Sequence record: MF327003
Direction: 5' to 3' (one strand)
Length of the DNA: 64,000 bases
From: Shigella phage Sf14
Part shown: positions 1-64,000 of the stretch, piece after piece
Layout: each line of letters opens with the position of its first letter
Position numbering within the stretch: position 1 is the stretch's first letter
The notes under the pieces: model-generated
Told to the model about the DNA's origin: nothing
Databases searched by the model: none
Seen by the model: only the letters and a program-made list of their open reading frames with translations
Made by a program: the position numbers and the translations under genes

Positions 1-129
1 TCAACAACTTATAAAAATCTTTTGAAAAACTATTGACAATGCCCCTTGACAAGTGTAACTTTGTTCGAGGGGGTTTATCTAAAAAGGGATTAACTTAATA
101 GATTCTTTATAGATAAGCGTAAAAAGTAC

Positions 130-158
130 TTGCAAAGGTCTAATCATATCTATATAGT
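130..158 (+). promoter_or_regulatory. sigma70-like promoter (TTGCAA-N17-TATAGT)
   Basis: -35 TTGCAA 130-135, 17-nt spacer, -10 TATAGT 153-158, upstream of first small gene. Confidence 0.4.
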
Positions 159-197
159 ATCTTCAAAAGGCAACTTCCTAAACTGGAGAATCACTAA

Positions 198-338
198 ATG
201 TTAGATATCATTAAAAACCCTATCCTTTGCGGTATGATTGTTTCTGTTGTGTTGCCATTAGCAATGCTCATCATTGGTGAAATCTCAGATAAACTTTTTG
301 ATAAAAAACTACTTGCAATGCAGAATCAAAACAAGTAA
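198..338 (+). CDS. small hydrophobic protein (46 aa), single predicted TM segment
   Basis: ATG 198 six nt after cassette copy 1; hydrophobic core CGMIVSVVLPLAMLIIG; below ORF-track size cutoff. Confidence 0.4.
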   Translation: MLDIIKNPILCGMIVSVVLPLAMLIIGEISDKLFDKKLLAMQNQNK

Positions 339-402
339 AGTATTTATCAACGGGGAGGGAGACTTCCCCACTAAACAAAATTCCTAAACTGGAGAATCTA
401 GA

Positions 403-930
403 ATGAATAAGTTTAATGCTGTTAATGCAATCCGTAGCCGTGAAGTGATGAGCAAGCCTTGTAAAGATACTTGGGAATTTACCTTAAAGAGCAAAGTTTT
501 TGCAGTTATCACAAAAGGGGAAGATAAGAAGTTTTATGTACACCGACCAAATGTAAAAGCGGTAACAGCCAACAACTTTATGGGGGCTATTTCTCTTATT
601 CTGAATGATTATATGGCTATAGTCGCAGAAATTCACGAAATGGCTATTAAGGCAACTAAAAACGAGTTAAACCGCTTTAAAATGGCTTATGAGCGCTCTA
701 TTAAGTCCCATAATCTTTTTATTGCAATCCACTATACAGGCATGTATGCTATGGGAACGGGTAACCAACAATACCCACTCTATGAAGTGGAAAACATCTT
801 TACAAGTGACTACCCAACAACTAATTTTAAAATTACGTTAGGGGAAGCATTAAATAGGGGAATTAGGCTTTACGAACAATCTTTAAAAAACTTAGAAAAT
901 TCCCTTGACGAAATCATCACAAATCTATAA
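403..930 (+). CDS. hypothetical protein (175 aa)
   Basis: ORF track; ATG preceded by cassette copy 2. Confidence 0.6.
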   Translation: MNKFNAVNAIRSREVMSKPCKDTWEFTLKSKVFAVITKGEDKKFYVHRPNVKAVTANNFMGAISLILNDYMAIVAEIHEMAIKATKNELNRFKMAYERSIKSHNLFIAIHYTGMYAMGTGNQQYPLYEVENIFTSDYPTTNFKITLGEALNRGIRLYEQSLKNLENSLDEIITNL

Positions 931-990
931 AGTACTTATCAACGGGGAGGGAATGACCTTCCCCAACAATCCTAAACTGGAGACTAGAAA

Positions 991-1254
991 ATGAATAATC
1001 AAGAAATCACTATCCTGTTACAAATCGGTACTGACAAAGAAGATATCCAACTTTGCAAACGTATTGAAAGTGATTGGTTCAACGGTGAAATCATCGCAGA
1101 ATCTTATGAAGTAGTCGGATTCATGAATGGTGAAATTGTAAGCCATTTTGGTTTAACTAAATCTGAAGCCGTTGCAAAGTATGACGTTTTATCTTGTGAG
1201 ATTCTTACAAAATACAATGAAAAAAGACTTGCAACTTATGCAGCAATGAATTAA
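991..1254 (+). CDS. hypothetical protein (87 aa)
   Basis: ORF track; cassette copy 3 upstream. Confidence 0.6.
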   Translation: MNNQEITILLQIGTDKEDIQLCKRIESDWFNGEIIAESYEVVGFMNGEIVSHFGLTKSEAVAKYDVLSCEILTKYNEKRLATYAAMN

Positions 1255-1319
1255 TATTACTTTCAACGGGGAGGGAGACTTCCCCACTAACCTAAATTCC
1301 TAAACTGGAGAATCTGAAA

Positions 1320-1571
1320 ATGGCTACTATCCGCGCAACTGTTAACAATTTTGGCTTCCATGTATTAGATGTTAAATTTGATATGGTTGGCACTGGTGAT
1401 GCTTTTGGCATGGTTGATATGTGTCTGAAAGCAACTATTCAGGATTACAATCAATCTGAGTGGTTCTGGAAAGAAGTTAAACAAGAAGTCTTAAAGGATG
1501 GCGTATCCTCTTACTATTGGGGTGATTCTCTTATCACGCTTTACTATGAAGTTGACGGCTTCAATAACTAA
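1320..1571 (+). CDS. hypothetical protein (83 aa)
   Basis: ORF track; cassette copy 4 upstream; terminator downstream. Confidence 0.6.
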   Translation: MATIRATVNNFGFHVLDVKFDMVGTGDAFGMVDMCLKATIQDYNQSEWFWKEVKQEVLKDGVSSYYWGDSLITLYYEVDGFNN

Positions 1572-1585
1572 CAAGTCGCCGCAAC

Positions 1586-1635
1586 GGGGCAAATAGCCCC
1601 AGACACCTTTACAGCCCCTTAGATGGGGCTTTTTT
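1586..1635 (+). terminator. tandem hairpins; second (AGCCCC-TTAGAT-GGGGCT + TTTTT) is an intrinsic terminator
   Basis: GC stems at 1586-1600 and 1613-1630 followed by T5 run. Confidence 0.7.
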
Positions 1636-1639
1636 ACGT

Positions 1640-3135
1640 CTTCCTAGAATCTTACCAGACATTTAGAACAATAACTCTATAGCTTACTCTATATCCTCTT
1701 ATCAAATCAACTTAAATATAAGCCCATAACCCGAAAGGGAAGGGCAATCCCTAAAACGCTCTATAACGCTCTATACGGGCTTATCATCTCATCTTAAGCA
1801 ATCATATTAACCTACTCTTAAAAGCCCTTCATAGAGCTTTCTAGAGCCTTAAAAGAATCTTATAAGGGTATAAGCTTTATTATCTCGTTAGTATCTTGTG
1901 AATGGTTAAACAGGGGCTATGAGATAGGACTCTATCGAATCCTATTGATAATAGCTTTAAAGTATGCTATGGAATCTAAAAAGAGCCTTAAAAGTAACGT
2001 AAAAGTTAGCCCCCTTTACATTCTCTTAACAAAATCTTAACAAATGCTACATAGTTATGCTTATTAGAGACTTGTTAGCCCCTTGTTAAATCCTTGTTAG
2101 AGGTATGTTAAGAGCTTGTTAGACTCTTTGAAGTCCCTGTATAAGCCCCTAGAAAGCCCTATAAAGAGCTATACAGGTAGTTGGGGTGTAGTTACTAGGG
2201 AGAACCTTAGAAGAGGCTATACAGAGCTATACAGGGCTTTTAAGAGGGCTTTATAAAGAATCACTAAGAAGGTAAGGGAACTATAGACCAAGAGATAGTG
2301 ACCATGTTAAGAGACTGTTAAAAAGGTTTAGAACTTGTTAATTATCTTAACAAATAACTCTTAAGATTTAACTATTTAGCAACTTATAAGCAACTTGTTA
2401 GACCCTTGTTAGTAGTGTTACAGAATGGTTAAGCTCTTGTTAGTTCTGTTAAGAAACTGTTAAGAACTCTGAAGAGATGTTAAGAGCTTGAGAGAGTTGT
2501 TAAGAGATTGTTAATGATATTTTAAGATTTTGCAAAGGGGATGTTACAGGGCTGTTAAGGGCTACCAAGCAGATATACATCCTCTGTAGATATTTTTCAG
2601 ATTCTCCAAAGACCCCTAAATAAACACTACCTAGTCTATTTTATAAAAATTTTATAATTCTGAATAACTATCTATACACTATCTTATATAAAACAGGAAT
2701 TAACAGGCTTATAAGATACCTTGTTAGTACCGTGTTAGACCTTGTAGGATAAGCCTTAGAAGGGAATACCTGTTTAGTGTTATATAACAGTCTATATAGA
2801 GGCTTAGTAATACCTAGTGATTCTGCTATATAGGGTACTATCGTTTACCTAGAGATTAAGATGAGTATAGGGGCTTCTAAGGGGCTAGGAAGAGGTTAGG
2901 AAGGTGATTGTATAGGGTTGATTAATGGGAGGCTTAGAAGGCTTTATAGAGGGCTATATAGAGAGCACTATTTAGAGACTAAGAGGCTATATAGATACTG
3001 TATAATACTATATAGAGATGATGCTTAGAGAGGGTGTTTAGAAGGGTATAGATATTTTATCACATATCATGGTGACCCAAGATGAACGGAGTGAATCCCA
3101 AATTTTATAAAAATTATAAATTTCGTAAATTTTAC
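1640..3135. repeat. repeat-dense AT-rich non-coding region (TGTTAAGA / CTTGTTAG / CTATACAG / CTATATAGAG unit families)
   Basis: no ORF of 60 aa or more on either strand; many short direct repeats, densest 2060-2520 and 2930-3030. Confidence 0.7.
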
Positions 3136-3140
3136 TCAAT

Positions 3141-3161
3141 AAAAAGCCCCAATTAAGGGGC
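3141..3161 (-). terminator. intrinsic terminator for leftward unit
   Basis: GCCCC-AATTAA-GGGGC hairpin; on minus strand followed by U-run (A5 at 3141-3145). Confidence 0.65.
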
Positions 3162-3170
3162 TGTATAGTC

Positions 3171-3842
3171 TTACATCAATTCACTAAGCATGGCTTGCAA
3201 TGAAGTTTTAGAAGTCTGGAAGAAGTGTGTGAACCCATTATGACGTTCTCTTACCTGAATCATTATCTGGTCACCCTTAATCGGGTGTGAACTAATATGG
3301 TATTCATTCATGTTCAGTACAACACCCAAACCATCTATAATGTGTCTGAGTATGTCATATTCAACAAATTCTTCTTTACCTGTGACCTTGATACAAACAC
3401 CTTTGTTGGTTCTCTTAGGGTTTATATCTTCCATAACCAGCATTTGTTGTCCACCAAGAGAAATCATAGAGAACTCTTTACGGTTCTGCTGCTTAACATA
3501 CATCTCAAGTTTCTTCAAAGTATCTTCATAGAACGGATAAGACTTCTTGACAAAGACACCTTCAAGTGGCTCTTTACCTGAATCTTCTCGTTCCATCTTA
3601 AGTCGATTAACAAGTAAGTCTAAAGACCACTTCTCACTTTCGTCAAGATGTGTGTTGATATCATCTAGGCTAAGTACCAGATACTTTCTTTCAAGTTCAA
3701 ACTTTTTCATCTCTATCAAATCCTTAAAGCATTTCTTAGTAATTGCTTCCCATTCTTCGGAGTTCTTTCTCTTCCTCTTCAGATGGGGAACCATATCTGT
3801 CAAGTTCTTCCAACTCTTCTTCAGTAGGTGTCCCATAATCAC
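3171..3842 (-). CDS. hypothetical protein (223 aa)
   Basis: ORF track; last gene of leftward block. Confidence 0.6.
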   Translation of the reverse strand: MIMGHLLKKSWKNLTDMVPHLKRKRKNSEEWEAITKKCFKDLIEMKKFELERKYLVLSLDDINTHLDESEKWSLDLLVNRLKMEREDSGKEPLEGVFVKKSYPFYEDTLKKLEMYVKQQNRKEFSMISLGGQQMLVMEDINPKRTNKGVCIKVTGKEEFVEYDILRHIIDGLGVVLNMNEYHISSHPIKGDQIMIQVRERHNGFTHFFQTSKTSLQAMLSELM

Positions 3843-4273
3843 ATCTTAAGTTTGAAAGTGTTTTTACCATTGACCTGAATATATCCATCATTTTCAACTA
3901 TCCAGTGTGCGGTTGAGAATGCACTATATGCGTTTGCTTCACCATAACCAAGAAACTTACCATCACACACACTTTCAATATGTATTGTGCCTACTGGTTC
4001 ACCTGTATCCACGGTTTCTACAATATAGAGTGTGTTTAGCTTTATGGAACTAACTTTAGTCTCTTCTTTGAAGCATTCAGATAGGGACATATCAAGCCCT
4101 TCAGTTATTACAAATTGCATGTATGCTTCTGAGCACTCCCAGATAAAGCTATGAAGAAGAACCTTTGCAGCATGTCTTGAACAACCAAACTCTGCAACGA
4201 TATCTTTGTACATATCATCTTTAGTTCCGTTGTTAAGCAAAGCTTTACGCACTATCTCTTTAACATTCTTCAT
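3839..4273 (-). CDS. hypothetical protein
   Basis: ORF track; start trimmed to ATG at 4273 (MKNVKEIV) giving 14-nt overlap with upstream gene. Confidence 0.5.
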   Translation of the reverse strand: MKNVKEIVRKALLNNGTKDDMYKDIVAEFGCSRHAAKVLLHSFIWECSEAYMQFVITEGLDMSLSECFKEETKVSSIKLNTLYIVETVDTGEPVGTIHIESVCDGKFLGYGEANAYSAFSTAHWIVENDGYIQVNGKNTFKLKM

Positions 4274-4571
4274 CTTTCCAATCCTCATCTTTCCAATACT
4301 TATCTCTCTCAATCTGAAACTCATCAGGTAACTCTGCAATAGCTTTCAAGTAATAAGCTTCTTGAATGCTGCAAAGGTCTTCATAACCACCATTCATAAG
4401 CCAGTTGTAACCAGCAGGTACACCGTTATCATCACAGAACCCTGTGTAGAACATCGCTTTATGAATCATGTTAAGTGGCTTGTAAGCAACTTCAACGATA
4501 TAGAAAGTATTATCTTTCCAACCACCCTTTGGAGGGTGGATACCTTTAACGCCTCTGGATTGTGGAGTCAC
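4260..4571 (-). CDS. hypothetical protein (103 aa)
   Basis: ORF track. Confidence 0.5.
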   Translation of the reverse strand: MTPQSRGVKGIHPPKGGWKDNTFYIVEVAYKPLNMIHKAMFYTGFCDDNGVPAGYNWLMNGGYEDLCSIQEAYYLKAIAELPDEFQIERDKYWKDEDWKDEEC

Positions 4572-5023
4572 AGCTTTTCCTCAATAAGTGCTTTAACTGT
4601 CTCTACAGATAATTTACCAGACTTGATGTGTGGAATCAACAAAGCAATTGCTTTATCTACATCTTCAGAAACCTTTACAGCTTCTTTTAAGAAGGAATCC
4701 ATCAGATACTTGTAAGTGCTTGAGGCTCTTTCAAGGTAAACTCTGTTATAGTATTCCTCAGAGAGAACTTCTAAATCAAAATCATTATGTGAGCTATGAT
4801 GTTTACCACGAAACAGATACTCACCATTGAATGTTAAGCGTTCTCCAGATTGAAATGTCATATCCTCATCACAGCAGGTTTTTACAAAGGAGTTGTCAAT
4901 CCTTACAGCGATAGGGTATGCTGCTGAAGTGTATATCTCAGTGACTTCACCTTTTGCCATCACGGTCTTTGTGGCATAATCAACAACGACAACTTTCTGA
5001 CCTTCTTTCAATTTTAAACTCAT
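4568..5023 (-). CDS. hypothetical protein (151 aa)
   Basis: ORF track; 4-nt overlap with next gene. Confidence 0.6.
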   Translation of the reverse strand: MSLKLKEGQKVVVVDYATKTVMAKGEVTEIYTSAAYPIAVRIDNSFVKTCCDEDMTFQSGERLTFNGEYLFRGKHHSSHNDFDLEVLSEEYYNRVYLERASSTYKYLMDSFLKEAVKVSEDVDKAIALLIPHIKSGKLSVETVKALIEEKL

Positions 5024-5065
5024 TTTCGCTACCTCTAAACAGGGGCTTTCACACCCCTTGACAGA

Positions 5066-5275
5066 TTACTCTTCAACAGATTCTTTATCTTTCTTTGAAG
5101 AAGACTTTTTCTCTTTCTTCTTAGGCTCAGTTGCTGCAATAGCAATGTCAACAAGCTGTGCTAAGTCAGATTTAATCACTGTTACTGGTTGTTCATTGTA
5201 GAAACCTTTCTCAAGGTACTCTTTGAACTCTTCCAGAGTGTTAAAGCCAAAAGGCTTGACAGGTGTTCTAATCAT
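5066..5275 (-). CDS. hypothetical small protein with lysine-rich C-terminal tail
   Basis: ORF track. Confidence 0.45.
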   Translation of the reverse strand: MIRTPVKPFGFNTLEEFKEYLEKGFYNEQPVTVIKSDLAQLVDIAIAATEPKKKEKKSSSKKDKESVEE

Positions 5276-5345
5276 TTACCCTCCGAGATATCTTTTAAGA
5301 TTTTCTGGTTAATCATTTCCGCAATAGCATAGCGGATACAAACTA

Positions 5346-5852
5346 CTAAAATTTTAGGTTGCATTCTTTACTTACCTCTTCAAAATTCTTCTCAGACTCT
5401 ACAATTCTCTTCTTGTAAGTCGTCATTCTCCAACATGAGAGGATGATACCAACTATTGGAATCACATACAAGAACCAAATCTCAGAAATTTTCTTCTCAG
5501 CTTGGTTAAACGTTAAATCCTGCATGTACATGCCACCGAAGGAGATTACACAAATCATAGCAAGGAATACAGATAACATGATTGCTATCCCTGCCCACCC
5601 TCTTGTATTATGTTCAGCATTTCTACGCTTATTTTCAAGATTGATAAGTTCGTTGTAGTCTGCTGAGAAGTCTCTGTAGAAAGCTTTCAAGTACTCTCTG
5701 CTGTAACCTTCAAAGCATCCTGTACCAAACCAATTTTCACCTCCAAAGTGTGAAATAGTTCCTTCTTCACCGTTTGCTTTCACAATCTTGAAAGATACAT
5801 GGTGCTTAGATTGCTCATAAGAAATCTGGTCTCTTGAATCTTCATAAATCAT
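5346..5852 (-). CDS. hypothetical membrane protein (central TM segment)
   Basis: hydrophobic stretch GWAGIAIMLSVFLAMICVISFGGMY. Confidence 0.55.
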   Translation of the reverse strand: MIYEDSRDQISYEQSKHHVSFKIVKANGEEGTISHFGGENWFGTGCFEGYSREYLKAFYRDFSADYNELINLENKRRNAEHNTRGWAGIAIMLSVFLAMICVISFGGMYMQDLTFNQAEKKISEIWFLYVIPIVGIILSCWRMTTYKKRIVESEKNFEEVSKECNLKF

Positions 5853-6067
5853 TGTTCAATCCTCTTTAATCGTGCATTCCACTCTCTGTCAATCATTCTC
5901 TGGAATGTCTTACCTCTTGGAGTAACGTTCTTAAGTGATTCTTCAGTACATACTAAGATATCACCTCTGGCAAATTTGCCATAACACTGTTTAGTCTTCT
6001 TAGCTCGTCTGTACTGCTCAGAAACAGAGAGCTTCCAGTATTCACCTAGAGTTATAAACTTTTTCAT
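5849..6067 (-). CDS. hypothetical protein (72 aa)
   Basis: ORF track; 4-nt overlaps both sides. Confidence 0.5.
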   Translation of the reverse strand: MKKFITLGEYWKLSVSEQYRRAKKTKQCYGKFARGDILVCTEESLKNVTPRGKTFQRMIDREWNARLKRIEQ

Positions 6068-6804
6068 TCTTTCACCATTGCGTTGTAGAATTGCCTTTGA
6101 ATCTCTTCAGCAATCTGATAAGGTGTGAAACCAGCTTTTAACATCATTCTTACTGTGTACTCAATGTCATTCTTATTAACCACATGGTCTGTGACACTGA
6201 TTGCTTCTTTTAACTCTTCCACATTCTTTTTAGCATCTTCACAAGCGCTGGTCAACATGGAGTTAAATTTCTTTTGTGGTGTAGTCCAAGCATGACTATG
6301 TGGATTTGCATCACAGAAATACTTGAAGTAATCTCTGACGTTATCTACAACCAGAGTTTGATGGCCATCTTCTTTAGTTTGGTATCGAGACTCTTGCTCA
6401 GGTACATCTGCAAGTCTGTGTGTAGGAGCCTCTATAGTAACATCAATCGTTCTAACCTTTGGAGTTGCCTCTTTCTTCATAGTCGGAGTTGCCTCAAAAG
6501 TTGCCTTTTCAGTTTCTTCTTCATCCCCTACCACAGTATCTTGTAAAGAAATACCCAGAAGCTTTCTGAAGCTTCCTGTGAAGGTTAAGTTTTCAATATC
6601 AGTGGTCGAATAGACTTTACCAGCCCATAAGTGTGCTTCTGGACCAAGTGATGTTGCTGGATAAATCTTGAAATGTAATGTCTTCATAGGTCGGAAGTAC
6701 ACAACCCCGCTATCAGACACATACGTAACAAATGCCTTAGTTCTTTGGGCTGGTGAAGCCTTTACATAAATGTAAATTGTGTCTGTCTCTTTAACTTTAA
6801 CCAT
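6064..6804 (-). CDS. hypothetical protein (246 aa)
   Basis: ORF track. Confidence 0.6.
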   Translation of the reverse strand: MVKVKETDTIYIYVKASPAQRTKAFVTYVSDSGVVYFRPMKTLHFKIYPATSLGPEAHLWAGKVYSTTDIENLTFTGSFRKLLGISLQDTVVGDEEETEKATFEATPTMKKEATPKVRTIDVTIEAPTHRLADVPEQESRYQTKEDGHQTLVVDNVRDYFKYFCDANPHSHAWTTPQKKFNSMLTSACEDAKKNVEELKEAISVTDHVVNKNDIEYTVRMMLKAGFTPYQIAEEIQRQFYNAMVKE

Positions 6805-6874
6805 TTTATCTCTCCAATAAAAAAGGGAACCACCTTTCGATAGCTCCCATCATACAAAATTCTAGATATTACTG

Positions 6875-7468
6875 TCAAGTATATTTTCTAGGCAGTAACT
6901 TACTTTTTCTGCTTCGAACATCTTCAAGGATAGCTATGAAGTCATCAGAAGCACCCTTCCAAGGGCTGAAGTTTGGGATATGTTGACGAATAGCTTCAAT
7001 AATCGTCTTCATACCTGTGTTCTTCATCCACCAATCTGAGCTTGAGGCAGTCATAACAAAGAACTGCTCATCATCGGTTAAGATGACCTCTTTAGTGAAT
7101 GGGGAGGTGTACGTGGTGATAACTGAACCACCATTCATGTAATATGTACGCTTGTGGACTTTATCAAGCATATCATGTAGGTCACCAAACAGCTTCACAA
7201 CCTCTTGGTGGTTAATGTCTTTCTCAAGGTCTAAACGGTACTTCAGAAGTGCTTCATCAACTTCTTTAGATGAGAACTTAAAGTACTGCACATCTTCAAT
7301 GATACATGCAGAGATGTTGTTCACATCCATAGTCAATTTGACAACTTTTGCTGGTGAGTTAATGTTTGGCTGGAACGCAGCAAGCACACCCTGAACATTA
7401 CCGTAGTGTTGGACTAATGCAACTTGTGGAGAATCAACTCCACCATTTTCTTTAATGTTTACACCCAT
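6875..7468 (-). CDS. hypothetical protein (197 aa)
   Basis: ORF track. Confidence 0.6.
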   Translation of the reverse strand: MGVNIKENGGVDSPQVALVQHYGNVQGVLAAFQPNINSPAKVVKLTMDVNNISACIIEDVQYFKFSSKEVDEALLKYRLDLEKDINHQEVVKLFGDLHDMLDKVHKRTYYMNGGSVITTYTSPFTKEVILTDDEQFFVMTASSSDWWMKNTGMKTIIEAIRQHIPNFSPWKGASDDFIAILEDVRSRKSKLLPRKYT

Positions 7469-7469
7469 A

Positions 7470-7820
7470 CTATAACTTCCTCACTAAATACTTTTTAAGT
7501 GGTGTCTTCGGTTTTTCAAAGACCTCAATAGAATCTATTTTGATGCCCTCACCACGCATACCTGTGGATTGGTAGATGTAGAACTCAAGCATCCCTATAT
7601 TTTTAGCTGGCATATCATGCTTAACAAAGATGGTCACTGACTCTTCACTTTTAAAGATTACTGTACCGTCTTTATACACAAGCTTATCAGGTTGTTTATA
7701 GTCAAGCATATCAAACATCAGAAATAGTCTTTGCTGACATTTGTCCAGCCTTGATGACAGGGCTTCTTGTATATCTGCGAAATTCTTATAAACAACGATG
7801 TGGAGCTTAAGCATCTGCAT
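7470..7820 (-). CDS. hypothetical protein
   Basis: ORF track; start trimmed to internal ATG (about 7820) to limit overlap with upstream gene. Confidence 0.45.
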   Translation of the reverse strand: MQMLKLHIVVYKNFADIQEALSSRLDKCQQRLFLMFDMLDYKQPDKLVYKDGTVIFKSEESVTIFVKHDMPAKNIGMLEFYIYQSTGMRGEGIKIDSIEVFEKPKTPLKKYLVRKL

Positions 7821-8100
7821 ATTCTCTGACGAAGAAGTAGTTGATTTTGTTATCGGACACCAGAAGGTCATAGCAAGTAATCTCGAACTTATTCTTTTCA
7901 GCATCATAGCTGGTGTATGGCTCAGAAACTTGCTTTGTTGACACTTTTGGGTTATTAGGGTTTAAAAGGCCACCATAAAGTTTCTTAATGGCCTTTGTTG
8001 CCACACTCCAGATAACATCATCAGTGAGTTCTTCGTACAGGTCAAACTCGGCTTCATAGCTGAAGTCATTAATTGGAAAGATAACCTGTACTTTACTCAT
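7807..8100 (-). CDS. hypothetical protein (97 aa)
   Basis: ORF track. Confidence 0.5.
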   Translation of the reverse strand: MSKVQVIFPINDFSYEAEFDLYEELTDDVIWSVATKAIKKLYGGLLNPNNPKVSTKQVSEPYTSYDAEKNKFEITCYDLLVSDNKINYFFVREYADA

Positions 8101-8101
8101 A

Positions 8102-8470
8102 TCAAACTACCTGTGTAACTTGCAACGCTTCTGTTACGGAGATATCACCTACTTTTTCTTCTTTGATGAAGGTGAAGGTTAGAAGAGTTGTCTTCGGAAC
8201 CTCATCTTCCAGAGGTACACCATTAAGTTCATCAAAGATAGCTTGCGTAGTCCAATCTTCTTGACCATCTGGGTAGTGGTAGGTATATAACGGGAAATCA
8301 ACACTACACCAACCGAAAACAGGGCAACCATCTTCATCATCACGTACACGACGTAGCTCATTGTCAGACTTTGTAAAACGAAGAAAAAGCTCCCCATCAC
8401 GTTCATAGATGGAAGCATCATCTAATTCCCGATATGAAGTGTCAACTTTGACTTGAATCTCTTTATTCAT
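8102..8470 (-). CDS. hypothetical protein
   Basis: ORF track; start trimmed to ATG 8470 (MNKEIQ) giving 8-nt overlap. Confidence 0.5.
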   Translation of the reverse strand: MNKEIQVKVDTSYRELDDASIYERDGELFLRFTKSDNELRRVRDDEDGCPVFGWCSVDFPLYTYHYPDGQEDWTTQAIFDELNGVPLEDEVPKTTLLTFTFIKEEKVGDISVTEALQVTQVV

Positions 8471-8873
8471 AATAACCTCTCTCAGCTTTCTCAATTTTAT
8501 CCAGAAGTTTGATACACTCATTGTTATGGCATGTAGCCTCACTCTGGTGTAACTTCTTCTTCTGCTCAAGTAGAAATTTATAGTAACCTGATAGCTGCTC
8601 TCTTGTCAAGGGGTGCTCTGAAATAATATCAAGAGAGCTTTCACCTAAAGGTGAGAACATGCCATTGTCATCCACATTGTACAGTTCACCAGCAAAGAAA
8701 CCTTTGTTAGCCATTGTGATAGGTGAGCGTTCAATGACCTCAACAACAAACTTTGTGAACACCTTATCTCCCATCGTAATCAACTTGGTTCCTGCAATAC
8801 GAACCTTCATACCACTTCTTGTGTACTTGAAAGTACCATTATCATCTGCCCAAAGCTTCATAGTTTTCTCCAT
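8463..8873 (-). CDS. hypothetical protein (136 aa)
   Basis: ORF track. Confidence 0.55.
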   Translation of the reverse strand: MEKTMKLWADDNGTFKYTRSGMKVRIAGTKLITMGDKVFTKFVVEVIERSPITMANKGFFAGELYNVDDNGMFSPLGESSLDIISEHPLTREQLSGYYKFLLEQKKKLHQSEATCHNNECIKLLDKIEKAERGYYE

Positions 8874-8877
8874 AGAA

Positions 8878-8901
8878 ATAAAAAAGGCTCCCGAAGGAGC
8901 C
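8878..8901 (-). terminator. intrinsic terminator after endolysin gene
   Basis: GGCTCC-CGAA-GGAGCC hairpin with A-run on plus strand (U-run on minus transcript). Confidence 0.6.
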
Positions 8902-8911
8902 TCTTAATCTA

Positions 8912-9376
8912 CTATTTTGGATAAACAGCGTCAAGGTAAATCTTGGCTTCCAAACTACGTCTATTTTGTAGACCCTTGGAAGTTACTTTTTGACCATTCA
9001 CTGTAATCTTGTTCCACCACTGCATAGCTTCTGCACAACCAACTTTATTACCAGCATTGTGACGCTTGATAAAAGTTGAATCCTGCATAGCATTGATACC
9101 AATGTTGTAAGTCTCTACAACAAGTGCATCAAACTCATTCTGAGTAGTTGGAACCTTGATTGTTTTGTTTACTGCACCTACATAGTTCTCAACATCTGCA
9201 AGGAGATATTGTTCAGCTTGCTCGGCAGTAATCTTCATCCCCATCGTAACAGGTCTTCCGTTGATACGAATTGTACCATAACCAATTGTAGGGATTCCAG
9301 CAGAGTCTTTATAGGCTTCTAAACGAAGCCCTTCAAAGAACTTAATGGCTTCTAAGCCTTTACTTGAGAGTTGCAT
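8912..9376 (-). CDS. endolysin, T4 lysozyme-like (GH24) muramidase
   Basis: N-terminal EGLRLEAYKDSAGIPTIGYGT matches the T4 lysozyme catalytic Glu/Asp/Thr region. Confidence 0.85.
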   Translation of the reverse strand: MQLSSKGLEAIKFFEGLRLEAYKDSAGIPTIGYGTIRINGRPVTMGMKITAEQAEQYLLADVENYVGAVNKTIKVPTTQNEFDALVVETYNIGINAMQDSTFIKRHNAGNKVGCAEAMQWWNKITVNGQKVTSKGLQNRRSLEAKIYLDAVYPK

Positions 9377-9384
9377 TATTCACC

Positions 9385-17145: not shown

Positions 17146-17161
17146 ATTTTAGGAGATTCCT

Positions 17162-17371
17162 ATGAAGCCTTATGGTAGACATGGTAAAGTTGAAATTGCA
17201 AGTTGTGGCTGCTGTGCAGCGCATGATGAAGAAGATTATTACAAATGGCGTACAGACCATCGTAAACGCTTTCTCAGAAGAGATAAGAAGAGAGCTAGAC
17301 AGGAATCTCAAAAGGATATTGCAGAATTAGTTCAAATGGACAGAGCAGCAACCTACGAAGTTGTTAGTTAG
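17162..17371 (+). CDS. candidate small basic Cys-containing protein (69 aa) inside tRNA island
   Basis: AGGAG 7 nt upstream of ATG; 3' end overlaps tRNA-Arg by ~50 nt so may be spurious. Confidence 0.3.
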   Translation: MKPYGRHGKVEIASCGCCAAHDEEDYYKWRTDHRKRFLRRDKKRARQESQKDIAELVQMDRAATYEVVS

Positions 17372-17397
17372 GGGTTCGAACCCTCTATTCTGCACCA
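17321..17397 (+). tRNA. tRNA-Arg (ACG)
   Basis: acceptor GCAGAAT/ATTCTGC perfect, loop CTACGAA, CCA. Confidence 0.7.
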
Positions 17398-17405
17398 AAT
17401 TTAAT

Positions 17406-17481
17406 AGGGGATTAGTTTACAAGGTTAAAACCTCGGTCTTTGAAATCGAAGAAGATGGTTCAATTCCATCATCCCCCGCCA
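17406..17481 (+). tRNA. tRNA-Gln (TTG)
   Basis: anticodon stem TCGGT/ATCGA loop CTTTGAA, weak 1-72 pair and G73, CCA. Confidence 0.65.
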
Positions 17482-17483
17482 AC

Positions 17484-17562
17484 GCTCCATTACTCCAATT
17501 GGCAGAGAGGCCAGATTTAAAATCTGTGTTATGTATCGGTTCGAATCCGATATGGAGTACCA
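17484..17562 (+). tRNA. tRNA with Leu anticodon TAA, short variable arm
   Basis: acceptor GCTCCAT/ATGGAGT, loop TTTAAAA, A73, CCA. Confidence 0.6.
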
Positions 17563-17568
17563 AATATT

Positions 17569-17644
17569 AGCAGTATAGCATAACTGGCAATGCTCCAGCC
17601 TCTGAAGCTGAAAGATTAAGGTTCAAATCCTTATACTGCTGCCA
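17569..17644 (+). tRNA. tRNA-Gln (CTG)
   Basis: acceptor AGCAGTA/TACTGCT perfect, loop CTCTGAA, CCA. Confidence 0.65.
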
Positions 17645-17647
17645 CTT

Positions 17648-17673
17648 CTAAGGGTTCTTACGAGAGTCCTTAA
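17648..17673 (+). ncRNA. hairpin motif copy C with loop GTTCTTACGAG
   Basis: stem TAAGG/CCTTA (compensatory relative to copy A) around identical 11-mer. Confidence 0.45.
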
Positions 17674-17675
17674 AT

Positions 17676-17752
17676 GTGGCCTTATCATAAATGGATAATG
17701 ACCCATACTGTGAACATGGTCTATACGGGTTCGATTCCCGTAGGTCACCCCA
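17676..17752 (+). tRNA. tRNA-His (GTG)
   Basis: loop CTGTGAA, discriminator C73, T-arm ACGGG/CCCGT, CCA; no encoded G-1. Confidence 0.6.
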
Positions 17753-17758
17753 ATTTCA

Positions 17759-17835
17759 TAGCTCAATTAGCTTATATGGTTAAAGCGCGTGTCTGAAAAA
17801 CATGAGAACAGGGTTCAAATCCCGATGGGCTACCA
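17759..17835 (+). tRNA. tRNA-Phe-like (GAA), irregular D-arm/acceptor register
   Basis: anticodon stem CGTGT/ACATG loop CTGAAAA; acceptor pairing ambiguous. Confidence 0.45.
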
Positions 17836-17851
17836 ACTTTATAGGTGCATA

Positions 17852-18586
17852 ATGAAAGAGATGACAGAACAAAGTAAAGAGATTTTTAATCTTCTTAAAA
17901 CTGGTAATGGTTTCTCAAACCCTCTTATTACTGGTGCAGCAGTTCTTGGTGGTACTATAGCTGCCTCTCAATCATTAGTTAACTCAATTAGTTCTGTAAC
18001 AGACCCAGCTACACAACAGATTTTAGTTGCTGCTGGACTGACAACAGCCTTATTAGGAAGCTTCACAACAAGCCTTGGAAGTACAACTTCAACGACAAGT
18101 ACACTTACTGAGTATGGACAAAAGTCTGTAGATGAGTTTTCACAACGTATGCAAGTAGCTAAAGGTTACTCTAACGTTATGGGAGCAGCAGGTGAACAGG
18201 TTGGATGTACACCGTTTAGCGGTATCATGGGCGTAGCTACCGAGTACGGTAATAAAGCGATGGATTTGATTAATACCTCCATAGACGCTGTAAATAGCGT
18301 TCTAAGCGATTTGCAAGATGCAATCGACCAAGGACTAGATACAATCTCTGAACTCGCTACACAGGCCGTTACAGCGATTAATGAGGGTATTGCAAAGATT
18401 ACTGCATATGCTAACGAAGTAACTCAGATGATTGCAGATGAAGCAGCACTGATTGCAGAATATCTGAAAACAAATATTAATGGTTTCCTTGCGAATGTTC
18501 TACCAAGCTGGTTTGATGATTCATGTAAAACTGGTGTGATTGATACTATCGCAACTCCAGAGATGAAAGAAGCTCTGAACAAATAA
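17852..18586 (+). CDS. glycine-zipper membrane protein with helical C-terminal domain (244 aa), embedded in tRNA island
   Basis: start trimmed to ATG 17852 (track start overlaps tRNA); hydrophobic segments LITGAAVLGGTIAAS and ILVAAGLTTALLGSF. Confidence 0.55.
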   Translation: MKEMTEQSKEIFNLLKTGNGFSNPLITGAAVLGGTIAASQSLVNSISSVTDPATQQILVAAGLTTALLGSFTTSLGSTTSTTSTLTEYGQKSVDEFSQRMQVAKGYSNVMGAAGEQVGCTPFSGIMGVATEYGNKAMDLINTSIDAVNSVLSDLQDAIDQGLDTISELATQAVTAINEGIAKITAYANEVTQMIADEAALIAEYLKTNINGFLANVLPSWFDDSCKTGVIDTIATPEMKEALNK

Positions 18587-18587
18587 T

Positions 18588-18680
18588 GGAAGATTAACCC
18601 TAAAAGGTAAGGGAGCAGTTTGCTAAACTGCCAGTAACCGAGAAATCGGCGTACCAGTTCAAGTCTGGTATCTTCCTCCA
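18588..18680 (+). tRNA. tRNA-Ser (GCT), type II
   Basis: acceptor GGAAGAT/ATCTTCC perfect, anticodon stem GCAGT/ACTGC, long variable arm, CCA. Confidence 0.8.
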
Positions 18681-18686
18681 AATTAT

Positions 18687-18762
18687 GTGTCGGTGTCAGA
18701 AATGGTTATGTGCCTGTCTGCAAAACAGGTTTATGAGGGTTCGAGTCCCTTCCGATACTCCA
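18687..18762 (+). tRNA. tRNA-Cys (GCA)
   Basis: anticodon stem CCTGT/ACAGG loop CTGCAAA, CCA. Confidence 0.75.
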
Positions 18763-18794
18763 ATTTATATTAATATCTCTCTCAAAGTTATTAT

Positions 18795-18854
18795 GCCCTG
18801 CTATGAGTATTCTCCCTTTCGCTACCGGAGAGTATTTTTAGACAGGGCTTTTTT
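18795..18854 (+). terminator. nested double-hairpin intrinsic terminator closing the tRNA island
   Basis: inner 9-bp stem + T5; outer GCCCTG/CAGGGC + T6. Confidence 0.7.
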
Positions 18855-18919
18855 ATAGAGTTATACTTTATGGGAAGACCTATACAGTATGTCTCTGGCA
18901 TACATTGTGGTTTCTCCTT

Positions 18920-18943
18920 GACGGTCTCTGCACCGTCTTTTTT
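18920..18943 (+). terminator. intrinsic terminator GACGGT-CTCTGC-ACCGTC + T6
   Basis: perfect 6-bp stem followed by TTTTTT. Confidence 0.7.
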
Positions 18944-18981
18944 CAGGGGAATCACTATAACTTTAATTTTGGAGAAATACA

Positions 18982-19188
18982 ATGAACGAGACTAATGTTT
19001 ACAAAGAACTATATGAAACTCAGAAACAGGCTCAGATGCTTCAAGCAACTGTAATGGCTGTGGCTGAACGTTTAATTGTTGCAACTGGTATTAACCCACA
19101 AGAAGCAACGATGGATAAACTTCTTAATTTAGTAGATGAAAAGTTTGGTGTAGAACCTAAACAGGAATCTGAAGAAGTTTCTGAATAA
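18982..19188 (+). CDS. small acidic protein (68 aa) immediately upstream of large terminase
   Basis: GGAG 8 nt upstream; position suggests packaging-associated role (inference). Confidence 0.5.
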   Translation: MNETNVYKELYETQKQAQMLQATVMAVAERLIVATGINPQEATMDKLLNLVDEKFGVEPKQESEEVSE

Positions 19189-19209
19189 TTCTATTTGCAG
19201 AGGTGCTTA

Positions 19210-20811
19210 ATGGACTTAAATGTTATTAAGCAGAAGCGAGTGGAAGATGTAAGGAAAGTCCTAGCAGGTGAGTTGGGGCTTTCTGAAGAAGTAAAAGATA
19301 TTATCAAATCCTTTGGTAAAGACCCCTCTAAATTCCTTCCAACTCAAATTCTGACTTTATTAAGATACACCCCAGACCAAGTAAGACTCATCTTTAAATT
19401 GATGACTGACAAGAACTATGTAGCTCCACAGCCTGGCTCTCAAGAGGTATTCTTGAACACTAATGCTGACTTGGTACTATATGGTGGTGCTGCTGGTGCT
19501 GGTAAGACTGCCGCCCTATTAATGGACTCACTAAGGTTTATTGAAGACCCAAACTACAATGCTGTTTATTTCCGTCGAAATACAACGCAGTTACAAGGTG
19601 GTCTGTGGCCTGCGGCTAAAAAGTTATTTGGTAAGTTTGGTGGAGTTCCACATGAACAGAAAATGACTATTACTTTCCCTTCTGGAGCAACTATCAAGTT
19701 TACTTATTTGGAACTTGAGAAACACTCAGAAGGTCACCAAGGTATCGAATACTCAGCTATTTATTTCGACGAAGGTACACACTTCTCGGCTTCACAGATT
19801 TCATATCTTCAGACACGTTTACGTTCTGGTGCTGAAGGTGACTCATATATGAAAATCTCAATGAACCCAGACAGAGACCACTTTATTTATGATTGGGTAG
19901 AACCTTTCCTAGATGATGCTGGATATCCAGACCCAGAGAAGTGTGGTAGGATTCGTTGGTATGTTATGAATGATGGTGTCATGGTTTCTGATTGGGATAG
20001 AGATAAAATTCTTGAAATGTTCCCTCTTGAGATTCCTCAAACATATACCTTTATTTCCGGTACAATTGATGACAACCCTATTCTAGATTTCCTTGAACCT
20101 AAGTATCGTGGTAAATTAGAAAACAACACACCAGTTAACGTTGCACGTTTACGTTTTGGTAACTGGAAAGCTCGTGCTGAAGGTTCAAACTACTGGCAAA
20201 GACAATGGTGTGAAATTGTTGATAGTGTTCCAGCAGATGTATTTGACGTAAGAGCATGGGACTTAGCAGCAACATTACCTTCTGAGGTTAACCCTAACCC
20301 TGACTGGACAGCAGGTGTTAAAATGGGTAAATCTAAAAAAGATGGTTGCTATTATGTGATTAACGTAGTAAGATTTAGAGATAGACCTTCTGGAGTTGAA
20401 ACACAAATTAACCAAACTGCTGAAGGTGATGGTAAGCGCACAGGTATTTTTATCCCTCAAGACCCCGGCGCTGCTGGTAAATCCTACGCAACATCCCTTA
20501 TTAGAAAACTTGCTGAGAAAGGTTTCCGAGCAAGAGCTAAACCAACAAATAAAGATAAAGTCACCCGTTTTGCGGGTTTCTCTGCTGCTTCTGAGGCAGG
20601 ACTTGTCAAAATTGTTAGAGGCTCTTGGAATGAAGCATATTTTCAAGAACTAGAAGGTTTTTGTGGTGATGGTCGTACTAAGGATGACCAAGTGGATGCG
20701 ACCAGTGATGCTTTCAACAGTCTAAACGAAGTTAAACTATTCAAGCCACCTTCGATGGGTGCTCATACAGATATTATGAAGAGTAATCCATATCAGGGGC
20801 TAAGACGCTAA
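19210..20811 (+). CDS. terL: terminase large subunit
   Basis: Walker A in LYGGAAGAGKTAAL; start moved from TTG 19195 to ATG 19210 with GAGGTG upstream. Confidence 0.85.
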   Translation: MDLNVIKQKRVEDVRKVLAGELGLSEEVKDIIKSFGKDPSKFLPTQILTLLRYTPDQVRLIFKLMTDKNYVAPQPGSQEVFLNTNADLVLYGGAAGAGKTAALLMDSLRFIEDPNYNAVYFRRNTTQLQGGLWPAAKKLFGKFGGVPHEQKMTITFPSGATIKFTYLELEKHSEGHQGIEYSAIYFDEGTHFSASQISYLQTRLRSGAEGDSYMKISMNPDRDHFIYDWVEPFLDDAGYPDPEKCGRIRWYVMNDGVMVSDWDRDKILEMFPLEIPQTYTFISGTIDDNPILDFLEPKYRGKLENNTPVNVARLRFGNWKARAEGSNYWQRQWCEIVDSVPADVFDVRAWDLAATLPSEVNPNPDWTAGVKMGKSKKDGCYYVINVVRFRDRPSGVETQINQTAEGDGKRTGIFIPQDPGAAGKSYATSLIRKLAEKGFRARAKPTNKDKVTRFAGFSAASEAGLVKIVRGSWNEAYFQELEGFCGDGRTKDDQVDATSDAFNSLNEVKLFKPPSMGAHTDIMKSNPYQGLRR

Positions 20812-20823
20812 TAGGTAGAAAGA

Positions 20824-22290
20824 ATGGCAGATATCACAGAAACACAAGAAAGCCTTCCTCCATTCAGAATGGGTGAGGTTGGGAGTCTTGGCCTTAAAGT
20901 TCGCTCAGGAAGAATCTATGAAGAACCTAGACAGGCTTTAAGATTCCCAGAAAGTATTAAGACTTTCCAACTTATGATGAGAGACCCTTCAGTAGCAGCC
21001 TCTGTAAATATTATTAAGATGTTTGTCAGAAAGGTTAACTGGAGATTCGTACCACCGAAGGGAAAAGAGAAAGATGCCAAGATGATTGAAAGGGCTAATT
21101 TCTTTAACTCACTAATGAATGACATGGAGCACGATTGGGCTGACTTTATTAACTCTGTAATGTCATTCTGTACTTACGGTTTCTGTGTAAACGAGAAAGT
21201 TTATAAGAAACGTCAAGGCAAGAAAGGTAAGTACCCTTCAAAATATAATGATGGTTTAATTGGTTGGGCTAAATTACCAATCCGTAATCAGACTACATTA
21301 GACAAATGGTACTTTGACTCTGACTATAGAAAAGTTATTGGTGTTAGACAGAACCTGCGTAATGTTTCCCATACTGCAGGAGCAATTAATCTTGGTGAAC
21401 AACCATTGACAAGAAAGCTTCCTAGAAGTAAATTCTTATTGTTCAAGTATGACGATGAATACGGTAACCCAGAGGGACGTTCACCATTGCTTAATGCTTA
21501 CGTTCCTTGGAAATACAAAGTTCAAATTGAAGAGTTTGAAGCAGTTGGTGTTTCCAGAGACTTAGTAGGTATGCCAAAGATTGGTCTTCCACCTGATTAC
21601 TTAGGTGAAGATGCAGAACCTGAAAAGAAAGCTTTTGTTAAATACTGCCAAGAAGTAGTAAATGATTTAATTGCTAACGACAGAGCAGGTTTAATTTGGC
21701 CTAGATTTATCGACCCAGAAACTAAAGAAGATATCTTTGAGTTCTCATTAGTTTCTCGACAGGGTGCTAAAGCTTATGATACAGGTTCTATCATTGATAG
21801 ATACTCTAAGCAAATTATGATGGCGTTTATGTCTGATGTTCTTGCTATGGGACAGTCAAAGTATGGCTCATTCTCTCTAGCAGACTCTAAGACAAGCTTA
21901 CTGGCAATGTCAGTTGACATTCTTCTGAAACAAATCAAGAATGTAATTAACCGTGATTTGGTTGCTCAGACTTATGCACTAAATATGTGGGATGATGAAG
22001 AACACGTAGAAATTGTGTATGATGATATTGAGACACCAGATATTGAATCTATTGGTTCTTACGTTCAGAAGACAGTTGCAGTTGGTGCTATGGAAGTTGA
22101 CAAAGCATTGTCTGATAAGCTTAGAGAACATATTGGGTTAGAACCTGCTGATGAGTCTAAACCAGTATCTGAGAACCTATCTCCAAACACTCAAAGTCGT
22201 TCTGGTGATGGTTATCAAACTGCTGGAGAAGGGACTGCTAAAACTCCTTCAGCTAAAGACCCAAGCACAGCTAATAAGGCAAACAAATAA
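20824..22290 (+). CDS. portal protein (probable)
   Basis: 488 aa directly after terminase, acidic C-terminus; assignment by synteny. Confidence 0.6.
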   Translation: MADITETQESLPPFRMGEVGSLGLKVRSGRIYEEPRQALRFPESIKTFQLMMRDPSVAASVNIIKMFVRKVNWRFVPPKGKEKDAKMIERANFFNSLMNDMEHDWADFINSVMSFCTYGFCVNEKVYKKRQGKKGKYPSKYNDGLIGWAKLPIRNQTTLDKWYFDSDYRKVIGVRQNLRNVSHTAGAINLGEQPLTRKLPRSKFLLFKYDDEYGNPEGRSPLLNAYVPWKYKVQIEEFEAVGVSRDLVGMPKIGLPPDYLGEDAEPEKKAFVKYCQEVVNDLIANDRAGLIWPRFIDPETKEDIFEFSLVSRQGAKAYDTGSIIDRYSKQIMMAFMSDVLAMGQSKYGSFSLADSKTSLLAMSVDILLKQIKNVINRDLVAQTYALNMWDDEEHVEIVYDDIETPDIESIGSYVQKTVAVGAMEVDKALSDKLREHIGLEPADESKPVSENLSPNTQSRSGDGYQTAGEGTAKTPSAKDPSTANKANK

Positions 22291-22790
22291 TGGCAGAAGT
22301 TATCTCTATTTCCAATGCTACGCGAGTGCATTCTTATAGAGGTGTCTTAATTATCACTGATGAATTAACTGTAGAGGCTGGCTCAAGGGTCAGCCTTTCA
22401 GGGTATGTTAGTGATGGTGGAACCTCTGACGTTTTCACTATTTGCAGGTTACTTGATGCTCCAATGAACGGAAAACAGTTTATTTCAAACAATTGTAACG
22501 AAATTGTTAAAATTCCATTTGACAGTTCATGCCTTTTGGGTGTAAAGTTATATAACTGTGAGAATAAACGTGTTAACGTTAATAGTGTTGAAGCTGCATT
22601 CATTACCATTGATACAGCATTTCAATCTCCAATGACAGTAAATAAAGAGTCTAACAGACTTGAGTACATTTTTTCACAAAATGATTACAAAGTACTTGTC
22701 AAAGGTAAAGTTTATGATATGATTGTAAATGTGGTAGATGAATCTGGTAACCATTCAACAATCCTTAAACAAAAAGTAAGGTTTAATTAA
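22290..22790 (+). CDS. hypothetical head-associated protein (166 aa)
   Basis: ORF track; start overlaps portal stop. Confidence 0.5.
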   Translation: MAEVISISNATRVHSYRGVLIITDELTVEAGSRVSLSGYVSDGGTSDVFTICRLLDAPMNGKQFISNNCNEIVKIPFDSSCLLGVKLYNCENKRVNVNSVEAAFITIDTAFQSPMTVNKESNRLEYIFSQNDYKVLVKGKVYDMIVNVVDESGNHSTILKQKVRFN

Positions 22791-23122
22791 TGGGAACATT
22801 AACGATTGATGGTAAGAATAAAATCCTAGCCACACTAACCCCGACAACTATTGTATTACACAATGTAGACCCAACGGCAGACCCTACAGCAAACAAGGTT
22901 ACTCAGCCAGTGGCTATCTTCTTCTCAGAACCTAATAATGGATTAATTGCCTCAGAAGACACAGTTAATATTACTGTTCCGGCTTCTGCTACAGTTTCTC
23001 ATTTTAGCTTATGGGATGACAACTCTAAGTGCGTGGCAACAGGTGCTCTAAGTAGCCCTCAGTTCTTTGCTGAAGAAGGAATTTATGTTATCTCTTCAGT
23101 ATCCATTGACTTAAATAAATAG
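22790..23122 (+). CDS. hypothetical protein (110 aa)
   Basis: ORF track. Confidence 0.5.
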   Translation: MGTLTIDGKNKILATLTPTTIVLHNVDPTADPTANKVTQPVAIFFSEPNNGLIASEDTVNITVPASATVSHFSLWDDNSKCVATGALSSPQFFAEEGIYVISSVSIDLNK

Positions 23123-23133
23123 GGTGAGTAAAA

Positions 23134-24483
23134 ATGAGTTCGAATATCTTCAGACTTGCTGACAGATTATTCAACCAACCTTTACTAGCTACAGAATCAT
23201 TAGCCCACTCAGCAGCGACTTATGTTAATAACCGCTTGTTAGGTGAGGTACAAGCAGCAGTAAACTTCGATAAGCCAAAAGGTGAAGCAAGGAGTCTTTT
23301 AAAAGTTAAAGAAGACATTGCTATCATCCCTATTATGGGTGGCCTAACACATCGTATGACCTTCATGGATGCAATGTGTACTGGTGGACTAAGTTCTTAT
23401 GAAGGTTTACGCAGAGGCTTTGACGAAGCCCTAGCAGATGAGTCTATTAAGACTATCGTGCTGCACGTTGATTCAGGTGGTGGTGAAGCGTCAGGTTGTT
23501 TTGAGTTGGCACGTCACATCATGGCTTCAAGAGGCCAAAAGAAAATTATTGCTTATGTAGATGAGTTTGCTTGCTCTGCTGCATACGCTCTTGCATCTTC
23601 CGCTGAAGAAATTATTGCATCACCAGATGCAGATGTTGGTTCAATTGGTGTGATTATGGTTCACCAAGAATTAACTAAAGCATTTGAAAAGAATGGCGTA
23701 ACTATTAACGTTATTAAAGCTGGTGAATTTAAAGGTATGGGTTCCCCATTCCAAGCATTATCAGAAGAAAGCAAGAATAGACTTCAAAAGAGAATTGATG
23801 ACACTTACAAGACTTTTACTAGTTTTGTTGCAGACTCACGTAATATCTCCGAAGAAGCTGTAAAGAATACTGAGGCGAATGTTTATTCTGCTCAGGAAGC
23901 TCTTGAACTTGGTTTAATTAACTCTATCATGTCTCAAGATGATTTCTTAAATTACTTACAAGGTTCTGAAGAAGCTCCTGTAAGTTTAAACACAAACAAT
24001 TCAGGTGAAGAAATGACTGAACAAGAAAAGCAAGAACTAGAAGCTCTGCGTCTTCAGGTTGCTCAAATGAAAGCTAAGGAACAGGAAGCAGTTCTTACAG
24101 ATTTAACTGGTAAGATTTCTGCATCTGCTGAAGCTTTTGGGTTTGATGCAAAAGAAGCTGCAACAGCTATTTTAGGTGCTGGTCTTGACAACCCTCTGAG
24201 TGTTCTGTTTATGAATGCTATGGAAGGTGCTAACCAGAAACTTAATGAAACTATCGCGTCCCATGCTTCTGCCATGTCTGAGAAGGATTCTGAAATCACT
24301 AAGCTGAAAGAAGCTGCTGGTGCTGTTCTGGAACACTCAAACGCTATGGAAGAACTTGGCAATGACGGCGAAGCAGAAGTGGATGATGGTAAAGATACCA
24401 CTCCAGAAGCAAATGTTAATGCTAACGCTGACCAACGCAAACTGGCTCTCCAGAATGCTTTGAATACTCTTATCAAGAAATAA
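23134..24483 (+). CDS. prohead protease (S49/ClpP-like) fused to helical scaffold-like C-terminal region
   Basis: VDSGGGEASG, CSAAYALASSA and GSIGV signatures; C-terminal 150 aa acidic coiled-coil. Confidence 0.75.
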   Translation: MSSNIFRLADRLFNQPLLATESLAHSAATYVNNRLLGEVQAAVNFDKPKGEARSLLKVKEDIAIIPIMGGLTHRMTFMDAMCTGGLSSYEGLRRGFDEALADESIKTIVLHVDSGGGEASGCFELARHIMASRGQKKIIAYVDEFACSAAYALASSAEEIIASPDADVGSIGVIMVHQELTKAFEKNGVTINVIKAGEFKGMGSPFQALSEESKNRLQKRIDDTYKTFTSFVADSRNISEEAVKNTEANVYSAQEALELGLINSIMSQDDFLNYLQGSEEAPVSLNTNNSGEEMTEQEKQELEALRLQVAQMKAKEQEAVLTDLTGKISASAEAFGFDAKEAATAILGAGLDNPLSVLFMNAMEGANQKLNETIASHASAMSEKDSEITKLKEAAGAVLEHSNAMEELGNDGEAEVDDGKDTTPEANVNANADQRKLALQNALNTLIKK

Positions 24484-24495
24484 GGAACACAAATA

Positions 24496-24873
24496 ATGGC
24501 ATATCAAGGTTTTACTAAATTAGGTGAAAGAGAACCTCTTAACGATATTATCCTTTGGGAAGAAATTACCCCAACTGGTCACTCTCGTAAAGAGTACGCT
24601 CCAGTAGCAAGCACAGAATACCGTGTTGGTGAAGTTCTGAAGGCTGACGGCTCTAAAGTAGCTGCTGGTCAAGAAGCTCAGGCAGATTCTGTATGTATCG
24701 TTAACTTCTATGCAGACCTGCAACTGTCTTATCATGGTCAGTTAAAAGTCGTTGGTATCTACCGTGACGCTGAACTGAAAGACTTGCTGAAGCTAGAGAG
24801 TGGCGTTGATGCTGCTGCTGTCAAGTCTGCTCTTAAGGCGAAAGGTATTGATTTCGTCCCAACTGGCCTGTAA
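24496..24873 (+). CDS. small head protein (possible decoration protein)
   Basis: 125 aa between protease and capsid gene; position only. Confidence 0.4.
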   Translation: MAYQGFTKLGEREPLNDIILWEEITPTGHSRKEYAPVASTEYRVGEVLKADGSKVAAGQEAQADSVCIVNFYADLQLSYHGQLKVVGIYRDAELKDLLKLESGVDAAAVKSALKAKGIDFVPTGL

Positions 24874-24904
24874 TTAATAATAAGACATTCTGGAGAATTT
24901 TACA

Positions 24905-26008
24905 ATGTTGACTAATTCTGAAAAAAGCAGATTTTTCCTTGCTGACTTAACTGGTGAAGTCCAGTCTATTCCAAATACTTACGGATATATCTCTGGTCTG
25001 GGACTGTTCCGTTCTGCTCCACAAACACAGACTACTTTCCTGATGGACTTGACTGATTGGGATATCAGCTTACTGGATGCGGTAGACCGTACCAGCCGTA
25101 AAGCTGAGACTAGCGCTCCTGAGCGTGTTCGTCAGATTAGCTTCCCGATGATGTACTTCAAGGAAGTTGAAAGCATCACTCCTGATGAGATTCAGGGTGT
25201 TCGTCAGCCAGGCACTGCAAATGAACTGACTACTGAAGCAGTTGTACGTGCTAAGAAGCTGATGAAGATTCGTACCAAGTTTGACATTACTCGTGAGTTC
25301 TTGTTTATGCAAGCTCTGAAGGGTAAAGTTATCGACGCTAACGGTGTTCTGTACGCAGACCTGTACAAGCAGTTCGATGTAACTAAGAAGACTATCTACT
25401 TCGACTTGGACAACCCGAACTCTGATATCGATGCGCACATTGAAGACCTGCGTATGCACATGGAAGATGAAGCTAAGACAGGTACTGTAATCAACGGTGA
25501 AGAAATTCACATCGTTGTTGACAGAACTTTCTTCAGCAAGCTTATCAAGCATCCTAAGATTCGTGACGCATACCTTGCACAGCAGACTCCGCTGGCTTGG
25601 CAACAGATTACTGGTTCTCTGAGAACTGGTGGTACTGACGGTGTTCAGGCTCACATGAACCGTTTCTACTACGGTGGTGTTGTATTCGTACAGTACAACG
25701 GTAAGTTCAAAGACAAGCGTGGTAAGACTCATACTCTGGTTAGCATTGACGGTGTATCTGATACTAATGTTGGTGTAGGTCACGCATTCCCTAACGTAGC
25801 AATGTTAGGTGAAGCTAACAACATCTTCGAAGTTGCTTACGCTCCATGTCCTAAGATGGGTTATGCAAACACTCTGGGTCAGGAACTGTATGTGTTCGAA
25901 TATGAGAAAGACCGTGACGAAGGTATTGACTTCGAAGCCCACTCTTACATGCTGCCATACTGCACACGTCCTCAACTGCTTGTTGACGTTCGTTCAGACG
26001 CTGAGTAA
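24905..26008 (+). CDS. major capsid protein (probable)
   Basis: 367 aa following protease/scaffold; synteny-based. Confidence 0.55.
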   Translation: MLTNSEKSRFFLADLTGEVQSIPNTYGYISGLGLFRSAPQTQTTFLMDLTDWDISLLDAVDRTSRKAETSAPERVRQISFPMMYFKEVESITPDEIQGVRQPGTANELTTEAVVRAKKLMKIRTKFDITREFLFMQALKGKVIDANGVLYADLYKQFDVTKKTIYFDLDNPNSDIDAHIEDLRMHMEDEAKTGTVINGEEIHIVVDRTFFSKLIKHPKIRDAYLAQQTPLAWQQITGSLRTGGTDGVQAHMNRFYYGGVVFVQYNGKFKDKRGKTHTLVSIDGVSDTNVGVGHAFPNVAMLGEANNIFEVAYAPCPKMGYANTLGQELYVFEYEKDRDEGIDFEAHSYMLPYCTRPQLLVDVRSDAE

Positions 26009-26030
26009 TAACTTGAAAGGAGGGTTATAA

Positions 26031-26480
26031 ATGTGTTATACAGGCGACCCCGCTAATAACCCTCTTGATAGAGTTCGAATCCTCTGCACCGACACTGACA
26101 ACAATGAAATCCTCATTGACCAATCGGTGCTAGAGTGGTTCTACCAAGAATCTGGAAAGGATGAAAAGAAAGCAGCCATCAAAGCTCTTAAATATTTACT
26201 CTTTCAAGTAGCCAAGATGGGAGATGAGAAAGTTGGTGGTGTTTATTTACGAAACTCTTCCAGATTCAAATCTCTGAAAGCTGTCTATGACGACCTAGTT
26301 AAAAGCTCTGTTAGTGGCCTCCCTTATGCGGGGGGTATTAACCAGTGTGATATTGATATGCGTCGTCAAAATCCTTGCTCTGTCAAGAAATATACTGAAT
26401 ATGGCGATGCTGTTAGATACTACGGTAGAGATTACTGTGAACGTGTCAATGGTGTATTTATTATCGAGCGAGATGAATAA
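26031..26480 (+). CDS. hypothetical head-tail joining protein
   Basis: AGGAGG SD; position. Confidence 0.4.
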   Translation: MCYTGDPANNPLDRVRILCTDTDNNEILIDQSVLEWFYQESGKDEKKAAIKALKYLLFQVAKMGDEKVGGVYLRNSSRFKSLKAVYDDLVKSSVSGLPYAGGINQCDIDMRRQNPCSVKKYTEYGDAVRYYGRDYCERVNGVFIIERDE

Positions 26481-26962
26481 TGGTTAAAAGGGTTATTCAC
26501 CCCGCTAGAGCTAAATTAGTCGGGGCTATGAAGAACTTGCATACGGCTAATGCTCAAGTTGGGTATTTTCAGGAACAAGGTCAACATAGCTCTGGTTTTT
26601 CTTACTCTGCTTTAATGTACTTGCATGAAGTTATTGGTGTACCAGCAGCTTCAGGTAAAGTATATCGTAGGTTGTTTGAAATTACTATGATGTTACACAG
26701 ACAGACCTTGTTAGAGCAGACTAAGAAGAATCTCTATAAGCAATTAAACAGTCTTAATACTGACCCCTCAGATACTTTAGAAGCATTTGCAAAGAGTGCT
26801 CAGAAAGCAATTAAAAGAGGTTTTGGTAATACGGCTATATTGCCTCCTAACGCTCCATCTACAGTTAAAAAGAAAGGCTTCAATGCCCCTCTTGTGGAAA
26901 CTGGAGATTTACGAGATAGCCTTGCTTATAAAATCTCTACTAAGAAAGGTATTAAAAAATGA
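26480..26962 (+). CDS. hypothetical virion protein (160 aa)
   Basis: ORF track, overlapping stop-start. Confidence 0.4.
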   Translation: MVKRVIHPARAKLVGAMKNLHTANAQVGYFQEQGQHSSGFSYSALMYLHEVIGVPAASGKVYRRLFEITMMLHRQTLLEQTKKNLYKQLNSLNTDPSDTLEAFAKSAQKAIKRGFGNTAILPPNAPSTVKKKGFNAPLVETGDLRDSLAYKISTKKGIKK

Positions 26963-27360
26963 GACTCTTAAATAGACACAGCTTTGTAGTTAAAAGAAAG
27001 GTATCTGAAGATGGTCATTACAATGAAGATGGTGATTGGGTAGCTTCACAGGATGTTGTATCAATTAACTGCAAAGGTAATATTCAACCTTATATTAAGG
27101 GTTCTGTAAAGAATGGTACACAGATTGTTTTACCTGAAGGTATCAGACTAACAGATACAAGAATCCTTTTCACTGTAGCTGAGTTAAGAACGTCTGATGA
27201 TGTTGATTGGACTGAAGCTGATATTGTCATGATTAAGGGACACGAATACGAAGTCTTTATGACAATGGATTGGTCTGAACAATTAGCTCACACATCCCAT
27301 TATGAGTATATCATTATTAGAAGGGATAAGATGAATGCAGTTAGAAACAGCAGAACTTGA
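26959..27360 (+). CDS. hypothetical virion protein (133 aa)
   Basis: ORF track. Confidence 0.4.
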   Translation: MRLLNRHSFVVKRKVSEDGHYNEDGDWVASQDVVSINCKGNIQPYIKGSVKNGTQIVLPEGIRLTDTRILFTVAELRTSDDVDWTEADIVMIKGHEYEVFMTMDWSEQLAHTSHYEYIIIRRDKMNAVRNSRT

Positions 27361-27934
27361 GAAAGGTATTGTCCGAGTTTTGGTTGATGTTATTGGTCAC
27401 CGTCTAGCGAGAGACAAGAATAACAGACCAAATGTTATCAGGGCTTACCCTTCAGATAATTCCAATGATAAAGGTCTGAAACCAGACCAACCTTTTATTA
27501 CAGTATACTGTCAAGATGCTACCACACCTTATGGTTGGGTTCTTGATAAGTTCGTGGAAGATGATGCAGTTTGTTACAGAATTGCTTTCCAGATTCCTGT
27601 ACTGATTACTGTAAATGGTAAAGGTGCTCACAGTATTATGCTTGAGCTAAAACAAAGATTAGAGATGAGTACTACAAGAGATTATCTAGCTGACATGACA
27701 GGTGCTTCAGTACTTGATACAGGGGCTATCCCGAATGATTATACTTATCTCAACACAGATTTTGAAAATTCTGCACCTCTTGTTGTAACCCTTGTAAAAA
27801 ATTCAGTATTAAAAGATGAACGTGGAAGTATTATTGAACGTGTCATTGTGGATGGTGAATTGGTTTACGAGGAAGGACAGGAGCCACCAGAATATACTAT
27901 CCATCTAGATGTAGACTCCAAAGGGGTAAAATAA
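27335..27934 (+). CDS. hypothetical virion protein (199 aa)
   Basis: ORF track. Confidence 0.4.
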   Translation: MQLETAELEKGIVRVLVDVIGHRLARDKNNRPNVIRAYPSDNSNDKGLKPDQPFITVYCQDATTPYGWVLDKFVEDDAVCYRIAFQIPVLITVNGKGAHSIMLELKQRLEMSTTRDYLADMTGASVLDTGAIPNDYTYLNTDFENSAPLVVTLVKNSVLKDERGSIIERVIVDGELVYEEGQEPPEYTIHLDVDSKGVK

Positions 27935-29287
27935 ATGTGGAATCCAATTGTTAATGTAGATATTACATTGAACACAGCAGGAACTACAAGAGAAGGTTTT
28001 GGTTTACCATTATTCCTTGCTTCAACAGATAACTTTGAAGAAAGAATCCGTGGTTACACTTCATTAACAGAAGTAGCCGAAGACTTTGATGAAAGTACTG
28101 CTGCGTATAAAGCTGCAAAACAGCTATGGAGCCAAACTCCAAAAGTAACTCAACTGTATATTGGTAGAAGAACTATGCAATATACTGTTTCTATTCCTGA
28201 TACAGTGGCTGAAGGAAGTGAATATTCATTGACAGTTGCTATCGGTGGTGGTGTTTCTCAGCCATTCCAATACACTGCAAAAGAAAATGACACAGCACTT
28301 ATTGTCTTGAATGAGTTTAAATCACAGATTGAAGCAAGCCCAACAATTAAAGATGGTGTTAATGCTAGTGTAACAGGTACTGGTGCTTCTGCGACGATGA
28401 TTATTACTAAAGCTGGTGATAATGACTTCGTAAAAGTAACGTCCATTACACCTACAACGTCTATTGCAGCAACAACTGCTGACACGGCTTCCGCTGCTCT
28501 GGCATCCATTGAAACATATTCAACAGATTGGTACTTCATCTCAGCAGAAGACAGAACTCAACAGTTTGTCTTGGCAATGGCTTCAGAGATTCAGGCGCGT
28601 AAGAAGATTTTCTTCACAGCTAATGCTGACGTTAAGGCTCTGCAAGGCACTGATTTGACCTCTGCAACAGATGTTCCGGCACAGTTAGCTAAGAGCAAGT
28701 ACACTCGTACAGTTTGCTTGTGGCATCACACAGCCGAGTTTGACTACCCAGAAATGGCTTACATCGCATATGGTGCCCCATATGATGCAGGCTCAATTGC
28801 TTGGGGTAACGCCCAATTAACTGGTGTTGCAGCATCTCTACAACCTGCTAACCAGAGACCACTGATAAGCATTCAGAAGTCAGCTTTAGACACTCGTAGC
28901 TGTAACTTCATTGACCTCGATGGTGGGGTTCCTGTAGTGCGCAGAGGTATCACTTCTGGTGGTGAATGGATTGATATTGTACGTGGTGTTGATTGGCTTG
29001 AATCTGATTTGAAAACATCTCTGAGAGACTTGCTAATTAATCAGAAGGGTGGTAAGATTACTTATGATGATACTGGTATTACCCGTATTCGTCAGGTCAT
29101 TGAAACATCTCTTCAGCGAGCAGTTAACAGAAAATTTTTGTCAACTTACACCGTTACTGTTCCTAAAGCCTCACAAGTTGCATTGGCAGATAAGAAAGCA
29201 CGTATCCTGAAAGACATTACCTTCCACGGTATTCTTGCAGGGGCTATCTTGGATGTTGACTTGAAAGGCACAGTGGCTTACGAATAA
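27935..29287 (+). CDS. tail sheath protein (candidate)
   Basis: 450 aa preceding a ~150-aa tube-sized gene, chaperone pair and tape measure; synteny only. Confidence 0.4.
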   Translation: MWNPIVNVDITLNTAGTTREGFGLPLFLASTDNFEERIRGYTSLTEVAEDFDESTAAYKAAKQLWSQTPKVTQLYIGRRTMQYTVSIPDTVAEGSEYSLTVAIGGGVSQPFQYTAKENDTALIVLNEFKSQIEASPTIKDGVNASVTGTGASATMIITKAGDNDFVKVTSITPTTSIAATTADTASAALASIETYSTDWYFISAEDRTQQFVLAMASEIQARKKIFFTANADVKALQGTDLTSATDVPAQLAKSKYTRTVCLWHHTAEFDYPEMAYIAYGAPYDAGSIAWGNAQLTGVAASLQPANQRPLISIQKSALDTRSCNFIDLDGGVPVVRRGITSGGEWIDIVRGVDWLESDLKTSLRDLLINQKGGKITYDDTGITRIRQVIETSLQRAVNRKFLSTYTVTVPKASQVALADKKARILKDITFHGILAGAILDVDLKGTVAYE

Positions 29288-29301
29288 AGGAGTAATTAGG
29301 A

Positions 29302-29748
29302 ATGGCTATGTATCAGCAATATTCCCCTAAAGATGTAGTTTGTAGCTGGAATGGCATTGCCATTGAAGGTTTTGCACCAGACTCATTCTTGCGTCTTCAG
29401 AGAACTTCTCCACTTGTTACGCCAGTTGTAGGTGCAGGTGGTCAAGTAGCTCTGACAAGAAATGCAGACAAGACAGGTACGATTGAGATTGAGCTAATGC
29501 AGACTTCTCTATCAAACCAGATGCTTTCTGCAATTCAAGCTAAACAAGATGACATGGAACTTGAAGAAGATATCTCATCTAACTTTGTAATTTACGACCC
29601 ATCTGGTTCAGTTCTGGCAACAGGTATTAATGCTTGGTTGCAAGAGCTTCCACAGATTGAATTAGGTCGTGACCAGAACTCGAAAACTTGGATTTTCGGT
29701 TGTGAGAAGTTAGACTACACTTCAACAATCCCTGCGTCAAGCGTTTAA
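29302..29748 (+). CDS. tail tube protein (candidate)
   Basis: 148 aa, followed by strong terminator; synteny. Confidence 0.4.
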   Translation: MAMYQQYSPKDVVCSWNGIAIEGFAPDSFLRLQRTSPLVTPVVGAGGQVALTRNADKTGTIEIELMQTSLSNQMLSAIQAKQDDMELEEDISSNFVIYDPSGSVLATGINAWLQELPQIELGRDQNSKTWIFGCEKLDYTSTIPASSV

Positions 29749-29761
29749 CAAATCCTAATAA

Positions 29762-29800
29762 GGGGGAGACTGTAAAAGGTCTTCCCCTTTTGTGTTTTTA
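29762..29800 (+). terminator. intrinsic terminator after tube gene
   Basis: GGGGGAGAC..GTCTTCCCCC stem + TTTTGTGTTTTT. Confidence 0.65.
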
Positions 29801-29824
29801 TAGCATAACTTTTAAGGAATCACA

Positions 29825-30226
29825 ATGAAGACTGAAACTAAAATGATTAACGGCAAGAAGGTAACTATTATTCTTCTTGGAGCAAGAGATGGTATCCGTA
29901 TCTCTATGAAACTTGGTAAAGCAGTTGTACCAGCATTTGCACAGATGTTCTCTGGTTTAACCTCTAAAGATGGGGAAGCTAAAATCCCATTTAAAGAACT
30001 CGTTGAAGCTTGCTTTGAAAAGGTTGACGAACTAGATATTGATGCAATGGCAGAGACACTATTTCAGGGGGCAACAGTTAACGACTTCCCACTGAAAATT
30101 GATAGTTACTTCCAAGCGAACTACGGTGAATTTATTGACTTCTTAGCTTTTGCTTTGGAGGCAAACTTCGGAAGTTTTTTCGAGGCAAGCATTTTCAAAA
30201 GCCTAACTTCTCAGCAGGAAGCTTAA
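29825..30226 (+). CDS. tail assembly chaperone (G-like)
   Basis: 133 aa immediately upstream of tape measure; contains slippery site near 3' end. Confidence 0.55.
   Translation: MKTETKMINGKKVTIILLGARDGIRISMKLGKAVVPAFAQMFSGLTSKDGEAKIPFKELVEACFEKVDELDIDAMAETLFQGATVNDFPLKIDSYFQANYGEFIDFLAFALEANFGSFFEASIFKSLTSQQEA
30175..30181 (+). promoter_or_regulatory. candidate -1 programmed frameshift site T_TTT_TTC
   Basis: canonical XXXYYYZ heptamer in chaperone frame; -1 frame open from 30181 into next ORF. Confidence 0.55.
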
Positions 30227-30234
30227 GTTATTCT

Positions 30235-30462
30235 ATGCAGACCCCGCTGACTGACGGGGCTGTAAAGGCAACTTATGATGAAGCAGATGAGATGAAATTT
30301 GTGCTTGCTATTTATGGTATGGATGGGTGTAAAGAAACACTCAACCAACTTTTTGATATGACCTTCGTTGATTTATTATCTCTACGTCAGTATTTAGAAA
30401 TCCAGAAGTCATATAAAGAAGAAATGGCTTACAACGAACTCAGAAAAGCAGGTAAAATTTAA
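30235..30462 (+). CDS. tail assembly chaperone frameshift extension (GT-like C-terminal part)
   Basis: 75-aa ORF in -1 frame relative to upstream chaperone. Confidence 0.5.
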   Translation: MQTPLTDGAVKATYDEADEMKFVLAIYGMDGCKETLNQLFDMTFVDLLSLRQYLEIQKSYKEEMAYNELRKAGKI

Positions 30463-32698
30463 TGGCACAATATACAGTTGATAGTTTTATTGTTGAACTT
30501 GGATTCAGTGAAAAGGTTATTAAGGGTTTGCAAAGAGTTGAGAAAATGGCTATGCAGTCTGCTCAACGTATCGAACGCAATATCAATAAAGCCTTTGATG
30601 TGAAGCCTAATAGAAGTTCACAAGACGCTCTAAACAGACTTGTAAAAAACGCTCAGACTGCTTCAGGCAGAATCAATAAATCCCTAAACAATGCTATGAA
30701 TTTAGATTCACAAGGTGTAAAATCACTTCGTAGATTAGAAACACAGGGTAAGAAAACAGCCAAAGAAATTAATAAGGCTCTAAGACAAGCTATGAATGTT
30801 GAAGGTAAAGTCAATGTTCGTGGTGGAGTTGGTAGAGGCCGTGGTAATACTATCCCTCCGGTTGGAGGTGGTGGTTCACCTAGAGTTAGACCTGATATTG
30901 CTCAAAGACAAATGGAAAGAATGTTTAATAACAACTTCTATTCTGGTTTGACTCGTCGTCTTGAAACAATTGGTGGACAAGGTAACCAAATGGCTACTTC
31001 CTTCAGAGGAAGCTTACAAGGAATCTATAATAAGTACAAAGGTAGTGGTAAAGTTGGTGAGTATGAGATGGAAGTTAAGAAACTCATTGACACTACCAAA
31101 CGTTGGGTTATTGCAGAAAATGCTAGACTTAAGGCAGTCAGAGAGTCAGCTTGGTTACAAGACAGAGCAAACTCTTCACTAAGACAGCTTGTAGGTGGTT
31201 TTGTTTCAGCGTATGCTATGCTGGAATTAGCTCAGAAGACTATTGATGCAGGTGTAAAGAGACAGTCTGCACAGTTAGCCTCAACAGCTATCTTTGGAGG
31301 GGATACACAGCAAGCGAGAATGTTCGCTGCTACGTTCTCTCACCAGATTGGTCAGAACTACACAGACACTATGAAGCAGTACTCAAACTTCGCTGCTGGT
31401 GCTCAACCAGAGTTAGGTTTTAAAGGGACTCAAGAGTTCTATAAGAATGCTGCTATGTTCTCACGTATTCGTGGTGCTTCTGATGAAGACTTGAAAGGTA
31501 TCATGGTTGCTTTCCAGCAAATGGCATCTAAAGGTAAGATTCAGGCTGAAGAACTTCGTGGACAGTTAGGTGACCGTTTGGCAGGTGCTGTTCAGTTATT
31601 TGCTGATGCTATTGGTAAAACTCCACAAGAACTTGACAAGATGATGAAAGATGGTCAGCTTCTTGCAAAAGACGTTCTACCAAAAGTCTCAGAAAAAATG
31701 AGAGAGCTTGTTGAAGCAGCAGGTGGTATGAATGCAGTTTCTAAGCAGACAGCTACCTCTATGGGTCAAGCAAAGGCAATGTGGGATAACACCCTTGTAG
31801 CTTTGTTTAACAACTCTAGCGAAGGTATCTCACAACTCTCTAACTCAGTTGCAATGTTCTTGCAAGGTTCCCTTGGTACATCTGAAGCACTTGGTACAGG
31901 TATTGGTTACCTTTTAAAAGGTGCTAGTAACCTTCTAGACTTCGTGACAGATATCATGTACCGCATTTCTTCATTATACTATACCTCAATGGGCTATTTC
32001 AAGGAATTAGATGCTAGTCAACAGAAACTAATCAAGGATTCTGCTGAGTTAGTTGCTACGTTCACCGCTATTGGTGTCTCAATTGCAGCTATTACAAAAG
32101 TCGCTAAAATCTTTGGTGGTACTGTAGCATTTGTCAAGAGTATCTTTGAAGAAGGTATCTTAGCTAAGATTGCACAGAAGTTTGGATTAACTACAGCAGC
32201 AGAAACAGCAGCTACAACGGCTGGTGTATCAGCAACCAGAATGGCTCTTGGTGTAGGTGGTTCTGCATTAATGTTATCTGGTTCAGTTGACAAGAATGCT
32301 GGAAAGAGATTTAACGAGGTTAACACACCTAATCCTTTCAATGAAGCTATCTCAGGAATCACTAATCCAAAACGTCCAATGTTCTTTGACCAGAATGGAC
32401 AACTTCAGTTTGCACAATATACCACAGACACTTCTGGAAATATTCAGAGAGTTGATAATGGTTTGTCAAATTGGGATATTATCATGAACAACCTGTCTGA
32501 GTCTCTAAATAACTTTGCAAACAAGTTTAACCAGACACCTATGATGATGACTCCTTCTGGACTACCATTGCAAACTAAGCAGACGCTTAACGTTTCCTTT
32601 AATCTGGATGGTAAGCAGATTGCTACTAAGATGGTGGATATCACTGATAAGAGTCAGGAAGATATTCTGTTAAACTCTAGCTACCCAGAGGATGAATA

Positions 32699-32699
<1 letters not shown>
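30462..32699 (+). CDS. tail tape measure protein
   Basis: 745 aa, helical, Gly-rich hydrophobic central segment, downstream of chaperone pair. Confidence 0.75.
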
Positions 32700-35460
<2,761 letters not shown>

Positions 35461-35461
<1 letters not shown>

Positions 35462-35877
35462 TGAAAACAGATTTTGCAATCAATCTTGGTGGTGACTACG
35501 TAGCTAAATTAGGAAATGATTCTGTATACGTTGCTCACGGAGATTTAAAAATTACGGGTAATCAGATTAGAATTATCCCAGAAGACGATAAAGCTACTCA
35601 GGTAGCTCAAAGATTACATATTAGGTGTCTTCTAAGGGCTGGAGAAGTATTCTTTAATACATCTGCTGGATTCCCTTATTTACAGCTTGCTAAGTTCAAG
35701 CAGAAGACCTCTATTTTTGATAATTATATGAAAGGTTACCTTGTTGAAACGAGAGATGTAACAAACATCTACAACTACTCTTCAACAATGGATAATGCAA
35801 TGAGAAAAGTGTCAGTCAGATTTAATGCAACGACAACTGCTGACGATGTTGAAATTAATACAGAGGTAAACATTTAA
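35461..35877 (+). CDS. baseplate wedge protein, gpW/gp25-like (candidate)
   Basis: 138 aa with [14 protein letters not shown] pattern typical of small baseplate wedge proteins. Confidence 0.45.
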
Positions 35878-37346
35878 TGGCTGGATTAACAACTACAGGT
35901 TTACAAACAAAAAGATATCAAGAAATCTTGGATGATGTTAAAGCAAGTCTGTATAGAGATATCTCACCAAACCTTGATGTTTCTGAAGATAGCGAACTTG
36001 GGTTATTCTTAGCTTCTGTTTGCCGAGGTCTTGCAGACGTTCATGAAATCTTGTCAGAAATCTATGATGGTGGTACTATTGACAAAGCTGAAGGATTCAG
36101 TTTAGATGATGTAACAGCTTTGAATGCTGTATACAGATATGTGGCACAAGCTACAAGAGGTCAAGCTGAGTTCACTGGTAACTCTGGTGCTCCTGTACCA
36201 GCAACTACAAGATTAAGAAGCACAGCAGGTAACATCTTTTACCCTGTGTCAACTTTCACGCTGACTCCATCTTACTGTGTAGAGGCAAACTTAGAAGTTA
36301 ACTCTTTACGAACAGATGCAAACTATGTTATTATCATTGATAACATTGAGTATTCATATCAGCCGACTAGCTCTGATACCATTACAACATTGCTACAGAA
36401 ACTTGCAGATGCTATTAATGGTGGTATTATTGCAAAGGCTGAAGTTACTAATGATGGCTCAGTTCTAAGAATCTATAAAGACACTGGAGATATCATTGCC
36501 AGAACTAACCCTATGGTTGTTACTGCAACGACATTCTTAACATTTACAAAGATTACTTCAATCAGTGACGTTGTAGCAGATGAAACTGGAGCTATCCAGA
36601 CTCTGGCAGGAACCTTGATTGAGATTGAAACAACTGTAGATGGTCTTGATAGTGTCTTCAACAGATATGATTTGACAACAGGTCGTGATGAGGAAACTGA
36701 CACAGAACTGAGACAACGTTACTTAGAATCTCTGGCTGTTACCGGTGTAGGTACTCTGGATGCTATTGTAGCTGCTGTAAAGAGAGTTCAAGGTGTGTCT
36801 GACGCTTCTGGTGTAGAAAATGATACTGAGACAACAAACTCTGATGGTCTTCCTCCGAAGTCTTTTAAGATTGTTGTAGTTGGTGGTCAGAATGATAATA
36901 TTGCACAGGCAATCTGGGACACGAAACCTGCTGGTATTCGCCCATATGGTGCAATCTTTGGGACTGCATATGACTTAGGCTCTCTCCCTCACGATGTTTA
37001 CTTTAGTAGACCAATGCCTAAATACGTTTTTGTCAAGGTCACTTACTCTCTTTACGATGAAGAAACTCTTAACATCCCTGAACAGGATATTCATGACAGA
37101 ATTGTTCAAGGTATCAATACCTATGGTAGAACGTTGAAAGTTGGTAACGATGTAATCCCTAACAGAATTTATGGGCATATCTATGATGTGATTCAAGGTA
37201 TTGAGATTAATGAGATTAAGGTTGCACTTTCAAACAACCAAGCAATTCCACCTGCTGATGAGCAGTACACCACTTCAAGAATTACTATTGATGGTGACCA
37301 GTACACTGTTTGGGAAAGCTCACAGTATACAATTACCAAGGAGTAA
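35877..37346 (+). CDS. baseplate J-like protein (candidate)
   Basis: 489 aa following W-like gene. Confidence 0.4.
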
Positions 37347-37348
37347 CA

Positions 37349-38206
37349 ATGTTTAAAAAGATTGAAAACTTTTATGAGAAAACATTGGACGAAAGAACTG
37401 TAACTCAATTCAAAGATAAGTTTATTTACACAAGTCTATTGAAATCTATCACAGATGAGTTACAATTATTAGAGGATATTAGTAATCAGTTATATACTGA
37501 AAGAAATATTCGTGTAGGTGTTGGCACACAACTTGATAACATCGGGGCTTTGATTAAAGTCCCTAGACCTATTGGTGCTGATGATGACATTTACAGAGCT
37601 ACCCTCTACATTCAAATTTTCTTAAGACGTTCTGACACCACACCAAGCTTCTTACAAAAAGCTGTTATGACCCTTTACAACGCATCATTCAGTCAGATTT
37701 TTGAGCACATTACGCCAATGACTGGTGGAATTGTTATCCGTGTAAACACTCGTAATGACGTGTTAGATACAGCATACACACTTTCTAAGATTGCTGCAAC
37801 AACTATTGGTTCAGCAGTTATCCTTAGAGATGTTACCTTAAATGGCACTGCTTGGACTCCTGTAGAGGTTGCTGATTCATCTCTGGCAATCACTGATGAG
37901 AACAATAACTGGTTTGTAACAAACACTAACAAGGGTCTTATTACGAACAACACAGGTGGCTCTCTAGAAGCAAATAAATTAGGTAGTTTTGCAGATGCAG
38001 GTGTAAGAGATGGTTATGTAAGAGTGGATAAAACTGGTGGAAGTACCAGTAAAGATTATTTAAAAGTCAGCAAAACAAACAATAGCAACGACTATTTCAT
38101 TGCTGGTAAAGAAACAGTAGCAGGTGGTGATTATGGGATTATGGCAGAAGTCGCCCAAATCGTCAAAGGCAGAAAAGATAAATCTCAACAAGAAGGAAGT
38201 TCATAA
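37349..38206 (+). CDS. baseplate/tail fiber-associated protein
   Basis: start trimmed to ATG 37349 with AAGGAG upstream. Confidence 0.45.
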
Positions 38207-38505
38207 TGTCTCTTTCATGGTCTACAGACACAGTTGATGCTGACGGTAACCAGCTTAAAGTTTTACCACCTCCAGAAATTCAAGCCACTGGCCTATTAAG
38301 GGGTGAACCTATGGGTCGTCAGTGGTTTAACTATATTATCAACTATTTGCTTAACAAAGTAAATGGTACGGTTGGAGAGGTTCGTTCATTTGCTACGGAG
38401 CAACCTGATTTAGTTTCCAATGGTTGGGAATTAATTGACACAGTAACAGGAACTGCACCCACTAGCACGACTAACCTTTACACATACGAATATAAAGGGA
38501 GCTAA
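38206..38505 (+). CDS. hypothetical tail protein (99 aa)
   Basis: ORF track. Confidence 0.4.
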
Positions 38506-38507
38506 TA

Positions 38508-39683
38508 ATGCCAGTCGGTGAAATTCAAATTAGTGCATTGCCTCAAGCCTCATTGCCTATTGATTTAAGTGATATCTTTCACCTTAAGCAAGGTATCGAG
38601 GATAAACGATGCACACTTGAGCAATTACTTGCTCCACACGCATCTTTAAGAAATAACCCACACGGTGTTACAAAGGTTCACGTAGAACTCGGTAATGTTG
38701 TTAACGCACTCCAATTAGTGGCTGCTAATAACTTGTCAGACGTGGTTAGTGTTGAAGAGGCTAGGCAGAACCTTAATATTCTATCAAGTGATGAAGTTAA
38801 TGCCCTTATTCAGAATCACATTAATGACAAGAATAACCCTCACAACACTAACAAGATTCAAGTAGGTTTGTCTAATATTCAAAACTGGACATATTCAAAC
38901 TCTTACTCTGAGGATGCTGATAAGTATGCTACTGCAAAAGCTGTGAATGCTTTATACAGGGCTATCCAGAATAGCTATCCAATCGGTACTATTCATTTGT
39001 CAGTTAACCCTGCAAACCCATCTACATATTTACTTTGTGGTGGTACTTGGGAGTTAGTTTCTAAAGGAAGGTCTCTTGTCGGTTATGACACAGATACAAG
39101 ACCTGTAGAATCAGTATTTGGTTCTGCTACTGTAACACTTACACAAAATAACATTCCAAGTCACACACACTCTGTGTTGTTAACTGGTGGTGGACACTCC
39201 CACAATGCAACAGTAGTAATTTCTAGCTTTGACTATGGGACTAAGAGCACATCAAGTTTTGATTATGGCTCTAAGGCCACAAACGACTCTGGAAGCCACG
39301 CTCATAATGTTAATGGTTCTGTGAGTAGTGCTGGTAGTCACAGCCACAGGATTCCATTGAGGGGTTCTGACAGGGGTGGTGTGAACGCTATTACGGCAAC
39401 GGCTGATGCAGGTGTTGGTAATGCGTCATATACAGACTTTGATGGGGTTCACACACATACCTTCAACGTTAACTCTTCAGTTGGTGGTAACCACTCTCAC
39501 AGTGTGTATATCGGAGCACATGGACACAGTGTTGCAATTGGTTCACATGGACACTCAGGTACTGTGACAGTTCAATCTTCTGAGCACACTCACTCAGGTA
39601 CAACTGGTGCATTTGGTGCTGGACAAGCATTTAATATTGAGCAACCTTCTTATGTTGTATATGTTTGGAAGAGAACTGCGTAA
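38508..39683 (+). CDS. tail fiber protein with His-rich HxH repeat C-terminal domain
   Basis: repeated HSHN/HAHN/HSHR/HTHT/HGHS motifs in last 180 aa. Confidence 0.55.
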   Translation: MPVGEIQISALPQASLPIDLSDIFHLKQGIEDKRCTLEQLLAPHASLRNNPHGVTKVHVELGNVVNALQLVAANNLSDVVSVEEARQNLNILSSDEVNALIQNHINDKNNPHNTNKIQVGLSNIQNWTYSNSYSEDADKYATAKAVNALYRAIQNSYPIGTIHLSVNPANPSTYLLCGGTWELVSKGRSLVGYDTDTRPVESVFGSATVTLTQNNIPSHTHSVLLTGGGHSHNATVVISSFDYGTKSTSSFDYGSKATNDSGSHAHNVNGSVSSAGSHSHRIPLRGSDRGGVNAITATADAGVGNASYTDFDGVHTHTFNVNSSVGGNHSHSVYIGAHGHSVAIGSHGHSGTVTVQSSEHTHSGTTGAFGAGQAFNIEQPSYVVYVWKRTA

Positions 39684-39728
39684 TTATTTTATAAGGGGCT
39701 ACACAGCCCCTAGAAAGAGGATTTATAA

Positions 39729-42107
39729 ATGGCTGAATATAAGCTAAGTGAGCTAAACAGTATTGATACAGTTCGCTCAGAAGATTTACTTCACCTAAGA
39801 ATTATCAAAAGGTCTGATATGCTAGGTGATGAAGACCGTAAAATGACCTATGCAAATTTCCTTGCCTCTTTCAAACTAGAAAGATTCTTACAACTAACTG
39901 GTGGGGATATGACAGGGAATCTTGGCATCGTCAAATTAAGATACGGTGGAAAAGACTTATTAGACCCAACAGGTTCTTCTGAGGTTATTCTCGGTGACAC
40001 TGCCAAGACCTTTAGAATTAATGCAAGTGCTTTAAGATTAACTGTAAATGATGCCACAAGGTCTGCAACAGTTTATCACACACTTAATAAACCATCTCCT
40101 AATGAATTAGGTATGAGAACTAATACTGAAAATGATGCAAGATACGCTATGAAGGAAACTGAAAATACCTTCTTGGCAAGACAAATCATTAATATCAACG
40201 GTGTTGGTTTGACACTTAAAAGTATCTTACCAGATGGTGGAGCATATATTGAAGCAAGAGACTCAAATAATGCTTTGAGATTCACAGTTGGTAACTTGAC
40301 TTCTGGGACTGATGTTACATTAGTTAACAGCAAAGGTGCTACGTTGACTCTTGGTACAAACTCTGTTAGTGTTGACAAGAACTTTGAAATCAATGGTCAG
40401 GTTCAGCCTAATAACTGGAACAACCTTGATGCAAGATTCTTTACACAGACTGCTGCTGACCAGAGATTTGCAAGACTTAATGCAAGTAATAACTTTGTTG
40501 GGGTTAACAACTTCAACGGGAAGACTTATGTTATTGCAGATAGTAATGCACTTAACTTAAGAGCGGCTTCAGAGAATGCTGCATTATTTATGCGTGGTTA
40601 CAACAGTGCTGGGACAGGTGCTTGGTATGTGGGTCAACCAGATGGTACGCAGTCTGAGATTGTTTTAGCAAACCAGATGACAAATGTTAACTTGAAAATT
40701 GCTACAGAGTTTTCATTTAACAAAGCTATTAATGTAACTGGTCAGGTAAAACCAAGTGACTTCGCAAACTTTGATACAAGATATGTTCCAAGCTCTTTAA
40801 CAAACGTGCTTGCAAGAACTAATGCTGCAAACGTTTTTACTAACCCACAAACTATTGTTACTACAGATGCGGCTTTCACATTGCAAAGTGGGACAGCTAA
40901 TTCATCACTATATATTGTTGGTGCTAATGCAGATGGAAACAGACGTTGGTATGTTGGTAACGGTGAAGGTAGTAGACCAAACTCTCTGTTCCTGTACAAC
41001 TACTCAAGCGGTGGTGTACAGTTAGAAATTGCTGATACTTTCATGTTTAATAGAAGCGTATCAGTATCTGGTCAGGTTCAGCCTACAGATTGGACAAACT
41101 TTGACTCAAGATACTACACACAATCTGCTGCAAACTCAAGATATATGTTGTCTGGTGTATCTGGAACGGGAACCGAAGTCGGTGATGCAACAGGTATTGC
41201 TTGGAATGCAAAAACAGGTTTGTACAATGTTACCAACTCAACTGGTGGTTCGACTCACTTAGTTTACCAAATGTACCTTGGAATTGGCGCATCCACACCT
41301 TCTGCACAGCTTAAATTTAACTATAAGAATGGTGGAATCCACTATAGAACAGCAAGGGATGCTTTTGGTTTTGAAGAGGCTTGGGCTAAAATCTACACAG
41401 ACCAAGACAAACCTACACCTTCCGAGATTGGTACTTACACCAAGGCTGAAGTAGACCAACGTATTGCTTCTGCTGTAACTGATTCTACAGACCTTAAAAA
41501 AGTGTATCCAGTTGGTATTGTGACGTTCTTTGCTTCTAATGTCAACCCAAATACAGCTTTCCCAGGCACTACTTGGACTTACTTGACAGAAGGTGCAAAC
41601 AGAACTATTAGAATCGGCTCTGCGAATGGCTCTGATGTGAAAGGTCTTGGGGGTGCTGATACGGTTGCATTAAGTGTTGGTCACATCCCTGCGCACACTC
41701 ACGGATTCTCTGGAACGACTTCTTGGTTTGACTATGGTACTAAGTACACAGATGCTCAGGGTGCTCACGACCATGACAGAGGTAACATGGAAATATCTGG
41801 GGTGTTCGGGTGGTTCAGAAGTGATAATGCTGCATTCTATACTGCAAGTGGTGCTTTTGCAATGGGTGGTAGTCAGGCTTCTCATGGTTTCACTGGTTCT
41901 AACTTCACATATGGTGCTCCAGTTGATTTCTATGCTTCCAGAACTTGGACGGGTAGAACAAGCTGGGTAGGTGCTCATGCTCACGGTGTAGGTATTGGTG
42001 GACACAACCACACATTTAGTGGTGATACTGGTGCAACTGGTTCTGGTGCAGCATTCAGTGTTCTTAACACTTACATTAAATTAATGGCTTGGGTAAGAAC
42101 TGCATAA
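39729..42107 (+). CDS. long tail fiber protein sharing HxH C-terminal module
   Basis: 792 aa; internal repeats (GQVQP..W.N.D.R); C-terminal IPAHTHGFSG..HDHD..HAHG..HNHT. Confidence 0.6.
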   Translation: MAEYKLSELNSIDTVRSEDLLHLRIIKRSDMLGDEDRKMTYANFLASFKLERFLQLTGGDMTGNLGIVKLRYGGKDLLDPTGSSEVILGDTAKTFRINASALRLTVNDATRSATVYHTLNKPSPNELGMRTNTENDARYAMKETENTFLARQIININGVGLTLKSILPDGGAYIEARDSNNALRFTVGNLTSGTDVTLVNSKGATLTLGTNSVSVDKNFEINGQVQPNNWNNLDARFFTQTAADQRFARLNASNNFVGVNNFNGKTYVIADSNALNLRAASENAALFMRGYNSAGTGAWYVGQPDGTQSEIVLANQMTNVNLKIATEFSFNKAINVTGQVKPSDFANFDTRYVPSSLTNVLARTNAANVFTNPQTIVTTDAAFTLQSGTANSSLYIVGANADGNRRWYVGNGEGSRPNSLFLYNYSSGGVQLEIADTFMFNRSVSVSGQVQPTDWTNFDSRYYTQSAANSRYMLSGVSGTGTEVGDATGIAWNAKTGLYNVTNSTGGSTHLVYQMYLGIGASTPSAQLKFNYKNGGIHYRTARDAFGFEEAWAKIYTDQDKPTPSEIGTYTKAEVDQRIASAVTDSTDLKKVYPVGIVTFFASNVNPNTAFPGTTWTYLTEGANRTIRIGSANGSDVKGLGGADTVALSVGHIPAHTHGFSGTTSWFDYGTKYTDAQGAHDHDRGNMEISGVFGWFRSDNAAFYTASGAFAMGGSQASHGFTGSNFTYGAPVDFYASRTWTGRTSWVGAHAHGVGIGGHNHTFSGDTGATGSGAAFSVLNTYIKLMAWVRTA

Positions 42108-42115
42108 TTACCTTG

Positions 42116-42144
42116 TTGACTAACTGTCAAGATGGTGTTAATAT
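42116..42144 (+). promoter_or_regulatory. promoter TTGACT-N17-TAATAT
   Basis: -35 42116-42121, -10 42139-42144. Confidence 0.55.
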
Positions 42145-42193
42145 TTCTTAGTAGGTATTCTCACCATCTTGGCTCAAGAAGTAAGGTGATTAA

Positions 42194-42388
42194 ATGCCAA
42201 CCATTCTAGCAATCCTCATGAAAAACCTTGGGGCATTCTTTTGGAAGCTTCTTTTTTCTCTTCTCAGTGAATACATGATTGAAAAAGTGTTCTTTAAGCT
42301 TGCAAGATACCTTGCGAGTAAAACAGATACACCTATTGATGATGAATTTGTAGATACCTTGGAAAAGGCTTTTAAAGGTGAGAAATAA
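42194..42388 (+). CDS. small membrane protein (64 aa)
   Basis: N-terminal hydrophobic segment ILAILMKNLGAFFWKLLFSLL. Confidence 0.5.
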   Translation: MPTILAILMKNLGAFFWKLLFSLLSEYMIEKVFFKLARYLASKTDTPIDDEFVDTLEKAFKGEK

Positions 42389-42762
42389 TGAAGTGGCTTG
42401 AAGATGCTTTTAAGAATAATATTGGTGCAATCGTTGTAGGTATTTTCAGTGTAATTGGTATGTACACTACAATGCAGGTCTCTGATGGTAAACAGGAAGT
42501 GTCTATCACAAATAAGTTACAGCAGTTGGATGGTTACTCAAAAGGTAACTATTCAGCTATTCGTGACTTACAATCTGATATGAAGCTCCTACAATTAGGG
42601 ATGGAGAACCAGAAAGTTCAGCTAGAGAATGTTAAGGGAGAAAACGCTAAGTTGACTAAGACCCTTGATAAGTTCTCTGACAGTGTTAACAACTTAGCAC
42701 AATCTGTATCAGCTTTGCAAGCAATTACAGAACAAAATACCCAAAGCACTAAAAAGAAATAA
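42388..42762 (+). CDS. membrane-anchored coiled-coil protein (124 aa)
   Basis: N-terminal TM IGAIVVGIFSVIGMYTT then heptad-rich region. Confidence 0.5.
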   Translation: MKWLEDAFKNNIGAIVVGIFSVIGMYTTMQVSDGKQEVSITNKLQQLDGYSKGNYSAIRDLQSDMKLLQLGMENQKVQLENVKGENAKLTKTLDKFSDSVNNLAQSVSALQAITEQNTQSTKKK

Positions 42763-42767
42763 TTCTA

Positions 42768-42797
42768 AGGCTCCTTTTTACGGGAGCCTTTTTGTTT
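42768..42797 (+). terminator. intrinsic terminator AGGCTCC..GGAGCCT + TTTT
   Basis: 7-bp stem followed by T-run; sits between convergent units. Confidence 0.65.
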
Positions 42798-43697
42798 CTA
42801 CTTACCTACTGATAAAGGTGCTTCAATCTTACCAGCATGTTTATACCCTTTCAATCCACCTAGGAAGTCATCTGCTGTCATATGTCTCAAATCTTCAAGG
42901 GACTTCAAATCTTGATGAATTTCAAACTTAGGTGCTGGAAACTCTTCATTGCCAAGAAGCTGAAAAACCTGCGACATATGGTTCTGATAGATTTGAGTAT
43001 CACCATAAGTCCCTACCAGATATCGCGGTGTATATCCCGTCAGTTTACACAATACTTCCAAGATAAAGGCATAGGAAGCAATGTTAAACGGTAACCCTAA
43101 GAACGTATCACAAGAGCGCTGATACCATTTCAAATCCACCTCATTAGTGTTCGAGATATAAATCTGAAAAAGTACATGGCAAGGTGCTAATGCCATAGAG
43201 TTACTTGAGATATCTGCTGCATTCCATGCGTTAACGAGCATGTAACGGTCTGTAGGAGACTTTCTCATCTTCTCTACAAGATTACTCAACTGGTCTACAA
43301 CAACGCCACCATGACCTTCGTAGGCTCTCCATTGGACCCCATAGATTCTTCCTCCAGCGTCCTCCAGCCAATCATTCTCTGTAGCATAGGTTGTTTTCAA
43401 CCAACGTTTAAAATCATCTGTCCAGATAGTCCAACGCTCTCCGTCGTTCTCTCCCCAAGTTCTGTAACGCAAATGACCTAGTTGGTTTTCACCGTTCATA
43501 AACCATAATGCTTCACCGAGGACTTGACGCATAAATGTTTGTTTTGAGGTGATTAATGGAAATCCACTACGCATATCAAAACGGAACTCAGGTGGAGCAA
43601 AGGTCGAAATCACTGAGCCAGTTCGGGTTTTACGCAACTCACCAACTGATAAAACATGGTTTAAAATAGCTTTGTAGCTTACATCTGCTTGTGACAT
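42798..43697 (-). CDS. thyA: thymidylate synthase
   Basis: MALAPCH active-site motif, YQRSCDTFLGLPFNIASYA near-identical to enterobacterial ThyA. Confidence 0.9.
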   Translation of the reverse strand: MSQADVSYKAILNHVLSVGELRKTRTGSVISTFAPPEFRFDMRSGFPLITSKQTFMRQVLGEALWFMNGENQLGHLRYRTWGENDGERWTIWTDDFKRWLKTTYATENDWLEDAGGRIYGVQWRAYEGHGGVVVDQLSNLVEKMRKSPTDRYMLVNAWNAADISSNSMALAPCHVLFQIYISNTNEVDLKWYQRSCDTFLGLPFNIASYAFILEVLCKLTGYTPRYLVGTYGDTQIYQNHMSQVFQLLGNEEFPAPKFEIHQDLKSLEDLRHMTADDFLGGLKGYKHAGKIEAPLSVGK

Positions 43698-43698
43698 A

Positions 43699-44244
43699 TT
43701 AGAAAAGTCCTCTTACTTGTGGAACATAGGTATCAAACACTACAGACTTGTCTTCTGAAGGTTTGGACTGTACTTTAGCAAATAAATCTGTGTCATACAA
43801 GTACTGGAAGAAACCCTCATAAGGTAGCTTGACAGTAGCCTCTTCAGTAACTTCTTTAATAACACTGTGGAAAACTACGTCAGCATACGGCAAAGCTGAG
43901 ATTAAGATATTGGCTCCACCAATTACTAAAACATCTTCCTCAATAGAACTATCAATATACTTCAGGAAAGCCCCAAAAGCTTCAGGCTTAACTTTTGCTT
44001 TACAATGAGAGTCATCTTTAAAATCCAGACCATAAAAGTCAAGAGAGTTTGTCAAGACAAGGTTCTCACGGTTTGGCAAAGGTTTGCTACCAAGAGTCTT
44101 CCAAGTTTCGCTACCCATCAAGACTAACTGGTTAACAGTCTGCTTCTTAAACTCTGCCATATCTTGTTTATTACGAGGCCAAGGCATTCCAGTAGCTGTG
44201 CCAAACTCCCCGTTAATACCACTTGCAAAAATTAACTTAATCAT
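43699..44244 (-). CDS. frd: dihydrofolate reductase
   Basis: N-terminal MIKLIFA..G.PW motif; adjacent to thyA. Confidence 0.75.
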   Translation of the reverse strand: MIKLIFASGINGEFGTATGMPWPRNKQDMAEFKKQTVNQLVLMGSETWKTLGSKPLPNRENLVLTNSLDFYGLDFKDDSHCKAKVKPEAFGAFLKYIDSSIEEDVLVIGGANILISALPYADVVFHSVIKEVTEEATVKLPYEGFFQYLYDTDLFAKVQSKPSEDKSVVFDTYVPQVRGLF

Positions 44245-44513
44245 TTTGTAAATCCTTTGATAATGAACCAGTTCAGAACACGCTTCACAATCCTGTTCGG
44301 ATGGTAAACAAGGTGAGGTTGTGGTTCATAACTTCCATAAGCCCAAAAAGATAAAATCTTTCCACATCCACAGCAACGGGTGTACTCTTCAGCGATGTTA
44401 CCAGAGACAATCTCTGAAACTTCACCTTGGAAGTTCTCACCTCCACAATGGCAGCATTTAACTGGCTCACCATTATTCATGTAACACTGTGATACTCCGC
44501 TTAAGATTTTCAT
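44241..44513 (-). CDS. zinc-ribbon protein (90 aa)
   Basis: CHCGG ... CCGCG cysteine pairs. Confidence 0.5.
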   Translation of the reverse strand: MKILSGVSQCYMNNGEPVKCCHCGGENFQGEVSEIVSGNIAEEYTRCCGCGKILSFWAYGSYEPQPHLVYHPNRIVKRVLNWFIIKGFTK

Positions 44514-45025
44514 TTTTTGTTTACCTTAAAAGTGCGTTCAAATTTTAGTATGAAATCAAGGTCATCAACTTCACTTGACAGGAAATCTTCAAAGTGTTTT
44601 GGAACAAAGTCTAAGAAACTCATAGAACCAAAGTCACCTGTCAGTTTGATAGTGCCTTGTTCACACTCAGCAGTTACTACATGACCACCTTCAGTCTGCT
44701 TAACAATCTCTACAATATCAGCTATAAAGATGTTTAGCAATGCTTTAAAGCTTCTTGGATACTGTGTATCTGAGTAGAGTTCAATACTTGGCTCCAGATT
44801 AACTTCAATAGAACGACTGTCACGTAGCTCTGGAGTAAATAAGTGAGCAGGAAGAACACACAAGGAATCAGCAGTGTCTTCATCAATGAACTCAATAGTT
44901 CCTGCATCATAGTTAGTATCAATCAAGAATGTCTTCTCAGTATGATTTGTAGACTTCATATGCTCAGACAACATTGATTTCAAGAACTCTGCTTCAGGCT
45001 GGCAAAGGGTAATTCCAATTTTCAT
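44510..45025 (-). CDS. hypothetical protein (171 aa)
   Basis: ORF track. Confidence 0.55.
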   Translation of the reverse strand: MKIGITLCQPEAEFLKSMLSEHMKSTNHTEKTFLIDTNYDAGTIEFIDEDTADSLCVLPAHLFTPELRDSRSIEVNLEPSIELYSDTQYPRSFKALLNIFIADIVEIVKQTEGGHVVTAECEQGTIKLTGDFGSMSFLDFVPKHFEDFLSSEVDDLDFILKFERTFKVNKK

Positions 45026-45026
45026 G

Positions 45027-45530
45027 TTAAACCTCTACAAAAGTATCTTTGTCATTATCATACTTGAAGAATTTTATACACTTTTGTGTATTCCAGTCAA
45101 CCTTTTCATCATAAGCAATACCTTTTGCTACACGCTTTCCAATAGTCTGTGTAATGATTTCACGGAGCTTTACATACTCTTTCCAATCTCTTGAGCCAAT
45201 AGTTATATTATATTTGTTATAACTATCAATTGCTTGTTCGTTATAGCGTATCTCCATAGGACTTGCAGGTTTGTACAGATGGGGTAGTAAATTCCAACCC
45301 ATATGCCCCTCTTCTTTGGCTAGTTCTAGTTGGTGAAGATATTCATTTAACCGTCCATCTTCCTCAAGCCACCTGTGAAGTGTCTGCAAGCCTAAGATGT
45401 TTTTGTTAAAGTGTGATGCACGTTTCACAGAGCCTAAATCACAACGATAATCTGACTTTGGTAGTGACAGTATGCTGCCTTGCAATACACTGTACCCAAA
45501 GTATAAATCGAGTTTTAAGGGAAGAGACAT
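45027..45530 (-). CDS. hypothetical protein (167 aa)
   Basis: ORF track. Confidence 0.55.
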   Translation of the reverse strand: MSLPLKLDLYFGYSVLQGSILSLPKSDYRCDLGSVKRASHFNKNILGLQTLHRWLEEDGRLNEYLHQLELAKEEGHMGWNLLPHLYKPASPMEIRYNEQAIDSYNKYNITIGSRDWKEYVKLREIITQTIGKRVAKGIAYDEKVDWNTQKCIKFFKYDNDKDTFVEV

Positions 45531-45874
45531 TTGATATCCTCATTTTTAAACACAAAAGTTGTGTAGTTGTGACCGTCAACATCTAACCAGACAGCCTTGA
45601 CTTCAACACCATCTAGGTTCTCTGACAACTCTTTGATGAAGTGGTCTCGTACCTTTTTGGCACTGGTGGTTTCAAGTTTGATGTTAGAGATTGCAGAGCC
45701 AATTGCCATATAACCTCTTACACGGTTTGCTTCAGTATGCTTCATACCACCAGTTGTGTAAACCTCTTTCAAGGTCTCCAGAATTGCATTACCATAAAGC
45801 TTCTCTGCTGGAGTTGGTTTACTATAGAAGCCAATTGCAAAGTTATCGTTAAAGATTGCATTTTCACGTTTCAT
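45515..45874 (-). CDS. hypothetical protein (119 aa)
   Basis: ORF track. Confidence 0.5.
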   Translation of the reverse strand: MKRENAIFNDNFAIGFYSKPTPAEKLYGNAILETLKEVYTTGGMKHTEANRVRGYMAIGSAISNIKLETTSAKKVRDHFIKELSENLDGVEVKAVWLDVDGHNYTTFVFKNEDIKCLFP

Positions 45875-45875
45875 A

Positions 45876-46175
45876 TTAATCTGCCAGCCTTAAGTTAAAA
45901 TTTACACCAAGTTTTGTACAAGCATTAAGCATGTACTCTAAAGAAATCTTTTGAGGGTCGTTAATGATATTTGATACACGACTCTGTGAGATTTCACAAA
46001 CAGTTGCTACTTGAGCCTGAGAAAGTTTTAGCTTCTCAATCTCTTTAGAGAATCTGAAAGATACAAAGTCTTTCATCTCTTCTATATCCATTGGACAGAC
46101 ATAACTCTCCATTTCAGCCTCTCTATCAGCCTCCCAAGAATCTTGAGGTGCATATGGGTCAAAGACTTCATTCAT
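45876..46175 (-). CDS. helix-turn-helix (XRE-like) DNA-binding protein
   Basis: LSQAQVATVCEISQSRVSNI resembles Cro/C1-type HTH. Confidence 0.5.
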   Translation of the reverse strand: MNEVFDPYAPQDSWEADREAEMESYVCPMDIEEMKDFVSFRFSKEIEKLKLSQAQVATVCEISQSRVSNIINDPQKISLEYMLNACTKLGVNFNLRLAD

Positions 46176-46371
46176 CTTTCTTTCTCCGTTTTCGAGAAGT
46201 GTCTATTAACGAATCAAGATTAGTTGCTCTGACGTTTTCACGAGTCCCATTAATGTAGTTATCTAAAGACTCTACAACGGTTGCAAAATCATTAGCCCAA
46301 ACTCTGTAAATAACTACTCCGTCATCATCGACCACTTCACCATAGTCTGTTCTACAGATGTTCTTCCTCAT
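46168..46371 (-). CDS. hypothetical protein (67 aa)
   Basis: ORF track. Confidence 0.45.
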   Translation of the reverse strand: MRKNICRTDYGEVVDDDGVVIYRVWANDFATVVESLDNYINGTRENVRATNLDSLIDTSRKRRKKDE

Positions 46372-46373
46372 GA

Positions 46374-46754
46374 TTATAAACCCATGCAGTGACGATTTTC
46401 AATAAAGTATTGAACACCTTTGAAAGACTCACGCATAAAGTTGTCTTTCACATCTTCTACAGTCTCAATACCTTTGCTATCAAGAAGGTCAACGTTCTGA
46501 GTGACCATCTCATCTGCTAATCTGTCATAGTAATCTCCCATAAAATGGTAGTTGTAGTCAACCATCTTATCAGTCATTTCTTGAACAGTCTGAGCAGACA
46601 ACGGTTTAGTCAACTCTCCAGCATTTGAAGCGATTTTCTGTACAATCTTACAAGATTCTAAAGCAACACCATTAAAGTTTGCTTCAGGCATCTTCATAGC
46701 TGCTGCACTAAAACTCATACCAAGAGCAACAATACCAACAAGTAACTTTTTCAT
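46374..46754 (-). CDS. secreted/periplasmic protein (signal peptide)
   Basis: N-terminal MKKLLVGIVALGMSFSAAA signal-like sequence. Confidence 0.55.
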   Translation of the reverse strand: MKKLLVGIVALGMSFSAAAMKMPEANFNGVALESCKIVQKIASNAGELTKPLSAQTVQEMTDKMVDYNYHFMGDYYDRLADEMVTQNVDLLDSKGIETVEDVKDNFMRESFKGVQYFIENRHCMGL

Positions 46755-46995
46755 AACTACCTCCGAGGTTTCTGACGGGTTCCTATATAATTTTCTATAT
46801 AGGTAGTATACCCGTCAGGTTACTCATGTCAACAACTTTATACTAAATACATTCTAACTGCTGCATTCACTGCAAATGATAACAGAGTAAGGGCTAAGGC
46901 TGCTTTGTATGTTATACTTAACAGTTTACTTATGAAGTAAGATAATGATAAAACAACAAAAACAAACAGGATAATTGTACTAAACATACTAACCT

Positions 46996-48096
46996 CTATT
47001 CATAGTCTCGAATTACTAGCCCAACAGGGAACTGTAAAGAACCCTTACGAGTCATCTTCTGGAACTGAACCGTTAAAGGTTTCCCGATAAATTCTTCAGG
47101 ATGTTCAGCAAGATACTGTTTCTTCTCGTGTGTAGTTTTCCATGAAACATCTACAAAGACGTTAGGAAGAGTCTCTACAACGAACTTACCATGACCACGT
47201 TTATCAGTCTTTACACCAGTTACTTTAAATTCCTGTGTGTGCATCTTCTTGTGCTTAATCAGGAAGTAAGAGCGATGACCACACTCATAGAACGAATCTG
47301 GTGAGATTGACCGATACATTGCCCCTTCAAACTTGAGTTTAACCCAATTGTCATGAGCATTATCAAATTCTTCCCAAGAGTTAACACGGATTGTCTGAAC
47401 AGGTACAACCCTGCAAGCATCACCGAGTTCAACGATTGGTGAATTATCAATAACTTCACGACGCTCAGGCCAAGATTTAGTCTTGTCACAGATATCATAC
47501 CAGTAGAATTTAAGAAGGTGACGGTCTGGATTGTCAGCATTCTTAATCATAGACACAATATCTTCCAAGTCCCAACCATGAGCATAAATCTCACCGTCGA
47601 AATCTTCAACATCTTTGTGCAGTTTCAGCATAAGAAGAACATCAGGAATCAACTCTACAGGAATGTTGTATACCGTGTTCTCACGAGAGTATGCTGTAAA
47701 ACTTTCTGAGTCAGCATCTCTTGAAATCCTGCAACGAACCCCGTCAAGTTTAGGTTGAGCATCGGCAGGGAATACCAGATACTTCTTGTGACTTATCTTG
47801 GAAGCATCCTGAGCAAGCTGTACACCAACCTTCTCAACATTCTCTGCTTCAGACTTTGTGTAAGCATACCCTTTACGGTCAACCTGCTTCTTGTACTTAG
47901 CAGCAACTTCAAAGAGAGCTTGCTGTTCAGCATTACGCTCATTCTTCTTACCGATGTTCTTAGGTTCTGCTGTGTACTCTTCAAACATCATCTTGCCATT
48001 TTCTTTACCATAAGTTGTGACGACTTTATCACCTACAGCAACACATGACCAGACGTTGAAAGAACCATCTTTATTTTGTTTGTACAGAATTGTCAT
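46996..48096 (-). CDS. ATP-dependent DNA ligase
   Basis: KxDG adenylation motif in PKLDGVRC; size 366 aa typical of T7-type ligase. Confidence 0.8.
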   Translation of the reverse strand: MTILYKQNKDGSFNVWSCVAVGDKVVTTYGKENGKMMFEEYTAEPKNIGKKNERNAEQQALFEVAAKYKKQVDRKGYAYTKSEAENVEKVGVQLAQDASKISHKKYLVFPADAQPKLDGVRCRISRDADSESFTAYSRENTVYNIPVELIPDVLLMLKLHKDVEDFDGEIYAHGWDLEDIVSMIKNADNPDRHLLKFYWYDICDKTKSWPERREVIDNSPIVELGDACRVVPVQTIRVNSWEEFDNAHDNWVKLKFEGAMYRSISPDSFYECGHRSYFLIKHKKMHTQEFKVTGVKTDKRGHGKFVVETLPNVFVDVSWKTTHEKKQYLAEHPEEFIGKPLTVQFQKMTRKGSLQFPVGLVIRDYE

Positions 48097-48187
48097 TTAT
48101 TACGTGCCTCACAAGCTAGACAACCTTTTGTGAAAAATGAGTGCCAAGAGCACCCTCCAAAATCTTCAGAGATGATACGTAAGACTC

Positions 48188-48445
48188 TCATTGCCACTTA
48201 CCTTTTAAATACACATTTACAACTTGGTGGTCATAGCCATCTTTAAGTTTATGCTTGACCTCTTCAACTCTGTAGTTCCAATCATTAATCTCAACAGTCT
48301 CCCCTTCTCGTGGAATAACTGGATTGCGTTGAGCTACAGTCATAGTGCTGAAGATGTTTTCATACTTATAGATAAAGTTTACTAGAACCTGCATATCAAT
48401 ATCCTTCATCAAAAACTGTGGTGTGTGACTGACTATTCTTCCCAT
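48188..48445 (-). CDS. hypothetical protein (85 aa)
   Basis: ORF track. Confidence 0.45.
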   Translation of the reverse strand: MGRIVSHTPQFLMKDIDMQVLVNFIYKYENIFSTMTVAQRNPVIPREGETVEINDWNYRVEEVKHKLKDGYDHQVVNVYLKGKWQ

Positions 48446-48641
48446 ACTTGTAAGAAGTTGTCGTCTGAGAATTTGGGCAGCGAACTACAATAACATCTCT
48501 GCTAGTGGCATCACCATTAAGCTTGTAAATCTTACAGTCTTGCATTTCTGGAGGAAGTCTGTAAGAAGCATCCTTGTTCTCATAAGAAGGGTTGCACCCC
48601 ACCAGTAGGACCGCTAAAGCTGGTATCAATAATTTTAACAT
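48396..48641 (-). CDS. small lipoprotein (81 aa)
   Basis: lipobox LLVGC after hydrophobic signal MLKLLIPALAV. Confidence 0.55.
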   Translation of the reverse strand: MLKLLIPALAVLLVGCNPSYENKDASYRLPPEMQDCKIYKLNGDATSRDVIVVRCPNSQTTTSYKYGKNSQSHTTVFDEGY

Positions 48642-48651
48642 TTTAAACCTC

Positions 48652-48918
48652 TCAATAAAATAAATCTGAAGCTTTTGAATTTACAGGATTCAAAGAACCT
48701 TCGTAATGTTCTTCATAACCCTCTTGGCAGATATTATACAGTTCTTTGAATCGGGTTTCATCAACTGGTTTAACATCTTTCTTAGCGCATAAGAAGAGAT
48801 ACCAATCATACCCCAAATCTCTGCACCAAGCCTCTGAGACAAAAGCTATTGATTTGTCTTCGCTCTTGAAGATTACTAAAGCTTCTTGCTCTTTATTGCT
48901 CATTTTTGGTGTCTCCAA
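48652..48918 (-). CDS. hypothetical acidic protein (88 aa)
   Basis: ORF track. Confidence 0.5.
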   Translation of the reverse strand: METPKMSNKEQEALVIFKSEDKSIAFVSEAWCRDLGYDWYLFLCAKKDVKPVDETRFKELYNICQEGYEEHYEGSLNPVNSKASDLFY

Positions 48919-49109
48919 AATTCAATATCAATAAGTTCCTGTGCAATACTCTTCAGATTCCCTTTCAAGAAAACCTTTTCAGAGTTAGGTAGGCTTGCAT
49001 TATCAATGAGTCTATTCATTCTGTCAAAAAGAGTTTTCTTCCGATTCTTGATAGTCTCTTTTGAAGCCCCTTGCATCATGGCAAGATGAGTTCTTCCACG
49101 ATGGCTCAT
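48900..49109 (-). CDS. hypothetical basic protein (69 aa)
   Basis: ORF track. Confidence 0.45.
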   Translation of the reverse strand: MSHRGRTHLAMMQGASKETIKNRKKTLFDRMNRLIDNASLPNSEKVFLKGNLKSIAQELIDIEFWRHQK

Positions 49110-49306
49110 AGACGTTCACCTTTAAGGTAGCCTGTCTTATCCTTGATAATCTTGCCCCCAGCGATAAAAATATCAACCTTGAAAAGATTTTCATTAGAAA
49201 GCTTGAGGTGCTTATGGCTACTGCAAATGATGATGCACATAGATTCAATCTCACTTTGAGAGTATCCAGCACATTGCAGTTGAACTTCAATTTCTGAAAT
49301 AGTCAT
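49106..49306 (-). CDS. hypothetical protein (66 aa)
   Basis: ORF track. Confidence 0.45.
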   Translation of the reverse strand: MTISEIEVQLQCAGYSQSEIESMCIIICSSHKHLKLSNENLFKVDIFIAGGKIIKDKTGYLKGERL

Positions 49307-49367
49307 ACAAGTCTCCTATACAATATAGAGTATAAGGTACTCTTCCATGAGCACCTTGTCAACACTA

Positions 49368-52067
49368 TTAGTGGACTTCAAGCCACGATTTACCAACTTT
49401 CCCTGCACCTGTGACCAATGTCTCTTTTCTTAGCCCAAGGTTCTTAGATGCTTGACCATAATACCAGTCAGTTACTGCTTTCACATCTGCTGTCATGCTC
49501 TCTGGACATTCCCAGCTTGTTTCATCGTGGTAAGCACAGAGTAAGCGAGCACCAATAGCTGGTTTACGACCATTCAACTTCATCAAACCTTCGTCAATCA
49601 TACGACGACATGCAAGGTTGATTGCTTCATTCTGAACTTGTGCTTCTGAACCCATCAGCAAATAGTTCAAGAGTTTGTGTGGAGACTTACACCACAGCCA
49701 AGCCCCAGCAACCTTCACAAAACCACCTTTAGAGATTGCAGCAGTCTTACCAAACACCTCTTCAAGTGCTTTCTTAGTTGCTTTGAAATCAGCTTCCAAG
49801 TTGTCTAACAGTTTCTTAATCTTCGGTAAACGCACAAAGTAAGTCTGCTTAGTCAATGCACCTTCCTGAGTAGTTGCTGCTTTAATTGTTTTAGCAAACT
49901 TCTCATCACCTGCACCGAACAACAGGGCATAGATACCATTCTTAGCTTTCTTACGTCCCTTGCTAATCTCATGAAGAAGATTCTCATCCTGAGTAGCACG
50001 ACAAGTCAAGATATCTTGCTCATCATTAAGGCTGAAGTAGATACTGTTCAGGGTGTGAGCATCAGTCCCTGAGTAAACTACGTACAAATCGTTTTCAGAG
50101 TCATAACGCAGATACTTGTCAATCTCTGGATTCAGATACTGGTCAAAGTGTTTGCAGTAGTATCTTCCATCCTCTTGACGAACAAACTCAATCTCTTCTT
50201 TACCCTCTGTTACCGCTTTGGTGAAGTCTTTATCACCCATGAAGTTACAGAGTAGTACAAGCTGTGCAGAGTTCATATCAACAGATACTACGTTGGTTCC
50301 CTCTTCACAAATCCACACTGCCCTCATTGGTTCACCGTACACGGCAGCACCGGAAGGTACGTTCACAATACCATACTGAGTCATACGTCCAGTAGAAGTG
50401 CCAAACACCATTGCACCTGCACTCAAACGACCATCTGGACGAATCTGGTTCAGCCAACCTTTCTCATCATCCTTTGAGTTCTCAATAGTCCTGCGTCGGT
50501 GCATCAAAGTATAGTACTTTGCAATCTTCTGTCCAAGCTCACCTTCGATTGTATCATAAGAAGATTCTGTAAGCTTTGGTGAAGTCCTAATCAAGCAAGG
50601 CTCAAGCACATCTGTGTACTTCTTAACAGACCAGTTATGCTCAATGTAATAGACGCCTTCATGCTCAATATAGCTCAACCCACAACGTTCAACCATCTCA
50701 TCCCACTTAGGATGTTTGCGAATCATCTTTTTATTGTCTTTGAATCTGCAAACCTTGATAGGACGACCATCAGAATCTTTTTTATAGTTCCAATCATCAG
50801 GAATCCAACCAACAGACTTTAAGTAATCCTTCACCACAGCTACCTGAGTCATTCGTGAAACTTCAAACTCAATTGGTGTAAATGGTGCATCAATCAAACC
50901 AGTGTAGCGACTAGACTCTAACTCGAAGTGGTTAACAACGTGAACATTGTAGTACTTCACAGTTTTCACAGTCTTAACTGGCTTCCAATCTTTACACTTC
51001 TTGCCAATCTTCTCATTCAGTTCATTACAAACTGCACGAGCATCTTTCATTGCTACAAAACCTTCAGGGTACTCTTCTTTTGTTACCGTGTTAGTTGGAG
51101 TGTAGCAGTTGCGTTTCTCAACATTAAAAATCTTTGTAGTTGGCTTTCCATACGGCTTGATAGGGTACTGCTTCAACTCACCTTCACGCATCTGTTCACG
51201 ATACTTTGTCTTAGGGTACTTGGTAATCCTTTTTAAACCGTCAACGTGACCAAATGTATCTACATACTCGTTCCAAGACTTGGCAAATTCTTCACCTGTA
51301 ACTTTACCTTTTGTCTTAATAGTTGGTGGAAGGTGTGGTTCAACCTCAGCAGCCAACTCATTAGTTAACTTGTCAAGTTCTTTAACGTGGAACTGCATAA
51401 GTTCTACATCAGCTTTCCAACCGTTGATAGCTTGCTGACTCATCCAGAAGGATGTTTCTTTAGCTCGCATGTAGGTTTCATAAGTGTCAACACCACACTT
51501 CTTAAGCTTGAGGTACTCATTATCAAGAGCACGTTTAGTTTTGGCGTTAATCTTAATATCTTCTACAACACGAGTAAGAATCTCTGCATTCCAGACACCC
51601 CACTCTTCAATCTCTGGTTTACGGACACCTACACGAGCACCCCATGCAGCCAAACCATGAGCACCTTTGTAACCTTTTGGCGTAGGTCTATCCATCCACT
51701 GTACGCGAGATTGGATAAGTGAATCCTGAAAGAAGTCACTCCAAGGCTTACACTTAGGGTTCTCAAAGTTCCACAGGTCAGGTGCAATGTGATTAAACAC
51801 CCACCAGTCATAACCCAAACCATTGTGGATGCAAAGGCGTTTAGCTTTCAGTGCAAACTCAACACCTTCACGCAGACCACCTTTGATGTATTTTGTATAC
51901 TTGTGACCAAGAATAGGCTCATCAGTGAAAACCCACACAGCAGGTTCATCACTGTCATCTTTATAGTCTGCGAAAGCCATTACGTGTGCTTTTGTAAACT
52001 CAAGGAGCAACCCATCAGTTTCTGTATCACCAACCAAATGTAATTTTTCGAAATCTACATTGTCCAT
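49368..52067 (-). CDS. DNA polymerase, family A (T7 gp5-like) with 3'-5' exonuclease domain
   Basis: Exo I LVGDTETDG; HNGLGYD; motif A VDMNSAQL, motif B RKKAKNGIYALLFGAG, motif C YHDE. Confidence 0.9.
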   Translation of the reverse strand: MDNVDFEKLHLVGDTETDGLLLEFTKAHVMAFADYKDDSDEPAVWVFTDEPILGHKYTKYIKGGLREGVEFALKAKRLCIHNGLGYDWWVFNHIAPDLWNFENPKCKPWSDFFQDSLIQSRVQWMDRPTPKGYKGAHGLAAWGARVGVRKPEIEEWGVWNAEILTRVVEDIKINAKTKRALDNEYLKLKKCGVDTYETYMRAKETSFWMSQQAINGWKADVELMQFHVKELDKLTNELAAEVEPHLPPTIKTKGKVTGEEFAKSWNEYVDTFGHVDGLKRITKYPKTKYREQMREGELKQYPIKPYGKPTTKIFNVEKRNCYTPTNTVTKEEYPEGFVAMKDARAVCNELNEKIGKKCKDWKPVKTVKTVKYYNVHVVNHFELESSRYTGLIDAPFTPIEFEVSRMTQVAVVKDYLKSVGWIPDDWNYKKDSDGRPIKVCRFKDNKKMIRKHPKWDEMVERCGLSYIEHEGVYYIEHNWSVKKYTDVLEPCLIRTSPKLTESSYDTIEGELGQKIAKYYTLMHRRRTIENSKDDEKGWLNQIRPDGRLSAGAMVFGTSTGRMTQYGIVNVPSGAAVYGEPMRAVWICEEGTNVVSVDMNSAQLVLLCNFMGDKDFTKAVTEGKEEIEFVRQEDGRYYCKHFDQYLNPEIDKYLRYDSENDLYVVYSGTDAHTLNSIYFSLNDEQDILTCRATQDENLLHEISKGRKKAKNGIYALLFGAGDEKFAKTIKAATTQEGALTKQTYFVRLPKIKKLLDNLEADFKATKKALEEVFGKTAAISKGGFVKVAGAWLWCKSPHKLLNYLLMGSEAQVQNEAINLACRRMIDEGLMKLNGRKPAIGARLLCAYHDETSWECPESMTADVKAVTDWYYGQASKNLGLRKETLVTGAGKVGKSWLEVH

Positions 52068-52326
52068 TTTTACTCCCTCTCAAATCATTCTGGATAATAC
52101 CCTACAGCAATTTTCTTCAAAAAGCAAGTTGACAAACTACTTGACAAGGTGTTAGTCTTTTCGAAGTGGGTTTTATCTTAATAGACTCCCTTTATAGATT
52201 AACTATACAGTTTCTTTAAAAGTCTTAAAAGATTTTTAATAGCTTTTAAAAAGCTTTAAAGTTATATGTATAACATACATAAAGATAAGAGATTAAAATC
52301 TTTATAGATACTTAACAGAGGCAATC
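52068..52326. promoter_or_regulatory. divergent control region with tandem TTGACA boxes and AT-rich palindromes
   Basis: CAAGTTGACAAACTACTTGACAAGG; GCTTTTAAAAAGC. Confidence 0.4.
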
Positions 52327-52767
52327 ATGCAGAGGATGTACGTTCACCCAGATATCAATAACCTTGTCCAAGCTTTAGAAAGAGTTGAAGCACTTTACAT
52401 TGAGGCTCAGAAGGAGTATGCTTATCAACATCGTCGAATGGTTGATGTTCAGCATGAGATAGAACTATCAAGTGGATACGACGAAGGTTTAAAGTGTTCT
52501 GTATTTGAGCACATGAAAGAGATATCTTCAGAAAGACGTAAAGCGAAAGACACAATCTTTTTGATAGATACCTTAAAAAATAAGTTGCAAAATGGAACGG
52601 ACTTAGATAGTCTATCCCAACTGCTTCAGGATGCAGAGAATACGTGGGACAGAAATTACTTCCCACGGTCTGAAAAAGGACTTGACTTCTCTTCACAAGA
52701 AAGCTTAAGATTATCACGACTTACTATTAACAAAATGAGAGAGATTAAAGATGAAAACTGTAAATGA
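52327..52767 (+). CDS. hypothetical protein (146 aa)
   Basis: ORF track. Confidence 0.5.
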   Translation: MQRMYVHPDINNLVQALERVEALYIEAQKEYAYQHRRMVDVQHEIELSSGYDEGLKCSVFEHMKEISSERRKAKDTIFLIDTLKNKLQNGTDLDSLSQLLQDAENTWDRNYFPRSEKGLDFSSQESLRLSRLTINKMREIKDENCK

Positions 52768-53545
52768 GATTCTGGAAGAAAAAGGTATTGACGAAGCATT
52801 CATGCTGAACACTGTTGAGACTCTTGCTATCATTATGCGTAGCAACTCACTGTCAGGAAAATTTATCCCTGAATCTCTGCGTGTTGTAAAAAACGCTGTA
52901 GAGAATGACGAAGATTTCCGTAAAGAGGTTGAATACCTGCTGGCTAATAAGACTGATGCTCTGAAAACCATCCTCATCGGTGTTGATGCTTTTGCAACAT
53001 ACATCTTTGATGAAATGTATTCAGGTGGATACATCCAGATTACTGAGCAGGGTATTAAAGAGCTCGATAACATGAGTGATGAAGACCTTCTGAAAGCTAT
53101 TTGTACGCCAGTTGCTGCTGTAATGGCATCGCTAGAGAAGCGTATGAATGATAAGTCACCACGTTATGCAAAACTGGATTGGGGTTTTGATGAAGTCTCT
53201 GACAAGGCAATTCAGTATGCTGATGAGACAATGAATAAGCTGTCAGAGATTACTAATGGTCTCTCTCTAGACCCTATTCAGGTTAAAGTAACTTCAATGT
53301 TAAATGCCATCTTTAGTATCATGGGTATCCATGCTTTACTTGAAGTGTCAAAAATGTTAGAGTCTGACCCAAGCTTTGTAGAGAGCATGTCACAAGGTGC
53401 TCATACAGCAGCACTCGGAGAAGTATTTAGTCAAACTGGTGCAGCAGTTCTTAGCACCAAGATTGCAATCAACTTTGGTGAAGAGTTTGTTCAGCAGCTA
53501 GAAGCAATGTCTGAGCGTGAACTATCTGGTTCTAAACTACAATAA
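52751..53545 (+). CDS. hypothetical protein (264 aa)
   Basis: ORF track. Confidence 0.55.
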   Translation: MKTVNEILEEKGIDEAFMLNTVETLAIIMRSNSLSGKFIPESLRVVKNAVENDEDFRKEVEYLLANKTDALKTILIGVDAFATYIFDEMYSGGYIQITEQGIKELDNMSDEDLLKAICTPVAAVMASLEKRMNDKSPRYAKLDWGFDEVSDKAIQYADETMNKLSEITNGLSLDPIQVKVTSMLNAIFSIMGIHALLEVSKMLESDPSFVESMSQGAHTAALGEVFSQTGAAVLSTKIAINFGEEFVQQLEAMSERELSGSKLQ

Positions 53546-53561
53546 TTGTGGCATACCCTTA

Positions 53562-53588
53562 AGCCTCCTTAATTGGGGGCTTTTTATT
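53562..53588 (+). terminator. intrinsic terminator AGCCTCC-TTAATT-GGGGGCT + T5
   Basis: 7-bp stem then TTTTTATT. Confidence 0.6.
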
Positions 53589-53602
53589 ATGGAGTGACTG
53601 AT

Positions 53603-54343
53603 ATGAAAAGTGTTATTGCATTTACTGGAAAGGCTCGTTCTGGAAAGGATACATCTTGCAGCATTGTAAAAAATCTATTGAATGAGGCTGGATACACTGT
53701 TAAAGTGTTTGCGTTTGCCGATAACTTAAAAGCAACTGCTGGGTTTATCTTTGACTTGAACTGGCAAGACCTATATGGTGATACGAAAGAAACACCTAAA
53801 AAGTTTAGCTTAGATTTTGACAATCTTAACTCCCGTGTGGCATGGGCTTTCCAGTTAAACATGAAAAGTAAGGGCATCCATGAAGATGCAAAACTTTGTG
53901 GTGAAATCACAGACAGGCTTATCAAAGAGCTAAAGAAAGTTGGTAAACCTACATTGCTTACAAAGCTTGGTTTGAAAAATGAATATATGATTTCCTCAAG
54001 ACAAATACAGCAAGTCTGGGGTAGTGAGGTTATCCGTAAAATTCTTGGAGAGCGTTTCTGGATTACAGATTTGGCAGAACGTATTGAAAAATTCTATGGT
54101 GATTGCGTTAAGAAAAGTCACATAGGTATTGCACTGGTATGTGATTTAAGGTTTGATATTGAAGCTGAGTTCCTTCAAAGCTATGATAGCCAGATAATTG
54201 AGATTACAAGAAAAGATGCTATTCAGGTGGCTTCCCATAGCTCTGAACGTGGTATTTCCACTAACTTCTCTCGTGATATTATCCAGAATAATGGAACGAT
54301 GGAAGAATTAGAGAGTAAACTTAAAACCATTATCAATCTGTAA
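53603..54343 (+). CDS. deoxynucleoside monophosphate kinase (T4 gp1-like)
   Basis: P-loop FTGKARSGKDT matches dNMP kinase GxxRSGKDT; start trimmed to ATG 53603. Confidence 0.65.
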   Translation: MKSVIAFTGKARSGKDTSCSIVKNLLNEAGYTVKVFAFADNLKATAGFIFDLNWQDLYGDTKETPKKFSLDFDNLNSRVAWAFQLNMKSKGIHEDAKLCGEITDRLIKELKKVGKPTLLTKLGLKNEYMISSRQIQQVWGSEVIRKILGERFWITDLAERIEKFYGDCVKKSHIGIALVCDLRFDIEAEFLQSYDSQIIEITRKDAIQVASHSSERGISTNFSRDIIQNNGTMEELESKLKTIINL

Positions 54344-54346
54344 AAG

Positions 54347-54547
54347 GTGTTGAAGATGAGAGAGAATAATTTTAAAGTAATTGACCACCGTACAGTGGAA
54401 CTCTCATCTCTTTCCAAAGAAGTTATGATGGAGCGACTTGAAAGGGTCGCTTCAAGAAGGAAAGAGATTGCAGAAGAAATCCATGAGCTTGATAAGATTG
54501 AAAACGGTCTTAAGGCAGAACTACAACGAAGAGGTGTGAATGGCTAA
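54347..54547 (+). CDS. hypothetical protein (66 aa)
   Basis: ORF track. Confidence 0.45.
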   Translation: MLKMRENNFKVIDHRTVELSSLSKEVMMERLERVASRRKEIAEEIHELDKIENGLKAELQRRGVNG

Positions 54548-56531
54548 ACAGAGAAAACTGAAAGATGCTGGAACATTTGTAGGTCACTGTGCATGTCCAC
54601 GCCCTCAATGTTTATCTTCAGATGCAGGTTCTATATATCGTCATGATGACGGTTCGTATTCAATGACATGTTTCAGTTGTGGAAAAGGTTTTCCAGAGTG
54701 GGATTTTGATAAAGGGCAGATTGTGAGCACTCATACTTCAGGTTCAGAGAATAAAAACCGTACATTTCGTGGTATGGATTTGGATGATGTGAAAGAAAAC
54801 CTAGAAGCAATGGATTTAAAAGACAGGAAGATTCCTGCAAAAGTCCTTGAGCGTCTTGGTATTAAAGTTGATATTGATGACAATGGTGATATTGATGCAC
54901 ATTTCTATCCAACATACAAAAAGGATGAAGATGGTAAGTTGCAACATGTAGGTTATCGTGTTCGTCACAAATATCCAGATGACTATCACAAAGAGCACTT
55001 ACGTGGGAAGTTGAAAGACTTTTCTGGTGGTGTTGGAGATATTAAAGGTGAACTGGCTATGTTCGGTTCATGGATTGCTCCAGAAGGTGGTAACCGTCTT
55101 TTCATCTGGGAAGGTGAGATGGAATGTGCTACAGCAATCTACATGACTTCTTTAGCAATTAAAGATAAGTCTAGACGTAAGAATTACTGCCACGTTTCTG
55201 TACCATCTGGTGCTAATGTTAAGTCTATCAAGGAGAACTATCAGTATATTACTTCCTTTGATGAGATTTACCTATGCTTTGATAATGATGAAGCAGGTGC
55301 TAAAGCAACTAAGGAAGCTGCTGGTATCTTACCTATTGAGAAAGTAAGACTGTTCCAGTATCCTGAAGGTATTAAAGACCTTAGTGAGTGGTGGACTAAG
55401 TTCTTCAAAGATAAAGATACAGTCTTAGAAGGATTTAAACAACGAATCTACAATGCACCTCGTTACTGCCCTGCTGGTATCAAGAACTTTGCAGACGGTT
55501 TCGACGCTATGAAGAATCGTGGTCAGATTCCTTTAATTCCTTTCCCAGATTCTTTCGGGGATTTGAATAAGCTGACTTATGGCGGGTATGGTTTAGGTGA
55601 GATTACAACCCTTGCTGCACCTTCATCTGTAGGTAAATCTGCATATACTCGTGAGATGATTTACAAAGCATGGAAAGATACTGAGTACAACATCGGTGTA
55701 ATTCCTGTAGAAGATACTTACGAAGAACTTATGGAAATGCTCTGTGCAATCCATCTTAGTAAGCAGATTTCAGAGATTCCTTATGATGAACGTAATTGGG
55801 ATGAGATTAAGGTTGCACATGCTGAGTTGTCAAAGGGTCGTCGTATTCACATCGTAGACCACCAAGGGGCAATTGACCAAGATAACCTGCTGGAGTTTGT
55901 TGACTATCTGGTTAACAGTCTTGATTGTAAGATTATCATCCTTGACCCTATTACATTGGCGCTGTCACGCTCTGATACAGATGAAGAAGAAGTTCTGTCT
56001 GAGTTACTTCGTCGCTGTAAGCGTTATCAGTATGCTCAGGTAAACGTGTGTCACGTTCGTAAGAGTGCAGGTGGTCAAAAGGCCAACTCTGAAGGTGGTG
56101 ATATTTCTGAAGAAGATATCAAGGGTTCTGGTGCATACTTCCAGATTTCCATGAACAACATTTTGCTTATGCGTAACAAGGTTGACCCAGACCCTGTTAA
56201 AAAGAACTTGACAAAAATCAAGCTAACAAAATGTCGCCGTCATGGTAAGTCAACTGGTATTGCTGGTCACACTTGGTATAATCCAGATACAGGTCGTCTT
56301 GTAAAGGCTGCTGGATGTGGTGTTGATATTGATGGTGCAGCAGAGAATATTCGTCAGCAGTTTGGTATTGGTGAGGCTGAAGACCATTACGATGACTCTA
56401 TGCCACACTATGAAGATGTTGATTTTGACCGTGAATCTGGAGAGATTTACACACAAGAACAACGTGAAAGTTCCACCATTCCACCTGTGATTAACGAGGA
56501 TAATGATGACTGTCCGTTCGAAACTGATTGA
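54540..56531 (+). CDS. primase-helicase (T7 gp4-like)
   Basis: N-terminal Cys4 zinc-binding, TOPRIM-like FIWEGEMECATA, DnaB-type Walker A LAAPSSVGKSAYT. Confidence 0.85.
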   Translation: MAKQRKLKDAGTFVGHCACPRPQCLSSDAGSIYRHDDGSYSMTCFSCGKGFPEWDFDKGQIVSTHTSGSENKNRTFRGMDLDDVKENLEAMDLKDRKIPAKVLERLGIKVDIDDNGDIDAHFYPTYKKDEDGKLQHVGYRVRHKYPDDYHKEHLRGKLKDFSGGVGDIKGELAMFGSWIAPEGGNRLFIWEGEMECATAIYMTSLAIKDKSRRKNYCHVSVPSGANVKSIKENYQYITSFDEIYLCFDNDEAGAKATKEAAGILPIEKVRLFQYPEGIKDLSEWWTKFFKDKDTVLEGFKQRIYNAPRYCPAGIKNFADGFDAMKNRGQIPLIPFPDSFGDLNKLTYGGYGLGEITTLAAPSSVGKSAYTREMIYKAWKDTEYNIGVIPVEDTYEELMEMLCAIHLSKQISEIPYDERNWDEIKVAHAELSKGRRIHIVDHQGAIDQDNLLEFVDYLVNSLDCKIIILDPITLALSRSDTDEEEVLSELLRRCKRYQYAQVNVCHVRKSAGGQKANSEGGDISEEDIKGSGAYFQISMNNILLMRNKVDPDPVKKNLTKIKLTKCRRHGKSTGIAGHTWYNPDTGRLVKAAGCGVDIDGAAENIRQQFGIGEAEDHYDDSMPHYEDVDFDRESGEIYTQEQRESSTIPPVINEDNDDCPFETD

Positions 56532-56784
56532 TAGTTATCTGAAGGAGGGTTTTGAACCCTTCTATTCAGAAGAAAGTAGAAAAAAATTTGTAAAAGAGTG
56601 CTTGACTAAGATAGAGCAGTTCGGTAAAGTACTCATCAACAAGGGACATGAAGTAAAGTTTGAACACTTATCAAAAGATAATGTTGAGCAATTTGCATTA
56701 GCGATTGATGGGTTATCTACAGTTTACATCTTTACCTTGACTAATAAACATTTTGAATATGAAATATATCGGAGAGATTCATGA
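56503..56784 (+). CDS. hypothetical protein (93 aa)
   Basis: ORF track. Confidence 0.45.
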   Translation: MMTVRSKLIDSYLKEGFEPFYSEESRKKFVKECLTKIEQFGKVLINKGHEVKFEHLSKDNVEQFALAIDGLSTVYIFTLTNKHFEYEIYRRDS

Positions 56785-56918
56785 AACATTCTAAAGCATT
56801 CGAGAAAGTATTTGGCGATTCCATGAAAGCAACTGCTGGTAAATCTGCTGAACACTATGTACAGAAGCGAGTTCGTACAGGTAAGACGGCTCGTAAAGCA
56901 GCTAAGAAATCTGCTTAA
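56781..56918 (+). CDS. small basic protein (45 aa)
   Basis: ATG overlapping upstream stop; below ORF-track cutoff. Confidence 0.3.
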   Translation: MKHSKAFEKVFGDSMKATAGKSAEHYVQKRVRTGKTARKAAKKSA

Positions 56919-56933
56919 AGTGTTTGACAAGGG

Positions 56934-56962
56934 AGTACGAAGTCTGTAAGATTGTACTCCTT
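56934..56962 (+). promoter_or_regulatory. promoter TTGACA-N17-TAAGAT
   Basis: -35 56934-56939, -10 56957-56962. Confidence 0.55.
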
Positions 56963-57003
56963 GATAGTTGAGTTGAAAGTTAATTTGAGAAAGAGGTATT
57001 AAA

Positions 57004-57864
57004 ATGTCTAAAGTTGTTAAAATGAAAGCTCCGGTAGAGAAGTACAATGGTCAAGAACGTGAGACTCTTCGTTACCTGCTGAAAGATGTTTGGTTCTATT
57101 ACCTGAACACTATTCCACGTCCTCAAAAGGGTAAATCTGTGGATAAGCATTTTCCGGGCAAAGATTGTAACTACAGCGTTTCAATTCTGGCAAAAGATGG
57201 TAACAAGCTCTTTAAAGAGTTCACCAAGTCTAAAAAGAGTCCTGAAGGTTGGGATAAAGTTACTACAGAGGCTGTTGATGCAGATGACTTCGAAGAGAAG
57301 TTTGGTTGTGAGCCTCCGTTTGAAGCTGACACCTATCACATCCTGAAGGTTAGCCGTTCAGCAGCATATAAAGACGGTGCTGTGTGGTCAGCAAAACAGA
57401 GTTTCCCTGTAATGCTGGTTGAAGAAATCAACGGTAAGCGTGTTGCAGTTAAGCAGCCTATGAAGAAAATCAAGGCAGCAAAATCTGATAAGCACGATGA
57501 TGATAAGACTTACGATGTAATTCATCCAGATATTGCAGTTGGTAACGGCTCATTTGGTAGTGTGATTCTGGCGACTCACTTCTACACATTTGAAGGTAAC
57601 GTTCTGACCAAGCCAATTCAGGAACAATTTATCATTGATACTCTGGTTCCTTACACTGGTGGTACTGGTGGTGCTACTGAGACTGAACTGGATGAAGATG
57701 AACTGGCAATGCTTGGCCTTGCAGGTGTTGAAGACAACGGTGAAATCACTGAAGAAGATGCAAAAGATTCTGGTGATGAAGGTAAAGGTGGTGATGACGA
57801 TGACGACGACCTGCCAAACCCAGATGATGACGACGAAGATGATTTCGAAACTGACGACGAGTAA
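57004..57864 (+). CDS. single-stranded DNA-binding protein (gp2.5-like, candidate)
   Basis: extremely acidic C-terminal tail with penultimate aromatic (DDEDDFETDDE); position in replication module. Confidence 0.45.
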   Translation: MSKVVKMKAPVEKYNGQERETLRYLLKDVWFYYLNTIPRPQKGKSVDKHFPGKDCNYSVSILAKDGNKLFKEFTKSKKSPEGWDKVTTEAVDADDFEEKFGCEPPFEADTYHILKVSRSAAYKDGAVWSAKQSFPVMLVEEINGKRVAVKQPMKKIKAAKSDKHDDDKTYDVIHPDIAVGNGSFGSVILATHFYTFEGNVLTKPIQEQFIIDTLVPYTGGTGGATETELDEDELAMLGLAGVEDNGEITEEDAKDSGDEGKGGDDDDDDLPNPDDDDEDDFETDDE

Positions 57865-57883
57865 TAGTCAGTAACTACTACAA

Positions 57884-57911
57884 AGCCCTGTACAGACGTA
57901 TGGGGCTTTTT
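57884..57911 (+). terminator. intrinsic terminator AGCCC..GGGCT + T5
   Basis: stem-loop followed by TTTTT. Confidence 0.55.
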
Positions 57912-57926
57912 CGTATGGAGAGTACA

Positions 57927-58973
57927 ATGGAACAATACACCTTAACAAAGCTCCCAGAGAGCGTTACACACGTCTTTATTGACTCTGATAGCATTGCTTA
58001 CAAAGGTGCTTGTGTAGTTGAAAAAGCAAAGTACAAGTATGTGAATAAAATCACTGCTGAAGAATCCGATGCTTTTGATAGTGCAAAACTGGCAGCACAA
58101 TGGTTGTCTGACCAAAGAGTTTTAACTGAAGAGTTAGGACTTGACTTTGATGAAGATGAATGGGAAAGACAGACTTGGAAGGAAGCTAAAAGTGAAGCTG
58201 AAGCAATTATGGCTACACAGCAAGTTCTTCAGGAGTGGTTGAAAGTCGTTGGTAAAGAACGCAAATGGATGGGTTACCTTACTGAGAAAGGTGTTCACAA
58301 ACACAAGGATATCAAAGGTCTTGAACACCAATATCAAGGTAACAGAAAAGAAGCTGTAACACCTACACACCTAGTTGCTTGTCGTGAGTATCTTCTGTCA
58401 CGACCAGAGTTTAAGCTCCTAAAAGGGGGCTTCGAAGCAGACTCTATCGTTATTGCAAAAGCTGAGAAGATGGGTAAAAAAGCTGCTCTGATGAGTATTG
58501 ATAAAGACCTTCGTCAAGCTGAAGGAACTTACTGTATTGATATGACTTATGAGAAAGCTCCATTAATTTTCATTGCAGATAATAACGTTGGTGAGATTTG
58601 GGATTGCCCTATCAAATCTAAACCGAAAGCTAAGAAGACAGTCGGAGTGGGTTTTAAATTCCTCTGCTATCAAGCTGTAGCAGGTGATAATGCAGACAAC
58701 TACTTCGGTTTAAAAGGTGCTGGTAAGGTTGCGGTGATGAATGCACTGGAAGGTAAGACTACCTATAAAGAGTGCTTAGATGCAATCTATGAACTTTATG
58801 CTAAGAAAGACTCTTACACTTATGAATCGTGGGATGGTCAGATTGTGACAAGAACTCCACTAGAACTAATGGAGCAGCACTTCTGGATTGCATACCAAGA
58901 AAGAAATTCTAAAGATGATTTCACTTTTGATAAGTACGGGTGGACACCAAATGCTAACTCAACAAACTCTTAA
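57927..58973 (+). CDS. 5'-3' exonuclease / flap endonuclease (candidate)
   Basis: N-terminal FIDSDSIAYKGA acidic cluster, H3TH-like GLKGAGKVAVMNAL; start trimmed to ATG 57927. Confidence 0.55.
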   Translation: MEQYTLTKLPESVTHVFIDSDSIAYKGACVVEKAKYKYVNKITAEESDAFDSAKLAAQWLSDQRVLTEELGLDFDEDEWERQTWKEAKSEAEAIMATQQVLQEWLKVVGKERKWMGYLTEKGVHKHKDIKGLEHQYQGNRKEAVTPTHLVACREYLLSRPEFKLLKGGFEADSIVIAKAEKMGKKAALMSIDKDLRQAEGTYCIDMTYEKAPLIFIADNNVGEIWDCPIKSKPKAKKTVGVGFKFLCYQAVAGDNADNYFGLKGAGKVAVMNALEGKTTYKECLDAIYELYAKKDSYTYESWDGQIVTRTPLELMEQHFWIAYQERNSKDDFTFDKYGWTPNANSTNS

Positions 58974-59442
58974 AGAATACCTACACTATGACCCCGAAAC
59001 AGGGGTCTTTACTTGGCTTAAAAAGTCAGCTAAACGTACAAAGATTGGCTCTATAGCGGGTACGAATTTAAAAGGCTATATTAGAATCTACTTGTTTGGT
59101 AAAGGTTACTATGCACATTCACTAGCTGTACTTTATATGGAAGGTTATCTTCCTGAATGTGTTGACCACAAAAATCATGTAACATTGGATAACCGTTGGA
59201 CTAACCTAAGAGCTTGTACTCTTTCTGAAAACCAATGTAATAGGTTACTTAACAAGAATAATAAATCTGGTGTCAAAGGGGTGTACTTCCATAAAAAGTA
59301 TCAAAAATGGTCTACACAAATCACTTTCAAAAAGAAAGTTTATTTCTTTGGCAATTATGACACTATTGAGGAAGCAGCAGAAGTTGTAAACAGAGAAAGG
59401 TTACGTTTACATAAAGAGTTTGCTAATAAAGGTGATAAATGA
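58951..59442 (+). CDS. HNH homing endonuclease with AP2-like DNA-binding domain
   Basis: HNH core VDHKNHVTLDNRWTNLRACTLSENQCN; AP2-like SGVKGVYFHKKYQKWSTQITF; start at internal ATG 58951. Confidence 0.75.
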   Translation: MLTQQTLKEYLHYDPETGVFTWLKKSAKRTKIGSIAGTNLKGYIRIYLFGKGYYAHSLAVLYMEGYLPECVDHKNHVTLDNRWTNLRACTLSENQCNRLLNKNNKSGVKGVYFHKKYQKWSTQITFKKKVYFFGNYDTIEEAAEVVNRERLRLHKEFANKGDK

Positions 59443-59942
59443 TAAAAATTAAAGGTTTTGGCAATTGCCCTACTTATGGTCACTGGATTTCACTGTGTGG
59501 TGAAGTTGACCCATCAAAATACTTTGGTTTTGTATATCTAGTCTACTGCAAAAAGACTGGTCAATACTATTTGGGAAAGAAACAATTTAATAACGTCACT
59601 AAGAGAAAGGTTGCTGGAAAGACCAGACGTAAAGTCGTGACAAAAGAAAGTGATTGGATGACTTATCAAACATCTTCTGAATACATTAAGAAGGATATTG
59701 AATCTTTTGGTGAAAAAGAGTTTGACTTCTACATCATCCAGACTTACTATACGCGAGGTGGCTTAGTTTATGGCGAAGCTAACCTACAACATAAGTTTGA
59801 CGTCATGACAAAAAGGATTGACTCTAAGCTTCGACTCTTCTACAATGCGAACATTGCAGCAATCAAGTTTCTTACAAAAGAGACTTATGATGAAGCTGAG
59901 AAGAGAATCACTAAAATCATGAAACTTAATGAGAGAGTTTAA
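59439..59942 (+). CDS. GIY-YIG-type endonuclease (candidate)
   Basis: FGFVYLVYCKKTGQYYLGKK resembles GIY..YIG motif. Confidence 0.5.
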   Translation: MIKIKGFGNCPTYGHWISLCGEVDPSKYFGFVYLVYCKKTGQYYLGKKQFNNVTKRKVAGKTRRKVVTKESDWMTYQTSSEYIKKDIESFGEKEFDFYIIQTYYTRGGLVYGEANLQHKFDVMTKRIDSKLRLFYNANIAAIKFLTKETYDEAEKRITKIMKLNERV

Positions 59943-60159
59943 AATGTTTAATAAAATCAAAAATGACCATGTTTCTAAAATCCAGAGTGGCGTAGCAGCA
60001 CTGAAGGAAACTATCAGTAAAGCTAAGTCAGCTACAGAATCCGAGATGGATGCTCTGGAATCACAAATTCAACATCTGTTAAGCAAACGTGTTGAACTCA
60101 AAGAACGAATGGACTATATTGAGTCTCAACAAAAGTTGTTTGAAGATAAGGAGGCTTAA
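59929..60159 (+). CDS. hypothetical coiled-coil protein (76 aa)
   Basis: ORF track. Confidence 0.45.
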   Translation: MREFKMFNKIKNDHVSKIQSGVAALKETISKAKSATESEMDALESQIQHLLSKRVELKERMDYIESQQKLFEDKEA

Positions 60160-60914
60160 TGTTTAATTCCAGAGAATCCGTAAGAAATTGGAATCTACGT
60201 TGTGGCAATAATCCAAAAGAACCATATAGCACAGAGTATTGGGAATCACTGAAAAGGCAGTCTCTGTGTATGCTTGAAGAAGCTAGAGAGCTAGTTGCAG
60301 CAGTAGAAGCCAAAGACCCTGTTGAGACCCTTGATGCTCAAGCTGATTTGCAGTATGTACTTGACGGTTTAATTTTCCTGACACAACATGACCATGATGG
60401 TGCTATCAAGGCTGTTTGTGAAAACAACAACCTCAAATACACAGACGACTATCAAGAAGCTCTACAGCGAATGTTTGATATTGAGAAACGTACTGGTGAT
60501 GAATGTTACCTGCGTCAATCAATTATTGAAGGTAAAGAGTGGTTTGCGATTATTCGCAAGTCTGATGGTAAGATTATGAAACAGTCTAATCTTCCAAAAG
60601 TTCAACTTGAAAGTTTTATTGCAGAAGTTGACGCAAAAGAATTATTTGTGGTAACATCTGACACATGCGTTATCTGCCAAGGACTGATTGGAAGTCTTGG
60701 TAGTCTTGGCATTAAAAACTTTTCTAAAGTTGAACCAATCTCTTCAAAAGCAGATAAAGACTTCTGCCGTGAGAATGGATTATGGCTTGCGGATATTGTG
60801 TACTATGATGGTGAGAAGTTCCATGTAACCTCATATCCGAAATTGAATTATGATGCAATCAACCTCAAGCAGTGGTTGAAAGGAGTCGGTTATAATGGAT
60901 TCACAGAACATTAA
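60159..60914 (+). CDS. MazG-like NTP pyrophosphohydrolase fused to glutaredoxin/NrdC-like domain (candidate)
   Basis: N-terminal EEARELVAAVE..D..DLQYVLDGL pattern; C-terminal FVVTSDTCVICQ with CxxC. Confidence 0.5.
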   Translation: MFNSRESVRNWNLRCGNNPKEPYSTEYWESLKRQSLCMLEEARELVAAVEAKDPVETLDAQADLQYVLDGLIFLTQHDHDGAIKAVCENNNLKYTDDYQEALQRMFDIEKRTGDECYLRQSIIEGKEWFAIIRKSDGKIMKQSNLPKVQLESFIAEVDAKELFVVTSDTCVICQGLIGSLGSLGIKNFSKVEPISSKADKDFCRENGLWLADIVYYDGEKFHVTSYPKLNYDAINLKQWLKGVGYNGFTEH

Positions 60915-61221
60915 TAAAGGTGAAGAAGTGGTGGCAAAAAGCCACTTCTCCAACTACAACCTCTCTATGACAGTGTTTATGAATGATTCACTGTTAGACA
61001 AGTACGGAGAGAAGCCAGAAACGATTCTGGATAATGAACAAGTATTAGCAGCAGTGTTGTATAAGTATGGCTTAAATATTGATAAACCGTACTCTTACGA
61101 GATTTGCCAGCACAGAAATACTTTTGGTAAAGTTGTTGTAGCCCCCCTGTTCATGGGTGTAGAGCGCACAGATGACCAGTGGATTTACTTGAAACGAAAC
61201 TTGGATAGATATCATGTCTAA
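60895..61221 (+). CDS. hypothetical protein (108 aa)
   Basis: ORF track. Confidence 0.45.
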   Translation: MDSQNINKGEEVVAKSHFSNYNLSMTVFMNDSLLDKYGEKPETILDNEQVLAAVLYKYGLNIDKPYSYEICQHRNTFGKVVVAPLFMGVERTDDQWIYLKRNLDRYHV

Positions 61222-61549
61222 AATTAAAAAGTTAACTAAAGAAGAAATCAAAGCTGGTGAAGAACTAGGCAATGATAAGTTTGGTGAGACATTACATCAT
61301 GGTGACTTTGTAATGTACACTGAAGATTGCAAAGGTCGCAGCGATATCAAATTTGGACGAGTTGTCTGCAAAGTACGTGGTAACTTTTCAATTGCAAGAC
61401 TTGAAGAAGATATTAGTGAGAAACTTGACATGGCATTCGATGAAGGTAAACGTTACTGGTATATGAATACAATGTCTAAAGGTTCACTAACAAAAGTGTC
61501 GCAGAAGTTCATTGAACTCTGGGAAAGTAAAAAGATTTTTAGCATTTAA
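61214..61549 (+). CDS. hypothetical protein (111 aa)
   Basis: ORF track. Confidence 0.45.
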   Translation: MSKIKKLTKEEIKAGEELGNDKFGETLHHGDFVMYTEDCKGRSDIKFGRVVCKVRGNFSIARLEEDISEKLDMAFDEGKRYWYMNTMSKGSLTKVSQKFIELWESKKIFSI

Positions 61550-61556
61550 TCTCTAA

Positions 61557-61580
61557 GGGGTCTCTTCGGAGACCCTTTTT
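61557..61580 (+). terminator. intrinsic terminator GGGGTCTC-TTCG-GAGACCC + T5
   Basis: 8-bp stem with tetraloop and TTTTT. Confidence 0.75.
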
Positions 61581-61600
61581 CACCTGTAGGATTTAATATA

Positions 61601-63835
61601 ATGATTACTACTATTCGCAAATCAGACGGTACAATCGTACCATTCGAACCAGAGCGTTTAAATAAATGGGCTTCATGGGCTGACAAGAGAGGAATTATCT
61701 GGTCAGAGGTTGTCATGGAAGCTATGAAGCGTGTCTATGAAGGTTGTACAACAAAAGAAATGCACCAAGCTATGATTGACGTTTGTATTGATAAGCAAAC
61801 TCAAGAGTACTCTGATATGGCTGGGAGACTACTTCTTGGCATTATCTACAAAGAAGCTTTTGGTGGATTTACAAAGGTTCCTCAGTTACTTCCATTTGTG
61901 ATGAAGATGGAGCAGATGGGGCTTTGGGAACATATGGATTACACACCTGAAGAGATTGACTACTTACAAGGTCACATCGTACATTCAAAAGATATCTCTT
62001 ATGGGTATGCAGTACTGAAGCAGTTCCGTGATAAGTATGGAATCCGTGACATTAAAAGTGGTAAGCTGTTTGAGTCTCCACAGTTTATGTTCATGGGTAT
62101 GGCTATGAAAGCCTTTGAAAGACAGCCTAAACAGCGTCGTTTAGATGATGTTATTAAGCTCTACACATATCTATCTGACCTGAAGATTAATGCCCCTACA
62201 CCGTATCTGAATGGTCTGAGAGCTACAAAATCTGGCTATGCTTCATGCTGCCTAATTAAAGCAAACGATACTGCTGAATCTCTTGGCATTGCTACAAAAG
62301 TAGCTTATGACATGACCACTAAGCAAGCAGGTATTGGTATGCTGATGGAGACCAGAACAATTGGTGATGGAATCCGACAAAACACTATTGAGCATATGGG
62401 AAAACTCCCTTATTATAAGCTTGTACGTGCTGCTGTAGAGGCTAATAAGCAGAAGAGTCGTGGTGGTTCAGCTAATAACTTCTTCACTGCATTAGACCCA
62501 CAGATTGAGGATTTGCTACGCTTGAAGCACCCTACAACGGTTCCTGCAAAGCGTATTAATGAAATGGATTACTCATTTGGTGCAAATGATTACTTCTGGC
62601 AATGTGTACAGTACGATACAGATTGGTTGCTATTCTCTTACAAAGATGCACCAAGACTGTATGACATGTTCTACACAGCAAGTGCTGATGAATTTGCTAT
62701 GGCAGTAGGTCACGCAGTTCATACAGGTGTTAAACATAAACGTGTAAAGGCTCGTGAAGTTGCCAAGTTGTTTATTCAACAACGTTATGCTACAGGACGT
62801 GTTTACCCGTTCTTTACTAACAACGCAAACTATCATACACCTTTCAAAGAGCCTTTGAAAATGTCAAACCTGTGTATGGAGATTGTCTTACCAGTTCATG
62901 GTTTTGAGGATGAAAGAGACCTGTATAGCTACACAGCCAAGAAAGAAGACGGTGAAGTTGCTCTTTGCTTCCTAGCTAGTTTGGTTGCAGGGAGAATCAC
63001 AGAAGATGAATACGCTGACGTTGCTTATTATGCTCTTGCAATGGTTGACTCCGTTATTGACCTTATGGATTATCCGTATCCGTCAATGCGTAACCATGTT
63101 CAGAAACGTCGTTCTGTTGGTATTGGTCTTACTAATGTGGCCCATTACCTTGCGAAGAACTATGTGAACTACTCATCAAGGGCTGGTAAAACTAAACTTC
63201 ATGAGTTGGCTGAGATGCACTCTTACTTCTTGCATGAAGCATCTTTAAGACTCGCAAAAGAGCGTGGTGTACCAGAGTACATGCAGTTTACTAAGTACCC
63301 TGACGGTTGGGTTCCACCAAAGACTGCTAACAAGAAAATTGATGAAAAGCACGATGCAAAACTTCGTTATGATTGGGATGACCTGTCACAGCGAATCAAG
63401 GAAAATGGAGGTATCCGTAACTCTGTGTTAGAGGCTTACATGCCTAATGAGAGTTCTTCTCTGGCAACTAACACGACAAACGGCCTATACCCTATTCGTG
63501 ACTTCATCTTAACTAAGAAGTCTGCAACTGGTAACGTTCTGTTTATTGTACCTGATTATGAAGAGTTGAAGTATGTATATGAAATTGCTTGGGATATTGA
63601 CACATTTGATATGATTGATTGCTATGCAATTGTTCAAAAATTCACTGGTCAAGCTATCTCTTCAGATTTCTATGTTGACTACTCGAAGTCTAAGAAGGTA
63701 TCATTAGAGCAAGCTTTGAAGTACATGATTTATGCAAACCTTGTTGGTTTGAAAACTATGTACTACCTGAACAGCCGTATCGGTGTTGGTAAATCAGCAC
63801 TACAAGATGCCTACTGTGAGGGTTGCGGCGTTTAG
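61601..63835 (+). CDS. nrdA: ribonucleotide reductase class I large subunit
   Basis: active-site SNLCMEIVLP, C-terminal CEGCG cysteine pair, 744 aa. Confidence 0.9.
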   Translation: MITTIRKSDGTIVPFEPERLNKWASWADKRGIIWSEVVMEAMKRVYEGCTTKEMHQAMIDVCIDKQTQEYSDMAGRLLLGIIYKEAFGGFTKVPQLLPFVMKMEQMGLWEHMDYTPEEIDYLQGHIVHSKDISYGYAVLKQFRDKYGIRDIKSGKLFESPQFMFMGMAMKAFERQPKQRRLDDVIKLYTYLSDLKINAPTPYLNGLRATKSGYASCCLIKANDTAESLGIATKVAYDMTTKQAGIGMLMETRTIGDGIRQNTIEHMGKLPYYKLVRAAVEANKQKSRGGSANNFFTALDPQIEDLLRLKHPTTVPAKRINEMDYSFGANDYFWQCVQYDTDWLLFSYKDAPRLYDMFYTASADEFAMAVGHAVHTGVKHKRVKAREVAKLFIQQRYATGRVYPFFTNNANYHTPFKEPLKMSNLCMEIVLPVHGFEDERDLYSYTAKKEDGEVALCFLASLVAGRITEDEYADVAYYALAMVDSVIDLMDYPYPSMRNHVQKRRSVGIGLTNVAHYLAKNYVNYSSRAGKTKLHELAEMHSYFLHEASLRLAKERGVPEYMQFTKYPDGWVPPKTANKKIDEKHDAKLRYDWDDLSQRIKENGGIRNSVLEAYMPNESSSLATNTTNGLYPIRDFILTKKSATGNVLFIVPDYEELKYVYEIAWDIDTFDMIDCYAIVQKFTGQAISSDFYVDYSKSKKVSLEQALKYMIYANLVGLKTMYYLNSRIGVGKSALQDAYCEGCGV

Positions 63836-63848
63836 TTTGAATAACTAT

Positions 63849-63868
63849 GAGGGTCGTAAAAGACCCTC
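63849..63868 (+). other. intergenic stem-loop GAGGGTC-GTAAAA-GACCCTC
   Basis: perfect 7-bp stem, no U tract. Confidence 0.5.
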
Positions 63869-63890
63869 TAAAATTAACTTGGAGAAAGGT

Positions 63891-64000
63891 ATGCTAGATT
63901 TAATTCGCAATGCGAGAATACGTAGTAAAGATAACTCACTATATTTATTTTATATTCCAAGACGGTCTTTGTATTATATTGCAGACTTAGACTTAAAAGT
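63891..64000 (+). CDS. partial ORF running off window end
   Basis: GGAGAAAGG then ATG 63891; open to window end. Confidence 0.3.
   Translation, partial: MLDLIRNARIRSKDNSLYLFYIPRRSLYYIADLDLK

Follow-up and report, generated by a model that had tools for sequence, protein, structure and literature searches.

In phage T4, host lysis involves the holin T, the endolysin E, the spanins PseT.3 and PseT.2, and the antiholins RI and RIII, whose genes are dispersed over the genome, with t located after the fibre genes 37 and 38. The antiholin RI consists of a SAR helix and a helical periplasmic domain. A spanin-independent strategy is represented by disruptin (gp28 of phage phiKT), a small amphipathic helical protein without an export signal, whose action on the outer membrane follows that of the holin and endolysin. 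In phage PM2 (Corticoviridae), P17 (gp k; 53 aa, one transmembrane domain, TMD) is described as a holin, and P18 (gp l; 51 aa, described as being without a TMD) as a protein required for outer-membrane disruption; later work proposes P5 as an endolysin (PMC9502842), a label that it also bears in the RefSeq record. Homologues of P18 were found in Felix O1, RB49, and PaP3 by Krupovic and Bamford in 2007 (PMC1950889), and the experimental phenotype of the family comes from PM2 only. PM2, LUZ24, PaP3, and T4-like cyanophages have been listed as spanin-less (PMC6139136). For the FelixO1-like phages, genome announcements describe scattered lysis genes and a putative class-III holin gene (PMC4319497, PMC4591319, PMC4392139), and in the announcement of phage Meda no holin was identified (PMC6486253).

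The 64,000-nucleotide stretch analysed here (the window) belongs to a Mooglevirus, a FelixO1-like myophage, and the locus under study is 100% identical to that of Shigella phage Sf16. The two open reading frames (ORFs) of the initial annotation were recovered on the plus strand at 42194..42388 (64 aa, gp61-like) and 42388..42762 (124 aa, gp62-like), each preceded by the Shine-Dalgarno sequence AAGGTGA (42183-42189 and 42376-42382, respectively). The junction is not the ATGA claimed initially, which is the version found in Felixounavirus Bas63, but TAATG, in which the stop codon (TAA, 42386-42388) and the start codon (ATG, 42388-42390) have one base in common, suggesting that gp61 and gp62 may be made together by co-translation. 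In comparison with Bas63, dN/dS is ~0.05 for gp61 and ~0.025 for gp62, and the protein identities of 88% and 92% (92-93% for the gp62 homologue) exceed those of the neighbouring thymidylate synthase (78%), dihydrofolate reductase (68%), and fibre (51%). It can be concluded from these values that both are real genes, and they are under strong purifying selection. The 792-aa ORF at 39729..42107 (+) encodes a long tail fibre whose distal part resembles gp37 and matches gp37_trimer and gp37_C; the Sf14 homologue of this fibre, gp53, has been localised in the virion (PMC11821841). This fibre gene lies immediately upstream of gp61, a T4-like order of a fibre gene followed by lysis genes.

As judged from its sequence, gp61 is a member of the PM2 P18/gp l family (PF26925, phrog_402). 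It matches the phrog_402 profile with an E-value of 1.1e-21, as does PM2 gp l itself (E 8.2e-14), and an hhalign comparison of the gp61-family profile with gp l gave 91.8% probability (E 7.5e-7) over 42 columns at 38% identity. Moreover, PF26925 ('Phage_PM2_Gpl') is precomputed on gp61 homologues of 98% identity. The members of this family are small (~50-80 aa) helical proteins with the motif A-x6-T-x-T-x2-D-D-(E)-(F/W), which is present in gp61; among 34 diverse members, A37, D49, and D50 do not vary, and T44 and L19 hardly do. The AlphaFold2 model (pLDDT 81.7) contains three helices at residues 2-23, 26-42, and 47-63. Instead of the single hydrophobic segment initially noted, these helices are amphipathic; the maximum hydropathy in a 19-residue window is 1.51, with K10 and K18 inside that window, and there is no convincing transmembrane segment. 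The net charge is 0, the N-terminal half being basic and hydrophobic and the C-terminal helix, which follows the invariant A..KT.T..DDEF motif, acidic. A fold search with the model returned only uncharacterised family members from BFVD and nothing significant from the PDB. Elsewhere, P18-family proteins are annotated as being of 'unknown function' or even as 'L-fuculose phosphate aldolase'.

The second protein, gp62, has the architecture that was initially described, an N-terminal transmembrane segment and a coiled coil. One hydrophobic helix spans residues ~11-29, with a Kyte-Doolittle value of 1.62 in a 19-residue window (1.8-2.25 in homologues), and is followed in the AlphaFold2 model by a single helix of ~88 residues (36-123) with a clear heptad register, in which hydrophobic residues occupy 17 of the 25 a/d positions. 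The charges flanking the TMD are nearly balanced (0 vs -1), and the protein has no cysteines. It belongs to phrog_4038, a family restricted to the Ounavirinae, and genes of this type carry the label holin in GenBank. No match was obtained to the Pfam holin families, including PF11031 (Phage_holin_T), and hhalign comparison of the gp62 family with the T holin of phage JSE gave 0.2% probability, which places gp62 outside the T4 T-type family by sequence. PM2 P17, a member of phrog_32586, likewise showed no detectable similarity in the same type of comparison (0.65% probability). The family of LUZ24-type gp58 reached 26%, confined to the coiled-coil segment, and an Rz-like spanin PHROG was matched marginally (E 0.099). 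Outside the Ounavirinae, the best match of the gp62 profile is a 110-aa protein of the metagenomic cassette L101 (E 3.5e-5). PDB sequence searches returned coiled-coil noise only, and an NCBIfam search gave nothing useful. Neither gp61 nor gp62 matched the tail-fibre chaperone and adhesin families (T4 gp38, Tfa, and Mu U) in Pfam and PHROG.

Genes for P18-like proteins were sought in viral contigs with a degenerate DNA motif, which yielded mostly Ounavirinae and a handful of independent contexts. The P18-like gene is located directly downstream of a Phage_lysozyme gene in two contigs (L012 and L016), of a GH108 muramidase gene in Vibrio phage 1.061.O, and of a Peptidase_M15_3 gene in L101. In Krischvirus, it is found between gp37 and t, directly upstream of the T4-type holin gene, and in PM2, the P18-type gene overlaps the holin gene k. 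All branches of the Ounavirinae examined have a P18-like gene followed by a gene for a coiled-coil protein with an N-terminal TMD, and the same pair occurs in LUZ24/PaP3-like and Bjorn-like podophages and in L101. In several podophages, the P18-like gene is inside the structural module with no lysis gene adjoining. The neighbour of the P18-like gene in contig L095 was considered as a lytic transglycosylase, had no Pfam support, and was left uncounted.

The endolysin of this phage is encoded by a 154-aa GH24 lysozyme ORF at 8912..9376 (-), whose relatives are annotated as lysozyme or endolysin. It lies 32.8 kb upstream of the pair, in accordance with the ~33 kb first given. The enzyme is soluble and has neither a signal sequence nor a SAR sequence, and therefore a holin is needed. 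gp62 is the only conserved membrane protein of the late operon; other small membrane-protein ORFs are present in the window at 198-338 (+), 5346-5852 (-), and 46838-46987 (-). A canonical overlapped i/o-spanin pair is encoded by gp117 and gp118 in Sf16, at a position outside the window. The initial idea of a lysis cassette split across the genome is right, but the arrangement is ordinary and has already been documented for FelixO1-like phages (PMC4319497, PMC6486253).

The transcription signals assigned initially to the pair were also evaluated. The sigma-70-like promoter candidate at 42116..42144 (+), TTGACT-17 bp-TAATAT with a TG extension, is present in the sequence, and both hexamers are kept between Mooglevirus and Felixounavirus Bas63 with a variable spacer. 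However, its 9/12 match is no better than chance, the region containing 21 promoter-like matches vs 17.6 +/- 4.3 in shuffled sequences, i.e., no enrichment, and it is a putative promoter of the pair only. The candidate is overlapped by a strong RNA/DNA hairpin with a 12-bp outer stem in the gap between the fibre gene and gp61 (42126..42173, +). The folding energy is -23.1 kcal/mol (z = -4.78), and none of 200 shuffled sequences was equally stable. Roscha1, SarahDanielle, and Yersinia P778 likewise have hairpins or terminator-like stems at this position, and the structure may possibly be an attenuator or a processing site. Downstream of the pair, the terminator was confirmed as a bidirectional intrinsic terminator at 42767..42797, where a hairpin (42767-42790) and a T-run were detected on both strands. 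Two operons that converge here, the late one (+) and thyA-dfr (-), have this terminator in common. Its hairpin is conserved across the Ounavirinae or exchanged for another: Mooglevirus, Felixounavirus, and Kolesnikvirus have the same hairpin, and SarahDanielle and P778 have different ones at this site.

Published data on relatives provide information on the importance of the two genes. In the PhageMaP knockout data for Felixounavirus Bas63 (bioRxiv 10.1101/2024.10.10.617714, supplementary file 3), loss of gene 29, the gp62 homologue, gave fitness scores of -1.4 to -1.7 in MG1655, -1.2 to -1.4 in BW25113, and -0.35 to -0.48 in S17, and loss of gene 28, the gp61 homologue, gave -0.58 to -0.75, -0.67 to -0.96, and -0.47 to -0.74, respectively. 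For the endolysin knockout, the scores were -0.5 to -0.9 in MG1655 and about -1.1 in S17, and those of the i- and o-spanin knockouts were mostly positive, i.e., without a fitness cost (bioRxiv 10.1101/2024.10.10.617714). The cost of losing gene 28 vanishes with certain hosts, the TerY-P and AVAST strains, and could be a polar effect on gene 29. Such scores do not point to a particular function, and the costs for genes 28 and 29 are similar in size to those of fibre genes. In addition, Sf14 gp55, the gp62 homologue annotated as 'Holin or lysozyme', was detected in phage particles by mass spectrometry (PMC11821841); a structural role for the 124-aa protein is possible, given this homologue in the virion proteome.

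Collectively, we consider the pair to be a late lysis module, with gp62 as the putative holin and gp61 as a P18-type helper for the outer membrane, a reading to which we assign a probability of about 0.6. The lysis-related function proposed initially is supported indirectly by the homology of gp61 to P18, by the location of this family next to endolysin and holin genes, and by gp62, the strongest candidate for a holin that this genome offers and most likely the holin of this phage. The more specific suggestion of a holin/antiholin pair is not supported for the 64-aa protein, which is no holin-like membrane protein. In the proposed mechanism, the pair would be expressed late, its genes occupying the 3′ end of the operon that encodes the tail fibre. 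gp62 is probably a single-pass inner-membrane protein with an N-in/C-out topology, whose long C-terminal helix may oligomerise as a coiled coil. It would build up in the membrane and then permeabilise it at a set time, presumably by hole formation, which would let the distant soluble GH24 endolysin reach the cell wall. gp61 would be an accessory to the holin and endolysin, with a step at the outer membrane suggested by the PM2 precedent, beside the canonical i/o-spanin pair.

Of the described systems, PM2 offers a likeness in both genes. gp61 is homologous to P18 by sequence, with the same PHROG and Pfam family and a similar absence of a convincing transmembrane segment; in both phages, the gene overlapping that of the P18-type protein encodes a small protein in which an N-terminal TMD precedes a coiled-coil segment, and both pairs end a late operon downstream of receptor-binding protein genes. 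The differences are that the order is reversed here, the l-like gene preceding that of the TMD protein, that gp62 has 124 residues and no detectable similarity to P17, and that gp61 has ~10 extra hydrophobic residues at its N-terminus. Furthermore, a soluble endolysin of the classical type is encoded here, as is a two-component spanin; the cited PM2 literature reported neither, although P5 was later proposed as an endolysin. The likeness to T4 is one of layout, with dispersed lysis genes, a late operon that closes with a gp37-like fibre gene and, right behind it, the putative holin gene, and the outline of a class III holin, one N-terminal TMD and a large C-terminal domain; T4-like Krischvirus even has a P18-like gene between gp37 and t. 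FelixO1-like phages also carry rIIA and rIIB; a non-exhaustive look for rI and rIII turned up no homologue. However, gp62 shows no sequence or profile similarity to Phage_holin_T, and one long coiled-coil helix makes up its C-terminal domain, whereas that of T is globular. Disruptin, from which gp61 differs in not being strongly cationic, is a conceptual parallel for P18-type proteins.

The initial annotation had also offered an i-spanin-like role, and the TMD and coiled-coil architecture of gp62 is indeed that of an i-spanin such as lambda Rz, which shares with gp62 a length in the range of ~110-150 aa and a small overlapping partner gene. It could be imagined that gp61 and gp62 constitute a lipoprotein-free outer-membrane device equivalent to a spanin, in which the coiled coil of gp62 is periplasmic, gp61 takes the place of the o-spanin, and the true holin is another small membrane protein, for which the window has the three other ORFs mentioned above. 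The marginal Rz-like PHROG match, the outer-membrane role of P18 in PM2 (PMC9502842), the spanin-less listing (PMC6139136) of the P18 carriers PM2, LUZ24, PaP3, and cyanophages (PMC1950889), and the recurrence of the pair in LUZ24-like phages and L101 are in line with such a device. We nevertheless regard it as unlikely, because a canonical i/o-spanin pair of the overlapped type (Kongari families) is already encoded in the genome and the o-spanin neighbour is absent. In contrast to Rz1, gp61 is not a lipoprotein, having no lipobox and no cysteine, and its gene is upstream rather than embedded or downstream; no o-spanin ORF with a lipobox was found embedded in, overlapping, or adjoining 42388-42762, and gp62 itself is free of cysteines. 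The only good lipobox ORF of the window is at 48396-48641 (-), in an early operon. Moreover, the PM2 partner P17 is described as a holin, not a spanin, and knockouts of the Bas63 spanins are neutral or positive although those of genes 28 and 29 are costly, which would not be expected if the outer-membrane step is redundant in shaken cultures.

The location directly after two fibre genes in the Ounavirinae raises the question of whether the pair is an assembly factor or a minor structural part of the gp37-like long fibre, in the slot taken by T4 gp38 and by the fibre chaperones of Mu, P2, and lambda. The position of the Krischvirus P18-like gene, the podophage P18-like genes in structural modules beside needle, fibre, or adaptor genes, knockout costs of the same size as those of fibre genes, and the presence of gp55 in particles of Sf14, which has no known fibre chaperone (PMC11821841), point in this direction. 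However, fibre-tip chaperones and adhesins normally co-vary with their fibre, and the identity between Mooglevirus and Felixounavirus is 88% for gp61 and 92% for gp62 vs 51% for the fibre. gp62 also carries a membrane anchor, PM2 P18 is presented in the literature consulted as a factor in lysis and not as a structural protein, and P18-like genes adjoin endolysin genes in at least four lineages with no fibre gene nearby. Membrane contamination of the Sf14 sample is plausible because it was pelleted and not gradient-purified, and gp55 was placed in none of the maps. In MG1655, the knockout of gene 29 is costlier than that of the adjoining fibre gene 27. A fibre role is accordingly given a low probability. 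We find it still less probable that gp62 is a regulator, either an RI-like antiholin whose SAR-like helix is weakly hydrophobic and can be released, or a membrane protein that confers immunity or superinfection exclusion. Its TMD contains Gly, Ala, Ser, or Thr at 7 of 18 residues, a bias stronger in the LUZ24-type and L101 counterparts, its outline is the same as that of T4 RI, and rIIA and rIIB are present. Nevertheless, a phage growing alone in liquid culture should be unaffected by, or even gain from, the loss of an antiholin or exclusion protein, and loss of gene 29 is clearly deleterious in three K-12 hosts. The gp62 gene belongs to the late operon and is not an early gene, and the late region has no other strong conserved holin candidate. 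The immunity function suggested at first finds no support, as there were no PADLOC matches and knockouts are costly on plain laboratory hosts.

A late lysis module built from gp62 and gp61 may be one case of a wider pattern. We tentatively suggest, with much less confidence than for the function of the pair itself, that the P18-like protein and its TMD/coiled-coil partner form a lysis module of two genes, of the same type as PM2 P17/P18, that is mobile by horizontal transfer and common to Corticoviridae, Ounavirinae, LUZ24/PaP3-like podophages, and uncultured phages. The TMD protein would then stand for a separate class of holins that has gone unrecognised, and a third, lipoprotein-independent route through the outer membrane would be provided by the P18-like protein. 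The main points of the present picture were known beforehand, since in a deposited phage that is identical at this locus the 124-aa gene is labelled holin, and the P18 homologue of Felix O1 was reported in 2007. The holin of the FelixO1-like group is nonetheless putative, and this widely used group includes the Felix O1 phage employed in diagnostics as well as phages for therapy against Salmonella, E. coli, and Shigella. A general outer-membrane-disrupting role of P18-type proteins, if there is one, would bear on how spanin-less phages complete lysis. A mobile module, if real, would explain how LUZ24, PaP3, PM2, and the T4-like cyanophages breach the outer membrane, and why P18-like knockouts are costlier than spanin knockouts in Bas63.

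The two open reading frames, gp61 (42194-42388, +; 64 aa) and gp62 (42388-42762, +; 124 aa), numbered after their counterparts in Shigella phage Sf16, lie exactly where the initial annotation placed them, and AAGGTGA precedes both. The four-base ATGA stop/start overlap described between them is actually a TAATG junction, with one base in common. A 792-aa gp37-like long fibre gene lies upstream of gp61, and thymidylate synthase and DHFR genes lie downstream of gp62 on the opposite strand. A 3.5-kb query round the pair is 100% identical to Sf16 (MF158043.1), a Mooglevirus of the Ounavirinae (FelixO1-like) whose record labels gp61 'hypothetical protein' and gp62 'holin', and 95-96% identical to other Moogleviruses. 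The match to Sf16 is 99.9% over 35000-50500, while 1-15900 keeps no constant offset to it, with 92-99% identity, indels, and substituted segments in the left ~15 kb; the window phage is therefore slightly mosaic and very closely related to Sf16, Sf13, and Sf15. Compared with the Felixounavirus Bas63, gp61 and gp62 are under strong purifying selection (dN/dS about 0.05 and about 0.025), with protein identities of 88% and 92%, against 78% for ThyA, 68% for DHFR, and 51% for the fibre. The 700 bp at 42100-42800 form a nucleotide conservation island with at least 80% identity in 240 phage records, in most of whose genomes the 3.5-kb query, with flanking fibre and thyA/dfr, falls to 60-80%.

gp61 matches phrog_402 (PHROG; E 1e-21), and its close homologues carry a precomputed assignment to Pfam family PF26925, named Phage_PM2_Gpl. 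Gp l (P18; 51 aa) of phage PM2 also matches phrog_402 (E 8e-14) and aligns with the gp61 family profile at 91.8% probability (E 7.5e-7; 42 columns, 38% identity). The P18-like family shares an invariant A-x11-D-D core and a nearly invariant T44 within the motif A..KT.T..DDEF. In the AlphaFold2 model of gp61 (pLDDT 81.7), helix 1 (2-23) is hydrophobic and broken by two lysines, helix 2 (26-42) is amphipathic and basic, and helix 3 (47-63) is acidic; with a maximum hydropathy of 1.51, the hydrophobic membrane segment originally ascribed to this protein is unconvincing as a transmembrane element. In PM2, disruption of the outer membrane requires P18, and the holin is a distinct protein, P17 (gp k) (PMC9502842). 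P18 homologues were reported in Felix O1, RB49, and PaP3 (PMC1950889), and tblastn recovered the same lineages. The kinship of gp61 with P18 is thus already published, the Felix O1 homologue being stated there, yet it is missing from GenBank annotation. The P18-like gene of Yersinia phage vB_YenM_P778 (locus L007, ORF064) is labelled 'L-fuculose phosphate aldolase', as is Bas63 gene 28 in the PhageMaP tables; on a protein of 65-72 aa, this is evidently an automatic mis-annotation that is propagating.

gp62 has a single hydrophobic helix at its N-terminus, after which residues 36-123 are predicted to form one helix with a regular heptad pattern; this bears out the transmembrane segment and coiled coil first proposed for it. 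Its family, phrog_4038, is confined to the Ounavirinae and occurs in 295 phage records, most with at least 80% identity and 39 (Erwinia, Hafnia) below 60%; 1.84 billion cluster representatives, searched exhaustively, contained only three real gp62 clusters plus fragments. Searches of Pfam, NCBIfam, and PADLOC gave no family match except coiled-coil noise, and gp62 resembles neither holin T nor PM2 P17. The best match of its HMM outside the Ounavirinae is a 110-aa protein on contig L101 (E 3.5e-5, in a small database), and profile-profile comparison with the LUZ24-type family gave a probability of 26%. With the LUZ24-type proteins, gp62 shares architecture and synteny; we do not claim homology between the two families. 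No holin was identified in the Meda announcement (PMC6486253), and the name 'holin' for gp62 is inferred from how the protein is built, where its gene lies, and indirect evidence from fitness scores.

P18-like genes directly follow a Phage_lysozyme endolysin in a Shewanella prophage and Vibrio-type contigs, a GH108 muramidase in Vibrio phage 1.061.O, and a Peptidase_M15_3 endolysin on L101, where the cassette runs M15 peptidase, P18-like gene, and the 110-aa TMD-coiled-coil protein. In T4-like Krischvirus the gene lies between the distal fibre gene and a holin T gene confirmed by Pfam, which it immediately precedes, and in PM2 it overlaps holin gene k. Because the neighbours comprise endolysins of three unrelated classes and two holins that are also unrelated, a lysis role is the best reading of the family, whose members in podophages GAP52, LAh_8, and L125 lie within structural modules without an obvious lysis neighbour. 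All Ounavirinae branches examined keep the order fibre, P18-like gene, TMD-coiled-coil protein, and convergent thyA. In LUZ24/PaP3-, UFV-P2-, Bjorn-, and Lyrsu03-type podophages, the P18-like gene is followed by one for an 82-106-aa protein whose N-terminal TMD abounds in Gly, Ser, and Ala and precedes a coiled coil, and these two may be an unrecognised lysis pair. In these 'spanin-less' podophages (L011, L015, L022, and L023), the P18-like gene overlaps the TMD/coiled-coil gene (phrog_8140, LUZ24 gp59/gp58) in mid structural module, with adaptor and tail-fibre genes either side. PM2, LUZ24, PaP3, and several cyanophages are spanin-less according to Kongari et al., whose two-component spanin families include Felix O1, Moogle, and Mushroom (PMC6139136).

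The distance of about 33 kb noted between the pair and the endolysin holds, the GH24 ORF (8912-9376, -), without signal or SAR sequence, being 32.8 kb away. Moogle and Sf16 encode an overlapped i-spanin/o-spanin pair adjoining rIIB and polynucleotide kinase, at 82038-82545 of the Sf16 record and outside the window, in which tblastn with the Moogle spanins found nothing; nor does gp62 embed a lipobox ORF. An 81-aa ORF at 48396-48641 (-), equivalent to Sf16 gp75 'hypothetical', bears a textbook lipoprotein signal (LLVGC lipobox) and lies among early genes next to the ligase; it is not the o-spanin, and may be a lipoprotein for blocking receptors or for superinfection exclusion. In the gap that separates a gp71-like gene from DNA ligase, left without annotation in the Sf16 record, a 49-aa ORF (46838-46987, -; MFSTIILFVFVVLSLSYFISKLLSITYKAALALTLLSFAVNAAVRMYLV) has two predicted TMDs, a size and topology that are class-II-holin-like, but its operon is early-type. 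Should gp62 not be the holin, candidates would be a 46-aa ORF with one strong TMD (198-338, +) and a 168-aa ORF with two C-terminal TMDs (5346-5852, -), on the endolysin's strand and ~3 kb downstream of it.

The terminator proposed after the pair is upheld by a hairpin and T-run at 42767-42797 that is predicted to terminate transcription in either direction. Moogle-, Felixouna-, and Kolesnikviruses share this hairpin unchanged, with other hairpins substituting in more distant Ounavirinae. The proposed promoter (42116-42144) does match at 9/12 positions with a TG extension, and Bas63 keeps its hexamers, but such matches are equally common in shuffled sequence (21 observed versus 17.6 ± 4.3). 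The stretch from the end of the fibre gene to gp61 contains a very stable hairpin at 42126-42173 (+; -23.1 kcal/mol, z = -4.8) that overlaps this candidate, including its -10 element; Roscha1, SarahDanielle, and Yersinia phage P778 have hairpins or terminator-like stems in the matching intergenic position. Expression by read-through or attenuation from the fibre operon is thus no less probable than a promoter of the pair's own, and the hairpin may serve attenuation or processing of the late transcript ahead of the lysis genes.

Knockout fitness was taken from PhageMaP data for Bas63 (bioRxiv 10.1101/2024.10.10.617714), an assay that does not reveal mechanism and permits polar effects. Gene 29 (bas63_0029, the gp62 homologue) scored -1.43 to -1.70 in MG1655, -1.17 to -1.37 in BW25113, and -0.35 to -0.48 in S17, and gene 28 (bas63_0028, the gp61 homologue) -0.58 to -0.75, -0.67 to -0.96, and -0.47 to -0.74, respectively; neither effect is larger than that of the fibre genes. 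The endolysin knockout scored -0.53 to -0.86 in MG1655 and about -1.1 in S17; i-/o-spanin knockouts were positive in MG1655, mixed but mostly positive in BW25113, and mostly positive in S17. With TerY-P and AVAST defence plasmids, gene 28 was neutral and gene 29 still negative. These scores are consistent with gp62 playing an important part in lysis and gp61 an accessory one. Costly knockouts argue against the antiholin or immunity function initially suggested, and we also disfavour a lipoprotein-free outer-membrane device with the holin encoded elsewhere, because losing genes 28/29 is costly while losing the spanins is neutral. A fibre or virion accessory is kept alive by the mass-spectrometric detection of Sf14 gp55, 'Holin or lysozyme', in particles (PMC11821841, Table 1); gp55 corresponds to gp62, as it lies two genes past the 792-aa fibre gp53. 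It was placed in no map, and the particles were pelleted without gradient purification; membrane contamination or genuine virion association could explain its presence. The TMD of gp62, the P18 lysis literature and genomic contexts, and conservation far above that of the fibre make this accessory role the less favoured explanation.

The reading we favour, at a probability of roughly 0.6, is that the pair is a late lysis module, with gp62 as the putative holin and gp61 as an accessory factor of the P18 type. Combined with an endolysin and spanins encoded far away, such a module would give a dispersed layout like that of T4. The locus holds nothing new in kind; a useful correction would be to replace the gp61 labels 'hypothetical' and 'L-fuculose phosphate aldolase' by one naming it a lysis protein like P18 of PM2.

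What the first reader, a model, noticed from the sequence alone, without database searches (positions are those of the whole stretch)
46374..48641. Secreted protein and small lipoprotein inside the leftward replication block (candidate superinfection-exclusion factors)
46374-46754 encodes a protein with a classical signal peptide. 48396-48641 encodes an 81-aa protein with a lipobox (LLVGC). Small phage lipoproteins are known to block the phage's own receptor to prevent superinfection. Neither gene is near the lysis genes, which argues against a spanin role.
Basis: partly seen in the sequence, partly recalled or inferred. Interest (0 to 1): 0.4.

Follow-up and report, generated by a model that had tools for sequence, protein, structure and literature searches.

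The report
Two exported early phage proteins
A Felix-O1-type Shigella phage makes one secreted helical protein and one small lipoprotein from its replication-gene block; both genes are real and conserved, but neither resembles any known superinfection-exclusion factor, so that role stays a guess.

Summary
Both observations hold. The 126-aa ORF (46374-46754, minus strand) has a Sec-type signal peptide (AAA|M). The 81-aa ORF (48396-48641, minus strand) has a lipobox (LLVG|C16, Asn at +2). The window is a Mooglevirus (Ounavirinae) genome, 100% identical to Shigella phage Sf16 across the finding. There the two genes are gp71 and gp75, both annotated as hypothetical.

gp75 belongs to PHROG 902 / Pfam DUF4884, a large family of unknown function (1257 clusters at 50% identity). 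It occurs in virulent phages of Escherichia, Vibrio, Acinetobacter, Erwinia, Klebsiella and Aeromonas. The lipid Cys and two further Cys are invariant. The gene always stands alone among early or DNA-metabolism genes and is never next to a receptor-binding gene.

gp71 (PHROG 4332) occurs only in Ounavirinae. It is predicted with confidence as a three-helix periplasmic bundle with two invariant Cys.

Profile comparisons with T5 Llp, T1 Cor and T4 Spackle align only the signal peptides. A spanin role is excluded, because Sf16 has its own overlapped Rz/Rz1-like pair elsewhere.

Ounavirinae are reported to use LPS, so blocking of the phage's own receptor in the Llp manner is unlikely. The best guess is an envelope-directed early accessory function, possibly exclusion independent of the receptor. 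This is an ordinary finding of modest interest.

The parts
46374..46754 (-). gp71-like CDS, 126 aa: a secreted periplasmic protein specific to Ounavirinae (PHROG 4332)
   Evidence: ORF. 100% identical to Sf16 gp71. PHROG 4332 full-length match, E 9.9e-65. Found only in 257 Ounavirinae records. AF2 pLDDT 87.8 with helices at 30-44, 54-85 and 93-120.
46698..46754 (-). Signal peptide of gp71 (residues 1-19), with predicted SPase I cleavage at AAA|M
   Evidence: Sequence. Kept across homologs although its sequence diverges. pLDDT below 50 for residues 1-16.
46805..46832 (-). Sigma-70-like promoter (TTGACA, 16 nt, TATACT) in the 241-bp ligase-gp71 spacer. It probably starts the gp71 -> gp70 -> HTH regulator unit.
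   Evidence: 11 of 12 consensus matches. Invariant in Sf16, Mordin and a metagenomic relative. Promoter-like sites are not enriched in the region overall, so this is an inference.
48396..48641 (-). gp75-like CDS, 81 aa: a small lipoprotein of the DUF4884 / PHROG 902 family
   Evidence: ORF. PHROG 902, E 6.7e-17. All homologs carry a precomputed PF16225:DUF4884 hit. 1257 cluster representatives at E<=1e-3.
48594..48641 (-). Lipoprotein signal peptide with lipobox L-V-G-C16; the Cys codon is at 48594-48596
   Evidence: Sequence. Only credible lipobox ORF in the window. Lipobox present in 247 of 250 family members. Pfam LPAM_1 hit in 10 of 53 members.
48399..48596 (-). Mature lipoprotein, 66 aa, Asn at +2. 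Beta-rich, with invariant C36 and C55 (C-P-N motif) and near-invariant K68.
   Evidence: Alignments. AF2 gives 4-5 strands but is low-confidence, pLDDT 61.7.

Best explanation
These are two independent accessory genes of an Ounavirinae phage. Each sends a small, disulfide-containing protein into the host cell envelope while the DNA-replication genes are expressed.

gp71 (inferred pathway):
- It is exported by Sec and cleaved by signal peptidase I.
- It folds in the periplasm into a soluble three-helix bundle of about 107 aa. The invariant Cys35 and Cys123 probably form a disulfide between helix 1 and the C-terminal tail.

gp75 (inferred pathway):
- It is lipidated on Cys16 and cleaved by signal peptidase II.
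- There it would sit as a 66-aa beta-rich domain on a tether of about 10 residues, stapled by the invariant C36-C55 pair.

Most likely mechanism (inference, not shown):
- Each protein binds a periplasm-facing envelope component that is conserved across many Gram-negative hosts, rather than this phage's specific receptor.
- The effect would be to condition the envelope of the infected cell. The leading possibility is superinfection exclusion at a step after adsorption, or protection of the wall and outer membrane from attack from outside until programmed lysis.

Shown versus inferred:
- Shown: export signals, family membership, distribution and gene context.
- Inferred: cellular location, disulfides, expression timing and function.

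The confidence of 0.35 refers to the functional mechanism. For the anatomy (real genes, exported proteins, family membership, not spanins, not Llp/Cor/Sp family members) my confidence is about 0.9.
For: - Export signals are present and conserved.
- Both proteins keep exactly two Cys in the mature part, as expected for proteins that fold in the oxidising periplasm.
- gp71 gives a confident helical model. gp75 gives a small beta domain.
- gp75 lies in the DNA polymerase-ligase gene string, and gp71 lies behind a conserved promoter-like site ahead of an HTH regulator, DHFR and thymidylate synthase. This fits expression before the late genes.
- DUF4884 genes in Vibrio, Acinetobacter, Erwinia, Klebsiella, jumbo coliphage and metagenomic phages all lie among early or DNA-metabolism genes. 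They share no neighbour. That points to a self-sufficient protein with a host-side target common to these hosts.
- Known exclusion lipoproteins (Llp, Rtp45) have the same general build: about 6 kDa, one disulfide, beta hairpin, bound at the periplasmic face of the outer membrane.
- In the T4-like phage Acj61, the DUF4884 gene occupies the slot two genes upstream of 61.1-61. In T4 that slot holds the exclusion gene sp. Sp homologs were detected mainly in phages of enterobacterial hosts.
Against: - No member of either family has a tested function. I found no paper on them.
- There is no sequence or fold similarity to Llp, Cor, Spackle or anything in PDB or BFVD.
- The gp75 model has low confidence.
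- 23% of DUF4884 members have Asp at +2. In E. coli that residue would favour retention in the inner membrane, so a uniform outer-membrane location is uncertain.
- Expression timing is inferred from gene neighbourhood only.
- The Acj61/T4 positional match lies in a hyperplastic region and is weak evidence.
Confidence: 0.35

Rival explanations
1. gp75 is an Llp/Cor/Rtp45-type exclusion lipoprotein. It binds the periplasmic face of the phage's own outer-membrane receptor and allosterically prevents adsorption of sister phages.
For: It has the same general build as Llp, Cor and Rtp45: a lipobox, a mature domain of about 60-66 aa, two Cys and beta-rich structure. One jumbo-phage homolog is annotated 'Cor superinfection exclusion protein'.
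Against: - That annotation rests on a weak PHROG 1119 hit (E about 1e-3; 0.054 for gp75) that lies mainly over the signal peptide and the start of the mature region.
- hhalign against T5 Llp aligns only 18 signal-peptide columns. Against T1 Cor it aligns 42 columns, with no conserved mature motif matched.
- The gene is not adjacent to any tail-fibre or receptor-binding gene in about 12 contexts, unlike llp and cor.
- The mature domain is 35-45% identical across phages of Vibrio, Acinetobacter and Enterobacterales, which cannot share a specific receptor.
- Felixounavirus phages are reported to depend on LPS, with no outer-membrane protein receptor assigned.
Confidence: 0.08
2. A lysis-related role. 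gp75 is a second o-spanin or spanin-like outer-membrane factor, or gp71 is a secreted antiholin of the T4 RI type that binds the periplasmic part of the holin and sets lysis timing.
For: - gp75 gives a weak PHROG 456 'Rz-like spanin' hit, E 0.016.
- The phage encodes rIIA and rIIB.
- The annotated holin (42388-42762) has one N-terminal membrane helix and a long extracytoplasmic coiled-coil-like tail that a periplasmic partner could bind.
- The gp71 signal core is rich in Gly, Ala and Ser.
Against: - Sf16 already has an Rz-like i-spanin with an overlapped lipobox ORF.
- gp75's neighbours have no membrane helix, so there is no i-spanin partner.
- The mature gp75 has only 4 Pro in 66 residues and a conserved folded-domain motif, unlike Rz1-type o-spanins. 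That contrast rests on my knowledge of lambda Rz1.
- DUF4884 genes stand alone in all contexts examined.
- Both genes sit in replication gene strings, not late ones.
Confidence: 0.12
3. A counter-defence or host-physiology role unrelated to exclusion. For example, the proteins might inhibit an envelope-located abortive-infection or protease system, peptidoglycan-remodelling enzymes, or vesicle shedding, to keep the infected cell productive.
For: - The genes lie in early accessory positions, stand alone and have a wide host range.
- The family is very large and fast-diverging, as is typical of arms-race genes.
- The single hit in bacterial genomes (Hylemonella) lies in an island-like region next to an HTH regulator and nuclease-like genes.
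Against: There is no similarity to any PADLOC model or to any characterised inhibitor. There is no linked gene that hints at a target. The evidence is purely circumstantial.
Confidence: 0.2
4. The ORFs, or their export signals, are chance features without function.
For: None beyond the lack of annotation.
Against: - gp71 is syntenic and conserved in 257 Ounavirinae genomes down to 33% identity.
- gp75 belongs to a family with 1257 cluster representatives, with invariant Cys residues and a lipobox in 99% of members.
- Ribosome-binding sites are present.
Confidence: 0.01

Closest known systems
Pfam DUF4884 (PF16225) / PHROG 902, a family of small lipoproteins of unknown function
   Same: gp75 is a member. 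PHROG 902 gives E 6.7e-17. Precomputed PF16225 hits are recorded on every homolog. The family signature is present: lipobox Cys, Y-x-L-P, D-C, V-V-R-C-P-N-S-x-T and G-K.
   Different: Nothing separates gp75 from the family, and no member has a known function. The local Pfam-A copy returned no PF16225 hit for any member. This discrepancy is unexplained.
T5 Llp, T1/phi80 Cor and Rtp45 superinfection-exclusion lipoproteins
   Same: All are phage-encoded lipoproteins with a mature domain of about 60 aa, two Cys and beta-rich structure, acting (for the known ones) at the periplasmic face of the outer membrane.
   Different: The mature domains show no similarity. gp75 is not encoded beside a receptor-binding gene. 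Its family spans phages with unrelated receptors and hosts. The host receptor class for Ounavirinae is reported as LPS.
T4 Spackle (Sp, gp61.3), a periplasmic inhibitor of the incoming tail lysozyme
   Same: gp71 is also a small, early, Sec-exported, Cys-containing periplasmic protein. In Acj61 the DUF4884 gene sits in the slot where T4 has sp.
   Different: Neither gp71 nor gp75 shows sequence similarity to Sp. Sp does not appear among the listed fold hits for gp71.
Rz1-type o-spanins
   Same: Both are small phage lipoproteins with a lipobox.
   Different: gp75 has no partner i-spanin gene next to it, is not Pro-rich and lies in a replication gene string. The phage has a separate Rz/Rz1-like overlapped pair.

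Membership tests
DUF4884 / PHROG 902 (gp75) | Significant profile match over the whole mature domain | tested here: met
   PHROG 902 E 6.7e-17, residues 1-76. Precomputed PF16225:DUF4884 hits on all 120+ homologs. However, the local Pfam-A hmmscan gave no PF16225 hit.
DUF4884 / PHROG 902 (gp75) | Family signature: lipobox Cys plus two invariant Cys (D-C and R-C-P-N) and G-K | tested here: met
   C16, C36 and C55 are invariant, and P56 and K68 are at least 90% conserved, in 53 diverse members. A lipobox is present in 247 of 250.
PHROG 4332 (gp71) | Full-length profile match | tested here: met
   E 9.9e-65, residues 1-126 against 1-126 of the profile. Syntenic in Felix O1-type phages.
Llp/Cor/Rtp45-type exclusion lipoproteins (gp75) | Lipoprotein signal and a small disulfide-containing mature domain | tested here: met
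   The disulfide itself is inferred from the invariant Cys pair.
Llp/Cor/Rtp45-type exclusion lipoproteins (gp75) | Homology of the mature domain to Llp or Cor | tested here: not met
   hhalign against T5 Llp aligns 18 signal-peptide columns only. Against T1 Cor it aligns 42 columns with no motif match. PHROG 1119 gives E 0.054. PDB entry 8a60_B (Llp) gives E 5.1 over the signal peptide only.
Llp/Cor/Rtp45-type exclusion lipoproteins (gp75) | Gene encoded next to the receptor-binding or tail-tip genes | tested here: not met
   gp75 lies between DNA polymerase and ligase. Homologs lie in early or replication regions in about 12 contexts. For contrast, see T5 and T1.
Llp/Cor/Rtp45-type exclusion lipoproteins (gp75) | Blocks adsorption through an outer-membrane protein receptor of the same phage | not testable with these tools
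   The literature states that Felixounavirus phages recognise LPS or O-polysaccharide moieties and that no protein receptor has been assigned. An experiment is needed.
o-spanin (gp75) | Gene embedded in, overlapping or adjacent to an i-spanin gene with an N-terminal membrane helix | tested here: not met
   Neighbours gp76 and gp74 have no hydrophobic helix. The true pair is at Sf16 record 82038-82545: i-spanin PHROG 1152, E 5.5e-38, with an overlapped lipobox ORF.
T4 Spackle (gp71) | Sequence or fold similarity to Sp | tested here: not met
T4 Spackle (gp71) | Inhibits the tail-associated lysozyme of the superinfecting phage | not testable with these tools
   This needs a biochemical assay. Sf16 does encode a second lysozyme-like protein, gp114, which could be tested.

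The most novel reading that the evidence does not exclude
DUF4884 lipoproteins, of which gp75 is one, are a widespread and so far unrecognised class of phage envelope effectors. Made early by virulent phages of many Gram-negative genera, they would dock on a conserved outer-membrane machine or a peptidoglycan-linked component and make the infected cell refractory to any further phage entry. This would be receptor-independent superinfection exclusion, functionally replacing Spackle in phages that lack it.
Probability: 0.15. Interest if true: 0.6.

Novelty: new member of a known kind. Interest (0 to 1): 0.3.

Why it matters
If DUF4884 lipoproteins have a common host target, one experiment on gp75 would assign a function to more than a thousand protein clusters in virulent phages of Escherichia, Shigella, Salmonella, Klebsiella, Acinetobacter, Vibrio, Erwinia and other Gram-negative hosts. 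It could also expose a conserved weak point of the Gram-negative envelope. Exclusion factors matter for phage-cocktail design too, because a phage that shuts the door behind itself can antagonise its cocktail partners. As things stand, these are two conserved hypothetical proteins with good export signals and no functional evidence.

Tried and rejected
- **Family scans.** Pfam, NCBIfam and PADLOC scans of both proteins gave nothing significant.
- **Solved structures.** Sequence and profile searches of PDB for both families matched only signal peptides or chance hits.
- **gp75 fold search.** The AF2 model had low confidence (pLDDT 62) and Foldseek against PDB found nothing at E<0.7. This says little, because the experimental Rtp45 structure also differed from its prediction.
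- **Direct comparisons.** hhalign against T5 Llp, T1 Cor and T4 Sp showed signal-peptide similarity only.
- **Conserved neighbours.** A search for a conserved neighbour of DUF4884 genes across 7 phage loci found none.
- **Fused domains.** Longer family members carry only low-complexity or coiled-coil tails.
- **Bacterial genomes.** The first scan attempt failed for lack of a conserved stretch. The second, using the pattern [LIV][YI]VVRCPNS, gave one locus, in Hylemonella. That pattern is too strict to say anything about abundance in bacteria.
- **Literature.** Searches on Mooglevirus or Felix O1 lipoproteins and exclusion, on DUF4884, and on 'phage-encoded lipoprotein' found nothing relevant.
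- **gp75 as the missing o-spanin.** I considered this because the Sf16 'o-spanin' as annotated lacks a lipobox. I rejected it after finding the upstream ATG that restores MKKLRQSLLMIVLLSLMSGC.
Full report
**Identity of the window.**
- Positions 45800-49400 are 100% identical to Shigella phage Sf16 (MF158043.1; Mooglevirus, Ounavirinae, the Felix O1 group).
- Over 15.9-64 kb the window is 99.3-99.6% identical to Sf16. The first 16 kb are mosaic, so the window comes from Sf16 or a very close relative.
- In Sf16 the two ORFs of the finding are gp71 and gp75, both 'hypothetical protein'.
- They lie in the minus-strand block that runs from thymidylate synthase and DHFR through an HTH regulator, ATP-dependent DNA ligase and several small ORFs to the family-A DNA polymerase.

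**Observation check.**
- The 126-aa ORF (46374-46754, minus strand) starts MKKLLVGIVALGMSFSAAA|MKMPE. It has a GGAGG site 5 nt upstream.
- Homologs keep a positively charged N-terminus, a hydrophobic core and a valid -3/-1 site even though the residues change. Two Cys (C35, C123) are invariant down to the 33%-identical Felix O1-type gp86.
- The 81-aa ORF (48396-48641, minus strand) starts MLKLLIPALAVLLVG|C16-N.
- Among 1602 ORF/start combinations in all six frames of the window, only this ORF and one spurious 35-aa ORF pass a strict lipobox filter.
- In relatives the signal peptide varies (LLVGC, FLTGC, FLAGC, FLSGC) while the Cys and the mature domain are conserved.
- Both observations are therefore real and well beyond chance.

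**What gp75 is.**
- It matches PHROG 902 (unknown function, E 6.7e-17). All homologs retrieved carry a precomputed Pfam hit named PF16225:DUF4884. The local Pfam-A copy did not reproduce that hit, which I cannot explain.
- tblastn finds the family in 572 phage records. Besides Ounavirinae these include 114-kb Vibrio phages, the T4-like Acinetobacter phage Acj61, Acinetobacter ME3, jumbo Asteriusvirus and Eneladusvirus phages and Klebsiella Stephanstirmvirinae. The homolog search adds Aeromonas, Yersinia and Serratia phages.
- An exhaustive profile search finds 1257 cluster representatives (50% identity) at E<=1e-3 and 703 at E<=1e-10.
- In a 53-member alignment the lipid Cys, C36 and C55 are invariant. 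P30, P56 and K68 are nearly so. The signature is Y-x-L-P ... D-C ... V-V-R-C-P-N-S-x-T ... G-K.
- 247 of 250 members have a lipobox. The median mature length is 67 aa. The +2 residue varies: D 23%, E 18%, T 16%, S 13%, N 10%.
- AF2 gives a small beta domain at low confidence (pLDDT 61.7). It has no PDB match.

**Context of DUF4884 genes.**
- In seven phage loci the lipoprotein gene is the only gene shared.
- In about twelve contexts it sits among small early ORFs or DNA-metabolism genes: origin-binding protein, helicase and ligase; primase gene 61; topoisomerase and thymidylate synthase; RNA ligases; or just before the terminase or after the capsid gene.
- It is never next to a tail fibre or receptor-binding gene.
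- One strict-pattern scan of 185,579 bacterial species genomes gave a single locus, in Hylemonella.

**What gp71 is.**
- It matches PHROG 4332 full length (E 9.9e-65).
- It is detected only in 257 Ounavirinae records.
- It always lies between the ligase and a 67-aa ORF plus the Cro/CI-type HTH regulator, including in Felix O1-type phage FO1a.
- AF2 gives a confident three-helix bundle (pLDDT 87.8; helices 30-44, 54-85, 93-120) after a disordered signal peptide.
- A near-consensus promoter-like site (TTGACA, 16 nt, TATACT; 46832-46805) lies in the conserved 241-bp spacer upstream.

- **Spanin role.** This is correctly rejected, but the distance argument is weak because the lysis genes are scattered: endolysin at 8912-9376, annotated holin at 42388-42762. 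The decisive point is that Sf16 has an Rz-like i-spanin (PHROG 1152, E 5.5e-38). It also has an overlapping 88-aa ORF that begins MKKLRQSLLMIVLLSLMSGC once the upstream ATG is used. gp75 has no neighbour with a membrane helix.
- **Llp/Cor-type exclusion, sequence evidence.** PHROG 'Cor' (1119) gives E 0.054, a match dominated by the signal peptide. hhalign of the family profile against T5 Llp and T1 Cor aligns the signal peptide and little else. The PDB entry for Llp matches at E 5.1 over residues 1-19. The 'Cor' label on one jumbo-phage homolog rests on such a weak hit.
- **Llp/Cor-type exclusion, context evidence.** llp lies divergently beside the receptor-binding gene oad in T5, and cor lies beside the tail genes in T1. 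gp75 does not. Felixounavirus phages are reported to recognise LPS or O-polysaccharide, and no protein receptor has been assigned. The known exclusion lipoproteins, by contrast, act on the periplasmic face of a protein receptor.
- **Spackle-like role.** Neither protein resembles T4 Sp.

**Most likely mechanism.**
- What is shown: two unrelated, conserved, exported small proteins, encoded in replication-gene strings, each with an invariant Cys pair. One is a lipoprotein whose mature domain is conserved across phages of very different hosts.
- From this I infer that each acts in the periplasm on something common to many Gram-negative envelopes, not on a phage-specific receptor.
- The build of gp75 (short tether, about 7 kDa, one disulfide) matches proteins known to dock on the periplasmic side of outer-membrane complexes.
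- Receptor-independent exclusion or envelope protection during the latent period is my leading guess, at about 0.3-0.4.
- A weak positional hint supports this. In Acj61 the DUF4884 gene sits two genes upstream of 61.1-61, the position of sp in T4. Sp homologs were detected mainly in phages of enterobacterial hosts.
- Rivals are a counter-defence or host-physiology role (about 0.2), a lysis-timing role (about 0.12) and an Llp-like block of the phage's own receptor (about 0.08).

**Novelty and score.**
- Both genes are already deposited and belong to catalogued families of unknown function. The finding adds no new kind of element.
- The useful outcomes are the negative membership tests, the demonstration that DUF4884 is a very large family of stand-alone phage lipoproteins, and a corrected view of the lysis genes.
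- Interest is 0.3.

Noticed in passing
window 46838-46987 (-): An unannotated 49-aa ORF lies between the ligase and gp71 (MFSTIILFVFVVLSLSYFISKLLSITYKAALALTLLSFAVNAAVRMYLV). It has two hydrophobic segments and a GAGG motif upstream. It matches PHROG 22006 (E 2.2e-7) and stays open in Mordin and a metagenomic relative. It is probably a real small membrane protein missing from the Sf16 and Mordin annotations.
   Followed up: partly
window 46772-46818 (-): A perfectly conserved 47-nt nested palindrome (CTGACGGGT..CCTATATA-GAAAAT-TATATAGG..ACCCGTCAG) has a left arm that overlaps the -10 element of the promoter-like site upstream of gp71. It could be an operator, or a processing or termination hairpin for read-through from the ligase operon. 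The whole 241-nt spacer folds with a z-score of -2.6.
   Followed up: partly
L007 28280-28546 (Sf16 record 82279-82545), outside the window: The Sf16 'putative o-spanin' gp118 is annotated from a GTG at record position 82351 and so lacks a signal peptide. Starting at the ATG at 82279 gives an 88-aa protein with a lipobox (LMSGC) that overlaps the 3' end of the Rz-like i-spanin. The deposited start is probably wrong.
   Followed up: yes
window 42388-42762 (+): The gene annotated 'holin' (124 aa) has a single N-terminal membrane helix followed by a long polar, coiled-coil-like tail, and it falls in a PHROG of unknown function (4038). Its topology resembles a type II membrane protein more than a classical holin, so the holin assignment looks unverified.
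   Followed up: no
window 1-16000: The window is not collinear with Sf16 at its left end. Identity drops to 91-95% in blocks and there are insertions or deletions, with the coordinate offset shifting between 1878 and 2794. The source is a mosaic close relative of Sf16 rather than the deposited record.
   Followed up: partly
L005 2956-3207 (Acinetobacter phage Acj61) versus L020 4759-5052 (T4 sp): In the T4-like phage Acj61 the DUF4884 lipoprotein gene lies two genes upstream of 61.1 and primase gene 61. In T4 that position holds the exclusion gene sp. Sp homologs were detected mainly in phages of enterobacterial hosts.
   Followed up: partly
gp75 family, P0001-P0257: The protein database's precomputed Pfam column assigns PF16225 (DUF4884) to every family member. 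However, hmmscan against the local Pfam-A copy gives no PF16225 hit for any of 53 members, even at E<=10 for a subset.
   Followed up: partly
L016 6980-7258 (Hylemonella gracilis ATCC 19624 contig): This is the only bacterial-genome hit to the strict DUF4884 motif. It is a 92-aa lipoprotein in a region with a Cro/CI-like regulator, a secreted nuclease/phosphatase-like ORF and a large coiled-coil ATPase-like ORF, possibly a defence or mobile island.
   Followed up: no
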